Below are positions 1 to 64,000 of a DNA stretch of 64,000 bases, in pieces. Origin of the DNA: Spirochaetota bacterium. GTDB taxonomy: Bacteria; Spirochaetota; UBA4802; UBA5550. How positions within the stretch are numbered: position 1 is the stretch's first letter; every line of letters begins with the position of its first letter. The notes beneath the pieces are model-generated. The model was not told where the DNA came from, made no database searches, and worked only from the letters and a program-made list of their open reading frames with translations. The stretch covers positions 12,393 through 76,392 of the forward strand of contig WRGT01000072.1 of assembly GCA_009787025.1 (NCBI GenBank). The letters are read 5' to 3'. Position numbers and translations under genes: made by a program.

Positions 1-90
1 TCCGCCTCGTCAGGAGAGGATAAAAGTCAAATTTCAAAAACTGATAAAAGAGGGGATTCTGGCTTCAACTGCAATAAAGTATAGTGAATT
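1..90 (+). CDS. 3' end of an upstream hypothetical protein (partial, start outside window)
   Basis: Frame-1 open from window edge to TAG at 88-90 (...GDSGFNCNKV*). Confidence 0.3.
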
Positions 91-180
91 ATCAGAGACA
101 GTAAATAAAAATGATTTCCGTACTAAACTGCAAAGTGATAATTCATTAAACAGCGATCAAAAAAAGTCTATTGAAAGAAT

Positions 181-1773
181 ATGTCTCAAATAACACTTTC
201 ATATAGCAATAAATATATTTGGTTGCTACTGTTATTTATACTATTGCACAGCAAAGTATCGGTTGGAAATAATTATGAAATAACCTTTAAGAACGGAGTA
301 ACAAGCGAGGTAATAGATTATGAAGGCGATTTGGCAAAGACTGTTTTTAGGAGTGGAACTTCCATTCTGCTTTCAGACACATTTATTTTTAATTTTACAT
401 ATCTTCGCAATATTGATGATGATATTTATACCTATACATGGAATTTATCGGCAAAAGAGATCGGCGGATTTCTAAATGTAACTGCCGGAAATTATAATCT
501 TCATTTTGGTTCCGGATTGATGATGGGGAGAAAAACATACTCTTCGAGCGATCCATTTTCTAAAAAAATATCTATCTCAAAAGATAAAACTATATCTCTG
601 TCAAATAACGGGAATCCTGAATATTCATTATACGGAACAGTATTGGAATTTTACAAAAATTTTGATGAAGCAAAAATATATCTTATCACATTCTTTTCAG
701 ATCAGAGAAGATTTATTACATCTGAAGCATTTGAGTCCGGCGCGATTGAATCATCTCTTTTTACATTAAATACAAAAGCTATACAAAGTAAAAACCATAC
801 AGAGCCTGTAAATATAATAAATTATGGAGGAGTCTTAGGTCTGTTGTCTTCTCAATTTAACTTTCAACTATACTACTTTGAAACGGATTTAAAAGGAGAT
901 TCTGGAAAAGATATTTTATGGGATAAAAAAAAGTATTTTGCTCCTGATGGCGTTGATCTGATAAAAAACTCAGGACTATTTGCTGAATATAGAGATAACA
1001 ATTTATCATTCTTTATAGAACCGGCAATATCGACTATTGTTAATGAAACAACTGTAACAGATTATGCCATAGCATGGGGGATTGGAATTAAAAATCAGAT
1101 TATGAATCTCTCTATAAGTGGTAAAAATTGCGGTCTATATTTTCATTCCGAATATTCATCAGGAAATAGAATGCCTGAAAATGTATGGGAACTTAAGTGT
1201 GGGATTTACCCAATGAAGCCGTTTGAAATAGGATGTGTAATTTACAGCGAAAAAAATCTTGCGCCGGCATACAACAGGGACTATATCGAAGGATCAATTC
1301 ATGAAGAAATTTATGCTGCTGCAAATTTTAAGAATATAAAGATAAATTCTAATTTTAAAAGAGTGGAGCATTATTCTACTGATAGGAACGATACGGCAGA
1401 TCAGATAAATTTAAGATCAGAATTTCATGTTTCAAAAAATCTCTTTTTTAAACTAAGATCAACTGTGCAGAAAAAACAAGATGATACATCTTATCTTTAC
1501 GGAGGAGAGGTAAGAACAATACTTTTTGATAATTTTTATCTCGCACTTGGATATACTAAAATTGAAGTCGGCGGAACAACTCCTATCTATGCTGTAATAA
1601 CGCCTGCCTCTGAGCATTCTCTGATTACGCGTTTTAAAGATTCCGGACATGGAGGCTCAATATATTTCAGATATAAAAAAAATAAAGATTCATTCTATAT
1701 AAGATTTACGACAATGAAAACAGAAACAATGTATAAAAAAAATATTGAATCAGCCTTAGTATTGGTTTTTTAG
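181..1773 (+). CDS. hypothetical secreted / outer-membrane protein
   Basis: N-terminal signal peptide (YIWLLLLFILLHSKVSVG), no cytoplasmic motifs, C-terminus LVLVF ending in Phe as in beta-barrel OMPs. Confidence 0.55.
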   Translation: MSQITLSYSNKYIWLLLLFILLHSKVSVGNNYEITFKNGVTSEVIDYEGDLAKTVFRSGTSILLSDTFIFNFTYLRNIDDDIYTYTWNLSAKEIGGFLNVTAGNYNLHFGSGLMMGRKTYSSSDPFSKKISISKDKTISLSNNGNPEYSLYGTVLEFYKNFDEAKIYLITFFSDQRRFITSEAFESGAIESSLFTLNTKAIQSKNHTEPVNIINYGGVLGLLSSQFNFQLYYFETDLKGDSGKDILWDKKKYFAPDGVDLIKNSGLFAEYRDNNLSFFIEPAISTIVNETTVTDYAIAWGIGIKNQIMNLSISGKNCGLYFHSEYSSGNRMPENVWELKCGIYPMKPFEIGCVIYSEKNLAPAYNRDYIEGSIHEEIYAAANFKNIKINSNFKRVEHYSTDRNDTADQINLRSEFHVSKNLFFKLRSTVQKKQDDTSYLYGGEVRTILFDNFYLALGYTKIEVGGTTPIYAVITPASEHSLITRFKDSGHGGSIYFRYKKNKDSFYIRFTTMKTETMYKKNIESALVLVF

Positions 1774-3276
1774 GTTATTGTAAATCTCTGCCGATTTTTC
1801 TATAAGTATCCCTTCTTCATTCATTTCAGGTAAATCTAAAACAATCTCCAGGAGCTCTTGAAGTATCTTACCGATTATAGGACCGGGCTTTAGGCTGAAT
1901 CTATCCATAAGAATAATCCCATTTATCTTTAAATCCTTTACAGTAATAGCATTTTCAGCCTCTATTATCTTATCAATACGATTCTGAAGTTTTATAACAG
2001 GTCCGGGAATCCCATTGCGCGACCCATTTCCCTGTCTGTCTGCCTCTCTTAAAAGAAAAAGGTCAGGAATATTTTCAACTCCAACTTTACGCATAAATCT
2101 TCTGACTGCGCCGTCACTCCAATCGTCGGTATAGTGAAACATATGATTAATTATCAAATTATTGACTGTTTCAATTTCCGTATTAGAAAATTTTAATCTT
2201 TTCATTATCTTATTAACAATGCGCGCACCGACAATCTCATGATTATAAAAAGTATAATCGCCATTATCGCCTATCCGCTTGGTATTCACCTTTCCAATAT
2301 CATGCAAAAGAGCTACAAGGCGTATGAGCGGTTTATCAGCGGGAGCTGCATCACATGAATATAGGCTATGATAGTATATGTCATGTGTATGATACTTATT
2401 CTGGTCAATACCATAACAATCGTCAAGCTCCGGAAACCATAGCTTCAAAAGACCGGTCTTTCTCATATATTCAAATCCGATAGATGGCAACCCCGCGCTT
2501 AACAACTTCATTAATTCATCCCTCACTCTTTCGGCAGATACCATAGAGGCAATATTGATTGTATCTTTAATAGCATCAAAAGTATTTTGTTCTATACTAA
2601 ACCCAAGCTTAGCCGCAATTCTGCATGCCCTGAAAGTTCTTAAGCCGTCTTCATTAAATCTGTCAATAGGATTCCCTATAGTACGGATTATACCTCTATT
2701 TAAATCATCAATGCCGCCTGCATAATCTATGACCTCATCTTTTAAAATATCATAAGCAAGTCCATTGATTGTAAAATCTCTTCTCATTACATCTTTATTG
2801 AGAGTATCGGCATAATCAACATTTTCAGGCCTTCTCCCGTCAATGTATTTACCGTCAGACCTGAAGGTTGTTACCTCAAGCTTAAGACTGTTAAATAATA
2901 CAGTTACAGTGCCATGCTTAATTCCTGTAGGAATTACTTTACGGAAAAGCTTCATTATCTGTTCCGGTCTTGCATTAGTAGCAAAATCATAGTCATATAC
3001 TTCATAACCAAGTATAAGATCACGAACACATCCGCCGATAAGACAGCATTCAAAACCATGATTATGAAAAATATTTACGAATTCATGCAATTGAGAATAG
3101 TATTCGGCAGGTATTTTCAAACTACTTATATTCATATCTTTTAAAAACTTCATTTTAAAATTATTTAATAATCTCATTAAAATAATTATCGATATATTCG
3201 GAAAATTATCTTTAAGTAAATTTTTATCTATTATAATAACTCTGTGCCAATTAAAACTCAATATATCATCAGTCAA
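1756..3276 (-). CDS. cca: CCA-adding tRNA nucleotidyltransferase with HD domain
   Basis: GGCVRDLILG polymerase-beta motif, DFATNARPEQ, HD motif LLHDIGK; track start is a TTG; first in-frame ATG (MKFLKDM) at 3153 may be the true start. Confidence 0.75.
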   Translation of the reverse strand: MTDDILSFNWHRVIIIDKNLLKDNFPNISIIILMRLLNNFKMKFLKDMNISSLKIPAEYYSQLHEFVNIFHNHGFECCLIGGCVRDLILGYEVYDYDFATNARPEQIMKLFRKVIPTGIKHGTVTVLFNSLKLEVTTFRSDGKYIDGRRPENVDYADTLNKDVMRRDFTINGLAYDILKDEVIDYAGGIDDLNRGIIRTIGNPIDRFNEDGLRTFRACRIAAKLGFSIEQNTFDAIKDTINIASMVSAERVRDELMKLLSAGLPSIGFEYMRKTGLLKLWFPELDDCYGIDQNKYHTHDIYYHSLYSCDAAPADKPLIRLVALLHDIGKVNTKRIGDNGDYTFYNHEIVGARIVNKIMKRLKFSNTEIETVNNLIINHMFHYTDDWSDGAVRRFMRKVGVENIPDLFLLREADRQGNGSRNGIPGPVIKLQNRIDKIIEAENAITVKDLKINGIILMDRFSLKPGPIIGKILQELLEIVLDLPEMNEEGILIEKSAEIYNNLKNQY

Positions 3277-3398
3277 TAAGGAAATATCAGAACCAAGATT
3301 TTATTAATGTTTACAGATCACTGCAAGTTCAATTATTCTTGACTCCTTTATAAATAAAAAATCTACTTAAAATCTATTTAAAAAGCAATGGAATAACA

Positions 3399-4541
3399 AT
3401 GAAAAAAAAGAAGAAAAGAATCTTTGCCGAGCTTATTGATAAATACAGAGGTAAAGGCTGCGAGCCTCAATGCAAATATTTTGGTGAATGCGGCGGTTGT
3501 ATGTTTCAAGATATCCAATATGAAAATCAACTTTTACTAAAAAAAGAGTATATCAATTCAATATTTGACGGAATATGCAGAGTAGATTCCGTTATTCCGT
3601 CAAATCCTTATTATTATAGAAATAGAATGGATATGGTTACTGCCTTTGGCAAAAAAGGTCTTAGAAGATCGGGTCATTATAAACATGTAGTTGATATTGA
3701 AACTTGCGCGATAATGCAAAAAAAAGCAGATGAACTTTATAGCATGACCAGAGATCTTCTATCTGAAATTGAAGATTACGATTATCTAAGACATGAAGGT
3801 TACTTAAGATATATAGTTCTGCGTCAGGCAAGGTTTACAGGAGAGGTTATGATTAACTTCGTTGTTTCAAATCCTGAAAATAGATTGCAATTTGTAATCT
3901 ATGATCTTTTAGAAGAAGTAGATTCTTCATCAATAATTCTAAGCAGCGGACTTGCAGATCTCAATTATGGCGAAACATTTCAAACCCTAAAGAAAGGATT
4001 TATTACAGAGACATTTGACGGTATTGATTTCATGATAACGCCGAATTCTTTTTTTCAATCAAACTCTGAGATTGCATTACAGATATACAGAAAAATCCTT
4101 TCGTTCACAAAGGGAAAAGTCTTAGACCTCTACTCCGGTGTAGGGAGTATATCTCTGTTTATATCCGGTGCGGCAGAGAGTGTTACCGGCATCGAAATTG
4201 TTAATGAGGCTGTTGAAGTTGCTGAAAGGAACAGAGAGGATAATGAAATAGAGAATGTACAGTTTATATGCGCAGACGCCGGACAATTTATTAAGGAGAA
4301 TAATGGAAATTTTGATACACTGATACTTGATCCTCCAAGGAGCGGAATGAATCCTAAAATGTTAAAATATATAAACGAAATGTCGCCTGAACAGATTATA
4401 TATATGTCATGCAATCCTTCAACATGCAGAGATGATGTAAAGCAGTTAGAGAATTACAAAATTGATTTTTTTGAAGCATACGACATGTTCCCGCAGACCC
4501 CCCATGTAGAAACGCTTATGAAATTATCCCGCAGCCATTGA
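3399..4541 (+). CDS. TrmA/RlmD-family RNA (uracil-5)-methyltransferase with N-terminal Fe-S cysteine cluster
   Basis: CEPQCKYFGECGGC cluster, SAM motif LDLYSGVGSISLF, LDPPRSGM, catalytic SCNPSTC. Confidence 0.7.
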   Translation: MKKKKKRIFAELIDKYRGKGCEPQCKYFGECGGCMFQDIQYENQLLLKKEYINSIFDGICRVDSVIPSNPYYYRNRMDMVTAFGKKGLRRSGHYKHVVDIETCAIMQKKADELYSMTRDLLSEIEDYDYLRHEGYLRYIVLRQARFTGEVMINFVVSNPENRLQFVIYDLLEEVDSSSIILSSGLADLNYGETFQTLKKGFITETFDGIDFMITPNSFFQSNSEIALQIYRKILSFTKGKVLDLYSGVGSISLFISGAAESVTGIEIVNEAVEVAERNREDNEIENVQFICADAGQFIKENNGNFDTLILDPPRSGMNPKMLKYINEMSPEQIIYMSCNPSTCRDDVKQLENYKIDFFEAYDMFPQTPHVETLMKLSRSH

Positions 4542-4692
4542 ATGATAAACCAAATTTCACGCAGCAGATAGAAAAACAGCAGATTAAAAAATAGAACAAG
4601 TTTTTATTGAAACTAAATTCTATTGACTTATTTTTATATTATTATAATTTATTAACCATAAAAATTGAATATTAAGGAGAAAAATTTTACCT

Positions 4693-4728
4693 GTCTTATG
4701 TAGCCAAACTACGGATAAGACATTTTCT
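4693..4728 (+). terminator. imperfect hairpin + T-tract between rRNA-MTase gene and GC-rich adh insert
   Basis: tgtcttatgtag...ctacggataagaca followed by ttttct. Confidence 0.3.
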
Positions 4729-4759
4729 ACTCCCTATAATTAATTTGGAGGCATAAAAT

Positions 4760-5968
4760 ATGTATAATCTATTTTGTAGGATATTCCAATTCATTATGAA
4801 GTATTCTGCCTATGTGTTGCCGTGGCGCAAGCCTGCGCTGATTGAGGGCGAGAACTGCATTTTGAACTTGCCCGGGCGGATTAAAGAAAAGGGCATTAAA
4901 AGCGTTTTGCTGGTTACCGACAAAGGAATCAGTTCGATAGGACTCATGAACCCTTTGATGGCGGCTCTGAAGGATATTGGCATACAGGTAACGATGTATG
5001 ACAAGACAGTGCCCAATCCTACTATTGATAACATCGAAGAAGCGCTGGTGGTGTACAAAGAAAACAAGTGCGCCGGGCTGATAGCCTTTGGAGGCGGCAG
5101 CGCAATGGATTGTGCTAAGGGCGTAGGTGCGCGGGCTGCGCGACCGCGGACCAGTATTAAGCGAATGAAAGGGCTGCTCAAAATTTGGTTTCGCCTGCCG
5201 CCCCTGTATGCCGTGCCGACTACGGCAGGGTCCGGCAGCGAAGCCACTGTGGCGGCAGTCATAGTGGACAGCCAGACGCATGAAAAGTACGCGATGATGG
5301 ATCCTGTGCTGATACCGCTTGAGGCTGTACTGGATCCGGTGCTGACGGTAAAACTACCGCCTGCGGTCACAGCGGCAACCGGCATGGATGCCCTTACGCA
5401 TGCAGTAGAGGCGTACATCGGGCGCAGTAACACGCGGGAGACACGCGAGATGGCACGGAAGGCAGTAGAACTGATTTTTGAAAATTTGTATGCGGCGTAT
5501 GAGAATGGCGCTGACATTAAAGCAAGGGCGAATATGCAGCGCGCTGCCTATTACGCGGGCATAGCGTTTACACGGGCGTATGTGGGTAATGTACACGCAA
5601 TCGCTCACACTCTGGGCGGCATGTATGATGTTCCGCACGGTTTGGCAAACGCTGTTATACTCCCCTACGTGCTGGACGATTATGGAGAAAGCGCCTACAA
5701 ACCGCTGGCTGAATTAGCCGATATAGTAAAATTGCCGGGAAACACGACTGAGTTGAAGGCAAAAGCATTTATAGAGTCTGTACGGAAAATGAATGAGCGC
5801 ATGGGTATTCCTACTACTATAGATGGGATTAAGGAGGAAGATATTCCGATAATGGTGAAGCGGGCGTTCCACGAAGCAAATCCAAGCTATCCGGTACCGC
5901 GCATATTTACGCGAAAGGATTTTACCGGCGTTTACCACAGACTGATGGGCAAATCCGCCGTGAATTGA
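4760..5968 (+). CDS. iron-containing (group III) alcohol dehydrogenase, horizontally acquired
   Basis: GGGSAMDCAKGV Fe-ADH signature, metal-binding His-rich C-terminal half (HAIAHTLGGMYDVPHG); gene is about 55% GC versus about 28% flanks. Confidence 0.8.
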   Translation: MYNLFCRIFQFIMKYSAYVLPWRKPALIEGENCILNLPGRIKEKGIKSVLLVTDKGISSIGLMNPLMAALKDIGIQVTMYDKTVPNPTIDNIEEALVVYKENKCAGLIAFGGGSAMDCAKGVGARAARPRTSIKRMKGLLKIWFRLPPLYAVPTTAGSGSEATVAAVIVDSQTHEKYAMMDPVLIPLEAVLDPVLTVKLPPAVTAATGMDALTHAVEAYIGRSNTRETREMARKAVELIFENLYAAYENGADIKARANMQRAAYYAGIAFTRAYVGNVHAIAHTLGGMYDVPHGLANAVILPYVLDDYGESAYKPLAELADIVKLPGNTTELKAKAFIESVRKMNERMGIPTTIDGIKEEDIPIMVKRAFHEANPSYPVPRIFTRKDFTGVYHRLMGKSAVN

Positions 5969-6070
5969 TAAGCGGCGGGTTAAATGACCGTGTGACAGAT
6001 TATGCCGCCCAAAAATGATCTTGGCAAGTATTTGGGCTGCAAAGGACTGGCAAGATAATATAATACTTAA

Positions 6071-7261
6071 ATGTTTAATAATATAAATAGCAACTCACTC
6101 AAACGAAGAATAAAAAGACATGTAATCGGCGTGGAACATGTTTTCTTCTCTATTGTTCAACCCGGATTTGAGAACACAGCAAAAAACGAATTATCAAATA
6201 TGGGATTAATGGTCAAAGACAATTTCATAGATGGCGGAGTAGAATTTTCAGGAAAGCTCGATTCATGCTTTCTTGGGTCTCTCCTTTCACGCACCGGCAA
6301 TCGCATTATAATGCGCATTGGCGAGTTTAGAGCCGCAAATTACTATGAGCTTGAACGTCAAATCAGATCATTTCCATGGGAGCTTTATATCTCACCAGAA
6401 TGTAAAATTTTATTTAGAAGCAGTTCTTCAAAATCCAAGATATATCACACAGGCAAATTAGAGGAAATATTCAGTAATGGAATAAATGAAAGACTTATAA
6501 AATATAATATTATTTCACATGATGAAGATCACAAATATTCTCAAATAATCTTTTTAAGAAATAATAGGGATATCTGCACGGTAAGTTTAGATGCATCTGG
6601 AGAATTTCTCTATAAAAGAGGTATAAGAAAAAACATCAATATAGCCCCTATACGGGAAACTACAGCATCTTTAATACTGCTTGAATCCAAGATAGAGAAT
6701 TATGACTTAATAATTGACCCTATGTGCGGTTCCGGAACATTCAGTATTGAGGCTGCTTCTATTTTTACAAAAACTCCGCCCGGATTAAAAAAAGAATTTA
6801 CATTCATGTACTGGTCATCTTTTAAAGAAAAATCATATAACTATATAAAAAAAAATTTAATAAAAGATATTATTCCGCAGGAAAAGATTAAGCAGGATAT
6901 AATAACATCTGACATTGATGATAAAGAAGTAGAAACAGCTAAATCAAATATCCCGGAAGAATTAAGCAAAATAATAACTCCTAAAGTAGCTGATTTTTTT
7001 TCTCTCTCAGGTGATATTGCAAAAAACAAAAAAACACTAATAGTTCTTAATCCGCCTTATGGGAAAAGAATTAATAGTCAAAATATAAAATCTATCTATA
7101 CAGAAATAGGTAAAAAGATTAGGAGTGATTTTAAGAATTGCGCCTATGCAATAATCATCCCTGCTCATGAGAAAGAAAGTTCTCTTAATTTAAAATATGA
7201 TCAAAAAATAGCTATTATGAACGGAGGAATAAAAGTAAAAATTCTTTTTAAATATTTATAA
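6071..7261 (+). CDS. THUMP-domain class I SAM-dependent RNA methyltransferase (RlmL/UPF0020-like)
   Basis: DPMCGSGTFSIEAA motif I and LNPPYGKR motif IV after an N-terminal THUMP-like region. Confidence 0.65.
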   Translation: MFNNINSNSLKRRIKRHVIGVEHVFFSIVQPGFENTAKNELSNMGLMVKDNFIDGGVEFSGKLDSCFLGSLLSRTGNRIIMRIGEFRAANYYELERQIRSFPWELYISPECKILFRSSSSKSKIYHTGKLEEIFSNGINERLIKYNIISHDEDHKYSQIIFLRNNRDICTVSLDASGEFLYKRGIRKNINIAPIRETTASLILLESKIENYDLIIDPMCGSGTFSIEAASIFTKTPPGLKKEFTFMYWSSFKEKSYNYIKKNLIKDIIPQEKIKQDIITSDIDDKEVETAKSNIPEELSKIITPKVADFFSLSGDIAKNKKTLIVLNPPYGKRINSQNIKSIYTEIGKKIRSDFKNCAYAIIIPAHEKESSLNLKYDQKIAIMNGGIKVKILFKYL

Positions 7262-7332
7262 ATATATTTATGTTATTGAAATTTTTTTTGAGATAATTTA
7301 TTATTTACATTAAAATAAATAATGAGGAAATT

Positions 7333-9804
7333 TTGAAAACCATTGATCAAAATATAGACCAATACTTGGAAGAGGTTGGAAGGGATTCAGAGGAGCATAA
7401 AAAATATCTGGAAAAATTGATCAGAGTTCTTAATGACATGAAATCCTCTGCCAGTCAGGCTGAAAAAAAACATTATATCCCTTTTAAACAAACGGTTGAT
7501 AATTTTAGTCGTTTCCTCGTAGAAAAAAATATTAAACTTATACCCGAGGAAGAAAACCGTTTTTCAATAATTGCAGCATCGGGGCTTAACAATCTTGCGA
7601 AGAAACGAATGGCTGAAGATCTCATACACCAGATTAAAAATCGCGTAGCTACAGATCTTAGTCAAAAAATTGAACTTGATAAAATGAAGAAAGATATTGC
7701 CCTTCTCAATAAATCTAAATTTCGATTAGCCGATTGGTGCAGGCTTACTAAATTTGCATTTAAATATAATACAATCACACTTTTTTTTCATAGATACAAA
7801 GCCGAATCGCTTAATATCATCACTATTAAATGCGCTCTTGCTTATAACGAGATCAAATCAGAACTTAAGTCGATTCTTGATGAATACTATTATTATCTCA
7901 CGGTTCTTGAATATAATGCTATTGTTAAACTATATAATATGGGGGAAGCTATAGATAATCTAATTGCTATGAATCGAAGTCCTTCATATAACCCTTCTGA
8001 CATACTTGAGCAAATGAACGATTTTACATCGTCTTTTATTTATGTTATGCGTAACATTAACTCTATTGATAGAGGCTTAGAAAAGGTAACAAAAAATAGA
8101 CAGTCTGTACATGGATTTATAGGGAATGTTTGGTTTCTTACCGACAGAAAAATATTCAATAACAAAGTAAAAAGATATAGAAAGAGCGAAATAATGAATA
8201 AAACTATTGCAGGATCATTATATTCATTTTACACTTCCTCTCTTGGTGTTATAGTAAATACATTTAACCAATTAATGTATATAACGAAAGTAACCGGCGA
8301 GTTAGATCATTCAAAAAAGGAATATACTCTTGAAGCTACACGGAAAATTGAAAATGAAAGCCGTACCCAAAATGAAGAAATTAATAAAACTCAATCTAAG
8401 CTATCTGAGATTATAAACATAACAACAAAATATAGCGATATGGGAAAAATCCTGTCAAAGAGACTTTTTGAAATTGAAGCGCGAAGCAGTCTATCGGCAT
8501 GGAATAAAGATGCTCAAACTAAACCTTTCTTTAAACTTATAAAAATTTTTGATGCATACATAAAGTATATTCTTGAGATGATTATAGGCAGTGAAAATTT
8601 AGAACTTGAATATGATAACAATACAATAAAAAATTATTTTGAACGCTACCCGCATATTATAAAAGCAATTGAAGAATGCAGGGCATTCTCCGTAGACCTT
8701 CAAGGCACAAAGGGAAAAGACTTGCAAAATTATAAAATATCTTCTGAAAATGAAAAAAATGAATTCATCCAAAACCTTATGGGAAGCGAAAGTACATTAT
8801 CACTTCCCAGCGGCACAAAACATCTACGTGAAACATTGAATGAGATGTCTGCAATATGTTATAATATCTGTATGAGATTTAACGATCTGTTAAATAAATA
8901 TTACCAATCTGAAAAAATCGAGTTAAATGATATTGCGGATAATTACAATTTTCTTTTCAATGCAAAGATAATTCATCCAAAGGTACGCAATCTTGAAACT
9001 ATACTAAATAAAAAACAGGTATATCTTGTAGACCTGCTTGAAGCCTGCTGTTCTATGGCTGTATTCTTTTCTGAGAGTCTATACCACAAAGGGATACAAG
9101 CCGTATATGCTGATGTTATAAAACTTCAAAGAGAAATCGACGAATATAATCTGGAAAGCCGCGTAAAAATACAGCATTTTGATACAGAGGATGATGAAAA
9201 TAGAGCTAATAACCGAATTTATAATGACACGCTAACAGGTATAAAAAATTGGCAATATTTTGAAGATTTTATCCTTCCGGAATTTTATGATGATGATGGA
9301 AATTATTCAAAAGATAAACTGCGCCATGTATTTTGTATGAAACTATCAAATCTTGTTGAGATTAATCGTATATGCGGCAATGATGTAGGTAATGTCGTCT
9401 ATAAAAAATTCAGCAAAATCGCAAAAGAGACATTCAGCACTACAGATAGCGATAGCATATTGCTGAGATATAAAGAAGGATTAATTATCGGATATATTGA
9501 TAATACCTCTGTAATTGAAGCAGTAGATATTCTTTTTAAAATCTTAAACAAAATAAAGGCATATTCGCTGAATAGCGGAATACAATCTTTACCTGATATA
9601 ATTTTTAATGCCGGGATATATACAGAAAGAAAAGGATCAAATGCATTAAAAAATATAGAGATAGCGCAGAAAATTATGCAACAAAGAACTGATAAAGAAG
9701 CTGGTCATGTAGTATTTTTAAGACATGCCGACAGAATAATAAAAAATAATGATTTTAATAGCAAAGGGGAACTAAAACCTGAATTTGTGTCTGTGTTAAG
9801 TTAA
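7333..9804 (+). CDS. large cytoplasmic coiled-coil protein with C-terminal degenerate GGDEF-like domain
   Basis: C-terminus DTLTGIKNWQYFED ... LLRYKEGLIIGYID parallels the DxLTGLxNRRxF ... RYGGEEF layout with the GGDEF motif replaced; TTG start. Confidence 0.5.
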   Translation: MKTIDQNIDQYLEEVGRDSEEHKKYLEKLIRVLNDMKSSASQAEKKHYIPFKQTVDNFSRFLVEKNIKLIPEEENRFSIIAASGLNNLAKKRMAEDLIHQIKNRVATDLSQKIELDKMKKDIALLNKSKFRLADWCRLTKFAFKYNTITLFFHRYKAESLNIITIKCALAYNEIKSELKSILDEYYYYLTVLEYNAIVKLYNMGEAIDNLIAMNRSPSYNPSDILEQMNDFTSSFIYVMRNINSIDRGLEKVTKNRQSVHGFIGNVWFLTDRKIFNNKVKRYRKSEIMNKTIAGSLYSFYTSSLGVIVNTFNQLMYITKVTGELDHSKKEYTLEATRKIENESRTQNEEINKTQSKLSEIINITTKYSDMGKILSKRLFEIEARSSLSAWNKDAQTKPFFKLIKIFDAYIKYILEMIIGSENLELEYDNNTIKNYFERYPHIIKAIEECRAFSVDLQGTKGKDLQNYKISSENEKNEFIQNLMGSESTLSLPSGTKHLRETLNEMSAICYNICMRFNDLLNKYYQSEKIELNDIADNYNFLFNAKIIHPKVRNLETILNKKQVYLVDLLEACCSMAVFFSESLYHKGIQAVYADVIKLQREIDEYNLESRVKIQHFDTEDDENRANNRIYNDTLTGIKNWQYFEDFILPEFYDDDGNYSKDKLRHVFCMKLSNLVEINRICGNDVGNVVYKKFSKIAKETFSTTDSDSILLRYKEGLIIGYIDNTSVIEAVDILFKILNKIKAYSLNSGIQSLPDIIFNAGIYTERKGSNALKNIEIAQKIMQQRTDKEAGHVVFLRHADRIIKNNDFNSKGELKPEFVSVLS

Positions 9805-9817
9805 AAAAACAAAAAGT

Positions 9818-10006
9818 TCATACGGAAAATGTTGGATCTTTTTTTATCAAAATTTCTTTAATTTTTGATTCACCTGCTGAAAAATATATTATATGAGATT
9901 CCATCAAAGAGTATTCATTCATAACAGCAAAAAATTCTTCATCAAGGTTTGTATCAAGGAGATCTATCTCCCTTAATTTTCTATTTCCTATATATATTGC
10001 TTTCAT
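9818..10006 (-). CDS. small hypothetical protein (62 aa)
   Basis: ORF only, weak RBS; no recognisable motif. Confidence 0.25.
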   Translation of the reverse strand: MKAIYIGNRKLREIDLLDTNLDEEFFAVMNEYSLMESHIIYFSAGESKIKEILIKKDPTFSV

Positions 10007-10264
10007 AATTTACCCTAACTTTTTATTTAGCATACTCTAAATATTACCCAATTTAATATTTGTCCAGTATTTTAATACATTTTTTTCAATAAATATTCAA
10101 TAAATATAATTACATCTCAATGATAAAGGCTATTATTAAAAAATCATTATATTATGATTGATTTTTAGTATTGACTTTTTTTTAAGCGCTTATTGTAATT
10201 GCAGTAAATAATATATTCATGATATTGTTCAAGATAAAAAATTAACTATTAAAAAATAAAAAAT

Positions 10265-10960
10265 ATGAATAAAATTAAAAAATACTCAATAGCTACATCC
10301 GTTTTTATGCTAATCTTTTTTTCGGCAAATACATTTGCTTACAAATTTGAATTTATAACCGTTAGTGATGTAGTAAGCGAAACTAAAAAAAAATATAGCA
10401 GCCTTAAATCCTATCAGGCAAATTTTACAATAATCTCAGATAAAGGTGGGAAAAGAATAACTCAGACAGGAGTTCTAAAATTTAAATCCTCTGATAAATT
10501 ACTTATGGAGTTCTCCACTCCATCGAGACAAAAATTAGTATCTAATGGACAGATGATGTGGATATACATACCTTCCATGAATGTTGTAGCGGAACAGGAT
10601 CTTACATTTGAATCCGGGCTTTTTACTTCAGGCTCAGAGGCAGGACTTAACAGACTCTTTTCTAAATACCATTACAGGTTTGCATCAAAAGAAGAGCCTG
10701 AAACAATAAATGACGGGAGTAAACAATATACCCTTGTATTAAAACAGAAAGAGACCAGAGGCGGATATAAAACAATTAATCTATGGATATCAGAAGATTA
10801 CTTTATTAAAAGAGCAGAAGGTCTTACATCATCAGGTAAAAAAATAGAAATTACACTTTCAGATATAAAAACAGATGTTGATTTTCCTAATGCACTTTTT
10901 AAATTTGACATACCTGCATCAGCTCGAATAATAAAAAATCCTATGTTATCAGAGGAGTAA
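10265..10960 (+). CDS. LolA-like outer-membrane lipoprotein carrier / sorting protein
   Basis: signal peptide, about 230 aa, LolA-like beta-sandwich pattern (KSYQANFTI...GVLKFKSSDKLLMEF...NGQMMWIY). Confidence 0.55.
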   Translation: MNKIKKYSIATSVFMLIFFSANTFAYKFEFITVSDVVSETKKKYSSLKSYQANFTIISDKGGKRITQTGVLKFKSSDKLLMEFSTPSRQKLVSNGQMMWIYIPSMNVVAEQDLTFESGLFTSGSEAGLNRLFSKYHYRFASKEEPETINDGSKQYTLVLKQKETRGGYKTINLWISEDYFIKRAEGLTSSGKKIEITLSDIKTDVDFPNALFKFDIPASARIIKNPMLSEE

Positions 10961-10963
10961 GTC

Positions 10964-12106
10964 GTGGAGAGTATTGGAGAAAAATTAAGACAAGCGCGCG
11001 AATCAAAAAAATTAACAATAAAAAATGTAGTTATTGATACAAATATGGCTCCAACTTACATTGAAGCCCTTGAAGAGGAAGATTTTGACAAATTCCCGAG
11101 TGAAACATATATAATCGGTTTTTTAAAAACATATTCAGAGTATCTCAAATTAGACTCTAAAGAGATTATATCCCTTTATAAAAGCTATAAGATTGACGAA
11201 TCGGCAACTCCTCTTGAAGAATTAACAAGACCGACAAAATCTCAATTTATCATGAATCTTGTATCATTTTATGAAAGATATAGAAATCTTGTTTTCTTCG
11301 GCATTGTTGCATTTGTCTCCATTTTAATTATATGGGGCGTTTGGGCAATGAACAGATCAAATGTGCAGATTGATGGATCCGATTCGGTCTCCCAGATTAA
11401 AAAAAATTATGCCGAGAGCCAAAACTCAATAATAAAAAATATTACCAGCTTACAGCTTTCAAATGACAAGGGAATGCCGCTAATATATAAAGAAGAGGCA
11501 ATTCAATTTCTTGTAGATAATAAAGAAGTGGTCTTTTTACTTAAAGATATTGGCGATAATAAAGTTACTGTAAATTTTTTAAACAATGATAACGATATTG
11601 TTTTAGATATAAACAAACAGGTGCCGGTTATACTTGCAGAATGTCCAAGAGAGATACTCCTTACTCTAAAAGGACTTACAGAAAGCCGCGCTAAAATAAT
11701 GATAGAGCTTGGCCGCAACCTTAAAGTCGAAATACCTAACGGAGTGGATGGGCAGGATACCAATGTTAAGCCTGTAACAGATGGTGATAATACAAAGGTA
11801 ATAGCTCAAAATGATAAAAGTTTAAAGATTACTTTTGAGGTAGAATTTATACAAAAATCCTTTATAGAGATATATCTTGATGGGAATATTAAACAGAAAG
11901 GATTTATGCCTGCAGGAAGCAGAGAAAAATGGGAGGCATCTAAAAATATTCAGGTTAAGATTGGGAATGCAGGCGGAATTAAATGTAAAATAAATGAAAA
12001 AGAATTCGTATTCGGCAAGCCAGGTCAGGTTGCAAATAAATTAATAACCTGGAAAAGAGATGTTTCTAATCCTAATGTCTATCATATTGATGTAAAGGAT
12101 TGGTAA
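10964..12106 (+). CDS. RodZ-like HTH (XRE-type) membrane protein
   Basis: N-terminal HTH IGEKLRQARESKKLTIKNV, single TM (LVFFGIVAFVSILIIWGVWAM), C-terminal DUF4115-like; GTG start. Confidence 0.55.
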   Translation: MESIGEKLRQARESKKLTIKNVVIDTNMAPTYIEALEEEDFDKFPSETYIIGFLKTYSEYLKLDSKEIISLYKSYKIDESATPLEELTRPTKSQFIMNLVSFYERYRNLVFFGIVAFVSILIIWGVWAMNRSNVQIDGSDSVSQIKKNYAESQNSIIKNITSLQLSNDKGMPLIYKEEAIQFLVDNKEVVFLLKDIGDNKVTVNFLNNDNDIVLDINKQVPVILAECPREILLTLKGLTESRAKIMIELGRNLKVEIPNGVDGQDTNVKPVTDGDNTKVIAQNDKSLKITFEVEFIQKSFIEIYLDGNIKQKGFMPAGSREKWEASKNIQVKIGNAGGIKCKINEKEFVFGKPGQVANKLITWKRDVSNPNVYHIDVKDW

Positions 12107-12109
12107 GAT

Positions 12110-13435
12110 GTGCTTAAAGCTTCAGAGCTTTCTTTTTATATAATATCCCTCGGTTGTTCAAAAAACTTAGTAGATTCAGAGCTAATTAATGGAGATATGA
12201 TTAGTGCAGGATTTATTTCTTCCGAAACTGCTGAAGATTCTGATATAATAATAATTAATACATGCGGATTTATTCAAGATGCCAAGGAAGAATCCATCGA
12301 AACGATATTAGATTCAATTGATCTAAAAGAAAACCGTAATAGTGATAAAGAACTAAAACAACATAACTTTAAAAAAAAAATTGTTGTTGCAGGCTGCTTA
12401 GCAAAAAGATATTTTGCTGAAATAAAAAGAGAAATACCGGAAATAGATTTTCTCTATGGAATCAAAGATGAAAAATTTGTTTCTGCATTATGTCATAAGT
12501 TTAATATTGAACATAACTCAATATTAAAGGTAAGAAAAAAACTTTATAATACCTGCCCATTCTCATATATTAAAATATCCGACGGATGTTCCAATAATTG
12601 CAGCTACTGCGCTATCCCTATTATAAGGGGACCTCATGTTCCATTCCATCCGGACCAGATACTAAAAGATGCGGAATATGAAGTTGCAAATGGCGCATTA
12701 GAATTGAATATCATTGCCCAGGATATAACTATGTATAAATGGGAAACAATCGATCTTCCTTTATTAATTAATAATATTTCTAAAATTAATAACTTAAAAT
12801 GGATCAGACTTCTCTACTGCCACCCTGACCATATAACAGATAAAATCATAAACCTAATAGCTGAAAATGAAAAAGTTGTACCATATATAGATATACCATT
12901 TCAACATGTAAATGAAACTCTTTTAAAATCTATGGGTAGAAATGGCAGCAGCCATAAATACCTTAAGCTTATTGAAAAATTAAGAAAAAAGATTCCCCAA
13001 ATATCTATAAGATCAACTTTTATGTTAGGTTATCCGGGCGAAGATGAAAAAATTTTTTTAGAATTACTAACATTCATTAAAACTGCAATGATTGATAAAG
13101 TTGGGTGCTTTATTTTCTCTCCCGAAGAGGGGACACAGGCATATAATCTCTGTGATAATATTTCAGTTGATGAAAAGAATAGAAGATTCAATGAAGTAAT
13201 GTCTATACAATCTCGAATATCACAGGAAAAATTAAATGATAAAATAGGCTTGGAATTAGATGTATTAGTAGAAGAAAAATTAGATGAAAAAACATATATG
13301 GGAAGAACTATATTTGATGCGCCTGAAGTAGATGGAATTTTTTTCTTGACCGCAAATGAAAATAAAATTAACAAAATCGTAAGAGCAAAAGTCACAGATT
13401 CTATAGAATATGATCTTATCGGAGAAATGATATGA
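12110..13435 (+). CDS. rimO: radical-SAM methylthiotransferase, RimO-like (MiaB family)
   Basis: N-terminal MTTase Cys (LGCSKN, NTCGF), radical SAM CSNNCSYC, C-terminal TRAM-like; 441 aa; GTG start. Confidence 0.7.
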   Translation: MLKASELSFYIISLGCSKNLVDSELINGDMISAGFISSETAEDSDIIIINTCGFIQDAKEESIETILDSIDLKENRNSDKELKQHNFKKKIVVAGCLAKRYFAEIKREIPEIDFLYGIKDEKFVSALCHKFNIEHNSILKVRKKLYNTCPFSYIKISDGCSNNCSYCAIPIIRGPHVPFHPDQILKDAEYEVANGALELNIIAQDITMYKWETIDLPLLINNISKINNLKWIRLLYCHPDHITDKIINLIAENEKVVPYIDIPFQHVNETLLKSMGRNGSSHKYLKLIEKLRKKIPQISIRSTFMLGYPGEDEKIFLELLTFIKTAMIDKVGCFIFSPEEGTQAYNLCDNISVDEKNRRFNEVMSIQSRISQEKLNDKIGLELDVLVEEKLDEKTYMGRTIFDAPEVDGIFFLTANENKINKIVRAKVTDSIEYDLIGEMI

Positions 13436-14052
13436 AATTGTCAGGCGATAAATTTAATTTACCTAATATGATTTCATATCTGCGAATAATTCTCATCCCT
13501 TTCATAATATATTTTTTGAAAATGAAATCCGTAGAATACCTGATTTATTCTCTTGTATTATTCATGTTTGCTTCATTTACAGACTTAGTTGACGGATGGA
13601 TTGCAAGAAAACTTAAACAGGAATCGGAATTTGGCAGATTCATAGATCCTATTGCTGATAAATTCCTTGTTATTGCATCACTTTTTGCAATTATAACAAT
13701 TGATCCCTATTTTGAAATACTTGATTATTGGATGATTATAATAATAGCAGGGAGAGATATTCTTATAACAGTCATGAGAATATTAGCCATAAAAAAAGAG
13801 AAACAACTGCAAACAAGCAATTTCGGCAAATTTAAAACCGCATTTCAAATGCTGTCAATTGTAATCATTATAATGATATATATGTCTAAGAGGAGCGGTT
13901 TTTTTGTTACTCACGAATCTGTTCCTTATTACATTATGCTTGCCGTAACACTAATGACTGCATTTTCGGGAGTAAGATATATTATTACTAACTGGCAATT
14001 GTTTTTCCCTGAAAAAAAATCATATAAAAAATCATATATGGATGAGAAGTAA
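13432..14052 (+). CDS. pgsA: CDP-diacylglycerol--glycerol-3-phosphate 3-phosphatidyltransferase
   Basis: CDP-alcohol phosphatidyltransferase motif DLVDGWIARK...FGRFIDPIADK; 4-bp overlap with rimO. Confidence 0.75.
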   Translation: MKLSGDKFNLPNMISYLRIILIPFIIYFLKMKSVEYLIYSLVLFMFASFTDLVDGWIARKLKQESEFGRFIDPIADKFLVIASLFAIITIDPYFEILDYWMIIIIAGRDILITVMRILAIKKEKQLQTSNFGKFKTAFQMLSIVIIIMIYMSKRSGFFVTHESVPYYIMLAVTLMTAFSGVRYIITNWQLFFPEKKSYKKSYMDEK

Positions 14053-14545
14053 AATGAAAATAAGAGAATTTCTTTTTACTGCATTTTATTCAGGTTATTC
14101 ACCGGTTGCGCCGGGTACTATGGGTACATTAGTTGCAATGGTTATATATATCATTGAAAATATTATTTTCTCCAATATAGATCCTATGAAGTTAAATGCT
14201 TTTAATTTAATCTTTTTACTTATAATAATTTATCCATCTATTAAACTTTCAGATGAAGCTGAAAAATTTTATAATACCAAAGATCCCAAGCAGGTTGTTA
14301 TTGATGAAGTCCTCGGTTATTGGACAGGGGTTTTATTTGTTCCATTTAGTTTTTCATATGCAATAATCGCTTTCATCCTCTTTAGATTTTTTGATATAAC
14401 AAAACCTTTTTTTATACGTTATTTTGAATCATTACCCGGAGGACTTGGTATTATTATGGATGACATAATTGCAGGAATTTATACTCTTATGTGTATGCAT
14501 ATAATAATCTATTTTCTAAACCAATATAACATAGTATTACCATAG
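14042..14545 (+). CDS. pgpA: phosphatidylglycerophosphatase A
   Basis: PgpA pattern YSGYSPVAPGTMGTL ... DEVLGYW ... GLGIIMDDIIAGIY; overlaps pgsA by 11 bp. Confidence 0.7.
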   Translation: MRSKMKIREFLFTAFYSGYSPVAPGTMGTLVAMVIYIIENIIFSNIDPMKLNAFNLIFLLIIIYPSIKLSDEAEKFYNTKDPKQVVIDEVLGYWTGVLFVPFSFSYAIIAFILFRFFDITKPFFIRYFESLPGGLGIIMDDIIAGIYTLMCMHIIIYFLNQYNIVLP

Positions 14546-14638
14546 TAAAAAGAGATATTTATTTTAGATATTGCTTAAATTAATAATAAAAAAATTATGC
14601 TTCAACTTATCTTTAGGAAGAGGAGTAGATAATCAAAA

Positions 14639-15127
14639 TTGGAAAAGAGCTACTTATATAATACGGAAAAAATTAAGTATGTTAAAGGTGACAGACCGGC
14701 AGTAGAATGTATACTATGCGCAATTAGAGATAATGATCCGCTTGTGAAAAATCTTATTATACACAGTACTGAAAAATTTATTATAGCAGTAAATCTGTTC
14801 CCATTTAATCCGGGTCATTTAATGATATTTCCTAAAAGACATATATGTCAAATAAATGAGTTAACGAACGAAGAGGCTGTTGAATTACATGAACTTTTAG
14901 CAAAAACTATAACAATACTTGATGAAGAATTTAAGCCTTCTGGATATAATGTAGGATATAATATAGGCGAAGGGAGCGGAGCAAGCATACCCCATCTTCA
15001 TCAACATATTGTTCCGCGATATCCGAATGAAGTCGGTTTTTTAGACGTCCTTTCGGGAACAAGAGTAATAGTTAACAATCCTGTAGATACAATGGAGCGT
15101 CTGAAAAAAAAGTTCAGCAATCTATAA
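14639..15127 (+). CDS. HIT-family nucleotide hydrolase/transferase
   Basis: histidine triad HLHQHIVPRY. Confidence 0.7.
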   Translation: MEKSYLYNTEKIKYVKGDRPAVECILCAIRDNDPLVKNLIIHSTEKFIIAVNLFPFNPGHLMIFPKRHICQINELTNEEAVELHELLAKTITILDEEFKPSGYNVGYNIGEGSGASIPHLHQHIVPRYPNEVGFLDVLSGTRVIVNNPVDTMERLKKKFSNL

Positions 15128-15144
15128 ACACAAGCTTTTTATCC

Positions 15145-16353
15145 TTAATTTTCTAACAGCCAATCTATTACATTTATTTTTTGTATTCCTTTGTAAGTTG
15201 TTACAGGTTCAACATCGGTAGTGAGCAAAATTCGACGATTGAAATCTTTTATCAATTCAAAGGGTCTTATTTCCCGCTCAAAGACGCTTTGTTCTTTTGC
15301 TGTCCAAGCCACTTGTATATATTCTCTGTCTTCATTTGGTTTTCTCACAACAAAATCAATTTCTGTATTGTCGGCTTTACCGATATTCACCTGATTTCCA
15401 CGTCTTAACAATTCCAAGTAAACAACATTTTCCAAATTATGCCCTAAATCAAGATTGTTTTTATCTCCAAGAAAAAATTTCTTCAATCCCAAATCAACTG
15501 TATAATATTTTTCTTGTGTACTCAAAAGTCCTTTTCCCCGCAAATCGAAACGCTTTACTTTGTAAAAGATAAACGACTCGACCAAAGCGTTGATATAATT
15601 TTCGACCGTATTATGAGAAATGGAAAGTTTGTTATTGGTTTTCAAAGTGTTGGTTATTTTTTTTGGAGAAATAATTGAGCCGATAGAATCAAAAAGAAAC
15701 GCCGTTGTTTTGTAAAAATGCTCTTCGTTTTTCCATTTGTTGCGAACCAATACATCTTTCTGAATAATGCTTTGTATGACATCTTGAATATAATTTTGAA
15801 TATAATTATCGTGTAAGTCAAAAATTCCCGGCATTCCGCCTGTATCAATATATTTTGCAAACAATAAATCGGTACGGGAAATATCCTTTTGCGTCAAAAG
15901 AAATTCTTTGAACGAAAACGGCAAAATGTGAATAGAAATATAGCGGCCTGTCAGCAATGTTCCTAATTCACTCGAAAGCAGATAGGCATTTGAACCTGTG
16001 ATATATACATCAATATTAGGTTTTACATAAAGCCAATCAACAAGCCGTTCAAATTCTCTTACCTGCTGAACTTCATCAAGAAAAACATAACAGGATTTTG
16101 ATAAATCCAACTGATTTACAATGTGATAATACAAACCTTCAAAATCATTTAACCATTTGCTGTTTTCAAAATCTTCAAAATTCAGAAAAACAATTTGAGC
16201 TTTGCCGATACCGTCAGAAATCAAATAATCGCAAAACATCTGCATTACGGTTGACTTCCCGCAACGCCGCACTCCTGTGAGAACTTTTATCAGGTTTTTA
16301 TCTCGCAGCCCAATAAGAGTATTCATATAATCTTTTCGTTCAATATGTTTCAT
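15145..16353 (-). CDS. AAA-family ATPase with C-terminal DUF4143-like region
   Basis: Walker A GVRRCGKST, Walker B FLDEVQ; GC elevated (about 36-42%) relative to neighbours. Confidence 0.7.
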   Translation of the reverse strand: MKHIERKDYMNTLIGLRDKNLIKVLTGVRRCGKSTVMQMFCDYLISDGIGKAQIVFLNFEDFENSKWLNDFEGLYYHIVNQLDLSKSCYVFLDEVQQVREFERLVDWLYVKPNIDVYITGSNAYLLSSELGTLLTGRYISIHILPFSFKEFLLTQKDISRTDLLFAKYIDTGGMPGIFDLHDNYIQNYIQDVIQSIIQKDVLVRNKWKNEEHFYKTTAFLFDSIGSIISPKKITNTLKTNNKLSISHNTVENYINALVESFIFYKVKRFDLRGKGLLSTQEKYYTVDLGLKKFFLGDKNNLDLGHNLENVVYLELLRRGNQVNIGKADNTEIDFVVRKPNEDREYIQVAWTAKEQSVFEREIRPFELIKDFNRRILLTTDVEPVTTYKGIQKINVIDWLLEN

Positions 16354-16446
16354 ATTTTATTGTCTTACAGATCAAAGTTTTGATTTTCTATAAGTTTGGT
16401 CTGTAAAGGCACAAGTAATTTTTTAGTAAAATACGTGATTTTTATT

Positions 16447-16620
16447 TCACTTTTTTTCTTTTGCGCTGGCTATAACCTTAAAACCATATTTCTTTATCAT
16501 GTTTTCGGTACTTTGCTTATAATACTCCGTAAGCTGAGAGGGAGTCATGTCTTTTGTTTTTTCGTAAATCACAAGCCGAATTTGATTAATTTCCTGCTCA
16601 ATTGAGTTAGGAGCTTTCAT
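16447..16620 (-). CDS. unannotated small protein (57 aa), paralog of the ORF at 31899-32093
   Basis: minus-strand translation MKAPNSIEQEINQIRLVIYEKTKDMTPSQLTEYYKQSTENMIKKYGFKVIASAKEKK aligns with MKTYKTIEQEINQIRLKIYEETKDLTPEQYTDRVRRIGENAAKKYGF...; conserved upstream region with GGAGG RBS. Confidence 0.5.
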   Translation of the reverse strand: MKAPNSIEQEINQIRLVIYEKTKDMTPSQLTEYYKQSTENMIKKYGFKVIASAKEKK

Positions 16621-16804
16621 TTTCTACAACCTCCATAGGTGAATATATTTCAATAGCACGATAACCATTCATATTTTATTTAAGCCAATATTTTTTTATG
16701 ATATGACAGAAAATTTCCCCCACTTGATCGCCACGCTGAGTTTACACTGTACTACCAAAAAATTTAAACAGGTTTCGCGATGACGAAATAAAAAACAAGT
16801 ACCT

Positions 16805-16869
16805 AAAAAATCTGCGCAAATCCTAAATCATCTGCGTCATCTGCGAGCTCTCTGTTCATGCTACCAATA
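16805..16869 (+). repeat. iteron-like motif (3x ATCTGCG) shared with 31518-31579 in inverted orientation
   Basis: aaaaaatctgcgcaaatcctaaatcatctgcgtcatctgcg...ctgttcatgcta matches the reverse complement of 31518-31579. Confidence 0.7.
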
Positions 16870-17001
16870 AGAAAAACTACCGTCATTAGATTTGGTTTGA
16901 AACATTAATTAAATACTTGTGATGGCACAATATGTATTTGACATATATAATAGAGCTCAAAATACTATATAAATGACATATTTTTTTTATGGAGATTATA
17001 A

Positions 17002-19557
17002 ATGAAAAAAATTAAAGAATTCAAAGTCATTCCATATCTGCCGGAAAATCTCAAGCCTCTGATTAAAATTGCAAATAATCTGTGGTGGGTCTGGAATTAT
17101 GAAGCAATAGAATTATTCAGAAGAATAAATGTAGATCTATGGCGTGAGGTAGGTCATAATCCGATAATTTTCCTTGGTTCAATTTCACAAGAGGCAATAA
17201 ATAGAGCGGCAGAATCGGATAGTTTTATTGCGCATATGAATAGAGTTGAAAATGAACTTGAGCGTCATATAAAAAGAATCTCATGGTACGACCAAAATAA
17301 AAAAAATACAGATAATCAGGTAATAACATATTTTTCAGCGGAATTCGGCATACACGAATGTCTTCCAATATATTCAGGCGGACTTGGGATTTTAGCAGGA
17401 GATCATCTTAAATCCGCCAGCGAATTAGGCATACCCCTTTATGGAATGGGATTTCTCTATCGCCTTGGATATTTTAGACAATATCTCAACTTTGACGGAT
17501 GGCAGCAGGAGAGATATCCTGAGACGGATTTCTATAATATCCCAATCAATCCTGTGTTTGATCAATCAGGCAGTCATTTAACTATAAATGTGGAATTCCC
17601 CGATAGATTAGTTTATGCAAAGATATGGGAAGTTATTATAGGCAAGATCAAACTATTCCTTCTTGATACAAATATAGAACAAAACAGTATAGACGATAGA
17701 TTAATAACCGATCAATTATACGGCGGTGATAATGAAATGCGAATCAGGCAGGAGATTATGCTTGGTATAGGCGGAATAAGAGCCTTTAAAGCAATGGGGA
17801 TTAATGTTACGGTTTATCATATGAATGAAGGTCATGCCGCATTTCTTGCAATAGAGAGAATCAGATCGGAAATAAAAGAACATGGAATGACCTTTGACGA
17901 AGCTTTATCCTATATTACTGCTAATAACCTTTTTACAACCCATACGCCTGTTCCGGCGGGGAATGACCGTTTCTCTCCGGAGATGATAGATAAATATTTC
18001 TCAGAAACCTATAAAGAACTTGGAATTTCTTCCGATCAATTTATGGCTCTTGGACGTGAAAATCCGTCTGATGAGAAAGAAGAATTTTGTATGACAGTAC
18101 TTGCTCTTAAAACAGCTTTTTGCTCTAATGGCGTATCTAAACTTCATGGAGATGTTTCAAGAAAAATGTGGAATAATGTATGGTCCAATCTTCCGACCCA
18201 TGAAGTCCCAATAGGACATATTACAAACGGAATCCAAACATTATCATGGACATCAGAAGAGATGATTAGGCTTTTTAACAGGTACCTTGGTCCGGATTGG
18301 ATTGATAATCCGACGTCAAAGGATATATGGAAGAGTATTGATAATATACCGGACTCTGAGCTTTGGAGATGCAGAGAAAGACTCAGAGAAAGACTCGTAG
18401 GTTTTTCAAGAAAACGATTATATCGACAGCTTCTATCAAGGGGAATTCCTAAAAACCAGGCCGCTATTGCAAGCTCAGCCCTTGATTCGGAGGCATTGAC
18501 TATAGGCTTTGCAAGGAGGTTTGCAACTTACAAAAGAGCTACATTGCTGTTTAATGATTTGGAAAGATTGTATAAAATATTATCCCACCCAAAACGTCCG
18601 GTTCAGATTATCTTTTCAGGAAAAGCCCACCCAAAGGATGCGCTTGGAAAGGAGTTTATTAAAAAAATAATTCATACATCACGAGAAGAAAAATTAAGAA
18701 AAAAAATTGTCTTTCTTGAAGATTACGATATAAATGTAGCAAGATACATGGTGCAGGGTGTTGATATATGGCTAAATAACCCAATAAGACCAAAAGAGGC
18801 TTCAGGTACAAGCGGTATGAAAGTTGTACCAAATGGCGGGCTAAATCTTAGTGTTCTTGACGGATGGTGGGATGAAGCGTATAATTCAAATAATGGCTGG
18901 GCAATCGGAAACGGAGAAGTTTATGACGACCAAAATTATCAAGACGAGGTAGAAAGTCTCTCTCTTTATAATCTTTTAGAAGAGGAAATTATTCCGCTTT
19001 TTTATGCAAGGGGTGATGACGGATTACCGGAGGGATGGCTTGCGAAAATAAAAGAATCGATGAAAAGCATAATACCGGAATTTAATACAAATAGAATGGT
19101 TAAGGATTATACCGAAAAATACTATAATCAGGCGCATATAAATTATACTGTTTATTTAAAAGATAAACAAAAAATATCAAAAGAACTCACAACATGGAAA
19201 GAGCATATAAAAAAAATCTGGTCTGTTAAGGTAATTGAAATGTCTGTAGATAGCGGTACAGATGCAGTTGTAGGTTCAATCCTTAAAGTAACGGCAAAAA
19301 TTGATCTTGGTGAAGTTCTGCCGGAAGATGTACATGTTGAACTATATTTTGGCTCTGTGGACAAGTTTGGAGACATAAGTGATGGTGTTGCAGTTCAAAT
19401 GGAAAAGGTTGACACCGAAGGAAAAGGGATATATTCTTTTACCGGTCAGATGCTTTGCCTTCAATCGGGAAGGTTTGGCTATAGTGTCAGAGTAATACCG
19501 CACAATAAAAATATGCCCCGTAAATTTGATCCTGATCTTCCATTTACTTGGGCTTAA
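17002..19557 (+). CDS. glgP: alpha-glucan (glycogen/maltodextrin) phosphorylase, GlgP family with DUF3417-type N-terminus
   Basis: GGLGILAGDHLKSASELGIP, PLP-lysine motif EASGTSGMK, 851 aa. Confidence 0.85.
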   Translation: MKKIKEFKVIPYLPENLKPLIKIANNLWWVWNYEAIELFRRINVDLWREVGHNPIIFLGSISQEAINRAAESDSFIAHMNRVENELERHIKRISWYDQNKKNTDNQVITYFSAEFGIHECLPIYSGGLGILAGDHLKSASELGIPLYGMGFLYRLGYFRQYLNFDGWQQERYPETDFYNIPINPVFDQSGSHLTINVEFPDRLVYAKIWEVIIGKIKLFLLDTNIEQNSIDDRLITDQLYGGDNEMRIRQEIMLGIGGIRAFKAMGINVTVYHMNEGHAAFLAIERIRSEIKEHGMTFDEALSYITANNLFTTHTPVPAGNDRFSPEMIDKYFSETYKELGISSDQFMALGRENPSDEKEEFCMTVLALKTAFCSNGVSKLHGDVSRKMWNNVWSNLPTHEVPIGHITNGIQTLSWTSEEMIRLFNRYLGPDWIDNPTSKDIWKSIDNIPDSELWRCRERLRERLVGFSRKRLYRQLLSRGIPKNQAAIASSALDSEALTIGFARRFATYKRATLLFNDLERLYKILSHPKRPVQIIFSGKAHPKDALGKEFIKKIIHTSREEKLRKKIVFLEDYDINVARYMVQGVDIWLNNPIRPKEASGTSGMKVVPNGGLNLSVLDGWWDEAYNSNNGWAIGNGEVYDDQNYQDEVESLSLYNLLEEEIIPLFYARGDDGLPEGWLAKIKESMKSIIPEFNTNRMVKDYTEKYYNQAHINYTVYLKDKQKISKELTTWKEHIKKIWSVKVIEMSVDSGTDAVVGSILKVTAKIDLGEVLPEDVHVELYFGSVDKFGDISDGVAVQMEKVDTEGKGIYSFTGQMLCLQSGRFGYSVRVIPHNKNMPRKFDPDLPFTWA

Positions 19558-19707
19558 AAAAATTTTTATTTATCTATTTGACTTATTTTAAAAAATTTTT
19601 ATAATAGTAAAATATATAACAATATGAAACTTTTGTTAATGTTGTTATATATCTTCTATATTATATTCATTTATATTATTCATTTTAATATCTACTAAGG
19701 AATTTAT

Positions 19708-19842
19708 ATGCGTGAAGCTAACAATATAAGTAATATAACTATGCAAAAAAAACTTATTGATAAAATAAAGGAATCTCTCATTAAAAAGAAGATAGAGGAT
19801 AATGATAGTGAAGAAATTGAGTTTTTACTTAAAAGACTCTAA
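19708..19842 (+). CDS. small hypothetical ORF (44 aa)
   Basis: ATG preceded by AAGGA; Lys/Glu-rich; no homology recognised. Confidence 0.2.
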   Translation: MREANNISNITMQKKLIDKIKESLIKKKIEDNDSEEIEFLLKRL

Positions 19843-19852
19843 ATAATAAAAA

Positions 19853-21103
19853 TCAAATTATTGAATTTTTCCATAACTGTACCGATTGTCTGTAATAATC
19901 AAAAGGCGGAGCAGCAATATCACTTTTTTGAATAATCAATCTTCTAACCCATCTTCTCTCTGCAAGCTCACAGATATCCTTGATATTTCTCCCTGTAAGA
20001 TTATCAGTCTTAGCGCCTAAGTAATTACACTCTTCATCAGAAAGCTGTTTAGCATAATTACTGAAAATAGCAGCCCGTTCCTCAACATTAGGATATGGAA
20101 ATTTTATTATCTGATCAAATCTGCTTAATAAAGCGCTGTCCAAATCATTCATTCTGTTTGTAGCTCCAATAGTCAAAGTTGTTTCAGTAGAATCTATACC
20201 GTCTAATTTTCTTAAAAGTACAGACAAAATTCTTCTTGTTGCCTCAAACATATTCTGATCCCTTGCTCCGGCTAATGAGTCAATCTCATCAAGAAAAATA
20301 ATCGCCCCTCCCATTAAATCGCACATATCAAATATCTCAGACATATTTCTTGAAGATTCACCGTACCATTTTGACATAATTGATTCTACGGGAATATATA
20401 CAAGGCGCAGACTGCTCTCTCCTGCAATAATTCTTGCAGCCGTTGTTTTTCCTACTCCGGGAGGACCTTCAAACAGTATAGCCCTTGGTCTATTAGACTC
20501 AAAACTCTTTCTTGTCATGCCGGCAATAGTATCGTATATTTTAGGATTTTGTATAGGGAGTATAATAGATTCTTTTATTTTTCTTTTTACATCCGAATAT
20601 CCTGCAATGAAATCCCAATCGGGAGTATTTTCATTATCTATTATAGATGCGCCAAGTTCTTTAAGTCTGTCAACCGGGTTAAAGAGCAAGCCGGAATTTA
20701 ATGTACGGATTATCTCTATTACGGAATTTATCTCTTCCTGTGAAAGATTTCCCTTTTTTGTTATCTCAACAGATGAATTAATAATGCTAAAAAAATCTAT
20801 TTTAAGATTATCTCCTATATTTTCAGTATTGTATATATTATTGTTAAGAAACTGAAAACTATAATGACCCTTTTCAAACGAAAGTATTCTTAAATTTTCA
20901 ATATGTTTTTTTATAATTTCAAGCGAATCAAAGAGCATAATATCTGTGAGCGGCGGGATTTCCGCCCTTATCTTAGTTTGACCTTTTTGAAATTCTATGG
21001 TAAGGAGTGTGGATATATTAGAAAAATTTGAAAATTGAGCTAATGAAGATTCAATTTGATTCTTCATTAAATCAAAAGGGATAAGAGTCTCTTGTGCATT
21101 CAT
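19853..21103 (-). CDS. AAA+ ATPase (SpoVK/CbbX-like) with unknown about 190-aa N-terminal domain
   Basis: Walker A GPPGVGKT, Walker B IIFLDEIDS, second region of homology ATNRMNDLDSALLSRF. Confidence 0.7.
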   Translation of the reverse strand: MNAQETLIPFDLMKNQIESSLAQFSNFSNISTLLTIEFQKGQTKIRAEIPPLTDIMLFDSLEIIKKHIENLRILSFEKGHYSFQFLNNNIYNTENIGDNLKIDFFSIINSSVEITKKGNLSQEEINSVIEIIRTLNSGLLFNPVDRLKELGASIIDNENTPDWDFIAGYSDVKRKIKESIILPIQNPKIYDTIAGMTRKSFESNRPRAILFEGPPGVGKTTAARIIAGESSLRLVYIPVESIMSKWYGESSRNMSEIFDMCDLMGGAIIFLDEIDSLAGARDQNMFEATRRILSVLLRKLDGIDSTETTLTIGATNRMNDLDSALLSRFDQIIKFPYPNVEERAAIFSNYAKQLSDEECNYLGAKTDNLTGRNIKDICELAERRWVRRLIIQKSDIAAPPFDYYRQSVQLWKNSII

Positions 21104-21118
21104 TATTTTAAAAAACCC

Positions 21119-21721
21119 TTATAGTATAAATTTAAATTTTATCATCCTGCGGCTTTTCTCTATCCTTTTGGTATAATCTCTATTCCATTCACTTTTTACA
21201 ATAACTAAATAGAATTCTTTTTGCATTACATTCCCAATATTATTTTTATCACCGGAACCGTCAAAATCAATAAAACTCGTTATCTCTCGTGTACATATAA
21301 ATCCATTTTCATTTTTAACAACACTGGTAAACCTGTGATCCTTATCGTCAACATAGTACCAATAGTTTGGAGATTTGTATGAAATATAAAGCGCAGAATT
21401 TTTATTGTAGAGTTCCTCAGTAATACCGGTATCTTTAAATCCGGCAAGTTCATCTAATGGAAGACCCTCGTTTGCATTATTAAATGTTTCGGGATGAAAA
21501 GAGGCATTCACCAACACGCTGTCAGGTTGTTTAAATCTGAATACTAATGAAAAATTTCTTCTCCTAATCTCAACCGCATCATCAACAATGGCAATATTCT
21601 GGTCACCCTGTTCAACAGATACGTCAATTCTGTCTGTTGAATCATCTTTTACAAGCTCTTTGTTTGAACAATTTAAAAATGCAATATTTATTAAAAACAT
21701 TAAGTATATAAATTTTCTCAT
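21119..21721 (-). CDS. hypothetical lipoprotein
   Basis: signal peptide with lipobox FLNCS. Confidence 0.5.
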   Translation of the reverse strand: MRKFIYLMFLINIAFLNCSNKELVKDDSTDRIDVSVEQGDQNIAIVDDAVEIRRRNFSLVFRFKQPDSVLVNASFHPETFNNANEGLPLDELAGFKDTGITEELYNKNSALYISYKSPNYWYYVDDKDHRFTSVVKNENGFICTREITSFIDFDGSGDKNNIGNVMQKEFYLVIVKSEWNRDYTKRIEKSRRMIKFKFIL

Positions 21722-21751
21722 TTCATTAAGCCATATTCAATGGTTATATAA

Positions 21752-22300
21752 TTAAACTTTAAATCTCTTTGTCTCTTTATTTTTTATAATAAAAAATTGT
21801 AAAGATTTTTTTATTAACAAATACAATAACATGGAAAAAATAATTCCAACTATACAATATAAAATTGAATCTAAATTAAATGAAATGCCCGGAACAAAAT
21901 CTTTATAGGTCCCCTTAAAAATATCAAAATCCATACTTTTCAAAAAAACAAAAAATTTCTTAATGCCGCTTGACTCCGACAAATTCTGTAAAGCTAATGA
22001 AAGCTCATTAAATCTCTCCATATTATCAGTCATCAACTTTCCCGTTGATACAAACTCTTTAACATCGTAATTCAAATGGAGTCCAATATATTCTTCAACC
22101 GTTCTGCCATTTACAGATGCAGCAGATTTATACTGTTTTACTAAGCGGGCAAGTTCGTCAACATGACCTCCAAGTCTCTGCTGGTATTGTACAATAAATG
22201 TCGGAATTTGAATAAATACTATAGCTCCAATTACTGATACTATCCTGTCAATGATTGATTCTAAAAAAATTAGAGGTTTGAGTAAAATCTTACTGCCCAT
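21752..22300 (-). CDS. hypothetical membrane protein (possibly DUF2937-like)
   Basis: N- and C-terminal hydrophobic helices; pattern FIQIPTFIVQYQQRLGGH. Confidence 0.4.
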   Translation of the reverse strand: MGSKILLKPLIFLESIIDRIVSVIGAIVFIQIPTFIVQYQQRLGGHVDELARLVKQYKSAASVNGRTVEEYIGLHLNYDVKEFVSTGKLMTDNMERFNELSLALQNLSESSGIKKFFVFLKSMDFDIFKGTYKDFVPGISFNLDSILYCIVGIIFSMLLYLLIKKSLQFFIIKNKETKRFKV

Positions 22301-22301
22301 C

Positions 22302-22712
22302 TTATACCTCTTGTTTACTATTATTAATAATATTGGAATCCATTATACATGTTGATAGAATTCCGCCTCTTATATTATATACGGTTTTTATTGAAAGGAA
22401 AACAGGCTTTATAAAGTTCCATATATCTTTATAAATTCTGTCGGTAACAGCCTCCTGGTAAATCCCAACATTTCTGTATGATGTGAAATAGTATTTGAGA
22501 GATTTAAGTTCAATGATTTTGTCAGATGGAATATACTCAATCTCTACATGGGCAATATCCGGGAGACCGGAAAAGGGACATACTGCGCTAAATTCATCTG
22601 TTTCATATTTTATCTTTTGGGCTTGTCCTGTATAGGCAATACTTTCAAGAAACTTTGTTTCTATATAACTTTCATCCTCAAAAGTAAATATCTTCCCTTC
22701 TGCTAATGGCAT
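22302..22712 (-). CDS. queF: NADPH-dependent 7-cyano-7-deazaguanine reductase (preQ1 synthase), single-domain type
   Basis: QueF motif ELKSLKYYF and catalytic Cys context [10 protein letters not shown]; 136 aa. Confidence 0.75.
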
Positions 22713-22781
22713 AGCTTCTACCTTATATGTTAGTAATTTTTATAAAACTATAATTCTCAGCCGGTTAAATAAGATTCATTC

Positions 22782-23438
22782 TTATGAACGATTATCTTTT
22801 ATTTTAAAAACAGCCTTCTTTTCATCTGTAACTGTAAATTCAGCATCACAGAACGGACAGAGATGATTTCCAAATTCATTAATTCTAATTAATGAATTAC
22901 ATCTAATACATTCAATAACAAAATTTTCAAATGAATTAATTTCATCATATTCATTTATAATTGACTTTAATTCTAACGGTTCAACATTATCAATATTAAA
23001 TGAAGCAAACTCATCTTCCTTATCTTTTTGCTCACTTAAAGTAAAATCATCATAATCATATAGTTCCCCCTTGTCAGGAAAGAGTTCTATACGCTTATCA
23101 AGTATTTGCAGCGCCTCTGCTCTATTAGAGGCTATAGTTAAAACTTTATCAAACCCAAGAAGTCTAAAAAGAGAGAATACTTCAAAATTGAGATTAAAAA
23201 AGATTGCAAACCCGTTTTTTTCACTGACCTTCTTTTGAATCATTAGTACGGCTCCGATACCTTCACTGCTTATATAATTCAAATTTTTCATATCTATCAG
23301 CATATAGATAACATTATTCTCAAGAAGTTTATCAATATATTCATCAAAATCAGGAGACGATTCGCTATTGAGCTCGCCGTCTATCTCAATTATTGAAGTT
23401 GAATCTTTTCCAAAATCTATATGATTAATAAAAAACAT
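22782..23438 (-). CDS. STAS-domain protein (anti-sigma-factor-antagonist fold) with C-terminal zinc ribbon
   Basis: STAS-like N-terminal half (LIDMKNLNYISSEGIGAVL); C-terminus CIRCNS...CPFC. Confidence 0.5.
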   Translation of the reverse strand: MFFINHIDFGKDSTSIIEIDGELNSESSPDFDEYIDKLLENNVIYMLIDMKNLNYISSEGIGAVLMIQKKVSEKNGFAIFFNLNFEVFSLFRLLGFDKVLTIASNRAEALQILDKRIELFPDKGELYDYDDFTLSEQKDKEDEFASFNIDNVEPLELKSIINEYDEINSFENFVIECIRCNSLIRINEFGNHLCPFCDAEFTVTDEKKAVFKIKDNRS

Positions 23439-23440
23439 CT

Positions 23441-24574
23441 TTACCTCTTATTTCCAATTGGTATAGCATCTCTTATCTCTTTGTTCAATGTTTTTTTATG
23501 ATCATTAATATTCACAATCGGAGCAATATACTCTTTAACTCTATCAGGTCTCTTTTTCACTTCTGCTGATCTCTTATCCGATTCAATCTCCCCTAAAAAC
23601 TCTACAGTTATAAATTCATCATCATCCATTTGACTATGACTCTTTTTTGGTTTATAAAAATCTGCCTGATCTTCTTTATGTATGTTTTCTACTTCATTTA
23701 TATCAAAATCGTCAAAATCATTACCTGTAAAATCTCTCTTAAAAGTCTCTTCATAATCTTTATCTAAATTAATGTAATTATTCTCAGGTGCTGCTTTAAT
23801 TGGATAATAATAATCTCCATAATTATCATGCTGCAAGGCATTCGACTGTATTGAACGGTATCTGAAAAATATTATTAACGAAACTAAAAAAGAGATAACT
23901 GCTGAGATAGCAATTATCAGTATAGAATAATATTTAATCATGTCTATTGATTGTCTAATTGAGGCATATATACGCTCTTTGCTTATAATAAAATTTACAG
24001 TACCGATTGGCTCTCCATTGTAGAATATACATCTGCTACAAATCCATCCTGTGCTGTTTAAATCTTTGTTAATATATTTACACAAAATTTCTCTTTCCCA
24101 TTTTTTGAAAGGAATAAGTTTATAAGTTATATCAGTTATATTATAGTTATCCCAAATTAACTCATAACTCTTTCTATAAACCGGTTCAAGTATCACATCA
24201 ACATTATAGTGTATTCCATCTTTGTTAATATTCCCATTTAACTTTTCCTCTTTTGCCGGATTTGAGTGGGCAAGAATATCACAGTTTTTTAAAACAAAAA
24301 AAGCCTCATCAAGACTACTTTTAATCTTCTTATGGAAAAGATCTTTAAGTTTAGCATAGTCTTTTTTCGGATAGCTGAATTCCGCCACATTTGCAAAAGA
24401 CTCTGTCGTAATTTTAGAATAACTGATTGTATAATTTATCTCTGCAATAGTCTTTTTACCGGTTAAATAGATAACTCCCGCTATCCCTATAATTGATTCT
24501 ATTAAAAGCAGCAAAAAGAATATCCCAATCGGGAAAATGATTCTTTTAAGTTTTCTTTTTTTTATATCAGTCAT
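23441..24574 (-). CDS. two-TM membrane protein with periplasmic sensor-like domain and acidic cytoplasmic tail
   Basis: TM1 IFPIGIFFLLLLIESIIGIAGVIYL, about 170-aa extracytoplasmic segment, TM2 ILIIAISAVISFLVSLIIFF, D/E-rich C-terminus. Confidence 0.5.
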   Translation of the reverse strand: MTDIKKRKLKRIIFPIGIFFLLLLIESIIGIAGVIYLTGKKTIAEINYTISYSKITTESFANVAEFSYPKKDYAKLKDLFHKKIKSSLDEAFFVLKNCDILAHSNPAKEEKLNGNINKDGIHYNVDVILEPVYRKSYELIWDNYNITDITYKLIPFKKWEREILCKYINKDLNSTGWICSRCIFYNGEPIGTVNFIISKERIYASIRQSIDMIKYYSILIIAISAVISFLVSLIIFFRYRSIQSNALQHDNYGDYYYPIKAAPENNYINLDKDYEETFKRDFTGNDFDDFDINEVENIHKEDQADFYKPKKSHSQMDDDEFITVEFLGEIESDKRSAEVKKRPDRVKEYIAPIVNINDHKKTLNKEIRDAIPIGNKR

Positions 24575-24737
24575 ATATTTTAATCCAAGTTCATTATTTA
24601 CTTTTTTTAATAGAATTACTTTATATCTTTAAAATATTATTGCAATTCTAAAATTACAAATTTATATTTATTATCGGTTCAATTTTTATTTAGTTTGATA
24701 AAAAAAGACCCTTAATATTGTATGATTTATTAATGAT

Positions 24738-25760
24738 ATGAATGATCCGTTAGAAATAACTTTTGAAGAATCATTAAAGTTAGATAATCCATTGTATGTT
24801 GATGTTAGAGCGCCCATTGAATATGATGAAGATCATATACCCGGCGCAATAAATCTTCCAATATTTAATGATGAAGAAAGAAAAGAGGTAGGGACTCTAT
24901 ATAAAATTCTTGGGAAGGATGAAGCTATAAAACGCGGCGCTGAGATTGGCGGAAAAAGAATTGTTGATATTATAAAATCTTTGACTGATATTAAAGATAA
25001 AACAATAATAATCTACTGCGCCAGAGGAGGAATGAGATCCGCTTCGGTAGCATCTATAATAAACTCGCTTGGAACAAAAACTTATAAAATTATAAACGGA
25101 TATAAATCATTTAGAAAAAACGTATTAGAATATCTCTCAACAGTGATAATTAAACCAAAAATTTTTATTCTTCAAGGATTTACAGGTACGGGGAAAACAG
25201 AAATTTTAAGGTTCATAAATAATAGCATAGATCTTGAAGCAATTGCCGGTCATAGAAGTTCAATTTTTGGAGGAATAGGATTACGGCAAAAAAGTCAGAA
25301 GTTTTTTGAAACCTCTTTATGGAACAGACTTGAAGAATTAAAAAATGAAAAATTCATTATTTTTGAAGGAGAATCAAGGAAGATAGGAAATCTTCACATA
25401 CCTGAAAATATATTCAACCAGATGAGAGAAGGAGCAATGATAAACATTGAGGCTCCTATGGGAAAAAGAATAGAAATAATAAGGAATGAATATTCCGAAT
25501 TTTGTATGAATGAAGCAATTTTAAAGATTGTTAATTCTTTGAGGAAGAGATTGGGTTCAAAAAAGACCGATATGCTAATTGAATTTTATAATAATGGCAA
25601 TATAGATGAGTTTATTAGAATTCTTCTTTTAGATTATTACGATATCCTATATAAGCATACTTTAGATAGATATGAATATATAGATACAGTAATAAATAAC
25701 AATTCTAAAGAAGCCTGTAATAGAGTATTAGAAATAATCGATAAATATATGGATATGTAA
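24738..25760 (+). CDS. selU: tRNA 2-selenouridine synthase (MnmH/SelU)
   Basis: rhodanese Cys loop IIYCARGGMRS plus P-loop GFTGTGKT, 340 aa. Confidence 0.75.
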   Translation: MNDPLEITFEESLKLDNPLYVDVRAPIEYDEDHIPGAINLPIFNDEERKEVGTLYKILGKDEAIKRGAEIGGKRIVDIIKSLTDIKDKTIIIYCARGGMRSASVASIINSLGTKTYKIINGYKSFRKNVLEYLSTVIIKPKIFILQGFTGTGKTEILRFINNSIDLEAIAGHRSSIFGGIGLRQKSQKFFETSLWNRLEELKNEKFIIFEGESRKIGNLHIPENIFNQMREGAMINIEAPMGKRIEIIRNEYSEFCMNEAILKIVNSLRKRLGSKKTDMLIEFYNNGNIDEFIRILLLDYYDILYKHTLDRYEYIDTVINNNSKEACNRVLEIIDKYMDM

Positions 25761-25929
25761 TATATTTAAATTAATCTTATTATTAATTATTTGACATTTA
25801 AATCAAATTATTTCTTAATTACCTATAGGATATATTTTATTATAGTGATATTAATATAGTAATTGACATCTTTAAGTCTGTATGTTAACTTATGAAAAAT
25901 GATTTTAAAATTATGGAGGCAATGCTCAT

Positions 25930-26496
25930 ATGAAAAAAATGGTATCAATTGCATTTTTAACGCTTTTAATCGGCTGCGGCGGCAGCACAACCTATAAAGA
26001 CCCAAGCAAAGCAACAGGGTCTATGGAATGGGGACCAAAAGAGATTAAAGTAACCGTAGATAAAATGGTAACTTCGCTTTATTCTTTTTTAAAGGATGAA
26101 TATAAAAAACCTGCATTTATTCAGGTAAAAAGATTTCAAAATAAAACATCCGAACATATTGATACGGCGCTAATATCTAACGAGATTCAGACAAAATTAA
26201 TTCAAAAGCGTATAAAATTCATAGATGATTCTCTTGAAGCTGATGCATTAAAAGAGATGGAAAAAGGCATGACAGGATTAGTAAATCCTGATGATGCAAT
26301 ACCGATTGGAGAATTAAAATCTCCCAACCTTTATCTAACAGGTGATATTAGAGAAAATGTAAGATATGTAAACGGTAGAACGGTGCAGTATCTTCAAGTT
26401 ACGCTTAGATTAAACAGTCTTAGAACAAATGTTGTAGAGTGGCAGGAGCAGCAAGAGTTCCTGAAATCTACTAAAAGTAATAAGGTAAGTTTCTAA
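25930..26496 (+). CDS. lipoprotein, possibly LpoB-like
   Basis: lipobox LIGCGG; size and pattern reminiscent of LpoB-family lipoproteins (uncertain). Confidence 0.45.
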   Translation: MKKMVSIAFLTLLIGCGGSTTYKDPSKATGSMEWGPKEIKVTVDKMVTSLYSFLKDEYKKPAFIQVKRFQNKTSEHIDTALISNEIQTKLIQKRIKFIDDSLEADALKEMEKGMTGLVNPDDAIPIGELKSPNLYLTGDIRENVRYVNGRTVQYLQVTLRLNSLRTNVVEWQEQQEFLKSTKSNKVSF

Positions 26497-26524
26497 TATA
26501 TTAAAATTTTATTGGAGAAAATCA

Positions 26525-27925
26525 ATGAAGAAAATAAGGAATGCATCATTAGCCATTCTGATTGTCCTTGTATTCATTTCTTGTAAAACTAAAAGCTATG
26601 ATAAAGAGATGATGGCCTCTGAAGAGTTATTTTATAACGGACAGTATTTAGAAGCTGCAAGACTTCTTCTCCCAAATGTAAATAAAGCTGGCAAGGATGA
26701 ATTTCTCTTCATGATGGAGTGCGGGCTTATGCTTCATAGCGGCGGAGATTATGAGACAAGTAATAAGGTTTTGTTAAAAGCAGGTAAACTTGCAAAAATA
26801 ATTCCTATCAGCATAACCCAACAAGTTGCTTCATTTCTTACTAATGACACAAACACAAATTATAGAGGAGAAGATTTTGAAAAGGTTCTTGTCCATATGT
26901 ATCTGGGTATCAATTTCTTAATGCTTGGTAAATACGATGATGCAAGGGTTGAATTCTTATCTGTTAACAATGAACTATCAAAAATTAAAAGCGAAGATGG
27001 AAAAGCATTATATAAGCAAAATATTATGGCAAAATACCTGACAGCTATAGCATTTGAGATGGTTGGAGAAAAAGATAATGATTTAAAAGATATTGAGTTT
27101 GCATATGTTGAATATAAGCAGGTATATGCCCTTGATTCAAAATTAGATATAGTTAAGGATGACCTGCTTAGAGTATCAAAAAGATTAGGATATGATGATG
27201 ATTATAATGAATGGAAAAGAACCTTTGGAAGGAGTTACAATGAAGATTCTGATACCGGTGAACTAATTACAATTTTTCAAGCAGGAAGGAGCGCAATAAA
27301 AAAATCAAGAGGTCCGATTTTAGAAGACAAAACAATGGCCAACGCCTTAAGGGCTACAATAAATTCAGCCTCTTTAGCGCAAGGTATTACAATTTCTACA
27401 GTATTAGTCACTTTAAATCAAGCAGAAAATCCCATTCCTAAATTTGAAAAAAGATCTAACAAAGTAAACAAGATGCGAATCGAATCCGGAGGAAAAGCCA
27501 TTAATACAATAATACTTGAAAATGTAGAAAAAACGGCAATCCAAAATCTTGAAGATAGTTACAGTAAACTATATTTAAAACTGGCAGCTTCAATTGCTAC
27601 GAAGGCTATAGCATCATTAGCAGCAGGTTTAGCTGCCGAAGCTGTAGCAAAACAATTTCAAGCGACAAAGGGTTTTGCAAGCCTTATTGGTACTGTTGCC
27701 GGCGGTGGAACTGCAGTAGCTCTATTTTCGCAGATGAAACCTGATCTGCGCTGTTGGCATACACTCCCTGCTAATTTTCAATTAGGCAGAATGATGTTAA
27801 AGCCCGGAACGCAAACGGTAAATTTTGTACTTATAGGGAACAACGGAGCTGTTGAGCGCATAGAAAAAACCGTTGAAATAAAAAAAGGACAAAAGACTCT
27901 GGTAAATATGAGAACACTTTATTAG
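26525..27925 (+). CDS. hypothetical lipoprotein with TPR-like N-terminal half
   Basis: signal peptide with lipobox FISCK; Ala-rich helical C-terminal region. Confidence 0.45.
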   Translation: MKKIRNASLAILIVLVFISCKTKSYDKEMMASEELFYNGQYLEAARLLLPNVNKAGKDEFLFMMECGLMLHSGGDYETSNKVLLKAGKLAKIIPISITQQVASFLTNDTNTNYRGEDFEKVLVHMYLGINFLMLGKYDDARVEFLSVNNELSKIKSEDGKALYKQNIMAKYLTAIAFEMVGEKDNDLKDIEFAYVEYKQVYALDSKLDIVKDDLLRVSKRLGYDDDYNEWKRTFGRSYNEDSDTGELITIFQAGRSAIKKSRGPILEDKTMANALRATINSASLAQGITISTVLVTLNQAENPIPKFEKRSNKVNKMRIESGGKAINTIILENVEKTAIQNLEDSYSKLYLKLAASIATKAIASLAAGLAAEAVAKQFQATKGFASLIGTVAGGGTAVALFSQMKPDLRCWHTLPANFQLGRMMLKPGTQTVNFVLIGNNGAVERIEKTVEIKKGQKTLVNMRTLY

Positions 27926-28045
27926 ATAATTATGCCTATGAATAAATGTCACAAAACAAATTCGGGAGATGAAAAGTCTCCCGTTTTTTTGGCAATGGCT
28001 TTAGAAAAATTCAGCAGTAAATCCATAGATATTAAAGATATAAAA

Positions 28046-28720
28046 ATGAAAGATAAGAAAAAACCTTTTATCTATTTAATGATTATCATTTTTTTCAGTT
28101 GTTCAAGTACTGATAAAATATCTTTTTACAGAGCAGTGGAAAAGGCTGATACTGAGATTATAAACGGAAAGGTTGGGCTTATTAGAACTATCTATTGTGA
28201 TATATACATTGAGCATATTGATACTAATACATGGAAATATATTAATAAATATAATACATTTAAAGGAGGCGGTATTGAATCTCCCTCTGATCCGTGTTTT
28301 CATTTCATAATAGAAAATACATGGAATAAACCAATAGTAATTGATAAGATTGAAATTATAAATAAGGATAATATAGCTCAATCCGAAGATTATAGTTTTA
28401 TACAAGATAAAAATTATCTTGAAGATAGATATACAATAAACATTTCATCTCTCTTAAAGAGTAGAAGAATATTATCTGAACACATTTTAGTTAAAGATAT
28501 AGATTTTGAAGATGAAACTACTCTATACAAACTGTACTTTATAGCGCCGGGAGACAAAGTATCTTTTTTTAGACTTTTTTCAAATATACCTTCCGGCAAA
28601 TTATCCAAGATAAGAGTGTCTATAAAATATTCGGATTTAAAAAAAGTTATTGATTTTGACATTGACCGCTTTGATAATAATGATATTGAAGAAGTTAATC
28701 GCTACATGGAGTTTCTATAA
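28046..28720 (+). CDS. hypothetical lipoprotein (ORF extends to 27932; start set at internal Met preceding signal peptide)
   Basis: MKDKKKPFIYLMIIIFFSCSS signal/lipobox at residue 39 of the track ORF. Confidence 0.45.
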   Translation: MKDKKKPFIYLMIIIFFSCSSTDKISFYRAVEKADTEIINGKVGLIRTIYCDIYIEHIDTNTWKYINKYNTFKGGGIESPSDPCFHFIIENTWNKPIVIDKIEIINKDNIAQSEDYSFIQDKNYLEDRYTINISSLLKSRRILSEHILVKDIDFEDETTLYKLYFIAPGDKVSFFRLFSNIPSGKLSKIRVSIKYSDLKKVIDFDIDRFDNNDIEEVNRYMEFL

Positions 28721-29296
28721 TTGGATAATCCTTTTCGTCGTATTTTTATAGCTCTTCCTGTAAATGATGATGTAATAATTCAATCATTAAGTTCAGTTGT
28801 TGATAATCTCACAAAGTATAGATCCATTTTAAAGATTGTTTCTCCTATAAATTATCACATAACAGTAAAATTTTTTGGTCAGGTTGAATCTAATATTGTT
28901 GAATCATTAACAGAATCATTTCTGTCTCTAACTCAACTGAATATGGTAAATTATAATATAGACAAAATCAGCGCTTTTTCAACGAAAGGCAATCCATCTG
29001 TTATTTGGGCAGGATTAAAATGCTCGGAAGAACCTCTTATAAATATAATTAACTCCATTAATGAACTGTCATTATTGTTTAAATTTCCTGTTGAAAAAAG
29101 AAAATTTATTCCACATTTAACGCTTGCAAGAATTAAAAATAATGAAAAGGTACCTTTAGAATTAAAAAATTATCTAAATTCCAATATTGAATTAAAATCT
29201 TTTTCATCAGTATTTAACGAACTAATTCTTTTTGAATCTATATTAAAAAAGACCGGACCTGAATATAAAAAACTTGGAGTAATAAATCTAATTTAA
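28721..29296 (+). CDS. ligT: RNA 2',3'-cyclic phosphodiesterase (2H phosphoesterase, LigT/ThpR)
   Basis: two HxT motifs: HITVKF and HLTLAR. Confidence 0.7.
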   Translation: MDNPFRRIFIALPVNDDVIIQSLSSVVDNLTKYRSILKIVSPINYHITVKFFGQVESNIVESLTESFLSLTQLNMVNYNIDKISAFSTKGNPSVIWAGLKCSEEPLINIINSINELSLLFKFPVEKRKFIPHLTLARIKNNEKVPLELKNYLNSNIELKSFSSVFNELILFESILKKTGPEYKKLGVINLI

Positions 29297-29678
29297 TAAT
29301 TGATTATGGTTGTACATGTCAAATAACATGTCAGACTCGGCGTGACTATGTCGGGCTCAGCGCGATTAGTTACATAATACGTCATCGTGAGCCGTGTTAA
29401 AGTTCGTCAGCAAGAACAAAGTAAACTCGGCGTGACGATCCAGTGGAATAATTTTACTTACAGTACTTTGTATGTCATTGCTGTATGTAGTTATAGGATT
29501 AAATCTAAAAATCGGATGATAATACTATAGTTAATTAAACCTCTGGATTGCCACGCGCAGATTACACAGTCTATACTGAACATTCCAGATGCGCTCGCAA
29601 TGACATAAAATACATATAACTAATTATTTAACATATACAATAACGAATCATCAAATCTTAAACATTGGAGAGGAATTA

Positions 29679-30434
29679 ATGCCGCTTTTACTTAATCAAC
29701 CTGAACTTTTATCAAAAGATCACTATCTCCTGAAAATAGAGACGAAAGAATCGAATTTTAACCCGGGACAATTTATAAATATAAAAACATCAGCTAATAC
29801 CGACCCCCTTCTTAGAAGACCTATTTCAATATTTGATGCAGAGGGAAATAGTATTAGTATAGTTGTGAGAGTAATAGGAAAAGGAACTGAGCTTATTAGC
29901 CGCATGAAACCCGGAGATATGGATGTCATTGGTCCATTAGGAAAAGGTTTTACAATAGAAAAAAATAAAAAGGTTATCCTCATTGGAGGCGGAGTAGGAA
30001 ATGCGCCTTTATATTATTTGATGAAAAAATTGAATGATGAAGGAACTAAAGTTACATACATTTATTCTGTTAAGAATAAAGACTTTATCTTTGAAAAAAA
30101 CAAATTTAAAACTCTTGCCGATGAATTTTTTATCACTACAGATGACGGTTCCGAAGGTATAAAAGGGATGGCTGTAGATGTTTTAAGAGATAAAATATCA
30201 TCAAAAGATTATGATAGAATTTATTGCTGCGGACCAGAGCCTATGATGGAAAAAATTGTGCAACTTGCAAATACAAATACGCCTGTTGAAGTTTCAGTTG
30301 AAAATTATTTCGGGTGCGGAGTGGGACTATGCGTTGGCTGTACTGTTGATACTGTAGAAGGCTATAAAAGGGCTTGTGTTGACGGACCGGTATTTGACGG
30401 CAGAGTGATTCTGTGGGATAAGATGGGGGGATAA
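29679..30434 (+). CDS. pyrK: PyrK-family FAD/NAD(P)-binding oxidoreductase with C-terminal 2Fe-2S (dihydroorotate dehydrogenase electron-transfer subunit-like)
   Basis: FAD-binding RRPIS, NAD GGGVGNAP, C-terminal CGVGLCVGC cluster; no pyrD adjacent. Confidence 0.65.
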   Translation: MPLLLNQPELLSKDHYLLKIETKESNFNPGQFINIKTSANTDPLLRRPISIFDAEGNSISIVVRVIGKGTELISRMKPGDMDVIGPLGKGFTIEKNKKVILIGGGVGNAPLYYLMKKLNDEGTKVTYIYSVKNKDFIFEKNKFKTLADEFFITTDDGSEGIKGMAVDVLRDKISSKDYDRIYCCGPEPMMEKIVQLANTNTPVEVSVENYFGCGVGLCVGCTVDTVEGYKRACVDGPVFDGRVILWDKMGG

Positions 30435-30515
30435 TTCTTCGGCGCTACCGTATGGGCTACAAGCCCTCGACAGCCCATTGAGTTCTTAATCTTTTTTGTT
30501 AGTTCCCGTTAATTC

Positions 30516-31352
30516 TCAGTTTTCTTCCAACAGCCTCTTCCCTGAATTATTAGCGCTAAGTTTGCTAACAGCAGGTCTGCCTGTGCTTTTCTCAATCTGT
30601 TTGCGTGCGACTTTTGCAGCTTTCGCGCCTTCTTGGGCAACTTCAGCGCTTTCATCAAATCCACTCGGCTGCCTTACTATCGAAATATCCGTAGCTGCAA
30701 CTTCAGCGAGCATATTCAGCACAAGTTCCGTGTTGGTCATATTATCGCGTAGATTTTCTTTTTTCAGCCCCTTATATTTTTTATACTCACGGGTGGTCAT
30801 GCCGCTCCATGTCTTGCTCATCAAATCGGTGAGTGCAGAATACTCCGTACCTTGCTTAACGCCGCTTTTATCCCATTCGTCTGTTAGAGCTTTGCGGACT
30901 TCGATTAATTTAATACGTTGATTTATCCAACTTTCGCTGTAACCCAAACGCCGGTAATTTTGTATAGCACGGTCGATTGATTGTTCCGGATCAACCGTTT
31001 CGTCAATACGCTCATTACCTACTTTGGCAAGCCATAATTTAAACGGCTCTGCCCTTTTGCTTGGTATGGATTGAATAAGGCGCAGAATCTGTTCTGTGTC
31101 TGCAACATCGGTGAGCCGCATTTTACCATCCGGTGAAAGCATTTTCAAACCGTGACAATTTGTCACGGTTTCATTTCCTTCTTCTTTCAATCGTTGTTTC
31201 AATTTCCTCCAATATGCTTGAGCATCTGCGCTATCGGTCAATACCGAAACAACATCCACAATCGAAAACCACCATTTTTCCGCTTCTTCATCCCATACGG
31301 CGCGGACTTGTTTTTCTCCAAAAAGTTTGATTTTTTCTTTTGATTCACTCAT
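30516..31352 (-). CDS. DinD-like (DNA-damage-inducible protein D) / Bro-N domain protein
   Basis: Bro-N pattern IKLFGEKQVRAVWDEEAEKWWFSIVDV; C-terminal half KKYKGLKKENLRDNMTNTELVLNMLAEVA parallels E. coli DinD; GC about 42%. Confidence 0.7.
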   Translation of the reverse strand: MSESKEKIKLFGEKQVRAVWDEEAEKWWFSIVDVVSVLTDSADAQAYWRKLKQRLKEEGNETVTNCHGLKMLSPDGKMRLTDVADTEQILRLIQSIPSKRAEPFKLWLAKVGNERIDETVDPEQSIDRAIQNYRRLGYSESWINQRIKLIEVRKALTDEWDKSGVKQGTEYSALTDLMSKTWSGMTTREYKKYKGLKKENLRDNMTNTELVLNMLAEVAATDISIVRQPSGFDESAEVAQEGAKAAKVARKQIEKSTGRPAVSKLSANNSGKRLLEEN

Positions 31353-31422
31353 AATAGCTCCATAATATATTAATATTTCTTGTCAATATAAAATCCGAGG
31401 CTTGCAAAATCCTACCATGTAC

Positions 31423-31442
31423 AGACAAGGCATGCCTTGTCT
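31423..31442. promoter_or_regulatory. perfect 20-bp palindrome AGACAAGGCATGCCTTGTCT about 70 bp upstream of the dinD-like start
   Basis: sequence is its own reverse complement. Confidence 0.6.
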
Positions 31443-31517
31443 CTTCACCTATATATAATATAAACGATTGAAAATGGTTAGTGATGAAAAATTTTTTTTA
31501 TTTTTTTGAATTTTTTT

Positions 31518-31579
31518 AGCCTCATAAACAAGGGGCACGCAGATGACGCAGATTTATAAGGATTTTCGCAGATTTTTTT
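31518..31579 (-). repeat. second copy of the ATCTGCG iteron-like motif (inverted relative to 16805-16869)
   Basis: cgcagatgacgcagatttataaggattttcgcagattttttt. Confidence 0.7.
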
Positions 31580-31660
31580 AAGAATTGGAATGTCAGAAAA
31601 ATAAATTTGGGGGAAGTCCTATTTGTTATCAGGTTGAATTACGTCCCTTTTCAACTTTGC

Positions 31661-31722
31661 CTGTAGGGCATTCATATCAATAGAAAAATAGTTATCCCTC
31701 TCACGCATAGTCCGTAGGACTT
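31661..31722 (+). repeat. about 62-bp palindromic miniature repeat (copy A of the GTAGGRCATTCATATCAATAG...TAGTCCGTAGGAC family)
   Basis: ctgtagggcattcatatcaatagaaaaatagttatccctctcacgcatagtccgtaggactta; two more copies at 35509-35672. Confidence 0.75.
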
Positions 31723-31898
31723 ATACATTTGTCGCATCCTTAATAGGTTTACGGAAAAATAAAGAAAGGAGTAAACGACGAGACAAGTTACAATATATGG
31801 AAATTAGTTGACTTTTTATAGGAAGAATCAAAAAATAGATAACTCATTAAACGGTTATCAGATTATCGAAATATATTCGCCGATGGAGGTAGTCGATA

Positions 31899-32093
31899 AT
31901 GAAAACATATAAAACTATTGAGCAGGAAATAAATCAAATCAGATTAAAAATTTATGAAGAAACCAAGGACTTAACACCGGAACAATATACAGATAGAGTA
32001 CGCAGAATAGGCGAAAATGCCGCTAAAAAGTATGGTTTTCAACGTATTACCAACCCTGCCGGCGTACAGGCTGCCGCCTCGACAACCCGTTGA
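31899..32093 (+). CDS. small protein (64 aa), paralog of 16447-16620; C-terminus runs into a dinD-like pseudogene
   Basis: conserved promoter/RBS region with the other copy; last about 18 codons overlap the reverse strand of the dinD fragment and differ from the paralog's tail. Confidence 0.5.
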   Translation: MKTYKTIEQEINQIRLKIYEETKDLTPEQYTDRVRRIGENAAKKYGFQRITNPAGVQAAASTTR

Positions 32094-32290
32094 CTACAAT
32101 CGGTCGTACGATTGTAGAATTTTCCGTCAACAGATTGCATTTTCAATTGGTGACAATTTGTCACCGTTTCATTTCCTTCTTCTTTCAGCCTTTGTTTTAG
32201 TTTGTTCCAATACTTTCGCGCTTGTTGATAATCAGCATCAAACTTATTAATCCGATTTTGTTGAATCTTTTCGTTGCTTTGCTTTTTACG
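32039..32290 (-). pseudogene. truncated paralog of the DinD/Bro-N gene (N-terminal fragment, no start codon)
   Basis: frame gives ...DADYQQARKYWNKLKQRLKEEGNETVTNCHQLKMQSVDGK... matching residues about 38-86 of the 30516-31352 product; DNA about 85% identical over the gtgacaatttgtcac core. Confidence 0.55.
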
Positions 32291-32366
32291 TTCATAAATT
32301 TCTCTTAAAATTAATTTTTTATAGATAGTGAGTCAATTTTTATGTACAAAGCGGAAAATAGAGAAT

Positions 32367-34169
32367 TTAGTTTTTAACAATTCCATATTGTATTGCAAAA
32401 TTTAGAAAATCATTTAATAATTTATCTTCTCGTTTTTCAATATCTGCCTTAATCCAATCATCGTGCGGATACTCTTTTGCCAATTTATTAACAATTTTTA
32501 TTGGTGATTTTTTATACCATCTGTCTTTTTTTGTTTTGAAAAAACCATCACCTGCCTGAATATTAGTTTTTTTATCCAGAATTATTTTATTCCCAAGTTT
32601 TTCTAAATATTCGTCAGCCTCTTTGCGGTTCCAGTTTTTATAATTTGCTGATTTCCAATTTTTAGGCAAAATATGTTCTATCTCTATTTTTATTTTTCTG
32701 TTGTTTCCATTTCTATCAATTAAAGTTTGTTCCGGAATTTGATATGCCTCCCATAATAATACCGGTTTAATCATAAATTTTGAATGAGCGTAAATGTTAT
32801 GAAATTCCCGCTTAAAATCTTCTTTAGCAAAAATAGGATATTTAAACTGTCTTTTATTTGCAATATCAACAAATGCAGGTATTGAAGCGTTTTTTATGTA
32901 TGATACTCCCGGTCGGGTAATATATGAAACAAAACAATATGCAAGAGTTTTCTTTGTAAATTCCTCAAATCCCTTTTCTTCAAGTTTATCTTCCTTGCTT
33001 TTGTTTGCAAAAAAATATACGGTAAAATTATATTTCCAAAACGCATTTGGCATATGTTCTAAGGCGTGTACATATTTCAGAGCTTCCTCAGAAACCTCAA
33101 AATCGTTATTGGCATCCTTATCTGATAGTACTTTCCAAAAATTTGAGAGAGATATAACATCTTTCATCACTTCGTCATTCTTTAATTTCTCATACTTGTT
33201 TTGTTCAAAATACTTTCTAAGTCCGGGTACTGTTGTATCTTTAATATTATCTTTTGCGCGAAGCCAATACATATACTGGGTAAAGATTTCATCAGTTGTA
33301 TTCTGATTAGATTTATTATTTTTTGGAATGTCATCACATATTTCTGAGAATTTCTGCCATTTTTGAATAAAGCTGTCTTGTTTGTTATCATTGCTATAAT
33401 ATTTATACAATTGCGCTTTAAAAATATCAGAATCGGACAAAGGCATGCCTCTATCGTTTAGTGTTGTGAATATCCTCAAAGCAACATCTTGAGATTCACA
33501 TTCTATCGGCAATAAAATACAGTTGTTTAATATTCGTATGCATAAATTGTAAAATGGAATCGGATAATCTTTTACATATTCATCAATCCATTCTGTAAAA
33601 TGTCGATAATTTTGAGAATAAATATCTTTTCCATTTGTCGTTGTTCCTGTTTTTAATATACTTATTAATGCTTCACGGTCTTTATCTGTCGCAACCTTTG
33701 TATCAATTTTAATTTTGTCTTTGTTTGGTTCTTTGGTAAATTTGTCGGTATGCCAAATACATTGTCCGATTTGTCTTTTTACTCCTATACTTTTATCATC
33801 TTTAGATGGTTCAAGTTTCTTATAAATAGCTCTTAGCAACAAAAGAAGCGTTGTTATTCTTTGTTGTCCGTCAATAACTTCTAAAAATTCTTCGTTGTTT
33901 TTGACTTCTAAAAATTCTTCGTTGTTTTTGACTTCGTTGTTTTTGACTTCGTTGTTTTTGAACGTTACAATTGAGCCAAGAAAATACTCCTCTTTGAAGT
34001 CATTCGCATCATTTTCCGGCATAGCAAACTCTAAAATATCATCCCACAACGTTCTGCACCTTTCTTCGTCCCACTCGTATGGGCGTTGGTATTCCGGAAT
34101 CAAATATTGATTGGACTTATCGGATAAAAGACTTTCAATTGATTTCTGATCTACATGTAATTTACTCAT
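32367..34169 (-). CDS. GmrSD-family type IV (modification-dependent) restriction endonuclease, DUF262 + DUF1524
   Basis: N-terminal DUF262 DGQQR motif (VIDGQQRITT); C-terminal His-Me finger EIEHILPKNW...NKIILDKKTN. Confidence 0.75.
   Translation of the reverse strand: MSKLHVDQKSIESLLSDKSNQYLIPEYQRPYEWDEERCRTLWDDILEFAMPENDANDFKEEYFLGSIVTFKNNEVKNNEVKNNEEFLEVKNNEEFLEVIDGQQRITTLLLLLRAIYKKLEPSKDDKSIGVKRQIGQCIWHTDKFTKEPNKDKIKIDTKVATDKDREALISILKTGTTTNGKDIYSQNYRHFTEWIDEYVKDYPIPFYNLCIRILNNCILLPIECESQDVALRIFTTLNDRGMPLSDSDIFKAQLYKYYSNDNKQDSFIQKWQKFSEICDDIPKNNKSNQNTTDEIFTQYMYWLRAKDNIKDTTVPGLRKYFEQNKYEKLKNDEVMKDVISLSNFWKVLSDKDANNDFEVSEEALKYVHALEHMPNAFWKYNFTVYFFANKSKEDKLEEKGFEEFTKKTLAYCFVSYITRPGVSYIKNASIPAFVDIANKRQFKYPIFAKEDFKREFHNIYAHSKFMIKPVLLWEAYQIPEQTLIDRNGNNRKIKIEIEHILPKNWKSANYKNWNRKEADEYLEKLGNKIILDKKTNIQAGDGFFKTKKDRWYKKSPIKIVNKLAKEYPHDDWIKADIEKREDKLLNDFLNFAIQYGIVKN
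33878..33961 (-). repeat. in-frame tandem repeats inside the GmrSD gene (2 x 27 bp then 2 x 15 bp) encoding NEVKNNEVKNNEEFLEVKNNEEFLEV
   Basis: cttctaaaaattcttcgttgtttttga x2 followed by cttcgttgtttttga x2. Confidence 0.85.
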
Positions 34170-34251
34170 TTTTTTTATCCTTGTTTTAATTAATTCTCTT
34201 ATAATTATATAATAATTTAAAATTTTTACAGCTAATCATTAATGATCGCAT

Positions 34252-34527
34252 CTATTTACCGATATACTCGCCATCCCGAAAAGTTCCCTTTTGTAATATT
34301 CTGCCGTATGAATCATACAGAGTTCCTTGTCCGTGCATTTTATCATCTTTCCATTCACCTACATATTTCCCCATCAAATCATAAGTCATAGTTCCCTCGC
34401 CGTTCGCTTTACCGTCTTCAACTTGACCTGCATATTTTGAACCATCAGGGTAAGTAAGTGTTTTGCTTGAACTCGCGTAGCTTGGCAACAAACCGAACAA
34501 TACGCATAAAAGTATTATTTTTTTCAT
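34252..34527 (-). CDS. small secreted MORN-repeat protein
   Basis: signal peptide then three YxGxxxxGKxxGxG MORN-like units. Confidence 0.55.
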   Translation of the reverse strand: MKKIILLCVLFGLLPSYASSSKTLTYPDGSKYAGQVEDGKANGEGTMTYDLMGKYVGEWKDDKMHGQGTLYDSYGRILQKGTFRDGEYIGK

Positions 34528-34716
34528 TTTATTGTCTCATTCCTTTAATTTAATGTAAAAGCTCTTCCATATTTTTTTATTTCTATTTTAATCAATTGAG
34601 CAGCCTCCCCAAACAAAAAAACCGCAGAGTAAGGACAAATTTTTTGCCCCATATTCTGCGGTTTTATTTCATTAATTAAATTTTTGCTTGATTTTAATTC
34701 AGTAATTAAAAAATTA

Positions 34717-34793
34717 CTTGCTGCTTGCTGCTTGCTGCTTGCTGCTTGCTGCTTGCTGCTTGCTGCTTGCTGCTTGCTGCTTGCTGCTTGCTT
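34717..34793. repeat. heptanucleotide microsatellite (CTTGCTG)x10 plus a degenerate unit
   Basis: ten perfect 7-bp units 34717-34786 then cttg cttgcgg; lies between the MORN gene and the MNT gene. Confidence 0.95.
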
Positions 34794-35079
34794 GCGGTAT
34801 TGTTATGTCAAGTGGTATCTTCATATAAGAAGTTTTATTTTCATATCTTATTTCAGTCAAGATATTTTTGAGAGTGGGTGTGAAAAAGTGGATAAAAAAA
34901 ATAATTTATTGCCCCTAGTAAAGGCTGCAAGCCTTATAATCAGCAGCGCAGGGCAAAGCCCTATCCTATTGATTTTGTCCCTACGGGACATTAAAAAATT
35001 GATGCTGTCCTTTCAGGACATTGAAAAATGGTGTAAAATACATACTTGACAAATAATAAAAACTTAATGTAATTAAAAT

Positions 35080-35400
35080 ATGGATAATTTTGAAGAAAGA
35101 CTCAATAATATAAAAGACTCCGTCCTGAAGTTTGTACCTGCAAAGTATATATATCTGTTTGGCTCTTACGCCTATGGAAATCCAACAGAAAAAAGTGATA
35201 TAGATGTTTATATTGTAACACCGGACAATATAACTAATTTCTCTGAATTATATACAAAAATTATAGTAGATTTAAGTTATAAAAAAATATTTTTTATAGA
35301 TTTGTTATTAAGCACTGAAAGTGTTTTTAATAAAAGAAAAATAGAAAATATTCTCGAAGAAACAATATTTCAAAAAGGAAAAGTAATTTATGAAAATTAA
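35080..35400 (+). CDS. minimal nucleotidyltransferase (MNT, pol-beta superfamily; HEPN/MNT-type antitoxin-like)
   Basis: GS-x9-DxD motif FGSYAYGNPTEKSDIDVYIV; 106 aa; no intact HEPN partner (19-aa overlapping ORF 35390-35449 only). Confidence 0.65.
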   Translation: MDNFEERLNNIKDSVLKFVPAKYIYLFGSYAYGNPTEKSDIDVYIVTPDNITNFSELYTKIIVDLSYKKIFFIDLLLSTESVFNKRKIENILEETIFQKGKVIYEN

Positions 35401-35508
35401 AGATGTAATAGAATGGATACAAATCGTTGGGAGTCTCGTTCTGAAATAGGTTTACATATTAATAGTTAAATCCTGATATAGATTAACAAAACATTATTAT
35501 TTCTATAT

Positions 35509-35672
35509 TGTCCGTAGGACATTCATATCAATAGAAAAATCGTTATCCTTTCACAAATAGTCCGTAGGACTTTAACTGAATACACCAAATATTTTGTTAT
35601 TTAATGTGTTAAAGTCCTACGGACTATTTGTTTATTATTATGCTATTATCTATTGATATGAATGCCCTACGG
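35509..35672. repeat. inverted pair of the about 65-bp palindromic miniature repeat (copies B1 35509-35575 and B2 35607-35672) forming a large hairpin
   Basis: gtccgtaggacattcatatcaatag...aaatagtccgtaggactttaac and its reverse complement separated by 31 bp. Confidence 0.8.
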
Positions 35673-35925
35673 GCAAAAATTACGCAATGATACATTAATA
35701 TGTAAACTTTTTTTAGGACGAGTCACTCTTGAGCATATTGTCAGGCCAGAGAGTGATTAGGGGAACATCTACCAAACCTTTTGAAAATCCTGCATGACTC
35801 GCCAATAAAATAAAAATAACTAACAAATATCGTTTTGCCGACTGTGGTTTCATTTACTTTCTCCCAATCACATGCAAAATGAGCAATACAAAATAACGAG
35901 GTAAACAAGCGATTGCTAATCGCCT

Positions 35926-36516
35926 CTACTTAAACAGCGGAGATAACTTTTTAAATTCCGCTGTCCCAGCTTGTTCAAGCAGCATAAATGCAATTGTTTC
36001 CGTAGGATAAATTAAAGCGCCAGCCTCTCTTAACATGGCAATAGCGCTGTCTTTATCATCCTTTTTTCTTGAGGCTACTCCGTCCGAAACAATAACGACA
36101 TTACGGGCTGAAGCAACGAGACTCAATGCTGTCTGAAATACGCAAATATGAGCTTCAATACCAACAACAATAACGGTCTTTTTAGTACTCCCTAATATTT
36201 CTTTTTTTATCTCTTCCTCTTTCATTGCATCAAAAAATATCTTCTCAAAAACCTTAGCGCCAGGTATAATATCTTTTAACTCAGGTATTGTTTCACCAAG
36301 ACCTTTTCTATACTGCTCGGTAACTATCATGGGAATTCCGAATTCATTTGCAGTTTTAAATAATATTGCGCAATTTTTCTTTAACATCCTTTGATAATCG
36401 CTCTCCATAGCCTGAAATAATCTCTCTTGTATGTCTATTATTAGCAGCAACGAATCACTTTTATTAATCATAAAATCTTGCATCTGCTTTCCTCTTGATT
36501 TATTGCAAAAGTTCAT
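35926..36516 (-). CDS. isochorismatase-family cysteine hydrolase
   Basis: LLIIDIQERLF and catalytic Cys GIEAHICVFQT; alternative start at 36483 would remove the 17-bp overlap with PBP1A. Confidence 0.7.
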   Translation of the reverse strand: MNFCNKSRGKQMQDFMINKSDSLLLIIDIQERLFQAMESDYQRMLKKNCAILFKTANEFGIPMIVTEQYRKGLGETIPELKDIIPGAKVFEKIFFDAMKEEEIKKEILGSTKKTVIVVGIEAHICVFQTALSLVASARNVVIVSDGVASRKKDDKDSAIAMLREAGALIYPTETIAFMLLEQAGTAEFKKLSPLFK

Positions 36517-39079
36517 TCCCTATATTATCTATTATAGATTGATTATTATTATCTTTTAAATTCTTTAATATTTTCTGCTTTTGATTTTCCATAATGTTTT
36601 CTTCGGGAGGCTTTATTGACATATTAAAATCTGCGTTCTGCTTAGAACAAATATCGCATACTTGATCAGGTACAAATTGCGGTATAAACACCTCTGTAAT
36701 TGTATTCTTACAATAAGTAGATGGAAGCATTCCTGAATTTTCACACACAGTCATCTGAGCAAGTTTTGCAAAAACCGGGAAATCTGTTGTCGGCTCGTTT
36801 TTTAATGCCTCTCTCATATAATTACCCCAAATAGGCGCGGCAATACCTGCTGCTGCCTGTCCGGCGCCTAAAGATAAACCCAATTTATCATATCCTATCC
36901 AAAGACCCGTTGTGATATTTGGAGTAAATCCGATAAACCAGGCATCTTTCCAATTATTAGTTGTGCCTGTTTTGCCTGCAACAGCTCTTCCAAATGATGC
37001 TGCTCTTGCAGTGCCTGATGAAACTACGCTTCTCATCATACTTATCATCACTTGAGCAGTATCCGGTCTTATAATCTGTATTGTACCGTTTTTTGTTCTT
37101 TCTTCAATTATTTTATTTATTTCAGCTTCTCTATTTTCTATTATATTATTGTCGCGGTCTTTTATATATCTTATTGCAAAAGGTATAACATCTCTTCCTC
37201 CGTTTGCAATTATTGCATAAGCTCTTGTCATCTCAAAAGGACTAACATCAATAGAACCAAGCGCAATGGAGAGATTTCGCGGGATTCTATCTCCTTTTTC
37301 CGAATCGCTCAGTCGAAGGAGTTTAGCATAATAATTAATCACCATATCCATACCTATTGTTTCTGCAATCCTTATTGATACAACATTGATGGATTTCTCT
37401 AATGCTCTTCGCAATCTTACAAAACCGTTATAATCCCTTTCATAATTTTCCGGCAGCCATTCTCCTCCATCGGACTCAAGATAGAGAATAGGCGAATCAA
37501 GAACTGTTGTCGCCGGTGTAAACATTCCAGATTCAATGGCTGCCGCATATAACAGCGGCTTAATAGACGAACCCGGTTGTCTCCTTGACTGCATAGCTCT
37601 ATTCAGTTGATTAATGCTTGAAAATTCACCCCCGCCGATCATTGCTTCAATATATCCGTTATAGTTGTTGATAGATATTATACATCCTTCAACCTGTTGA
37701 AGCTCCTTATCATCTGTATATGTACGTTTATACTTATCTAAGAAATCGGATATTGTACTTAACCCTGCTAAAAAATTTATCCCTTCAAGTTCTTCTACAA
37801 TCTCAGCGCGAAGATGATTATTGATTTTAGTATTCTCTACAGATCCTTTCCTGCGGAATGAATTTATGTCCACGACATAAGACAGAAGAGAAATTTCATC
37901 GGAAAAACTCTCGGCAATATAATCATCATTTCTAAACGAAAGTCCGGTTGAAATTACGCTCTGTCTGTCCAAACCTGCCTTTAATATTCTTTGACCTGCC
38001 ATCTGTTTATTAACATCAAGCGTTGTGTAAACAGACAGACCTCCTGAAAAGACCATTTCCTCCCCATATTTTTTTACCAATTCTCTCCTGATATATTCGG
38101 TAAACCATGGAGCTCTGTCAATCCTTGTACTCCATGTAGTAAGTGTAGGAGATATATCACCGATATAATCAAGGTATTCTGGCCAAAAATCAAGGAATGC
38201 CTTTTCAGCTTCATTCACGGTAATAAAACCCATTTCAACCATTTTCCCTAAAATAATTTTATGTCTTGCAATTGAAGTCTTCGGATGCCTTATAGGCGAC
38301 AATAGATTCGGCGCTGATGGAAGTGTTGCAAGGAGCGCACATTGCGCTAAATTAAGATCTTTAACATTTTTCTGAAAATAGATTTTTGAAGCTGATTCAA
38401 CTCCATAAGCTCCATGACCCAAAAATATCTGATTCAAATAAAGGTTGAGTATCTCATTTTTTGAATATTTAACCTCTATCATCAATGCAATAAAAGCCTC
38501 TTTAGCTTTCCTGTATAAACTCCTCTCTCTGGACGTAAGCAGTATCTTTGCTAATTGCTGAGTAATTGTACTGCCGCCCTGTTTTACGCCTCCGGCAAAT
38601 ATATTTACAAAAAATGCCCTTACAATCCCTTTAGGATTTATTCCCCAGTGATCATAAAACTCATTATCTTCACTTGCAATAAAGGCATTAATCAGATTTT
38701 TTGGTATTTCTTCAAATGGTACAACCTCTCTCTTTTCAATAAAAAATTCTGAAATTATAACATTATTCTTATCATAAATCCTTGTTGTAATATCAGGTTG
38801 ATAACTTGCAAGACTTTGCACCCTGTTAAAATCTATAATAAGTATAATTATAAAGACTATAACAAGACCTGCCATAATACCGATTGTTATTTTTTTATTA
38901 TTCCTTATAAATGAAAAGGCGCTTTTAATAATACTTTCTACAGCAATAATTATTCCTGATAAAATATTTTCAGCTTTTTTAATATTAATATTCTTTTTTA
39001 TATAAAATCTATCTGATTTTAAAGAAATACTGCTGTTTTTTATTCTATCCGCAAATGTTTTTCCTTTATATTTACCCAT
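36500..39079 (-). CDS. mrcA: class A penicillin-binding protein 1A (transglycosylase + transpeptidase)
   Basis: GT51 motifs EDNEFYDHWGINPKG, GGSTITQQLAK; TPase SSIK (SxxK) and KTGT. Confidence 0.85.
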   Translation of the reverse strand: MGKYKGKTFADRIKNSSISLKSDRFYIKKNINIKKAENILSGIIIAVESIIKSAFSFIRNNKKITIGIMAGLVIVFIIILIIDFNRVQSLASYQPDITTRIYDKNNVIISEFFIEKREVVPFEEIPKNLINAFIASEDNEFYDHWGINPKGIVRAFFVNIFAGGVKQGGSTITQQLAKILLTSRERSLYRKAKEAFIALMIEVKYSKNEILNLYLNQIFLGHGAYGVESASKIYFQKNVKDLNLAQCALLATLPSAPNLLSPIRHPKTSIARHKIILGKMVEMGFITVNEAEKAFLDFWPEYLDYIGDISPTLTTWSTRIDRAPWFTEYIRRELVKKYGEEMVFSGGLSVYTTLDVNKQMAGQRILKAGLDRQSVISTGLSFRNDDYIAESFSDEISLLSYVVDINSFRRKGSVENTKINNHLRAEIVEELEGINFLAGLSTISDFLDKYKRTYTDDKELQQVEGCIISINNYNGYIEAMIGGGEFSSINQLNRAMQSRRQPGSSIKPLLYAAAIESGMFTPATTVLDSPILYLESDGGEWLPENYERDYNGFVRLRRALEKSINVVSIRIAETIGMDMVINYYAKLLRLSDSEKGDRIPRNLSIALGSIDVSPFEMTRAYAIIANGGRDVIPFAIRYIKDRDNNIIENREAEINKIIEERTKNGTIQIIRPDTAQVMISMMRSVVSSGTARAASFGRAVAGKTGTTNNWKDAWFIGFTPNITTGLWIGYDKLGLSLGAGQAAAGIAAPIWGNYMREALKNEPTTDFPVFAKLAQMTVCENSGMLPSTYCKNTITEVFIPQFVPDQVCDICSKQNADFNMSIKPPEENIMENQKQKILKNLKDNNNQSIIDNIGNELLQ

Positions 39080-39365
39080 TTAACATGACCTTAGTAATAA
39101 TTAAAATTAACCGTTAATTCTTTTATTATCAGTTAATACAAATATTTATCCGTTAATACAAATATTTTTTAAAAAAAAATCAAAAATAGATATTTAATAT
39201 AATCAGCAAGATATTCAATATTATTTTGCAATAAATGCCTTTAATCATCTATAAATACCTATTATTACTATATTGCAAAATTTTTGTACTGTCGATTTTA
39301 ATCATAGTAATGAAAATTTTTAATGCTGTCAAGGATGACTGCATTTATATTCAAGGAGGAATATA

Positions 39366-40214
39366 ATGATAATAAATCACAACATTGCCGCAATATTTTC
39401 TCATAGAACTTTAAAATTCCATGATTGGAGTTTAACAAAAGACATTGAGAAACTCTCCTCAGGTATGCGTATCAATAAAGCCGGTGATGATGCTTCAGGA
39501 CTTGCCGTATCTGAAAAAATGAGGGCTCAAATTCAGGGTCTAAGGCAGGCTGAAAGAAATACTGAAGATGGTATGTCTCTAATTCAAACTACAGAGGGAT
39601 ATTTAACTGAGCTTCAGGACATAATTCAGAGAATAAGGGTTCTTGCAGTACAGTCTGCAAACGGTACCTATTCTGATGAAGATAGACAACTGATACAGAT
39701 TGAAGTTTCAGAACTTGTTGATGAGATTGATAGAATAACATCTATGGCTGAATTTAACAAAATGAAACTCTTAACAGGTTCTTTTGCGCGACTTCATCCT
39801 ACGGCATCTATGTGGTTTCACATGGGACCAAATATGCACCAAAGAAGGAGAATTTTCATTGAAACAATGTCATCAGCAGCGCTTGGATTAAGGAATCCTA
39901 CTGTACTTACATTTATTTCAATATCAACAGCAGGAAAAGCTAACTCTGTAATTGGTCTTACAGATGAAGCTCTCCGAATTGTATCAAAACAAAGAGCTGA
40001 CCTTGGAGCATATTATAACAGACTTGAACATGCTTCTAAGGGTCTTTTTAATGCTTATGAAAATGTTCAGGCATCTGAAAGCCGAATCAGAGATACCGAT
40101 ATGGCAGAGCAGATGACTTCATTTACAAGATATCAAATACTTACACAAGCTGCTACTTCTATGCTCGCTCAGGCAAATGCCAAGTCGCAGACTGTGTTAC
40201 AGCTATTAAAATAA
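39366..40214 (+). CDS. flaB: flagellin, spirochaete FlaB-type filament core protein
   Basis: [16 protein letters not shown]..., [41 protein letters not shown]-terminal [14 protein letters not shown]...[17 protein letters not shown]; 282 aa. Confidence 0.85.
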
Positions 40215-40247
40215 TCAAACTTGAGCTAACATCGCAGCATCATTCAA

Positions 40248-40275
40248 AACGCCGGACCCTCCCATCCGGCGTTTT
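40248..40275 (+). terminator. rho-independent terminator after flaB
   Basis: aacgccgga-ccctcccat-ccggcgtt + tt. Confidence 0.7.
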
Positions 40276-40369
40276 ACATTTTCAGTTCGAGCGGATTAAA
40301 ATAGTTGACCTTTTCGACTTTATACTTTATAGTTATAAAAAATATAAACTATGAAGTAAGGTGCGAATT

Positions 40370-41287
40370 ATGAACAAATTACTTGAAACTATCGCCGTTA
40401 AAAAAACCAAACTGGATAAACTGCTCATCAGCAAAAGCAATAGGCAGTCATTGAATAATTGGCTAAAAACCGAACTTGCTTATACTTCCAATGCTATCGA
40501 AGGTAATACTTTGACGCGTAAAGAGACAGAACTTGCCATTGCCGAGGATATAACCGGCGGCTCAAAACCAATCAAAGATTATATAGAAGCAAAAAATCAT
40601 GCGGCGGCCTATGAATTTATACTGGACGCGATTGCTAACGGTGCGTCTGTTGATGAAAACCTTGTGCTTGCCCTGCACAAACGAATTTTAACAGGCATAG
40701 ATGATGAAAATGCAGGGTATTATCGTAATGTCCGTGTGCGGATTGCCGGTCCGAATGTTATTTTCCCAAATTATATGAAAGTCCCTGAATTGATGTCAGA
40801 ATTTAATACATGGCTGAAAACTAATGAATCGGACGCAGTGCATAAATCCATAGAAGCGCATTTTCGTCTGGTATCCATTCACCCGTTTATTGACGGCAAT
40901 GGCAGAACAAGCCGTCTGCTTATGAATATAATACTTATGAAAAGCGGATATGCGCCGATAATTATCCGCAAAATTGATAGACGGCGTTATCTGGCGGCGC
41001 TGGAAAAATATCAGACTACAGGAGACGGCAACCTGTATGAAAAATTTATGCTGGGAGCATTATCCAGATCGCTTTCAATGGCAATCGATTTGCTGGATAA
41101 GGATAGTGTTGACCCGAGAAAAATGCTGACGATTGCAAAGTTTGCGAATTTGGCAAATCTTCCGGTTTCAACAATTCGTTATTGGGTAAATGAAAATAAA
41201 CTTAAACCTGCCGGATATACCGCCGCCGGATATATGCTGTTCGACAAATCACAACTTAACGATTTGAATAAATTGAAGAAATCCTAA
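40370..41287 (+). CDS. Fic-family (AMPylase-type) protein with N-terminal inhibitory motif and C-terminal MerR-like HTH
   Basis: Fic motif HPFIDGNGRTSRLL; inhibitory (S/T)xxxE(G/N) motif TSNAIEGN N-terminal of it; C-terminal LTIAKFANLANLPVSTIRYWVNE HTH; GC about 42-45%. Confidence 0.8.
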   Translation: MNKLLETIAVKKTKLDKLLISKSNRQSLNNWLKTELAYTSNAIEGNTLTRKETELAIAEDITGGSKPIKDYIEAKNHAAAYEFILDAIANGASVDENLVLALHKRILTGIDDENAGYYRNVRVRIAGPNVIFPNYMKVPELMSEFNTWLKTNESDAVHKSIEAHFRLVSIHPFIDGNGRTSRLLMNIILMKSGYAPIIIRKIDRRRYLAALEKYQTTGDGNLYEKFMLGALSRSLSMAIDLLDKDSVDPRKMLTIAKFANLANLPVSTIRYWVNENKLKPAGYTAAGYMLFDKSQLNDLNKLKKS

Positions 41288-41311
41288 AAATTTTTTACCC
41301 AGCCAAAGCCT

Positions 41312-41340
41312 CCGTCGACGACTGAGACGGTCGTCTTTTT
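41312..41340 (+). terminator. rho-independent terminator after fic
   Basis: gacgac-tgagacg-gtcgtc + ttttt. Confidence 0.65.
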
Positions 41341-41446
41341 CCTGTGGTTTTTTGTGCAAACTACAAAAAGCAGTAAAAATATAATTTGACTTTATATAAA
41401 TAGTTCTTCTAACATAGCCTAATACTGCAAATTAATGAGGAAATTT

Positions 41447-43144
41447 ATGGAAGCAAAAGACGTTTATTCAAAAAAACCCTGGCTGAAATTTTATTCAGAA
41501 GGGGTAAGAGGAAAAATCAATTATGAAAAGATATGTCTCCATGAGATTTTAGAGAGAACCGTGTCTAAATTTGGCGATCGAGATGCTCTGATATTTCAAG
41601 GATTTAGAATGACTTATAATGAACTAAATGATACCGTAAACAGATTAGCCTGTTTCTTACATAAAAAGGGTATAAAAAAAGGCGATGTGGTCTCTATTCT
41701 TCTTCCGAATATGATACAAACCGTTGCAGCATATTATGCAATTATAAAGATTGGAGGTATTGTTCAATTAAACAATCCTCTTTATACAGATAGGGAACTT
41801 GCATATCAATTTAATGACTCAAACTCAAAGTTCCTCATCTGCCTTGATCTTCTTGCAAAGAGGATGATAAATCTCCGAAAAGATACAAAGATAAAAGAAA
41901 TCATATATGTATCAATCGGAGACTATCTGCCTCCGGTAAAAAAAGTGTTGATTAAGTTAGTTGGTAAAAAGAAAAAGATGATTGCCGATGTTCCGTCAAC
42001 AGAAAATGTTTATTCATGGTTTGAGGCTATAAGTGAAGACGGCATCCCTCCAAAAGTTAAAATCGGCTTTGAAGACACAGCAGCATATCAATATACGGGA
42101 GGCACAACAGGCGCTTCTAAAGGAGCTATACTCACTCACAAAAATCTATCCTGCTTAGTACAGATGTATAAGGAATGGTTTCCCGCTTTTCAACATGATA
42201 ATGATATGGTAGCCCTGTCTGCGCCGCCTATTTTTCATGTATTAGGTATGAGCGCAGCAATGAATCTCCCAATTTTTATGGGTTGGACATCTGTAATGAT
42301 CCCTAAGCCTCAGCCAAAAGAACTTCTTGAAGCAACAAGAAAGTATAAACCTACTTTCTCTCCGTTAGTGCCTACAATGTATGTTGGCATGCTTCAACAT
42401 CCCGATCTTAAAAAAACGGATATGAGATGTTATAAGCTTTTAACATCAGGCGGATCATCTCTCCCTGTTGAGGTATTAAAACAATTTAAAGAGCTTACAG
42501 GCGTTGATATAAATGAAGGTTTTGGCATGACAGAAACATCACCTCAGACTCATTTAAACCCCAGCGGAGGACTTAATAAGGCAGGGAGTATTGGAATCCC
42601 ATATCCTGATACTGAAGTAAAAATTGTAGATATTAAAACAGGAAAAAAACCCATGCCTGCAGGCAAAGAGGGAGAGATGATATTTAAGGGACCGCAGGTT
42701 ACAAAGGGATATCTAAATAAACCCGATGAGACAAAAAAAACAATACGAAACGGATGGCTCTATTCTGGAGATATTGCATACATGGATAAAGACGGCTTCT
42801 TCTACATTGTGGACAGATTAAAAGACCTTATAATTACAGGCGGATATAATGTATATCCACGTGAAATTGAAGAGATATTATATGAACACCCTAAAATCCA
42901 GAAAGCTGCCGCAATAGGTATTCCCGATACTAAAAAAGGCGAGGCAATAAAGATATTTGTAGTTCCAAATGAAGGGACAACTTTAGACAGTAATGAGATT
43001 ATGAAGTATTGCAAAGAAAAATTAGCAAAATACAAATTGCCGTCAACTATTGAAATAAGAACCTCTCTTCCGGAAAGTAATGTAGGTAAGATATTAAAGA
43101 AAGAATTGAGAAGAGAGGAAGAGGAAAATAAAAAGTCAAAGTGA
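41447..43144 (+). CDS. long-chain fatty-acid--CoA ligase (AMP-binding enzyme)
   Basis: AMP motif YTGGTTGASKGA, GFGMTE; start moved to second ATG with GAGGA RBS (track ORF starts 41435). Confidence 0.8.
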   Translation: MEAKDVYSKKPWLKFYSEGVRGKINYEKICLHEILERTVSKFGDRDALIFQGFRMTYNELNDTVNRLACFLHKKGIKKGDVVSILLPNMIQTVAAYYAIIKIGGIVQLNNPLYTDRELAYQFNDSNSKFLICLDLLAKRMINLRKDTKIKEIIYVSIGDYLPPVKKVLIKLVGKKKKMIADVPSTENVYSWFEAISEDGIPPKVKIGFEDTAAYQYTGGTTGASKGAILTHKNLSCLVQMYKEWFPAFQHDNDMVALSAPPIFHVLGMSAAMNLPIFMGWTSVMIPKPQPKELLEATRKYKPTFSPLVPTMYVGMLQHPDLKKTDMRCYKLLTSGGSSLPVEVLKQFKELTGVDINEGFGMTETSPQTHLNPSGGLNKAGSIGIPYPDTEVKIVDIKTGKKPMPAGKEGEMIFKGPQVTKGYLNKPDETKKTIRNGWLYSGDIAYMDKDGFFYIVDRLKDLIITGGYNVYPREIEEILYEHPKIQKAAAIGIPDTKKGEAIKIFVVPNEGTTLDSNEIMKYCKEKLAKYKLPSTIEIRTSLPESNVGKILKKELRREEEENKKSK

Positions 43145-43340
43145 CATAATTTATAAATGTCAAGCTTAATATTTGCATAAAACTTTAATAAACTATAAAA
43201 TTTTTAATTAATGAGTTGTATTTTATATATATATAATATTTACTCTCACTAAATAAAAAAGCATATATAATTTTATGCTATTATGGAAAATATGTTTTGC
43301 TAATTTTTTAAAAGTAGATTATTTAAAAAAACAAAATTTA

Positions 43341-43369
43341 TTGACATTTTAAAAGTCAATTTATATAAA
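43341..43369 (+). promoter_or_regulatory. near-consensus sigma70-type promoter overlapping a TTGACA...TGTCAA inverted repeat, upstream of the acyl-CoA dehydrogenase gene
   Basis: TTGACA-17 nt-TATAAA; ttgacattttaaaagtcaa imperfect palindrome. Confidence 0.35.
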
Positions 43370-43568
43370 TTCTTAAATAATATAATATTTGCTTATTAAT
43401 TTTGAGAATTTATAGTTTATAAAAGGTTAATATTATATTTTCCTAATCCTATACAGAGAAAATAAAAAAATTATACTATCTTTAATAAAAAATTCAAAAA
43501 AATTTATTCCAGAGATTTTTTTACTCTGTATAAAGATATAAATCATTTATTGTAAGAAGGAGGTTTTT

Positions 43569-45440
43569 ATGCTTAATCCATTAGTTGATACTAGGGATGT
43601 AAAATTTGTTGTATTTGAGTTACTCGAAATTGATAAAATGGCAAAATATTCAAGCTTTGCAGATTTTGATCATGACACTTATGATGCAACTATTGATTTA
43701 GCTGAACAGATTGCAGTTGAAGTACTTTATCCCACAGCAGAAGAGGGAGATAAAGTAGGAGTAAAATGGGATCCGGTAACAAAGGCTGTTAAAATTCCGG
43801 AAATTTTCAAACCGGCGCTTGATGCATATTATCAGGCAGGTTTTATGGGTCTAAGTGATAATCCGAAACATAACGGAATGGGAATGCCTCTTTTAATGAC
43901 AGCGGCAGGTACAGAGTATATTTGCGCAGCAAACTATCCGCTTGGCATGTATCCCGGACTTTCACACGGCGCTATGGAACTCTTCTTTGAGTTCGGAACA
44001 CCTGAGCAGCAACATCTTTATGGTGATAAGATAATGACAGGGGAATGGGGCGGCACAATGTGTCTAACAGAACCTGAGGCGGGCTCTGACGTTGGAAATT
44101 TAAAGACTAAAGCCGTAAAACAGCCTGATGGCACCTATAAAATTACAGGACAGAAAATATTTATATCATCCGGCGAGAATGATTACTATAAGAATATGGT
44201 TCACCCTGTTCTTGCAAGAATTGAAGGCGACCCAAAAGGAACAAAAGGTATATCTATTTTTATTGTTCCTAAATTCCTTGTAAATCCTGACGGCTCTATG
44301 GGCGCATTTAATGATGTTACATGTTCAGGCGTAGAACACAAAATGGGTATTCATGGTCAGCCTACATGTCAGCTCTCTTTTGGTGATAATGGAAACTGTA
44401 TTGGTTATCTGCTTGGTGAAGAACGTCAAGGTATGAAGATAATGTTTATGATGATGAACTATGCGCGTAGTGGTGTTGCTATGCAGGGATTAGGAAACGC
44501 ATCAGCAGCATATATGCATGCAGTTACATATACAAAGAATAGATTCCAGGGCGCAGACGTAACTCAAATGCTTAATCCAGATGCTCCGCTTGTAACTATC
44601 AGCAAACATCCTGATGTAAAAAGAATGTTGCTTTGGATGAAATCTCATCTTGAAGGAGAAAGAGTTCTCAACTACTTCCTTTTCATGCAGCACGACATTA
44701 TTAAACATGACCCTGATGAAAACGCAAGGAAAGAAGCTCAAGCATTCCTTGAAATTCTTACACCAATATGTAAAGCAGGATGTACCGATAAGGGTGTTGA
44801 AATTACTTCAATGGCTATGCAGTGCTACGGCGGATACGGATTCTGTAAGGATTATCCGATTGTGAGATATATGAACGATTCTAAAATTCTTGCAATATGG
44901 GAAGGAACAAACGGTATCCAGTCTATGGACCTTACAATGAGAAAAATTCTCATGAACAAGGAACAATATAACTACAAGGTTATGAAAGCAAGAATGGAAG
45001 ATGCAGCAGCTAAGGCTAAAGGGATTGTTGAAGATAAATATCTTGATCTTTATACAAGAGGTATTAAGGAACTTGATGATGTTATTGAGATGCTGAAAAA
45101 ACAGATGTCTGAAGGTAAATTCCTTAACCTGTTTATGCAGGCAACTCCACTCCAAGAGGCTATGTATATGTTAGCTATTGCATGGTGCCATGTATGGACT
45201 CTAACAATTACAACTCCTAAGATGAAAGAACTTGTAGGAGATGCAAAAGGAGCAGATAGAGAGAAACTTCTGGCTGATAATGCAGAAGCAGCATTCTTTA
45301 CAGGAAAAGTTCTTTCATCACAATTCTATTTAGGATCTGAGTTCCCTAAATATTTTGGAAAAATTGAAGCTATTAAATTTAACGAAGGCGCTACAGTTAA
45401 AGCAAGTGATCCGATATTTACAGGCGCTCTTGCAGAATAA
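43569..45440 (+). CDS. acyl-CoA dehydrogenase (long, about 620-aa form)
   Basis: ACAD C-terminal signature YGGYGFCKDYPIVRYMNDSKILAIWEGTNGIQ. Confidence 0.8.
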   Translation: MLNPLVDTRDVKFVVFELLEIDKMAKYSSFADFDHDTYDATIDLAEQIAVEVLYPTAEEGDKVGVKWDPVTKAVKIPEIFKPALDAYYQAGFMGLSDNPKHNGMGMPLLMTAAGTEYICAANYPLGMYPGLSHGAMELFFEFGTPEQQHLYGDKIMTGEWGGTMCLTEPEAGSDVGNLKTKAVKQPDGTYKITGQKIFISSGENDYYKNMVHPVLARIEGDPKGTKGISIFIVPKFLVNPDGSMGAFNDVTCSGVEHKMGIHGQPTCQLSFGDNGNCIGYLLGEERQGMKIMFMMMNYARSGVAMQGLGNASAAYMHAVTYTKNRFQGADVTQMLNPDAPLVTISKHPDVKRMLLWMKSHLEGERVLNYFLFMQHDIIKHDPDENARKEAQAFLEILTPICKAGCTDKGVEITSMAMQCYGGYGFCKDYPIVRYMNDSKILAIWEGTNGIQSMDLTMRKILMNKEQYNYKVMKARMEDAAAKAKGIVEDKYLDLYTRGIKELDDVIEMLKKQMSEGKFLNLFMQATPLQEAMYMLAIAWCHVWTLTITTPKMKELVGDAKGADREKLLADNAEAAFFTGKVLSSQFYLGSEFPKYFGKIEAIKFNEGATVKASDPIFTGALAE

Positions 45441-45470
45441 ACAAGCTTTATTTTAATATCTTACCTAAAA

Positions 45471-45499
45471 AAGGGATAATTTTGCTTATCCCTTTTTTT
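45471..45499 (+). terminator. rho-independent terminator after the acyl-CoA dehydrogenase gene
   Basis: aagggataa-ttttgc-ttatccctt + ttttt. Confidence 0.7.
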
Positions 45500-45636
45500 A
45501 TTAATAAACACTATGTAAACATTTTGTTTCATACTGCCAAAAATTTTAACCAAAATCAAAATGATTATTTGACACAAAAGACTCATTGAAGAATAAATAA
45601 ACATATTAAACTTATAAATTTTATAATAATTATACA

Positions 45637-45909
45637 ATGAATAAAAAAGCCATATTTGATATAATAGTAATACCAAAATCTTCAATGAGTGAAATAAAAA
45701 TAGACCAACACGCTAATATTAAAATCTACCTTAATTCTCCCCCTGTTGACGGTAAGGCAAATATTGAGTGTATGGGCTTACTCTCTTCAAAATTAAAAAC
45801 TGCAAAGTCAAATATATCAATTATAAAAGGAACTCATGGAAGAAATAAAAGAATATCAGTTGCAGGAATGTCCATTGAAGAGATTATTGAGAGATTAAAA
45901 AATTTATGA
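45637..45909 (+). CDS. DUF167/YggU-family small protein
   Basis: 90 aa, pattern IKIYLNSPPVDGKANIEC... Confidence 0.55.
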   Translation: MNKKAIFDIIVIPKSSMSEIKIDQHANIKIYLNSPPVDGKANIECMGLLSSKLKTAKSNISIIKGTHGRNKRISVAGMSIEEIIERLKNL

Positions 45910-46778
45910 AAAAACAGATAATCGCAGATATTCTATTGCTTATAGTTGTAATCTTCTGGGGCTATTCATTTGTTGCAGTTAAGGATGCTCTTGTATATAT
46001 ATCGCCGTTTAACTTTCTTGCATACAGATTCACAATATCATTCCTCATACTAATTGTTATTTTTAATAAAAGACTCGCAAAGCTGAATAAAGAAACAATA
46101 ATACATGGGATTATTATTGGAACATTCCTTTTCTTTGCATACGCATTTCAAACAGTAGGATTACAATATACTACGGCTTCAAACGGAGGTTTTATTACAG
46201 GATTCAGCGTAGTTCTTGTGCCTGTTTTTTCTGTTTTGTTTATAAAATCCAAACCGTCGACCGAGAGTATAATAGGCGTTATATTTGCATCTATAGGCCT
46301 TTATCTTTTAACATATAATAATGACTTTGAGATAAACAAAGGAGATATATTGATTCTGTTCTGCGCCGTAGCAGTTGCATTTCATATACTTACTGTTGAT
46401 CGCTACACAGTAAAAAACGATTCAATACTGCTGACAGTAGTGCAAATCGGAGTTGTAACATTTTTTTCATTATTATCTGCCGGCATATTGGAAACACCTG
46501 CTTTACCTAAAGGTCCGGGAGTATGGGAAGCTATAATAATAACATCAATTTTTGCAACAGTCGGCGCCTACCTTATACAAAATATTGCTCAACGCTTTAC
46601 AAGTCCGACTCATACCGCACTGATATTTTCAGGTGAACCGGTTTTTGCAGGTATCTTCGGTTACCTTCTTTTAAACGAAAGGCTTAATGACGGAGCGATT
46701 TTTGGATGCTTTCTAATACTTTCAGGGATGATAATAAGCGAATTAAAAATATTTAAAGCTACAAAAAACAAATCTTAG
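45906..46778 (+). CDS. EamA/DMT-superfamily transporter
   Basis: 10 predicted TM helices, two EamA-like halves; 4-bp overlap with upstream gene. Confidence 0.7.
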
Positions 46779-46794
46779 ATCTGGAATTAATGTC

Positions 46795-48804
46795 ATGGAA
46801 AAATTTAAAGTTATCTCCCCATATAAATCCTCTACCGAACAGATAAAAGTAGTAGAAAGTATAGTTGAAGGTATAAATTCAGGAAATCATTTTCAAACTT
46901 TGCTGGGAGTAACAGGTTCGGGAAAAACATATTCAATGGCAAAAATTATTGAATCTGTAAATAAACCTGCGCTTGTACTAACACATAATAAAACATTGGC
47001 AGCGCAACTTTATAGAGAATTTACAGAATTCCTCCCAAACAACGCTGTTGAGTACTTTGTTTCTTATTACGATTATTATCAGCCTGAAGCCTATGTAGTT
47101 TCATCGGATATATATATAGAGAAGGATGTATCTATTAATGATGAAATAGACAGATTAAGGCTAAAAGCAACCTCTTCATTATTAGAGAGAAGGGATGTAG
47201 TAGTTGTATCCTCTGTTTCATGTATATATGGTCTTGGCAAACCGGAAAATTTTGAAAAATCGCATATTGTATTACGAAAGAACCAATATGCAGATAGAGA
47301 TCTTCTTTTGAAAAGATTAATCTCAATACACTACGAAAGAAATGACATAGCTTTTACACGCGGTATGTTTAAAGTAAAGGGTGATACCATAGATATATAT
47401 CCTGCATATTTAAGACAAATGGCTTATAGAATAGAATTATTTGGAGATGAGATAGACCGATTAACTGCTTTTAATCCAGTAAGCGGCGAGATTATAAATG
47501 AAACGGATATATGTGTTATATTTCCGGCAAAGCACTTTATAGCAGAAAAGGAAGATATGAAAATAACCGTAGATATGATTGTTGCCGAACTTGAAGATAG
47601 ACTAAAATTTTTTCGTAAAGAGGGTAAGCTGCTTGAAGCGCAGAGACTTGAGAGCCGTACAAAATATGATATGGAGATGTTAATTGAAACAGGTTATTGC
47701 AGCGGCATTGAAAATTACTCAAGAATAATTGACAGAAGAAAACCCGGTGAGAGACCTGCCTGCCTTATAGATTATTTTAAGAACGATTTTATACTTTTTG
47801 TTGATGAGTCCCATGTCACAATTCCTCAAATTAGAGGAATGTATGCAGGTGACAGAGCAAGAAAAGAGAGTTTAGTAGAGTATGGATTCCGACTGCCGTC
47901 AGCTCTCGATAACAGACCTCTTGTCTTTGAAGAATTTGAAAATATGATAAAACACGGAGTATTTGTATCGGCAACCCCGGCAGAATATGAATTAGAAAAA
48001 TCCGAAAATATTGCAGAACAGGTCATAAGACCAACAGGATTAGTTGATCCAGAGATTGAAATAAGACCTGCTAAAAATCAGGCAGACAATCTCATTGGAG
48101 AGGTGAGACAGAGAGTAGAAGCGAATGAACGTGTCCTTGTAACTACTTTAACAAAAAAAATGGCAGAGGATCTTGCTCAGTACTTTGAAGAAGTTGGAAT
48201 CAGGGCAAGATATTTACATTCTGAGATTAATACAATTGAACGCGTTGAAATTATAAGAGACTTAAGAAAGGGAGAGTTCGATTGCTTAATAGGTATTAAT
48301 CTCTTAAGAGAAGGTTTGGATATGCCGGAGGTATCACTTGTGGCAATTCTTGATGCAGATAAAGAAGGGTTTTTGCGTTCTAAACGTTCCCTCATTCAAA
48401 CTGCAGGAAGGGCGGCAAGGAATTTAAATGGAAAAGTAATAATGTATGCTGATAAAATAACAGATTCAATACAGGAAGCGATTGATGAAACAAATAGAAG
48501 GAGAAAAATTCAAATTGAACATAATATAAAAAATAATATTAAACCTGAATCAATAAAGAAACAAGTTACTGATATACTTCAAAGGGAATATATAAAAGAA
48601 AATCCATATATTGATTATGTTGCAGACAATACAACAGCATATCGCAGCAATAACATAAAAGAACTTGAAGAGATAAAGTTGAGTTTAAAGAAACATATGT
48701 TGGATGCTGCCGATAATCTTGAATTTGAAAAAGCAGCGCTTTTAAGAGATCAGATGATTGATATTGAAAATAAAATAGTTATCTTAAAAAAGAAAAAGAG
48801 ATAA
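46795..48804 (+). CDS. uvrB: excinuclease ABC subunit B
   Basis: GVTGSGKT Walker A, helicase motifs, C-terminal UVR domain [18 protein letters not shown]. Confidence 0.9.
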
Positions 48805-48888
48805 TTGTTTTTTTATCATAATTTTTCTTGAAAAAAAAACACAGTACTATAATTTGATACAAATACAAATAAAAAATATAGAGGGACT

Positions 48889-49320
48889 ATGAGTACAACA
48901 ATCGGTAACCAAAGCAAATATCGTGAAAGATATAATGATCATGAATTTCTTTCAGAGAGTATTCTTGATGATAATAAAGAAACAGAATTTTTCAAAAATA
49001 TCAGATTACGACTCAAGGAAATCAGAAAAGAGCTGGGAATTACTCAAAGGGAATTTGGTGAATCTGCCGGAATTGACAGAAGATATGTAGCTAAAGTAGA
49101 ATGCGGGTCGCAAAATCCGTCATTTAAATTTATCAGAAGTGTTTCAATACGTCACAAAATCTCATTAGATTGGCTATTATACGGCATTGGTGAAAAATTT
49201 ATTATTGCTGATGAAAACAGCTATGGGAAAGAATTAGTTACATTCAAAAAACTATTGGATAAGGGATCACCTGAAGATATTGAAGTAATTATCAAAATGA
49301 TAAATAAAATATTAAATTAA
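48889..49320 (+). CDS. XRE-family helix-turn-helix transcriptional regulator
   Basis: HTH LKEIRKELGITQREFGESAGIDRRYVAKVECG. Confidence 0.6.
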   Translation: MSTTIGNQSKYRERYNDHEFLSESILDDNKETEFFKNIRLRLKEIRKELGITQREFGESAGIDRRYVAKVECGSQNPSFKFIRSVSIRHKISLDWLLYGIGEKFIIADENSYGKELVTFKKLLDKGSPEDIEVIIKMINKILN

Positions 49321-49391
49321 TTCCTATGCGCGGCATATCATATTCGGGTCGAAAATTTTCGACCCGTACCACAATCTTTACATTTATTTTA

Positions 49392-50978
49392 TTAATGTTT
49401 AATAATTGGCGGGTAATTAGTTATTCTCCTTATCTCTTTATAAAGAGATCTCATTCTACTGTATAACTTCATGTAAACATTTTCAAATAAGTCTTTATAA
49501 ATTTTATTATTTTCTTGATCAGGCTCATAGACTTTAGATATTTTAGTCATAGATTGAACAGCTTCGTTAAAACTGCCGAATACTTTAAGACCAACTGCCG
49601 CATCAATAGCTGCTCCCAAAGCTGAAGTTTCAAATGTATGCGGTTGTTCTACAACAAGATTAAATATATCAGCAGTAACCTGCATTGCCGTTTTACTCTG
49701 TGAACCTCCTCCTGAAATTCTAAGTCTTTGGATAGGCACTCCGTTTTTCTTTTCAGTTCTAATTGCGCCCTCTTTCAATGCATATGATAATCCTTCAATA
49801 ATAGATCTATATACATGAGCCCGGGTATGAACATCGCCAAAACCTATTATTGCGCCCTTAGCCTCTGGTCCCGGTTCTTTCACTCCTGAAGACCAAAAAG
49901 GCTGCAACATCAACCCCATTGAACCCGGCGAAATAGTACTCGCCATCTGATCCAAAATCACCTCCGGAGCGATTCTTTTCTTTTGAGCCAATAATACCTC
50001 ATTATGAGCAAATTCATTTTTAAACCAACTCACCATCCAATAACCTCTATATATCATAACCTCAGTATTATATGCACCCGGAACAGCGCTTGGATATGGC
50101 GGAAGTGGCGGTATAATTTCTTTATACTCTTTATTAGTCGTTTCAATAGTTGCAGTAGTACCAAAACTTAAACATGCAATTTCCGGCGATAAACAACCGG
50201 AACCTAATACTTCACATGCTTTATCGGCTGCTGCAGCAAAAATAGGCAGACCTGACGGTATCCCTGTATGCATAGCAGCCTTTGATGAAATATATCCTAA
50301 TAATTCGGAAGGCTTTACAAGATTAGGGAGTTGATTTCTATTGATACATGGAAACATCTTCCATTTTAAGTCACTATCTTTTGCCCATCGATGTCTTTTA
50401 TAATCAAATGGAACATATCCCACTTGATTGCCCGTTGAATCAACAAATTCACCGGTCAACTTATATGTAAGATACCCTGAAAGAAAAAGAAATTTATCTG
50501 TTTTATCCCATATCTTTGGTTCATTTTGATAAATCCAATTTGCTTCAGACTCCTTCATGGAATAAATAAGAGGATCATAAAATTTTATCGCTTTAAGAAG
50601 TAACTTTAAATATAATGGGGGCCAATCTATTTTATCAGCTCTTCTTCTATCTAACCATATAATTGCCGGGCGTAAAGGAATTCCATCTTTATCTAAATTA
50701 ACCATGGTATCACGCTGTGTAGTTAAAGTTACGCCTCTAATTGATTCTTTTTTCACAGGAAGATCATTAAGTAATTTTTTACTTGTAGCTCCTAAAACTT
50801 TCCAAAAATATTCAGGATGTTGTTCAGCCCAACCCGGTTTTAGTGAAAAATATGGTTCAATTTCAGTTTTACAAATCTTTAAAATATTACCCTTAAAATC
50901 AATTAATGCAGCTCTAATAGACTGAGTGCCTGCATCAATCGCCAATACCGATTCAATTATTTTTTTCCCAGTAGTCAT
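49392..50978 (-). CDS. FGGY-family carbohydrate kinase
   Basis: N-terminal AIDAGTQSIRAALID, C-terminal GGGSQSKTAMQVTADIF. Confidence 0.75.
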   Translation of the reverse strand: MTTGKKIIESVLAIDAGTQSIRAALIDFKGNILKICKTEIEPYFSLKPGWAEQHPEYFWKVLGATSKKLLNDLPVKKESIRGVTLTTQRDTMVNLDKDGIPLRPAIIWLDRRRADKIDWPPLYLKLLLKAIKFYDPLIYSMKESEANWIYQNEPKIWDKTDKFLFLSGYLTYKLTGEFVDSTGNQVGYVPFDYKRHRWAKDSDLKWKMFPCINRNQLPNLVKPSELLGYISSKAAMHTGIPSGLPIFAAAADKACEVLGSGCLSPEIACLSFGTTATIETTNKEYKEIIPPLPPYPSAVPGAYNTEVMIYRGYWMVSWFKNEFAHNEVLLAQKKRIAPEVILDQMASTISPGSMGLMLQPFWSSGVKEPGPEAKGAIIGFGDVHTRAHVYRSIIEGLSYALKEGAIRTEKKNGVPIQRLRISGGGSQSKTAMQVTADIFNLVVEQPHTFETSALGAAIDAAVGLKVFGSFNEAVQSMTKISKVYEPDQENNKIYKDLFENVYMKLYSRMRSLYKEIRRITNYPPIIKH

Positions 50979-50996
50979 AAGTTACCTCATATATAA

Positions 50997-51347
50997 TTAT
51001 TTATCTAAATACTTTATTGCTGTTTCGGTTGTACTAAAGACTTTAACATAATCCGTTAAGCCAACAATATTCATTACTTTTTTTATATGATCTGATAAAC
51101 TGGTAAAAATAAATTCTCCCCCTCTTTCTTTGTGCCTTTGGAGAATATTTAAAAAATAAGAAATACCCGTCGAATTTATATAATCTGTTTTACTAAAATC
51201 GAATATCAATATTTTAGCATCAAGTTGATTAATAATTTCCTTATATGTATCTTCCAATAATTGTTTTGCCTCCAATGTAATATCTCCATCAAGAAAAATT
51301 ATTGGAAAAGATTTAATGACTTCCCATGTTAAACCAAATGAATGCAT
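50997..51347 (-). CDS. STAS-domain anti-sigma-factor antagonist-like protein
   Basis: 116 aa, SpoIIAA-like pattern (LILDFSKTDYINSTGISYFLNIL). Confidence 0.6.
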   Translation of the reverse strand: MHSFGLTWEVIKSFPIIFLDGDITLEAKQLLEDTYKEIINQLDAKILIFDFSKTDYINSTGISYFLNILQRHKERGGEFIFTSLSDHIKKVMNIVGLTDYVKVFSTTETAIKYLDK

Positions 51348-51353
51348 ATAATA

Positions 51354-53294
51354 TTAATCCTTCTTTAAAATAGTATATGGAACAGTATAATCTCCTTTAG
51401 CATTCCATAAAATATATCCGCTGCACCCGCTCTCTTTTGAGCCATTAATCTGGTATTGTACATACTGAGGTCCCCATGTTGGAGACAATAAATTAAAGGC
51501 TTGTAAATAAGGTCTAATCTGTACAGATCTATTTACCAAATATGTTCCCCTAATACAGGCATCTTTAACTATTCTATATGGCTTCAGAGCCGTCTCAACA
51601 TTATTATAAAACCTATTCCCAAAATGGGATGGATATAGCATTGGAGATATTACATCAACCACATGAGATAATTCTTCTATATCCTGACCAATCCAATTCC
51701 CAAAAAAATACCATGAGTTGAAGCCATAAATATCAACTGATATTGGTATATTTAATAATTCCTTAGCCTGCCTTAAAAAATCAACCAAAATTTCTGACTT
51801 ATATGTTTCTTTATCAACTTTAAATGAAAAGTAACATAAATTTATCGGACCATCTGCCGGAAATCTTATATAATCATATTGAATTTCATCAAATCCTAAT
51901 TTTTCTATATCCTTTGATAAACCAATATTATAATTATGAACAAATTCCGAATAGGGGTCAACCCAAAATTCATTTTCAGTCCCTTTCCACTGTGTACTAT
52001 TCCTTTTATCCTTTATTGCATATTTCCCATTATAAGCAGCCCAAAGTTTCGGATCTTTAAAAACTACAACTCTTGCAACGCTATAAATATTATTTTCCTT
52101 TAATTTATTTAATATTTCTTTAAAATTTATTATCCTTTTTTGAGCATTTATCTCAGATGCGGTCTTATCGCCGGCTTTAAAATAGATATTTCCAAAATCA
52201 TCTTTCATGTCTATTATAAATGTATTAATTTCACTTTTTTTAGCTATATCAATATACTTGCTGAGGTTTTTCTCTAAGGCAATTATACTTAAATATATAC
52301 CCCTTTTATTAGAAGCTTTTTCAGATCGAATTTTCTTTTCAGGATTAGGAAACTTAACTGAGACAGGAGGATAATAATCGGTTTTATCATAGATTATCGC
52401 TGTAATTATATCTTTTCTATCGGCAACTCTTTTTATCAGCGTGTTATAAGCATCAAGAGGAATTATATCCGATCCAGCGTAAATATAACAATTCAGGCTG
52501 TCTGAAAAAAAAATCTTCTTATTGTGAAGTTGAATATCATAAATTATTGAATTAAAGCTTTTATCTTTTATAAAATAAGCAGGCATAAATTTATTAGAAG
52601 ATTTTCCCTTTTTATATAAACCGGCGCCAAAATAAAATCCTGCATATAAGTCATTGCCATCATAAAGTATAGAAGATAGCTGTTCGGTAAATTTTAATGA
52701 AGTTGAATAATTTTCTTCTGGGAGTCCTTTTCCGGCATTTTGAAATTTGGAACCGTTTAACTCAAAAATCCCATTAAAAGATGTACCCGCAAATATTTTG
52801 TTACCGGATATGGCAATTGATGTAATATAATTCTTTTTATTATCTAAACCATTTAAGGTTATTTCTTTCCAAATATTACCTCCATCTGTTGATCTATATA
52901 TGGAATGTTTTGTAGCTGCTGCAAGATTTTTACTATCTTCTAAATCTACCGAAAATGCCGAAATTTTTCTATAACCTGCATTTTTATTATATATACTTCT
53001 CCTCTTAAATTCATCGGGACAGATATTCTCCCATTTATTATTATTGAATCTAAATAGTCCCGATTCAAATGTAGTTAAATACAGATAATCCTTTGCCTTA
53101 TAGAACCTGATTGGAGTAAAAATTTCAGGTAACCCCTTATTAAATGAACTCCATGATTTTCCGTCATTATCGGATATTAGTACGCCGCTTTCAGCAGTAG
53201 CAATATAGATTGTATAGTTAGAAGAGAATGCAAAATCAGTCAAAAATAACAGAGCAATAAAAAATATACTTATTATATAGACTCTCTTCGTCAT
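51354..53294 (-). CDS. secreted protein with BNR/Asp-box repeats and C-terminal putative glycoside-hydrolase-like TIM-barrel (COG1306/DUF4015-like)
   Basis: signal peptide after internal Met (track ORF extends to 53330); Asp-boxes SDNDGKSW and STDGGNIW. Confidence 0.5.
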   Translation of the reverse strand: MTKRVYIISIFFIALLFLTDFAFSSNYTIYIATAESGVLISDNDGKSWSSFNKGLPEIFTPIRFYKAKDYLYLTTFESGLFRFNNNKWENICPDEFKRRSIYNKNAGYRKISAFSVDLEDSKNLAAATKHSIYRSTDGGNIWKEITLNGLDNKKNYITSIAISGNKIFAGTSFNGIFELNGSKFQNAGKGLPEENYSTSLKFTEQLSSILYDGNDLYAGFYFGAGLYKKGKSSNKFMPAYFIKDKSFNSIIYDIQLHNKKIFFSDSLNCYIYAGSDIIPLDAYNTLIKRVADRKDIITAIIYDKTDYYPPVSVKFPNPEKKIRSEKASNKRGIYLSIIALEKNLSKYIDIAKKSEINTFIIDMKDDFGNIYFKAGDKTASEINAQKRIINFKEILNKLKENNIYSVARVVVFKDPKLWAAYNGKYAIKDKRNSTQWKGTENEFWVDPYSEFVHNYNIGLSKDIEKLGFDEIQYDYIRFPADGPINLCYFSFKVDKETYKSEILVDFLRQAKELLNIPISVDIYGFNSWYFFGNWIGQDIEELSHVVDVISPMLYPSHFGNRFYNNVETALKPYRIVKDACIRGTYLVNRSVQIRPYLQAFNLLSPTWGPQYVQYQINGSKESGCSGYILWNAKGDYTVPYTILKKD

Positions 53295-53295
53295 T

Positions 53296-54978
53296 TCAAT
53301 CTCCGAATTTTTTGTAAAACATTTCTTCATTCATAATAGAATATGTATAACCCTGTTCCGTAAGAAAAAGCTGCCTGTTTAATGAAAATTTTTCTTCTAC
53401 CGAATTAGATGTGATGATAGTATAAAAATATGCATAATTATCATTTTTCTTTGGTCTTAATACACGACCAAGCCTTTGCGCCTCTTCCTGTCTTGACCCA
53501 AAAGTACCGGAAATTTGTATAGCCACATTTGCATCTGGAAGATCTACTGAGAAATTTGCAACTTTTGATACAATAAGGTATTTTATCTCACCGTTTCTGA
53601 ATCTCTTATATAGATCTTCGCGTTCAGACAAAGGCGTACTCCCCGAAATCATCGGAAAGCCGAGTATTTTTTTATATTCTTCAAGTTGAGCTATATACTG
53701 ACCAATAATAATAATATTTGAATCAATATGATGTTTTAAAATATTTTTTACAAAATCTATCTTTCTTGGATTTTCTGATGCTATTCTGAACTTTTCCCTA
53801 TCCTTAGATAATGAATATTGAAATCTCTTATCCTCAGGCAGCTCAATCCTTATTTCCGTACAGAGAGCAGTGGCAATCCATTTTGTCTTTTCTAAAATTT
53901 TCCATGGTATATCATATTTTTTTGGTCCTATTAAACTAAAAACATCAGCCTCAAGTCCATCTTCTCTGATAAGAGTAGCAGTAAGTCCAAGTCTTCTTTT
54001 ACTCTGGATTTCAGATGTAAGTCTAAAAACAGGCGCAGGTAAAAGATGAACCTCATCATATATAATAAGACCCCAATTTTTGGAATTGAAAAGGTCAAAA
54101 TGTAAAAAATCCTCTTTCTTATTTTTTCTATATGTTAAAATATTATATGTTGCTATTGTAATAGGCTTAATCTCTTTTTTATCTCCTGAATATTCGCCTA
54201 TCATATCTCCACTTAACGTGGTCCAAACCAACAGTTCTTCTTTCCATTGTCTAAGCGCAATTGTATTTGTTACAAGTATTAAGGTTTCTGATTTTATTTC
54301 AGCCATAACGCCTATACCTACCATTGTTTTACCTGCGCCGCATGGTAATACAACGACTCCGCTGCCGCCTTCCGGACCGCCCCCTTTATAAAATGCATTT
54401 ACAGAATCAGACTGATAGTCTCTAAACTCCAAACCCTTCCCATCTGCATCAATTGGACGCACAATAATATCGCAGGGATCACCATCTTCATATCCGGCAA
54501 GATCCTCAACAGGAAACCCTAATTTTATAAGAGCCTGCTTTATATGCCCGCGAAATAGCTTTTTTACTTTAACATTATTTGAATCTATTCTTTCATGAAT
54601 ATAGTTTTGGATTTTTTTATTATATACAATCTCATTAATCAATGTTACATCCGATGAAGTTAAAATAAGCTCTTCATCGACTATTATAAGCTTCAAAAGT
54701 CCATATCTCTTCATCTGTTCATAAATAGATGTATATACACTATCCGGAATCTCATATTTTGAATAACGTTCAAGATAAGCTGTTATATCATCTGCATTGA
54801 GCCCTGATGCGGCAGCATTCCATAGAGATAATGGCGTTATCCTATACGTATGAATATGCTCAGGGCTTTTCTCTAATTCAGAGAACTGAGATATTGCATT
54901 TCTTGCATCCTCATAAGCTGAGTTACCAACCTCAACGAGGAGTGTATTATCACTTTGTACAATAACAGGGTTTGCCAT
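53296..54978 (-). CDS. XPB/Rad25(Ssl2)-like SF2 DNA helicase
   Basis: Walker A LPCGAGKT, DEVH box IIYDEVHLL, helicase motif VI QRLGRVLR, XPB-like N-terminal damage-recognition-like domain. Confidence 0.7.
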   Translation of the reverse strand: MANPVIVQSDNTLLVEVGNSAYEDARNAISQFSELEKSPEHIHTYRITPLSLWNAAASGLNADDITAYLERYSKYEIPDSVYTSIYEQMKRYGLLKLIIVDEELILTSSDVTLINEIVYNKKIQNYIHERIDSNNVKVKKLFRGHIKQALIKLGFPVEDLAGYEDGDPCDIIVRPIDADGKGLEFRDYQSDSVNAFYKGGGPEGGSGVVVLPCGAGKTMVGIGVMAEIKSETLILVTNTIALRQWKEELLVWTTLSGDMIGEYSGDKKEIKPITIATYNILTYRKNKKEDFLHFDLFNSKNWGLIIYDEVHLLPAPVFRLTSEIQSKRRLGLTATLIREDGLEADVFSLIGPKKYDIPWKILEKTKWIATALCTEIRIELPEDKRFQYSLSKDREKFRIASENPRKIDFVKNILKHHIDSNIIIIGQYIAQLEEYKKILGFPMISGSTPLSEREDLYKRFRNGEIKYLIVSKVANFSVDLPDANVAIQISGTFGSRQEEAQRLGRVLRPKKNDNYAYFYTIITSNSVEEKFSLNRQLFLTEQGYTYSIMNEEMFYKKFGD

Positions 54979-55075
54979 TTTTTTTCACAATCTAACTATC
55001 ATTTTATTATTTTTAATATAAAGAATACTCATCCGGCGCATATATACACACCTGCTATTTAATATTAATCTATTA

Positions 55076-55777
55076 TTAATTTACAGATCCTCTATTATAT
55101 AAATATTTTTCTGTTTCAATTATTGCTATAAAATCTTCAAGAGGATTATTTTCCAAATCTAACTCTTTCGCAAGCAGTGAATTTGATTCTGACGGTATCT
55201 CTATTACATTATACCCAAAGTATGAGCTTTGAATAAAAATCTGTAATAAAACTCCATGGTCATCAAGAGTAATATCAATATCCTTCGTTGATTCTATATT
55301 ATAACCTTTATTTTCAGATAATGGATCAGTTAAATTACACTCTATTACATCATTTAAATAGTTTGTCAATCCATCTAAAAAATTCAATACATTATCATCA
55401 ATCTTTGTATAGTCATAATTCTCAAGAATACGGCTGCATGTAACAACATCATAACCATAGTTAAGGTTAGTAATAATATTATGTAAATCCTTAATAAATT
55501 GAGGATTATTAATGTCTAAAGTTACAAGATATGAATAATTTAAATCTCTTGCATAAGATAATATTGAGGCAAAACAGGCTCCATAGCCTAATTTTTCGCC
55601 ATGGATTAGTACTTTAACAGAATTAAACTCTTTCAACTCATCCAATATATCATAATCAGAGGCTTCATCAATAATTAAAATATCCGTCTCATCAATATTT
55701 TGAATTTCTAATACAGCGTTTTTAATAAATTCAAAATTGTTATATGATATAATTGCTGTTAAAATTTTTTTATTCAT
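55076..55777 (-). CDS. family-2 glycosyltransferase (short DPM1-like)
   Basis: ILIIDEASDYD ... GYGACFASILSYA ... VVTCSRI parallels GT2 DxD and catalytic regions; start set at internal ATG with AGGA RBS. Confidence 0.5.
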   Translation of the reverse strand: MNKKILTAIISYNNFEFIKNAVLEIQNIDETDILIIDEASDYDILDELKEFNSVKVLIHGEKLGYGACFASILSYARDLNYSYLVTLDINNPQFIKDLHNIITNLNYGYDVVTCSRILENYDYTKIDDNVLNFLDGLTNYLNDVIECNLTDPLSENKGYNIESTKDIDITLDDHGVLLQIFIQSSYFGYNVIEIPSESNSLLAKELDLENNPLEDFIAIIETEKYLYNRGSVN

Positions 55778-55979
55778 ATTAGTCCTATAAAATAATATAA
55801 ATGCCATTTTACAAATATAATAATTTCAAATCAATAATTAATAATTTTTAAAAATAAGACTGCGCTCTTATTTTTCCGACTGCCTCTCTATTTCACATTA
55901 TTCAAAAAAATATTATTTACACATTCTTAATAAAAATTTATTGTTTGAAATATATTTATAGAAACGAAAGGGGCAATCT

Positions 55980-56282
55980 ATGGGAGTTATAATTAAAGAT
56001 ATTAAAAGAAATAACAACGAGATAATAAGAATTGAAGTTTCGGAATTTAAAGGGAAAGAGTTAATAAATTTACGGATATGGTATGTTGCAGATAGAGATT
56101 CTAACGGCAATGATATTTATAAACCGACACAAAAAGGAGTTGCGCTGAATATTTCAGAGTTTGCCGAGCTAAAAGACGGCATTGACAGACTTCAAGCATA
56201 CATAAAAGACAAGGCAGCAGGTACTGTGCCAGAGCAATTATCGGAGCAGAAGAAGGTTAATGATTCGGGGGAAGAAGATTAG
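55980..56282 (+). CDS. PC4/YdbC-like single-stranded-DNA-binding (transcriptional coactivator p15-like) protein
   Basis: IRIEVSEFKGKELINLRIWY...KGVALNISEFAELKDGIDRL matches the PC4-fold consensus. Confidence 0.5.
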   Translation: MGVIIKDIKRNNNEIIRIEVSEFKGKELINLRIWYVADRDSNGNDIYKPTQKGVALNISEFAELKDGIDRLQAYIKDKAAGTVPEQLSEQKKVNDSGEED

Positions 56283-56438
56283 TTATATATTTTTTATTTC
56301 TTTAGTCTGGCTGTAAGCCTGATTCTCTATAGCGCAGGGCATTTGCCATGCTAAAATATGTATGATAATAATCTGATTGTATATGTTAAGGCTATGACCC
56401 GTTTATGCTTTTCGCAGATTAATAAAACTTATAATAAT

Positions 56439-58316
56439 ATGAAAATCCTTTTTATACAACTCCCGCTTATAGATCATTCACATGGATATATAAATGGAAA
56501 TATTGATTATGCTCCTGCTGTAATCTCTTCATTTATTCAAAAAAATTTTAAAGATATTACGTGTATAAGACTGCCATACGTCCTGTGCAACTTTTGTTCG
56601 GATGAAATAATTATAAAATATATATCAGCAGAATCTCCTGATATTATCTGTTTTACATCTTACTTATGGAATGTTGAAAGAAATTTAAGATTATCAAAAT
56701 TAATTAAAACTAAAATGAATAATACACAGATATTTTTCGGCGGTCCTGAAATATCTGCAGGCTCAATAGCTCTCTCTTCATATAATAGTGACGTTGATAT
56801 TTTTATTTCAGGTGAAGGCGAATGGTTTTTTGAACTTTTTTTATCAGGCAAAAATATCAATATAACAAAAATTAATAGCAACAATGTAGCTATTCAGCAA
56901 AACAATGAACTTATCGGTATAAAAAAAATAGTCGAACCTTTTTCAAATAATAACTTGGATACATTAATTGACGGTTCTGCTTTTATTGAGATGACAAGGG
57001 GATGTCCCTATAAGTGCAGCTATTGCTTTTATTCTAAAAATCAAAATAGAGTCAGAGAATTGCCTTTTTCCATACTATTAAATGTTATTAAGAATAAAAA
57101 AGAGGTGAAAGATATATACATTCTAAGCCCTGCATTTGAAACATCTAAAAATTTTATACAGAATTTGGAGAGTCTAAAAAAGATGAATCATAATGTAACT
57201 CTCCACACAGAGATAAGAGCGGAAAACATCTCAAAGGATATTGCAAATCTGATGTATGAAGCAGGTTTTAGAAGTCTTGAAGTTGGTCTTCAATCTATGA
57301 ATAAAAACGCTCTTAGTAGTGTAAAAAGAAAAACAAATCCGGACAAAGAACTCACAGGAATTGAAAATCTGTCAAATGCGGGAATCAATTTAAAGATAGG
57401 CATAATACCCGGATTGCCCGATGATGATATAAACAGTTTTTTAAAGACAGTAGATGTTTTATGTAACAGGGGTTTTGAAGAATTTATAGAGCTATACCCA
57501 TTAATGATTTTACCCGGAACAGAAATCAGAGAGCAGGGATTAAAAGATAATATTGAGTTCCAAAAAAAACCTCCATACTATTTCACAGAAGGTTGGAATT
57601 TTAATTTTGAAGATATTAAATCAATATCGGCATATATTGAAAATAAAACAGGTCTGTCTAACAGGGTATTTTATCTTCCCGATTTTTCAGATAGTGACGA
57701 TTCGCTTTTTACTAAAGGATTAATCCTTGATGATAATTGCAAATCGGATATTTCAAAAAGTATTTCAGATTCCGTAGATACTTATGTTACGGATATTCAT
57801 ATAACAGTAATTAGTCTAAACACTTTCTATAATTTAGTAAAAAATTTTATTAAAACTGCAGATAGAAACAGATTATATAATATAGTCATCTACTCGAATT
57901 TGATTTTTGATGAAAGTTTAATCTCTGGCATAATGAAAGAATTTGAAACAGATAATTTCTACAGGAGATTAAATATCTTTAACTCTTTTGCGGAAGGTTC
58001 TATCTTTCATTTTTTTCAGGTAATAAATAATTTGCATACATATTTTGAAGTTGAAGAGAGGTACAGCATTATAACACCTGTCTTATATGCAGATCATAAT
58101 ACGGCAAAAGAGCTTGCAGAAAAAAACTTTAATGATATGCCGTTACTGATTGAATCAGAAATGTATAACAGGTTAAAAAACTTTTTAATCTCAAATTATA
58201 ATAAAAATCCCGAATATATAGCATTTAAAAACAGCAATGATATGGAAAACTTCTACAATGACATATCGGCAGATTTAATAAAATTCCCATTTAGCTTCGG
58301 ATTAAAAAAGATATAG
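56439..58316 (+). CDS. B12-binding-domain radical SAM protein
   Basis: CPYKCSYC radical-SAM cluster preceded by about 170-aa Rossmann-like B12-binding-type domain; start set at MKILFIQLPL (track ORF from 56358). Confidence 0.7.
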   Translation: MKILFIQLPLIDHSHGYINGNIDYAPAVISSFIQKNFKDITCIRLPYVLCNFCSDEIIIKYISAESPDIICFTSYLWNVERNLRLSKLIKTKMNNTQIFFGGPEISAGSIALSSYNSDVDIFISGEGEWFFELFLSGKNINITKINSNNVAIQQNNELIGIKKIVEPFSNNNLDTLIDGSAFIEMTRGCPYKCSYCFYSKNQNRVRELPFSILLNVIKNKKEVKDIYILSPAFETSKNFIQNLESLKKMNHNVTLHTEIRAENISKDIANLMYEAGFRSLEVGLQSMNKNALSSVKRKTNPDKELTGIENLSNAGINLKIGIIPGLPDDDINSFLKTVDVLCNRGFEEFIELYPLMILPGTEIREQGLKDNIEFQKKPPYYFTEGWNFNFEDIKSISAYIENKTGLSNRVFYLPDFSDSDDSLFTKGLILDDNCKSDISKSISDSVDTYVTDIHITVISLNTFYNLVKNFIKTADRNRLYNIVIYSNLIFDESLISGIMKEFETDNFYRRLNIFNSFAEGSIFHFFQVINNLHTYFEVEERYSIITPVLYADHNTAKELAEKNFNDMPLLIESEMYNRLKNFLISNYNKNPEYIAFKNSNDMENFYNDISADLIKFPFSFGLKKI

Positions 58317-58319
58317 ACT

Positions 58320-59162
58320 TTAAACTAAACCATTAATTTCATCATTCATTTCTTTTAAGGCTTGCGCCGAAGCATCTGCATAGCTCATATTCTTAAAAGT
58401 CTTGTATGCATAATTCAAAGAACTTGATGCATTAATCCTGTGTATCTTAATATCCGGCGTATTTTTTAAGACATTCATTACATCTTCAATACTTCCGCCC
58501 TGAGCTCCTACACCCGGAATTAAAAACGGAATCTCCTTTTTTGCTTCTATAAATATATCAGAAATCATTTTAAGCTGCTGCGGATATGTCGCTCCTGCTA
58601 CAGAACCTATTCCGGGATGGAACCACTTTACTACAAGTTCTGCAATATGTAAAAATAGCTCCTTCTCATTCACCTTTAAATCCTGTATCTCTTTTGAAGT
58701 GCTATTGGAAGTTTTGGTAAGTATATAATATCCCTTATCAGGGTAGCCCTTAATAAACGGCTCAATGGAATCATAACCTAAATATGGAGACAGCGTAACT
58801 CCGTCTGCATCAAAATAATCAAATGCCTCCTTTGCATAGGCTTGCGCGGTTTTTCCAATATCACCCCTTTTATAATCAAGTATAACCGGAATATCTGCTG
58901 ATTTATAAAGTTTAATTATTCTTTCAAGAGATATAATACCATCCATACCGTACTGCGCATAGAATGCATAATTCGGTTTAACAGCGCCCGGAAAAATATT
59001 CTTTTGTATAAGCTTATTTAATATGCTTTCATAAAATTTATATATATTATTACCGATGGAATCATCTTTTTCCGGTATATCTTCAATTACAGGGTCAAGA
59101 CCCATACATACTATACTTGAAAATTTATCAGCGCTTTTTTTAAGAATATCAATGTAGTTCAT
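58320..59162 (-). CDS. pyrF: orotidine 5'-phosphate decarboxylase, type 2 (long form)
   Basis: about 280 aa, IVCMGLDP motif, type-2 architecture. Confidence 0.7.
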   Translation of the reverse strand: MNYIDILKKSADKFSSIVCMGLDPVIEDIPEKDDSIGNNIYKFYESILNKLIQKNIFPGAVKPNYAFYAQYGMDGIISLERIIKLYKSADIPVILDYKRGDIGKTAQAYAKEAFDYFDADGVTLSPYLGYDSIEPFIKGYPDKGYYILTKTSNSTSKEIQDLKVNEKELFLHIAELVVKWFHPGIGSVAGATYPQQLKMISDIFIEAKKEIPFLIPGVGAQGGSIEDVMNVLKNTPDIKIHRINASSSLNYAYKTFKNMSYADASAQALKEMNDEINGLV

Positions 59163-59691
59163 CTTTTAATCTGCCTAAAGTCTTATTGTATATGTTATAA
59201 TTATCATCATCAAAAAGAACAAAAATAATATCAGCAATATATTTTTCTTTCTCCATAAATTCAATAACTGTTTTTACTGCAATCTCTGCCGCTTCTTCTT
59301 TCGGATAATTATAAACGCCTGTAGATATTGCAGGAAAAGATACGGATTTAAGATTATATTCTTTTACAAGATTCATTGAATTCCAATACGAATTTTTTAA
59401 AACTTGAGCTTCACCCCTCTTCCCATCTTTATATACAGGTCCAGGAGTGTGAATAATATATCCTGCTTTAAGATTATATCCTTTGGTAATTCTTGCCTCT
59501 CCGGCATTACATCCTCCAAAGGTTCTACACTCTTTAATAAGTTCCTGACCTGCTGCTTTATGAATCGCACCATCAACTCCTCCACCGCCAAGGAGCGAAG
59601 TATTTGCAGCATTAACGATAGCATCACTGTTTTCACGAGTAATATCCCCCTGTTTAATTATAATTCTTTGTATTAAATCGGTTTTCCCCAT
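59149..59691 (-). CDS. macro-domain protein (O-acetyl-ADP-ribose deacetylase-like)
   Basis: NAANTSLLGGGGVDGAIHKAAG; start set at ATG with GAGGAG RBS (track ORF extends to 59727). Confidence 0.75.
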   Translation of the reverse strand: MGKTDLIQRIIIKQGDITRENSDAIVNAANTSLLGGGGVDGAIHKAAGQELIKECRTFGGCNAGEARITKGYNLKAGYIIHTPGPVYKDGKRGEAQVLKNSYWNSMNLVKEYNLKSVSFPAISTGVYNYPKEEAAEIAVKTVIEFMEKEKYIADIIFVLFDDDNYNIYNKTLGRLKDELH

Positions 59692-59935
59692 GATTATTTG
59701 TCTCCTCTGCGCAATCCGTAACTTCACCCACTTAAGAGTTTTAATCCATATGGAATTGCTTTTTCAATAAATTCAAGATTATCTCTTTTGCCTCTTGAAT
59801 ATCTGCCACTTATAGTCACTATTTCTACTTTTACATTATTTGTATAATCAATACTTTTTGTAATTGCAATATTTTACAAGAACAGCAATTATACATCAAT
59901 AAAAATTTAAGTAATATAAGGAATAATTTATTCAA

Positions 59936-60619
59936 ATGAATATTGGAGTTATTCTTGCAGGCGGAAAAGGTCTTCGCTTAAACGAAAAAATACCTAAACA
60001 GATGATATTGCTGGGCAATAAACCTATAATTTCATGGTCAGTAGATACATTTCATAAAATCAATCTGATAGATAAAGTAATAGTCGTTTCTGAAAAAAGT
60101 ATTTTAGATGATATGAAGAAATTATTTCCGCCTTATGATTATCCAAAATTATCCTGTATTGAGGGCGGAGAGGAGCGGCACAATTCATCATATAATGCAT
60201 TAATATCATCAAAATTTGATGACGATGACATTTTTTTGATCCATGATGCAGCCAGACCATTTGTCACTGAAGAGATTATTATAAACACTATCAACGAGGC
60301 AAGAGTCTCAGGGGCATGCGGAGTATATGTTAATACTTCTGACACAATCGCCATAGTAAATGATTTCAATATTGAATCAATACCTGACAGGAAAACAGTT
60401 TACTCAGCACAAACTCCGCAAGGATTTAAATACAGTGTAATTATGAAAGCGCACAAAAATAAAAACAAATCACAGGTTATTACAGATGATATTTCACTTG
60501 GATTCAACATGGGCTTAAATGTTTCCATAATTGACGGAGACTATAACAACTTCAAAATAACGACTGAACAAGATTTAAGATTTGCAGAATTTTTAACCGG
60601 AGCAAAAAATGTTAAATAA
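59936..60619 (+). CDS. ispD: IspD-family cytidylyltransferase (2-C-methyl-D-erythritol 4-phosphate or ribitol-5-phosphate cytidylyltransferase)
   Basis: GVILAGGKGLRL...PKQM; 227 aa. Confidence 0.65.
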   Translation: MNIGVILAGGKGLRLNEKIPKQMILLGNKPIISWSVDTFHKINLIDKVIVVSEKSILDDMKKLFPPYDYPKLSCIEGGEERHNSSYNALISSKFDDDDIFLIHDAARPFVTEEIIINTINEARVSGACGVYVNTSDTIAIVNDFNIESIPDRKTVYSAQTPQGFKYSVIMKAHKNKNKSQVITDDISLGFNMGLNVSIIDGDYNNFKITTEQDLRFAEFLTGAKNVK

Positions 60620-61589
60620 ATATTTAAATATGGATCCTATTCCCTGGCTGACAGATGGAGAAAATCCTGCTGTAACTTACCTTGTAAAGAACGAAATCTT
60701 AAATATAAAAGATACCGAAAAAAATTATGATGAACTCTTAAACTCAAATTTAACGGATTATTTTAACAGCAATCTATCAAAGGGAATTCTTGGCGGTAAA
60801 AATCACATTGATCTCCATAATAATGGTCCGGTGTGGTTTTTCCTTTTTGCTGTTGAATCCGGTTATAATAATAACAGCAGTTTTATTGCTTCAACTGCTG
60901 ATTACTTATGTGAAAAAAAACAATTAGACAATGGAGGATTTAAATTTAACAACAGCGATGCTGTAGGATGTAGAACAGGTAATATGACATACTCACTTTT
61001 GAAGAGCGGCATAACAGACTCTCGTTCATCAAATGGGATTAAGTGGATTATAAAGAATCAAAGAGATGATGGAGGATGGTTGCACTGTTCTTTTATAGGC
61101 GTTTGCAATGTTTTGAAGCTTATTCTTCTTAATAAATCAGATAATGGATTAAAATATGAATCTGACAATAAAATCCCCAGCTGCCCTGTTGCTTCATATA
61201 CATGTTTAAAAGCGCTGATTCAATCTGATCAATCGAATATGGATGTAATTAATAGAGGGATTGAATTTTTTTTAAAATACAATCTTTTTGTTAGAAAAAA
61301 ACAAAAAGTTCTTTGCGGGAACAGGGTCAGTTTTGAAAAATTAGGTTACCCTATTATGTCACAATACGATTTCCTCTCAGGTATGATACTAATTTCAAAA
61401 TTTGAAAAATATAATTCAAAGATTGGTGAATTATTTAATTCAATTATTAGAAAACAAAATCGTGACGCTACATGGAACTGTGAAAACAGATCACCCGGCA
61501 TGATAAACGAAAAACCCATGAAGAGCCGATGGGTAACATTAAATGCTTTAAGGCTTATAAATTCTATATCAAAACAAGAATATCAATGA
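60609..61589 (+). CDS. protein with prenyltransferase/squalene-cyclase-type QxxDGGW repeats
   Basis: QLDNGGFKF and QRDDGGWLH repeat motifs; 11-bp overlap with ispD-family gene. Confidence 0.4.
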   Translation: MLNKYLNMDPIPWLTDGENPAVTYLVKNEILNIKDTEKNYDELLNSNLTDYFNSNLSKGILGGKNHIDLHNNGPVWFFLFAVESGYNNNSSFIASTADYLCEKKQLDNGGFKFNNSDAVGCRTGNMTYSLLKSGITDSRSSNGIKWIIKNQRDDGGWLHCSFIGVCNVLKLILLNKSDNGLKYESDNKIPSCPVASYTCLKALIQSDQSNMDVINRGIEFFLKYNLFVRKKQKVLCGNRVSFEKLGYPIMSQYDFLSGMILISKFEKYNSKIGELFNSIIRKQNRDATWNCENRSPGMINEKPMKSRWVTLNALRLINSISKQEYQ

Positions 61590-62347
61590 GAAAAAGCATA
61601 GCCTACTGAAACTACAAAATTAATAGTTCGAATAAAACCGGATGACATATCAGTATATCTTGATGTATCGGGATTTACAAGTGTGATTTCCGGACTAAAT
61701 GATAGAGGATATTGATTAACATCAACGCCTGCTGAAATATACAATCCTCCGCTAAAATACATTGAAAAATTTATTTCACCTCCATATACAATCCCATTTA
61801 CATCCCTCTTGTTAGTTCCAGAATAACCCGGTTTAATTTTCCCTGCAATAGGCGTTGGATTATATTTAGCAATGGAATAACCGATCATTGGCGTTAATGA
61901 TATATCCCACCACTTTCTATTTATAAAATGAATAGAAGGACCTATATGAAATGAATAGCCGTTGTATAACGGTTCATTCCAATTTTGATAATCTGATCCG
62001 AAAAGGGTTCTTTGAACTATATAGACTTTTTTTAGTTTTGATTTGATTCCAACATAATCAATCGGCATATATTCAAAGAATACTCCAAAATCATATGACA
62101 GATGAGTAATGAGAAATTCTTTTGTAATCCCGCTTTCGGTAAAAACATATATATCATATGTGAGAAAATTATATTCTGAATCAATCGTATTACCATAAGG
62201 TGATCCAATTGACCCAAAGCATCCAATTAACATCTGCCCTTCATGAGCTCCCTCAGGCGGTTTATCAAGTTCTTCCAATAAAGAAGCATTTACAAATGTA
62301 ATTTGAAAGAAATAAATTATAAGCGCTAAAATAATCTTCTTATTCAT
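61583..62347 (-). CDS. hypothetical outer-membrane beta-barrel protein
   Basis: signal peptide, alternating amphipathic strands, C-terminal GYAFSH. Confidence 0.45.
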   Translation of the reverse strand: MNKKIILALIIYFFQITFVNASLLEELDKPPEGAHEGQMLIGCFGSIGSPYGNTIDSEYNFLTYDIYVFTESGITKEFLITHLSYDFGVFFEYMPIDYVGIKSKLKKVYIVQRTLFGSDYQNWNEPLYNGYSFHIGPSIHFINRKWWDISLTPMIGYSIAKYNPTPIAGKIKPGYSGTNKRDVNGIVYGGEINFSMYFSGGLYISAGVDVNQYPLSFSPEITLVNPDTSRYTDMSSGFIRTINFVVSVGYAFSH

Positions 62348-62352
62348 ATCAG

Positions 62353-63195
62353 TTAATAGATATAAAATCCTCTCCCAGTTTTTTTGCCCAAATAGCCGGA
62401 CGCAACATATCTTCTAAGTAGCGGACACGGTCTATATTTTTGATCAGCATACCCTCTAAACATTTCATCTCCAATCCCTAAAATAATATCAATCCCTACC
62501 ATATCTGCTATTTCAAGAGGTCCCATTGGAAGATTAAGCCCTTTTTTCATTGCTTTATCAATTACTTCCGGCTTTGTCCCTCCTTCATATAAAAGAAAAG
62601 CTGCTTCATTAATTAAAGGATACAAAATTCTATTTAAATAAAAACCCGGATAATCTTTAGCCTCAATAAACTCTTTTCCTAACTTTTTTATAAATGATTT
62701 TGACATCTCTACAGTCTCCCTTGTTGTTGTTATTCCAGGGACAATCTCAACAAGCGGCAACACTCTTACAGGATTTAAAAAATGCAGCCCAATAACAGAT
62801 TCAGGCATTGTTGTTGCAGATGCAATCTCAGTTATTGATATTGATGATGTTATTGAAGCTAAAATACTCCCTCCCGAACATATAGCATTTAGCTGACCGA
62901 ATACAACTTTTTTTACATTTATATCCTCTTTTACTGCCTCCAAAAAAATATCCGTATCGGATAACTCCTCTATATTTTTTGCTATAGAAATTTTAGACTT
63001 TATTCTTTCACTATCTGTATTTGTAATTCTTCCATTTTCTACATATTTATTTAATTTCAGATGAATACTATTAATAGCATTAGTAGTTTGAGTAATGTTT
63101 GCGTCAAAAAGTTTTACCTGATAATTAGCTTCAGCTATAAGATGCGCCAAATCAGCGCCCATTACTCCTGCACCGATTATTCCAACATTATTCAT
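62353..63195 (-). CDS. hbd: 3-hydroxybutyryl-CoA / 3-hydroxyacyl-CoA dehydrogenase
   Basis: Rossmann VGIIGAGVMG, 3HCDH N- and C-terminal domain patterns. Confidence 0.8.
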   Translation of the reverse strand: MNNVGIIGAGVMGADLAHLIAEANYQVKLFDANITQTTNAINSIHLKLNKYVENGRITNTDSERIKSKISIAKNIEELSDTDIFLEAVKEDINVKKVVFGQLNAICSGGSILASITSSISITEIASATTMPESVIGLHFLNPVRVLPLVEIVPGITTTRETVEMSKSFIKKLGKEFIEAKDYPGFYLNRILYPLINEAAFLLYEGGTKPEVIDKAMKKGLNLPMGPLEIADMVGIDIILGIGDEMFRGYADQKYRPCPLLRRYVASGYLGKKTGRGFYIY

Positions 63196-63429
63196 AGATT
63201 AACCTCATTATTTAATCAAATACATAATATAGTTTACAAAATATTTATCAACAATAAAATAATTGACTTCTACTATTATTTTTATATTATTTTAAAATCA
63301 ATAAATAATATAAATATATTGTATAAAAAAGTAAACCTTATATGAATTGATATGAATGAATAATAGTACAATGATATTGCAGAGATTTTATAAAAAATAT
63401 TTTATACAAAAAAACGAACAAGGTCTAAA

Positions 63430-64000
63430 ATGAAAGATATTGATAAAACTAAACAGAATATCAGAATTAATGAAATTGATGAAGATCAAAGAAATGACCT
63501 GTTTAAAAGATTTGTAGATGCAGGCGGGCAAATTATTGACGATAAGAGTACAAAAAAAAATATAATAATTAATAGAGAAAAACAGAGAGAACATCAAAAA
63601 AAACTTGATAAACACTACTCAGATCAAAAATCTGCTCAAAGGAAAAAAAATACCGATACATCAGACAGAGATTCATTAAGGTCAGCTTCAAATGCGCCAA
63701 TCTCATCCATATTTGATAGAGCTAAAATAAGAATCAAATTAAAATTTCTTGGAGTAACAGGCTTTAGTGCAGTTTTTTTAAAAAAATCATTTTTTAAAAA
63801 ATTTGTTAATCACTATAAACCTGCGCTAATTACAATCCAAATGATATACCTTTCGCTTTTTAAAAAAAATCTGCAAACCGGAAACCGAATAATTCGTACT
63901 CTTGACAAGATATCTCCTAAATACTATGAGTTAATTGAAATGACTGGAGAGCTTTATGAAGAATATTTAATTGATCAAATAACAGAAAATTTTAAAAATT
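63430..64000 (+). CDS. hypothetical protein, 5' portion (runs off window end; absent from ORF track)
   Basis: ATG at 63430 with AAGG RBS, 190 stop-free codons to the window edge in a 28%-GC context. Confidence 0.45.
   Translation, partial: MKDIDKTKQNIRINEIDEDQRNDLFKRFVDAGGQIIDDKSTKKNIIINREKQREHQKKLDKHYSDQKSAQRKKNTDTSDRDSLRSASNAPISSIFDRAKIRIKLKFLGVTGFSAVFLKKSFFKKFVNHYKPALITIQMIYLSLFKKNLQTGNRIIRTLDKISPKYYELIEMTGELYEEYLIDQITENFKN

Follow-up and report, generated by a model that had tools for sequence, protein, structure and literature searches.

DinD of Escherichia coli and DdrC of Deinococcus radiodurans are DNA-damage-inducible DNA-binding proteins, and PDC-S13 is a PADLOC single-gene phage-defence candidate identified via guilt-by-embedding. 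Among enzymes of the GmrSD family, HEC-06 is antiphage by experiment, and its activity depends on the DGQQR and EHxxP motifs (bioRxiv 10.1101/2024.01.29.577857). The window analysed here (the whole stretch of 64,000 nucleotides) carries a Bro-N gene matching PDC-S13 and a HEC-06-like GmrSD enzyme within an insert between two core genes. We interpret this region, with a probability of roughly 0.8, as a small decaying defence/accessory islet built piecemeal at a hotspot of repeated insertion; we see in it a small defence island of ordinary type and no new kind of system. Its features are as follows:

16447-16860, minus strand: second toxin-deleted PIN/small-gene remnant, outside the insert (57-aa gene 16447-16620, PIN tail 16613-16711, motif A 16805-16860)
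29679-30434, plus strand: left flank, core gene for a pyrK-like DHOD-B electron-transfer subunit (Pfam DHODB_Fe-S_bind, NAD_binding_1 and FAD_binding_6; NCBIfam match)
30435-35925, 5,491 bp: insert missing from every related genome (synteny and end of nucleotide homology)
30516-31352, minus strand: intact Bro-N-domain gene with a helical C-terminal half, PADLOC PDC-S13 candidate (Pfam Bro-N, E=7e-11)
31523-31580, plus strand: one arm of the motif A palindrome (CGCAGATGACGCAGAT...CGCAGATTTTTT), with a second copy at 16805-16860
31649-31730, plus strand: single REP-like unit made of a hairpin, ATTCATATCAATAGAAAA, a spacer and a hairpin
31791-31909, plus strand: PIN/VapC-fold gene remnant, native promoter joined to the last ~25 codons (tblastn of intact family members)
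31899-32093, plus strand: small 64-aa gene, downstream partner of the deleted PIN gene, putative antitoxin (126 homologues)
~32105-32245, minus strand: ~47 codons left of a second Bro-N/PDC-S13 gene, now a pseudogene, corresponding to residues 40-85
32367-34169, minus strand: intact GmrSD-family type IV restriction enzyme, HEC-06-like (Pfam GmrSD_N 7e-39, GmrSD_C 2e-15)
33877-33961, minus strand: perfect in-frame tandem repeats in the GmrSD gene, NNEVKNNEVKNNEEFLEVKNNEEFLEV (27 nt x2.2 and 15 nt x3)
34252-34527, minus strand: small secreted MORN-repeat protein of 91 aa (Pfam MORN 1e-11)
34598-34660: bidirectional terminator-like hairpin with U-runs on both strands
34717-34792: perfect heptanucleotide microsatellite (CTTGCTG)x10.9 (TRF score 152, 100% matches)
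34968-35029, plus strand: two degenerate REP-like hairpin heads in a 30-nt tandem, just 5' of the MNT promoter
35080-35400, plus strand: orphan MNT nucleotidyltransferase of the MntA-like antitoxin type (Pfam NTP_transf_2 4e-12, 47 bits; PADLOC PDC-S09 1e-10)
35390-35449, plus strand: 19-codon stub overlapping the MNT stop by 11 nt and continuing into the palindromic repeat (sequence)
35435-35722, inverted repeats: double REP-like palindrome of ~290 bp, two inverted units plus outer 29-nt arms
35926-36516, minus strand: right flank, core gene for an isochorismatase-family hydrolase (Pfam 1e-25)

The insert sits between two convergent genes, pyrK and the isochorismatase-family gene, which are adjacent in 13 close species-level relatives, with a gap of 15-400 bp. 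The gene order is therefore not a conserved syntenic core, and the accessory nature of this DNA proposed by the first-pass annotation stands. Nucleotide homology to the relatives stops at 30425-30439 and restarts at 35927, within a neighbourhood that is itself conserved, PBP1A adjoining the isochorismatase-family gene in the relatives too; the rightmost 200 bp (35723-35925) may belong to the original intergenic DNA. Since the nearest genome in the collections has 72% pyrK identity, the empty site is judged from such distant relatives, and neither its exact form nor the order of acquisition can be shown. Other, unrelated cargo occupies the same pyrK site in three relatives (L010, L013 and L034), and in a more distant clade the gap holds two conserved genes, with zero Pfam matches. 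A pyrD gene, supposed to lie normally beside pyrK, was found on neither side of it in any relative. The hotspot would correspond to the promoter-free space left between the 3' ends of the two convergent core genes.

The content of the insert agrees with the decayed defence island that had been suggested. It is enriched in defence-type genes, as a PADLOC run matched GmrSD/HEC-06 (6e-44) and two candidate models, PDC-S13 and MNT/PDC-S09, and it is visibly decayed, with a PIN tail, a Bro-N fragment and a 19-codon stub. The Bro-N gene has its own TTGACA-N17-TATATT promoter and GGAG ribosome-binding site (by eye) and a GC content of 43% against 33% for the window, an elevation correctly noticed at first reading. 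It has >8000 homologues of ~80% identity in several phyla, and the cassette that contains it (30519-31517) shows 85% nucleotide identity to loci L066/L067. The name DinD does not apply to it: against the NCBIfam DinD equivalog NF008573 it scored 21 bits for a cut-off of 242, in an alignment limited to residues 133-255. The supposed dinD pseudogene is likewise real as a Bro-N gene fragment, with 80% nucleotide identity to 31122-31214, and was wrong only in its assignment to the DinD family. On sequence grounds, the intact gene is a DNA-binding-type candidate with a predicted anti-phage role.

The type IV restriction enzyme was well identified. Its chain carries DUF262 (GmrS) and DUF1524 (GmrD) together (134.5 and 57.3 bits, both over the Pfam cut-offs), HEC-06 is its best PADLOC model, a match to SspE covers its N-terminal part, and its motifs are intact, with DGQQR at residues 100-104 and EHILP at residues 498-502. 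The tandem repeats at 33877-33961 extend the loop immediately before DGQQR. Such an enzyme would be expected to combine a DGQQR NTPase domain with an EHxxP His-Me nuclease for the cleavage of modified phage DNA. Together with the Bro-N/PDC-S13 gene, it forms a pair of modules that look functional.

Two other modules are incomplete. In tblastn searches of the window with intact members of the PIN family, the match was confined to their C-terminal 20-33 residues, and the promoter of the remnant matched positions 474-530 of L189, a locus of the same genome where an intact PIN/small-gene pair exists. The 64-aa gene, directly followed by a hairpin (32094-32117), shares 91% nucleotide identity with the intact copy in L189; there, as in three fetched contexts (from Peptococcaceae, a Clostridiales MAG and a JGI/ENA metagenome contig), an upstream gene for 89 or 157-159 aa runs 14 nt into the small gene. 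These comparisons show that the small gene is the surviving partner of a PIN gene deleted to its last ~25 codons. For the family of the lost gene (AF2 model pLDDT 79), the top Foldseek matches were all VapC-type PIN proteins (E <= 0.001). The overlapping gene pair and the lone survival of the small gene suggest that its product may be an antitoxin neutralising the PIN toxin. The module had been described as duplicated within the island; the duplicate does exist, on the minus strand 15 kb away and outside the island (16447-16620). This second remnant adjoins a PDC-S01 ATPase gene (15145-16353). The PIN/VapC-fold family is widespread (907 homologues) and, like the family of its 55-70-aa downstream partner, has no Pfam model.

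The MNT gene is the orphan that it was taken for. It matches NTP_transf_2, scores 39.3 bits against NCBIfam MntA, under the cut-off of 60, and has no intact HEPN toxin gene next to it, only the 19-codon ORF, in which we see the putative start of a HEPN-type partner gene since lost. In two TA-type modules only the harmless partner appears to remain after loss of the toxin: the small gene in one, where the PIN gene was deleted, and MNT in the other, whose putative HEPN partner would have been cut off by the palindromic repeat.

The MORN gene, with a promoter-like site at 34559-34531, has no defence link. Its earlier description as a MORN lipoprotein was right for the MORN domain, and the protein has a signal peptide; the lipoprotein assignment is not supported, as a convincing lipobox is absent, the sole Cys, read from the sequence, being residue 8, behind a 4-residue hydrophobic core. 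The terminator-like hairpin (dG -27.6 kcal/mol on the minus and -22.7 kcal/mol on the plus strand; z -4.5 and -5.1) lies between this gene and the heptanucleotide tract, which was rightly noticed at first reading and lies ~190 nt from the MORN start and ~290 nt from the MNT start. No long ORF runs over the tract in any minus-strand frame, all having stop codons on its flanks, and an independent JGI contig begins at 34659, 58 nt away from it. In our reading, the microsatellite and its terminator may be the 3' end of a vanished gene.

Distinct stretches of the insert match distinct foreign loci, and GC varies within it from 24% (MNT) to 43% (Bro-N). The GC content of the whole island (33.5%) equals that of the genome, so that the greater part of the insert does not stand out as foreign by composition. 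The islet may have been pieced together from separately circulating one- or two-gene modules, with hairpin-forming repeats spreading into the non-coding gaps; acquisition could have proceeded by homologous recombination via the conserved flanks or from an old integrase-borne element since eroded. An undescribed combination of functions had also been anticipated, but homologues of every module are found in other settings, and nothing links the modules. Alternatively, a single integrative element (prophage, IME or satellite) may have entered at the pyrK 3' end, lost its integrase and att sites and eroded to the present 5.5 kb, which would account for the decay seen throughout the insert. Such an origin is consistent with the phage association of the Bro-N domain (Pfam name) and with the cargo of L013, where a GmrSD gene, 25% identical to that of the window, accompanies a phage-integrase N-terminal fragment at the same pyrK 3' position. 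However, the insert has no phage structural, replication or regulatory genes, its modules match differing, unlinked loci elsewhere, and the PDC-S13 family is nearly missing from phage records (4 of 50,697). As first remarked, there is no tRNA in the 64-kb window and no Pfam match to an integrase or transposase among the genes called between 19.7 and 43 kb. The best direct repeat around the insert is a 9-mer, a length reached by chance in 24% of shuffles. We consider a single element unlikely.

The palindromic repeats reported at first reading were recovered at 31649-31730 and 35435-35722. The GTCCGTAGGAC-type palindrome was found at four sites (8 matches counting both strands, 0.8 expected), all of them in the island, and the 35435-35722 palindrome folds with a dG of -65 kcal/mol (z -13). 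Full palindromes homologous to the latter occur in L122, L172 and others, and motif A recurs as a ~110-nt palindrome in L180 and as another two-armed copy in L074. Both families are abundant in metagenome contigs; REP-like units were found in at least 120 metagenome stretches, single, in tandem and beside unrelated genes, and, across 82 units, each hairpin position keeps a Watson-Crick pair in 77-80 of them and shows 2-4 of the standard pair types. A bolder reading, which we hold to be improbable, would give the two repeat families, C-GTA-G REP-like units and CGCAGATGACGCAGAT palindrome, an active role in capturing genes at the pyrK 3' end without an integrase (for example by single-strand Y1/RAYT-type or repeat-mediated recombination, assembling defence modules at safe-harbour sites), with the heptanucleotide tract as a hypermutable switch.

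It is very unlikely that a Bro-N sensor, the small protein, a GmrSD effector and MNT work together here as one multi-gene defence system, as might be imagined from the proximity of the genes and from the three PADLOC matches: gene directions differ, terminator-like hairpins follow the small gene and stand upstream of the MORN promoter, the Bro-N gene is solitary among core genes in Treponema and Pseudomonadales, the small gene lies behind a PIN-family gene and not beside GmrSD in the loci examined, and the combination was repeated in none of the fetched loci. Chromosomal integrons are known in spirochaetes, and imperfect palindromes do separate small, unrelated genes here, as in an integron-like cassette array without integrase (CALIN) whose attC sites would be the palindromic repeats. 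This reading deserves still less credence, since the repeats consist of two 4-bp/3-nt hairpins around a conserved 18-mer and not of a single R''-L''/L'-R' palindrome with a GTTRRRY core, occur in the many unrelated settings described above, and accompany genes of mixed orientation, at least three of them with promoter-like hexamers just upstream (Bro-N and MNT by eye). Finally, although the window comes from a MAG contig with repeats near the right-hand junction, its assembly is sound, since JGI and Logan contigs, obtained independently, match it at 100% identity over the pyrK/Bro-N junction and the MORN/GmrSD segment and several assemblies (50-200 kb contigs) contain identical pyrK and GmrSD proteins with the same neighbours, so that a chimera is hardly credible, as is plain conserved core DNA, excluded by synteny with the relatives.

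The small decaying islet leaves the current understanding of defence systems unchanged. It marks the pyrK 3' end as a site of repeated insertion in an uncultured lineage related to Leptospirales, and offers a clean case of defence-islet erosion in which toxins were deleted and the probable antitoxins persist under a native promoter. A highly conserved PDC-S13 gene is found solitary amid housekeeping genes in genomes of different phyla, and annotators may use the PIN/VapC-fold family, its small partner family and the two abundant structured repeat families.

Compared with known systems, the Bro-N protein matches the PDC-S13 model over its full length (E=1.2e-129; residues 4-271 on model positions 3-270 of 286), with the difference that the gene stands alone amid housekeeping genes, here and in two other genomes examined, and not in an RM or BREX operon. 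Its similarity to E. coli DinD is weak and C-terminal (E=2e-4), far from the equivalog level. DdrC provides the top and only significant fold matches of its AF2 model (E=1.5e-4), a likeness with low TM-scores (0.3-0.46) in a model of modest confidence (pLDDT 67). The GmrSD enzyme has DUF262+DUF1524, DGQQR and EHxxP in common with Eco94GmrSD, BrxU, SspE and HEC-06 (PMC4619093, PMC8565348, bioRxiv 10.1101/2024.01.29.577857); it resembles the solved members in sequence only over the N-terminal ~110-135 residues and differs by its perfect in-frame 15-/27-nt repeat expansions directly before DGQQR.

With VapBC, the family of the lost PIN gene shares the VapC fold (TM 0.6-0.74), invariant acidic residues and an overlapping gene pair, whereas the order is reversed, with PIN first and the small partner second, neither protein matches Pfam, and both copies in this window have lost the PIN gene. 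With type VII MntA-HepT (MNT-HEPN) the MNT locus shares the nucleotidyltransferase and an overlapping downstream start codon, but the score is below the NCBIfam cut-off and the downstream gene is a stub. The repeats resemble REP/BIME elements in their short covarying hairpins, single, inverted and tandem units, intergenic location and high copy number, and differ in sequence, with a conserved ATTCATATCAATAGAAAA core and C-GTA-G hairpins. The microsatellite fits phase-variable contingency loci by its long perfect repeat of a 7-nt unit (not a multiple of 3), although it lies neither in an ORF nor between the promoter elements of a gene. As a defence island between core genes, the islet is very small (5.5 kb), without integrase, tRNA or att repeats, and about half of it is wreckage; it shares with such hotspots the fixed flanks, the clustering of single-gene defence and TA modules with pseudogenes, and the variable cargo, which differs among relatives at the same site.

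A small eroding defence islet occupies an insertion hotspot between two convergent core genes and is assembled from independent modules that are now partly wreckage. We mapped the window proteins onto 54 loci around pyrK homologues (one genome per species). In the 13 closest loci holding both flanks (L001-L009, L011, L016, L017 and L048; pyrK identity 58–72%), pyrK and an isochorismatase-family gene are convergent and adjacent, with a gap of 15–400 bp, and beyond the latter lie the genes for PBP1A and flagellin, an arrangement shared with the window. At the nucleotide level, homology to these relatives ends at 30425-30439 and restarts at 35927, which delimits an insert of 5,491 bp (30435-35925). 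The insert and its flanks contain the following features:

29679-30434, plus strand, pyrK-like gene
30516-31352, minus strand, Bro-N-domain gene
31899-32093, plus strand, 64-aa gene
about 32105-32245, minus strand, fragment of a second Bro-N gene
32367-34169, minus strand, GmrSD gene
34252-34527, minus strand, MORN-repeat gene
34717-34792, no strand, perfect (CTTGCTG)x10.9 tract
35080-35400, plus strand, MNT nucleotidyltransferase gene
35435-35722, no strand, large palindrome
35926-36516, minus strand, isochorismatase-family gene

Other cargo was found at the same spot: three unrelated genes in L010, including those for a lectin-like and a ferredoxin-like protein, two giant Ig-repeat proteins in L034, and in L013 a 7-kb insert (7970-15240) encoding HTH and PadR regulators, an N-terminal fragment of a phage integrase, a 227-aa protein and a distinct GmrSD (25% identity with that of the window). 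Since the flanks are adjacent in 13 relatives and the cargo varies in others, the gene order of the island is not a conserved syntenic core, and insertions recur at the 3' end of pyrK. The first-pass annotation had placed the island where pyrD would normally sit, which is wrong for this lineage: pyrD flanks pyrK on neither side in any relative examined, and the gap next to pyrK is filled, in a clade farther removed, by a pair of conserved genes (about 308 and 322 aa) without Pfam match. Among window ORFs of suitable size we found no pyrD; pyrF lies at 58320-59162.

A search for nearer relatives that could define the empty site yielded a closest GTDB species whose pyrK is 72% identical, and at 90% clustering pyrK, MORN and MNT each stand alone in their cluster; because the collections contain no close relative, no exact empty site can be demonstrated. 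Direct or inverted repeats above chance level were not found at the island ends, the longest direct repeat being a 9-mer of a kind seen in 24% of shuffles. Farther right, synteny with all relatives stops after the flagellin gene (39366-40214); from 40361 onward there is a gene for a Fic/MerR-domain protein, followed by genes without counterpart in the fetched loci.

Independent contigs that are identical across the left junction and the island interior corroborate the assembly. An ENA metagenome contig is 100% identical to the window across the fetched 20.8 kb, and the window proteins are also recorded under an NCBI 'Spirochaetes bacterium' MAG (locus tags FWF73_). The contig has a low GC content (32.7%). 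Within the island, GC ranges from 24% (MNT) to 43% (Bro-N), with a mean of 33.5% equal to that of the genome. An iron-containing alcohol dehydrogenase gene at 4760-5968 deviates more in composition than any other part of the window (up to 54% GC versus 33% for the genome) and is likely a recent transfer.

By nucleotide comparison, separate stretches of the island match different, unlinked loci. The Bro-N gene and 165 nt upstream (30519-31517) share 85% identity with a contig from a different, Leptospirales-labelled MAG; 31534-31579 corresponds to a palindromic repeat found in L180 and L074; 31648-31730 and 35488-35730 match a second, REP-like repeat family; 31791-32064 is 84–91% identical to L189, a further contig from the same metagenome assembly with proteins under the locus tags of the same MAG; and 32137-32212 again matches Bro-N genes. 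The earlier inventory of elements was largely correct in content and position, as was its statement that integrase, transposase and tRNA are missing: the whole 64 kb contains no tRNA, and no integrase or transposase domain is on record for the genes called in 19.7-43 kb. Its proposal of a decayed mobile or defence island is borne out as a defence islet, absent from relatives and with modules partly wrecked. There is no evidence for the undescribed combination of functions that it also envisaged, nor for a new mechanism, the modules being independent and matching unlinked loci.

The Bro-N gene had been labelled DinD, a name that its score does not support (21 bits versus an NCBIfam cut-off of 242). 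It matches the PADLOC model PDC-S13 over its full length (E=1e-129); PDC systems are candidates proposed from their embedding in RM, BREX or DISARM operons (bioRxiv 10.1101/2024.01.29.577857). The family of the Bro-N protein is very large (>8000 matches) and highly conserved, with ~80% identity to proteins from Treponema-, Synergistaceae- and Pseudomonadales-labelled MAGs. It is rare on plasmids (24 of 72,556), and phage records have hardly any of it (4 of 50,697). On one Treponema- and one Pseudomonadales-labelled contig the gene stands alone amid housekeeping genes, and nucleotide homology to them covers the coding sequence only. Such lone copies of the PDC-S13 Bro-N gene in distant phyla, at ~80% protein identity, include 6001-6858 of L193 and of L195. 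The sole significant fold match of the AF2 model (pLDDT 67) was Deinococcus DdrC, with low TM-scores; this is compatible with a DNA-binding protein but, as the only match, provides no mechanism. The literature searched made no mention of PDC-S13, nor of DinD together with Bro-N and defence.

The small-gene module is indeed duplicated, as first proposed, but the second copy (16447-16620, minus strand) lies outside the island, adjoining a PDC-S01 ATPase gene. The 64-aa protein has 126 homologues, the named ones in Spirochaetes, Peptococcaceae and Clostridiales MAGs, and belongs to no Pfam family. In three other fetched contexts and in L189, its gene overlaps the end of an upstream gene by 14 nt. 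In three of these four cases that upstream gene encodes 157-159 aa; in Peptococcaceae contigs an internal deletion has reduced it to 89 aa. L058 carries an 89-aa version of this kind. Neither the 157-aa partner nor the small proteins had matches in Pfam or PDB sequence searches, so we placed the 157-aa family (907 homologues) by fold search: all top Foldseek matches (E ≤ 0.001) of its AF2 model (pLDDT 79) were VapC-type PIN proteins (TM 0.6-0.74), and four residues (E7, E49, D99 and N118) are invariant. In both window copies the PIN gene is reduced to its last 20-33 codons, and in the island this tail is joined straight onto the native promoter of the pair (window 31791-31847 versus L189 474-530). 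Given this remnant, the intact pair elsewhere in the same genome (L189) and the VapC/PIN fold, the island module is a toxin-antitoxin-like pair that has lost its toxin and kept an orphan small partner, presumably still expressed, which we infer to be a putative antitoxin. The overlapping arrangement, in which the gene for a 54-70-aa partner comes after that for a 157-159-aa PIN/VapC-fold protein, is seen at L063 2808-3438, L061 5535-6165 and L189 544-1198; most copies are on short contigs. Region 15145-16860, with the PDC-S01 AAA-ATPase gene (PADLOC E=2e-142), the second toxin-deleted remnant and one CGCAGATGACGCAGAT repeat arm, may be a further accessory patch of small size.

The palindromic miniature repeats noticed at first are real and fall into two families. 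REP-like units (31649-31730 and 35435-35722) consist of a hairpin (e.g., GCCC-GTA-GGGC), the conserved core ATTCATATCAATAGAAAA, a 20-28-nt spacer and a second hairpin, and both C-GTA-G hairpins covary. Within the window they are confined to the island. Their 19-nt core matched at least 120 stretches in the public metagenome contig collection, as single units, perfect ~170-bp inverted pairs (L122 13430-13600) or tandems (L129 60-300, a 52-nt array); many copies sit at contig ends. Among 82 distinct units, with the CGTAG centre of the second hairpin as sole anchor, the three positions flanking it were Watson-Crick paired in 79, 77 and 80, each by two to four of the standard pair types; this hairpin is therefore under selection. 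The stretch 35430-35725 folds as a single 290-nt hairpin (dG -65 kcal/mol, z -13). The second family is a palindrome of about 110 nt, CGCAGATGACGCAGAT...CGCAGATTTTTT (L180 40-160, L074 7250-7340), present in the window as single arms only (31523-31580 and 16805-16860). An Rfam scan of 29-37 kb (E ≤ 1) gave chance-level matches only, with neither family matched. The architecture of both differs from that of attC sites, and an integron reading is rejected on that ground. Of 80 repeat-bearing loci that were compared, two (L096 and L141) have a Bro-N homologue no more than ~100 nt from a REP-like unit.

MNT is a minimal nucleotidyltransferase of MntA/PDC-S09 type, scoring below the NCBIfam MntA cut-off. 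An ORF of only 19 codons, whose start overlaps the MNT stop by 11 nt, continues into the palindrome's outer arm and may be read as a truncated, putative HEPN partner; downstream of the palindrome we found no ORF or recognisable motif of a HEPN remnant. The MORN repeats of the neighbouring gene were confirmed, and by sequence its N-terminus resembles an ordinary signal peptide (MKKIILLCVLFGLLPSYA/SSS) rather than that of the lipoprotein first proposed. No fetched locus contains homologues of either gene. The heptanucleotide tract is present as annotated, perfect and far beyond chance; it lies within no long reading frame and is absent from all other fetched loci. On the minus strand, a strong terminator-like hairpin, bidirectional and with z about -4.5 to -5 (34598-34660), follows 60 nt downstream; most simply, tract and hairpin are the 3' end and terminator of a minus-strand gene that has otherwise disappeared. 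An independent JGI contig starts at 34659, adjoining the tract, which fits assembly difficulty there but gives no evidence of length variation.

The GmrSD protein scores well above the cut-offs for both Pfam domains, and its sequence predicts a functional type IV, modification-dependent nuclease. Perfect in-frame tandem repeats at 33877-33961 (15-nt x3 and 27-nt x2.2) lengthen the loop immediately N-terminal to its DGQQR motif, a loop possibly prone to slippage. Its best PADLOC model is HEC-06, whose defence was shown by mutation to require the DGQQR and EHILP motifs (bioRxiv 10.1101/2024.01.29.577857); the window GmrSD carries both intact, at residues 100 and 498.

Follow-up and report, generated by a model that had tools for sequence, protein, structure and literature searches.

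The repeat tract examined here lies in a 552-nt spacer between two divergently oriented genes, within a 64-kb window (the whole stretch of DNA that was analyzed) belonging to a termite-gut MAG named 'Spirochaetes bacterium'. The gene to its left is on the minus strand (34,252–34,527) and encodes a MORN-repeat protein of 91 residues with a signal peptide (NCBI MCL1865737), and a further 82 nt downstream on the same strand is the gene for a 600-residue GmrSD-family type IV restriction endonuclease (32,367–34,169). The gene to its right is on the plus strand (35,080–35,400) and encodes a solo minimal nucleotidyltransferase (MNT) of 106 residues (MCL1865738). This arrangement agrees with the original prediction, made from the same DNA, both in placing the tract between divergent MORN and MNT genes and in noting a restriction gene nearby, the GmrSD gene coming after MORN on the minus strand. 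The MORN protein had also been called a lipoprotein; it does have a signal peptide, but inspection shows no convincing lipobox, its sole cysteine being residue 8. In addition, the GC content, given earlier as 28%, is 30% for the spacer without the tract and 33% with it. Relatives of the neighboring genes come from termite-gut metagenomes. The region around the tract has many other duplications and palindromes; the palindromes were considered as integron attC sites and rejected, as neither the gene orientations nor the site anatomy fit. No Rfam family reached threshold anywhere in the window, and searches of it for tRNA and tmRNA genes found none.

The tract itself (34,717–34,792) reads on the plus strand as ten CTTGCTG units followed by CTTGCT, which amounts to 10.9 copies with 100% matches and no indels, and on the minus strand as AGCAAG followed by ten CAGCAAG units. 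The earlier description of ten perfect 7-bp units, a length that is not a multiple of 3, is therefore borne out by the sequence, except that the end had been set at 34,793, a base that is the first mismatch. The tract is not an assembly artifact, since the assembly was made with a k of 141, which exceeds the length of the tract, and no base differs between the JGI and ENA contigs. Given its length, its perfect units and a unit size not divisible by 3, it can be expected to slip and is in all likelihood hypermutable. No stop codon is possible in any frame of the repeat, on either strand. A two-unit 14-nt probe, with up to one mismatch allowed, matched within the 64-kb window only at the tract, and no match arose when the window was dinucleotide-shuffled 100 times. 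The search for other CTTGCTG tracts that had been suggested was run on the window and returned this single array, with no comparable second array elsewhere in it.

On the minus strand, the whole repeat is contained in a candidate leader ORF of 36 residues (34,714–34,824), which has an ATG at 34,824, 11 codons, the repeat, and a TAA at 34,716–34,714, and which is annotated as a gene by the JGI pipeline. The encoded peptide, MKIPLDITIPQ(ASSKQQA)n, is of low complexity and has no Pfam match. Upstream of the ATG are promoter-like hexamers (34,832–34,860), a −35 TTGACT at 34,860–34,855 and a −10 TAAAAC at 34,837–34,832 separated by a 17-nt spacer, that we infer to be the promoter of the leader. The putative −10 has no consensus final T and was not picked by a consensus scan, and it ends 7 nt before the ATG, which would imply a leaderless start. 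The ORF also has no Shine-Dalgarno sequence, so that any switch based on it needs leaderless initiation. Such initiation is plausible in this organism, because ~45% of the ORFs in the window have no Shine-Dalgarno sequence and several have a −10 box 6–9 nt before the ATG. In addition, the layout TTGACT-17-TAAAAC-7-ATG mirrors that of MNT paralogs from the same habitat, whose homology starts ~45–55 nt upstream of their ATG and whose stretch from there has a leaderless layout, with TTGACA, ~17 nt, TATAAT or TATAAC, 6–8 nt, and then ATG.

Between the leader ORF and the MORN gene is a predicted intrinsic terminator on the minus strand (34,615–34,661), composed of a hairpin at 34,661–34,622 (CCGCAGAAUAUGGGGCAAAAAAUUUGUCCUUACUCUGCGG) and a U7 tail at 34,621–34,615. 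Its predicted fold has an energy of −32.1 kcal/mol (z = −4.6), and none of 200 shuffles folded as well. The hairpin is kept in a 305-nt fold, where the repeat RNA self-pairs weakly. The leader stop is separated from the hairpin by 52 A/U-rich nt, and the U7 tail from the AGGA Shine-Dalgarno sequence of MORN (34,544–34,541) by 70 nt. As there is no gene upstream on the minus strand, we regard the terminator as an orphan. An upstream A-tract makes it bidirectional, and it could merely insulate the divergent units.

The three reading phases of the leader differ in how they meet this hairpin, which spans +54 to +97 past the tract, the frame stops being at +3, +11 and +172. When different copy numbers were simulated, a leader with 10 or 13 units stopped 3 nt past the tract, 52 nt before the hairpin, and one with 11 units stopped 11 nt past the tract, 44 nt before the hairpin. 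A leader with 9 or 12 units was extended by 56 codons through the hairpin to the stop at +172. The extension frame (34,545–34,713) ends with a TAA at 34,547–34,545, which is 17 nt before the MORN ATG at 34,527 and abuts the AGGA. An open frame of these 56 codons was found in 381 of 20,000 shuffles (p ~0.02, a modest value). The codon score of the extension was 0.23–0.24, genes having 0.31 ± 0.11 and open stretches outside genes −0.06 ± 0.19. This corresponds to roughly the 24th percentile of 56-codon segments from real genes and exceeds nearly all of the non-gene open stretches after genuine small genes had been taken out of that set, although part of it may be owed to the A-richness of the strand. 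JGI called the extension frame as a partial gene, on a contig whose beginning falls within the frame. For 9 units, the predicted 90-residue product matches nothing in Pfam and spans the terminator, and the product of the extended frame is probably irrelevant.

A search of the interval between the terminator and MORN found no convincing promoter. The sole consensus match in that interval ends 4 nt before the MORN ATG and therefore cannot serve MORN, and the AT-rich TAAAAT at 34,590–34,585 is an example of a possible weak promoter. The 82-nt gap between MORN and the GmrSD gene was also searched and yielded no terminator and no consensus promoter, so the two genes may be co-transcribed.

Based on this anatomy, we propose, as a possibility that we hold somewhat short of probable, that the tract sets the phase of a minus-strand leader ORF, and that this ORF controls the terminator upstream of MORN and, probably, of the GmrSD gene. 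Transcription would start at or near the ATG at 34,824. With 10 or 11 units, ribosomes would stop early, the hairpin would form and most transcripts would end at the U7 tail, giving an OFF or low state, and the 10 units in this assembly would then represent the OFF phase. If slipped-strand mispairing removed one unit or added two, to leave 9 or 12, translation from the same ATG would continue for 56 more codons through the hairpin. In this ON state, the translating ribosome would both prevent the terminator from forming and bring ribosomes to the ribosome-binding site of MORN. MORN would be the most plausible target, with or without GmrSD. The label of a candidate phase-variation switch given to the tract in the original prediction consequently seems reasonable, but not the strand and mechanism that accompanied it, as the anatomy favors the minus strand. 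Similarly, the expectation that gain or loss of units would shift a reading frame may hold for the minus-strand leader upstream of the gene pair but finds little support for the plus-strand frame for which it was put forward. Nor is this the classic architecture of a contingency locus, as had been thought, because the repeat is neither in the 5′ coding region of a flanking annotated gene nor between the −35 and −10 elements of a promoter.

The closest counterpart to this arrangement is the pil1 locus of S. gallolyticus, where a leader of 38 residues contains 22 GCAGA repeats and stops 39 bp short of a stem-loop terminator (Danne et al. 2014, PMC3894217). Gain or loss of repeats there lengthens the leader, enabling ribosomes to disrupt the terminator and turn the pilus operon on (PMC3894217). 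The features of a pil1-type switch that we found at the MORN locus are a repeat inside a leader ORF on the same strand, a terminator before the gene, and both early-stop and read-through phases. As in pil1 (and pil3), a non-triplet repeat is wholly within a short leader (38 residues there and 36 here), and the distance from leader stop to terminator is comparable, at 39 bp in pil1 and 52 nt here. In both cases translation in other phases would enter or pass the terminator, the neighbor upstream is divergent and the gene downstream encodes an exported protein. There are also differences between the two. The unit here is a 7-nt CAGCAAG in 10.9 copies rather than a 5-nt GCAGA in 22, the host is a spirochete rather than a Firmicute, and the genes concerned would be MORN and a type IV restriction enzyme instead of those for a pilus. 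The leader here has no Shine-Dalgarno sequence and needs leaderless initiation, and one of its three phases is long, reaching the ribosome-binding site of the next gene. Furthermore, the pil1 mechanism was proven experimentally, whereas the switch at the MORN locus is proposed from the sequence anatomy of one strain with 10 units. A heptanucleotide repeat at the 5′ end of a reading frame is also a feature of neuO in E. coli K1, an AAGACTC VNTR for which the full-length product needs the right number of units modulo 3 (PMC13001214). However, the neuO repeat is in a bona fide enzyme gene, unlike the extended frame here, which has no homolog or domain and contains the terminator.

Information on copy number was sought in several collections. 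The locus is also present on contigs in JGI (3300002119) and ENA (ERZ27257311), which match the window at 100% identity across thousands of bases and have 10 units, but they are probably from the same reads and hence do not constitute independent evidence. The contigs listed in exact look-ups of the MORN, MNT and 36-residue proteins were all 100% identical to the window and thus of the same strain. A metagenome scan with the left flank and two units had no matches, the collection evidently not including this sample. Peptides corresponding to 3, 6–9, 11–13 and 15 units were absent from a collection of 15 billion proteins, as was the 10-unit control, and a genome scan with four units did not have this organism among the matches listed. 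These collections contained no locus related to this one. The best other MORN homolog, with 54% identity, has an ordinary promoter and neither leader, repeat nor attenuator, which counts against the proposed minus-strand switch. A second point against it is that the GmrSD homologs (70–80% identity) sit in other contexts, their homology starting at the ATG with nothing upstream in common. None of 80 MNT paralog loci has any of 34,528–35,040. A literature search for the repeat sequence returned unrelated eukaryotic primers only.

Among the alternatives, the one that survives best, and which we consider doubtful but a serious contender, is that the tract is a slippage-prone microsatellite devoid of function that expanded in a non-essential spacer of a variable defense/mobile-element island, the frames and terminator being coincidental. 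Heptamer arrays are known throughout some genomes, such as the STRR of cyanobacteria and the TAACTGA repeats of Beggiatoaceae (PMC4679880), and an excess of heptameric repeats has been reported in bacteria (PMC4692102). In keeping with this, arrays of at least four copies of CAGCAAG were found at no fewer than 119 places in reference genomes from many phyla, mostly intergenic like the tract here, and the same loci have 52 further period-7 arrays of other sequences, often nearby, which indicates that heptamer arrays are a common kind of bacterial repeat. Among the 119 listed arrays there was no clear bias in strand, leader or terminator, which also counts against the proposed switch. Differences in the orientation of the flanking genes (39 versus 31 and 41 versus 28), in the presence of a downstream terminator (10 versus 4), and in the presence of an ATG within 15 nt upstream (22 of 111 versus 14 of 114) were all unconvincing. 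The absence of conserved relatives of the locus and the abundance of other duplications and palindromes in its surroundings are likewise what a neutral tract would be consistent with. The likeness to the STRR and TAACTGA repeats is incomplete, however, in that those genomes have many short arrays, often just upstream of starts, whereas here there is one long perfect array in 64 kb. Decay would also be expected of a neutral tract, whereas the 10.9 units here are all perfect, implying recent or ongoing turnover. In addition, neutrality leaves unexplained why there is an orphan terminator in a divergent intergenic region, and why two frames stop early and a single long one ends at the MORN ribosome-binding site. 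If the proposed attenuation switch is wrong, the tract would be one more ordinary intergenic heptamer microsatellite.

A second alternative, which is improbable in our estimation, is that the minus strand carries a stand-alone unit ending at the terminator (34,615), either a small RNA of ~210 nt or the 36-residue peptide, such that copy number would alter only the length of the product and not the expression of MORN or GmrSD. Promoter-like hexamers, a short ORF that was called by JGI and a strong terminator do make for a compact, gene-like unit, and there are weak, chance-level matches to Rfam small RNAs on the minus strand at 34,612–34,727. However, no Rfam family reaches threshold, the peptide is a low-complexity sequence that matches nothing in Pfam, and MORN would need a promoter of its own, for which we found no convincing candidate.

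The 121-codon plus-strand frame (34,684–35,049), at whose 5′ end the tract sits, was part of the original prediction. It is indeed present and of unusual length, but our analyses do not support it as a gene, and we consider it very unlikely that it represents a phase-variable small secreted protein or lipoprotein gene that is now in frame (ON) and in which the repeat would encode a hydrophobic signal peptide, LLAACCL, with a lipobox-like LAAC motif inside. In favor of a gene, the frame has 84 stop-free codons after the tract, a length reached by only 49 of 20,000 shuffles, and at the present copy number these are in phase with an upstream TTG. The arrangement would also be like that of the Neisseria opa genes, which have a repeat in the region coding for the signal peptide. 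Against this, the codon score of the frame (−0.11) equals that of a stop-free non-coding null (−0.10 ± 0.09) and is ~5 standard deviations under the coding expectation, with genes scoring 0.31 ± 0.08 and MNT, MORN and another small ORF 0.31–0.34. The 84 non-repeat residues have no homologs among 1.84 billion representative proteins, and the only confident part of an AlphaFold model was the repeat-encoded hydrophobic helix, with a pLDDT of ~50 elsewhere. The frame was not called by any pipeline whose calls were seen: neither the JGI nor the ENA gene table lists it, and MORN and MNT have consecutive NCBI accessions, which we read as there being no annotated gene between them. Its TTG start is without a Shine-Dalgarno sequence, and the bidirectional terminator comes so close before it, at 22 nt, that a promoter would not fit. 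Lastly, the 3′ third of the frame is a 30-nt tandem duplication of palindromes, and other spacers of the island contain the same type of sequence.

Still less credence can be given to the suggestion that slippage would alter promoter spacing, by which the repeat would tune, through spacing or helical phase, either the plus-strand promoter of MNT or a minus-strand promoter just past the tract. A 7-bp unit does shift helical phase, there is a good −10 (TAAAAT, 34,696–34,691) on the minus strand 20 nt past the tract, with the tract abutting its −35 region, and control by repeats in a 5′ UTR has been documented for hmw1A and hmw2A of H. influenzae, whose ATCTTTC repeats form a long 5′-UTR hairpin with a G-rich partner and involve RNase III (PMC12721329). 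The hmw genes resemble the MORN locus in having a heptanucleotide repeat in transcribed leader DNA upstream of a gene for a surface protein; the repeat here, however, is inside an ORF, and the 305-nt fold contains no partner for a long hairpin of that type. The MNT gene has its own promoter (the unit spanning 35,047–35,400), with TTGACA at 35,047–35,052 and TGTAAT preceding the ATG at 35,080, and, judging by its paralogs, this promoter travels with the gene and is independent of the repeat, from which it is ~255 nt distant. Moreover, no −35/−10 pair brackets the tract, and any minus-strand transcript would still have the terminator ahead of it. Finally, the idea that the RNA of 11 CAG-CAAG units is a platform for a HutP/TRAP-like oligomeric antiterminator acting on the terminator is scarcely credible, because although HutP recognizes XAG triplets with 4-nt spacers, a period of 7, beside a terminator (PMC2425495) and there are ~11 such units 52 nt upstream of an intrinsic terminator here, HutP sites are 3 + 3 rather than the far greater number found here, and the perfect identity of the units at the DNA level points to slippage and not to selection for binding sites.

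Returning to the proposed attenuation switch, in ~310 kb of termite-gut spirochete DNA the sole other perfect non-triplet repeat with five or more copies was an array of eight GACAACC units (locus L153) that follows a short frame containing a start. Two of its frames stop 14 and 46 nt after the repeat and a hairpin with U7 comes next (z = −3.2), while the third frame is open for 53 codons to a TGA overlapping the ATG of a gene for a BspA-type LRR/Big_2 lipoprotein. The parallel to the layout of the MORN locus is suggestive but weak, as the open frame is not significant (2478 of 20,000 shuffles) and the hairpin could be the terminator of a preceding HEPN gene. Among the CAGCAAG arrays of other phyla, individual cases do have the look of classical switches, such as a locus (L067) at which an ATG and 8 codons precede eight CAGCAAG units, and a shift by one unit separates this frame from that of a gene of >1000 residues encoding a type IX-secreted metallopeptidase. 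Leader ORFs that are phased by repeats and gate terminators are proven so far for Streptococcus pili only. Potentially, such leaders are in general use among termite-gut spirochetes, and perhaps in other phyla, for switching exported proteins on and off, and would here make GmrSD phase-variable as well, although we consider a generalization of that breadth unlikely.

If the attenuation switch proposed for the MORN locus is real, it would be the first candidate for a repeat switch of the attenuation type outside Streptococcus, the first with a 7-nt unit, and the first able to toggle a type IV restriction enzyme, in this case in an uncultured gut symbiont. The combination of a short ORF, a non-triplet repeat, early stops, a terminator and a gene would then provide a signature by which others could be recognized in metagenomes. 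For the biology of these spirochetes, it would suggest that defense and exported proteins in termite-gut communities are under stochastic on/off control.

Arrays of the unit that forms the window tract, CTTGCTG (CAGCAAG on the minus strand), are widely distributed in other genomes. A scan of genome contigs located them in at least 119 places (L005–L123), with 4 to 38 or more copies each, in Proteobacteria, Actinobacteria, Chloroflexi, Verrucomicrobia, Bacteroidetes, Spirochaetes and other phyla. Some 8-kb loci (L005, L030 and L107) contain six to eight different heptamer arrays each. In a Spirochaetia MAG (L027, 5872–6225), the nuoD–nuoH spacer is filled by a heptamer array of >300 nt in the sense orientation. 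In this array (CAGCAAG)n comes first and (CAACAAG)n second, a scaffold gap falls within it, and its end is ~40 nt upstream of the nuoH ATG. A different arrangement was identified in a Bacteroidetes MAG (L067, 83–241), in which an ATG and eight codons precede (CAGCAAG)8, and a small hairpin that has a T-rich run comes after the array. At this locus, one of the frames continues without a stop from the array into the gene for a 1044-residue type IX-secreted metallopeptidase, and the ATG is offset from the frame of that gene by one repeat unit. The locus has the appearance of a translational phase switch of the classical type, built on the same unit, CAGCAAG, as the window tract.

Heptamer arrays of other sequence were found in termite-gut spirochetes. 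A treponeme contig (L153, 3230–3561) has a perfect (GACAACC)8 array between an MNT–HEPN pair and the gene for a BspA-type LRR/Big_2 lipoprotein, and its layout is the same as that of the window, where a short ORF and early stops are likewise combined with a U7-tailed hairpin. In addition, short G-rich arrays that read (TGGGGAT)n on one strand adjoin MNT cassettes in other termite-gut spirochete contigs (L143, 518–544; L146, 1701–1727; L196, 587–617), and these are reminiscent of heptamers from Xanthomonas and Nostoc that are reported to form quadruplexes.

Two JGI contigs cover the window locus, and they break not at the microsatellite but at the terminator hairpin, on which they overlap by 45 nt (34615–34659). 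Tandem repeats of another kind were noted within the neighboring GmrSD restriction gene, where perfect in-frame repeats of 27 nt (2.2 copies) and 15 nt (three copies) are present at 33877–33961 on the minus strand. These add ~25 residues (NNEVK.../NNEEFLEVK...) to GmrSD, which has 600 residues versus 575–585 in all of its close homologs, and the gap in the alignment of those homologs coincides exactly with the repeats.

The MNT family is very abundant in the termite gut, with 888 homologs identified at E ≤ 1e-5. Family members (related loci L124, L125 and L130–L209) carry their own promoter, composed of TTGACA, ~17 nt and TATAAT, with 6–8 nt to the ATG. This layout implies that the mRNAs of the family would be leaderless. 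Upstream of the MNT gene in the window, 20–80 nt from its -35 element, is a 30-nt tandem duplication (34968–35027) that was absent from the MNT paralogs compared. Each copy has one palindrome, TGTCCCTACGGGACA or TGTCCTTTCAGGACA, and the duplication could be an operator or, alternatively, a relative of a ~65-nt GTCC...GGAC element found downstream of the gene.

The window MNT (35047–35400, including its promoter) is a solo gene with no HEPN partner. Downstream of it is a nested inverted repeat of ~290 nt (35435–35722), with arm pairs at 35435–35463/35694–35722, 35508–35538/35646–35676 and 35553–35576/35608–35631. The repeat comprises two inverted copies of the ~65-nt element, with GTCCGTAGGAC palindromes, and a lone copy is located at 31655–31725, between a Bro-N gene and a 64-aa ORF. 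The inverted repeat occupies the exact site of the HEPN partner gene in MNT paralogs, and only ~30 nt of a HEPN remnant are left there. It appears to be a small element, mobile or REP-like, that took the place of the HEPN partner of this MNT.
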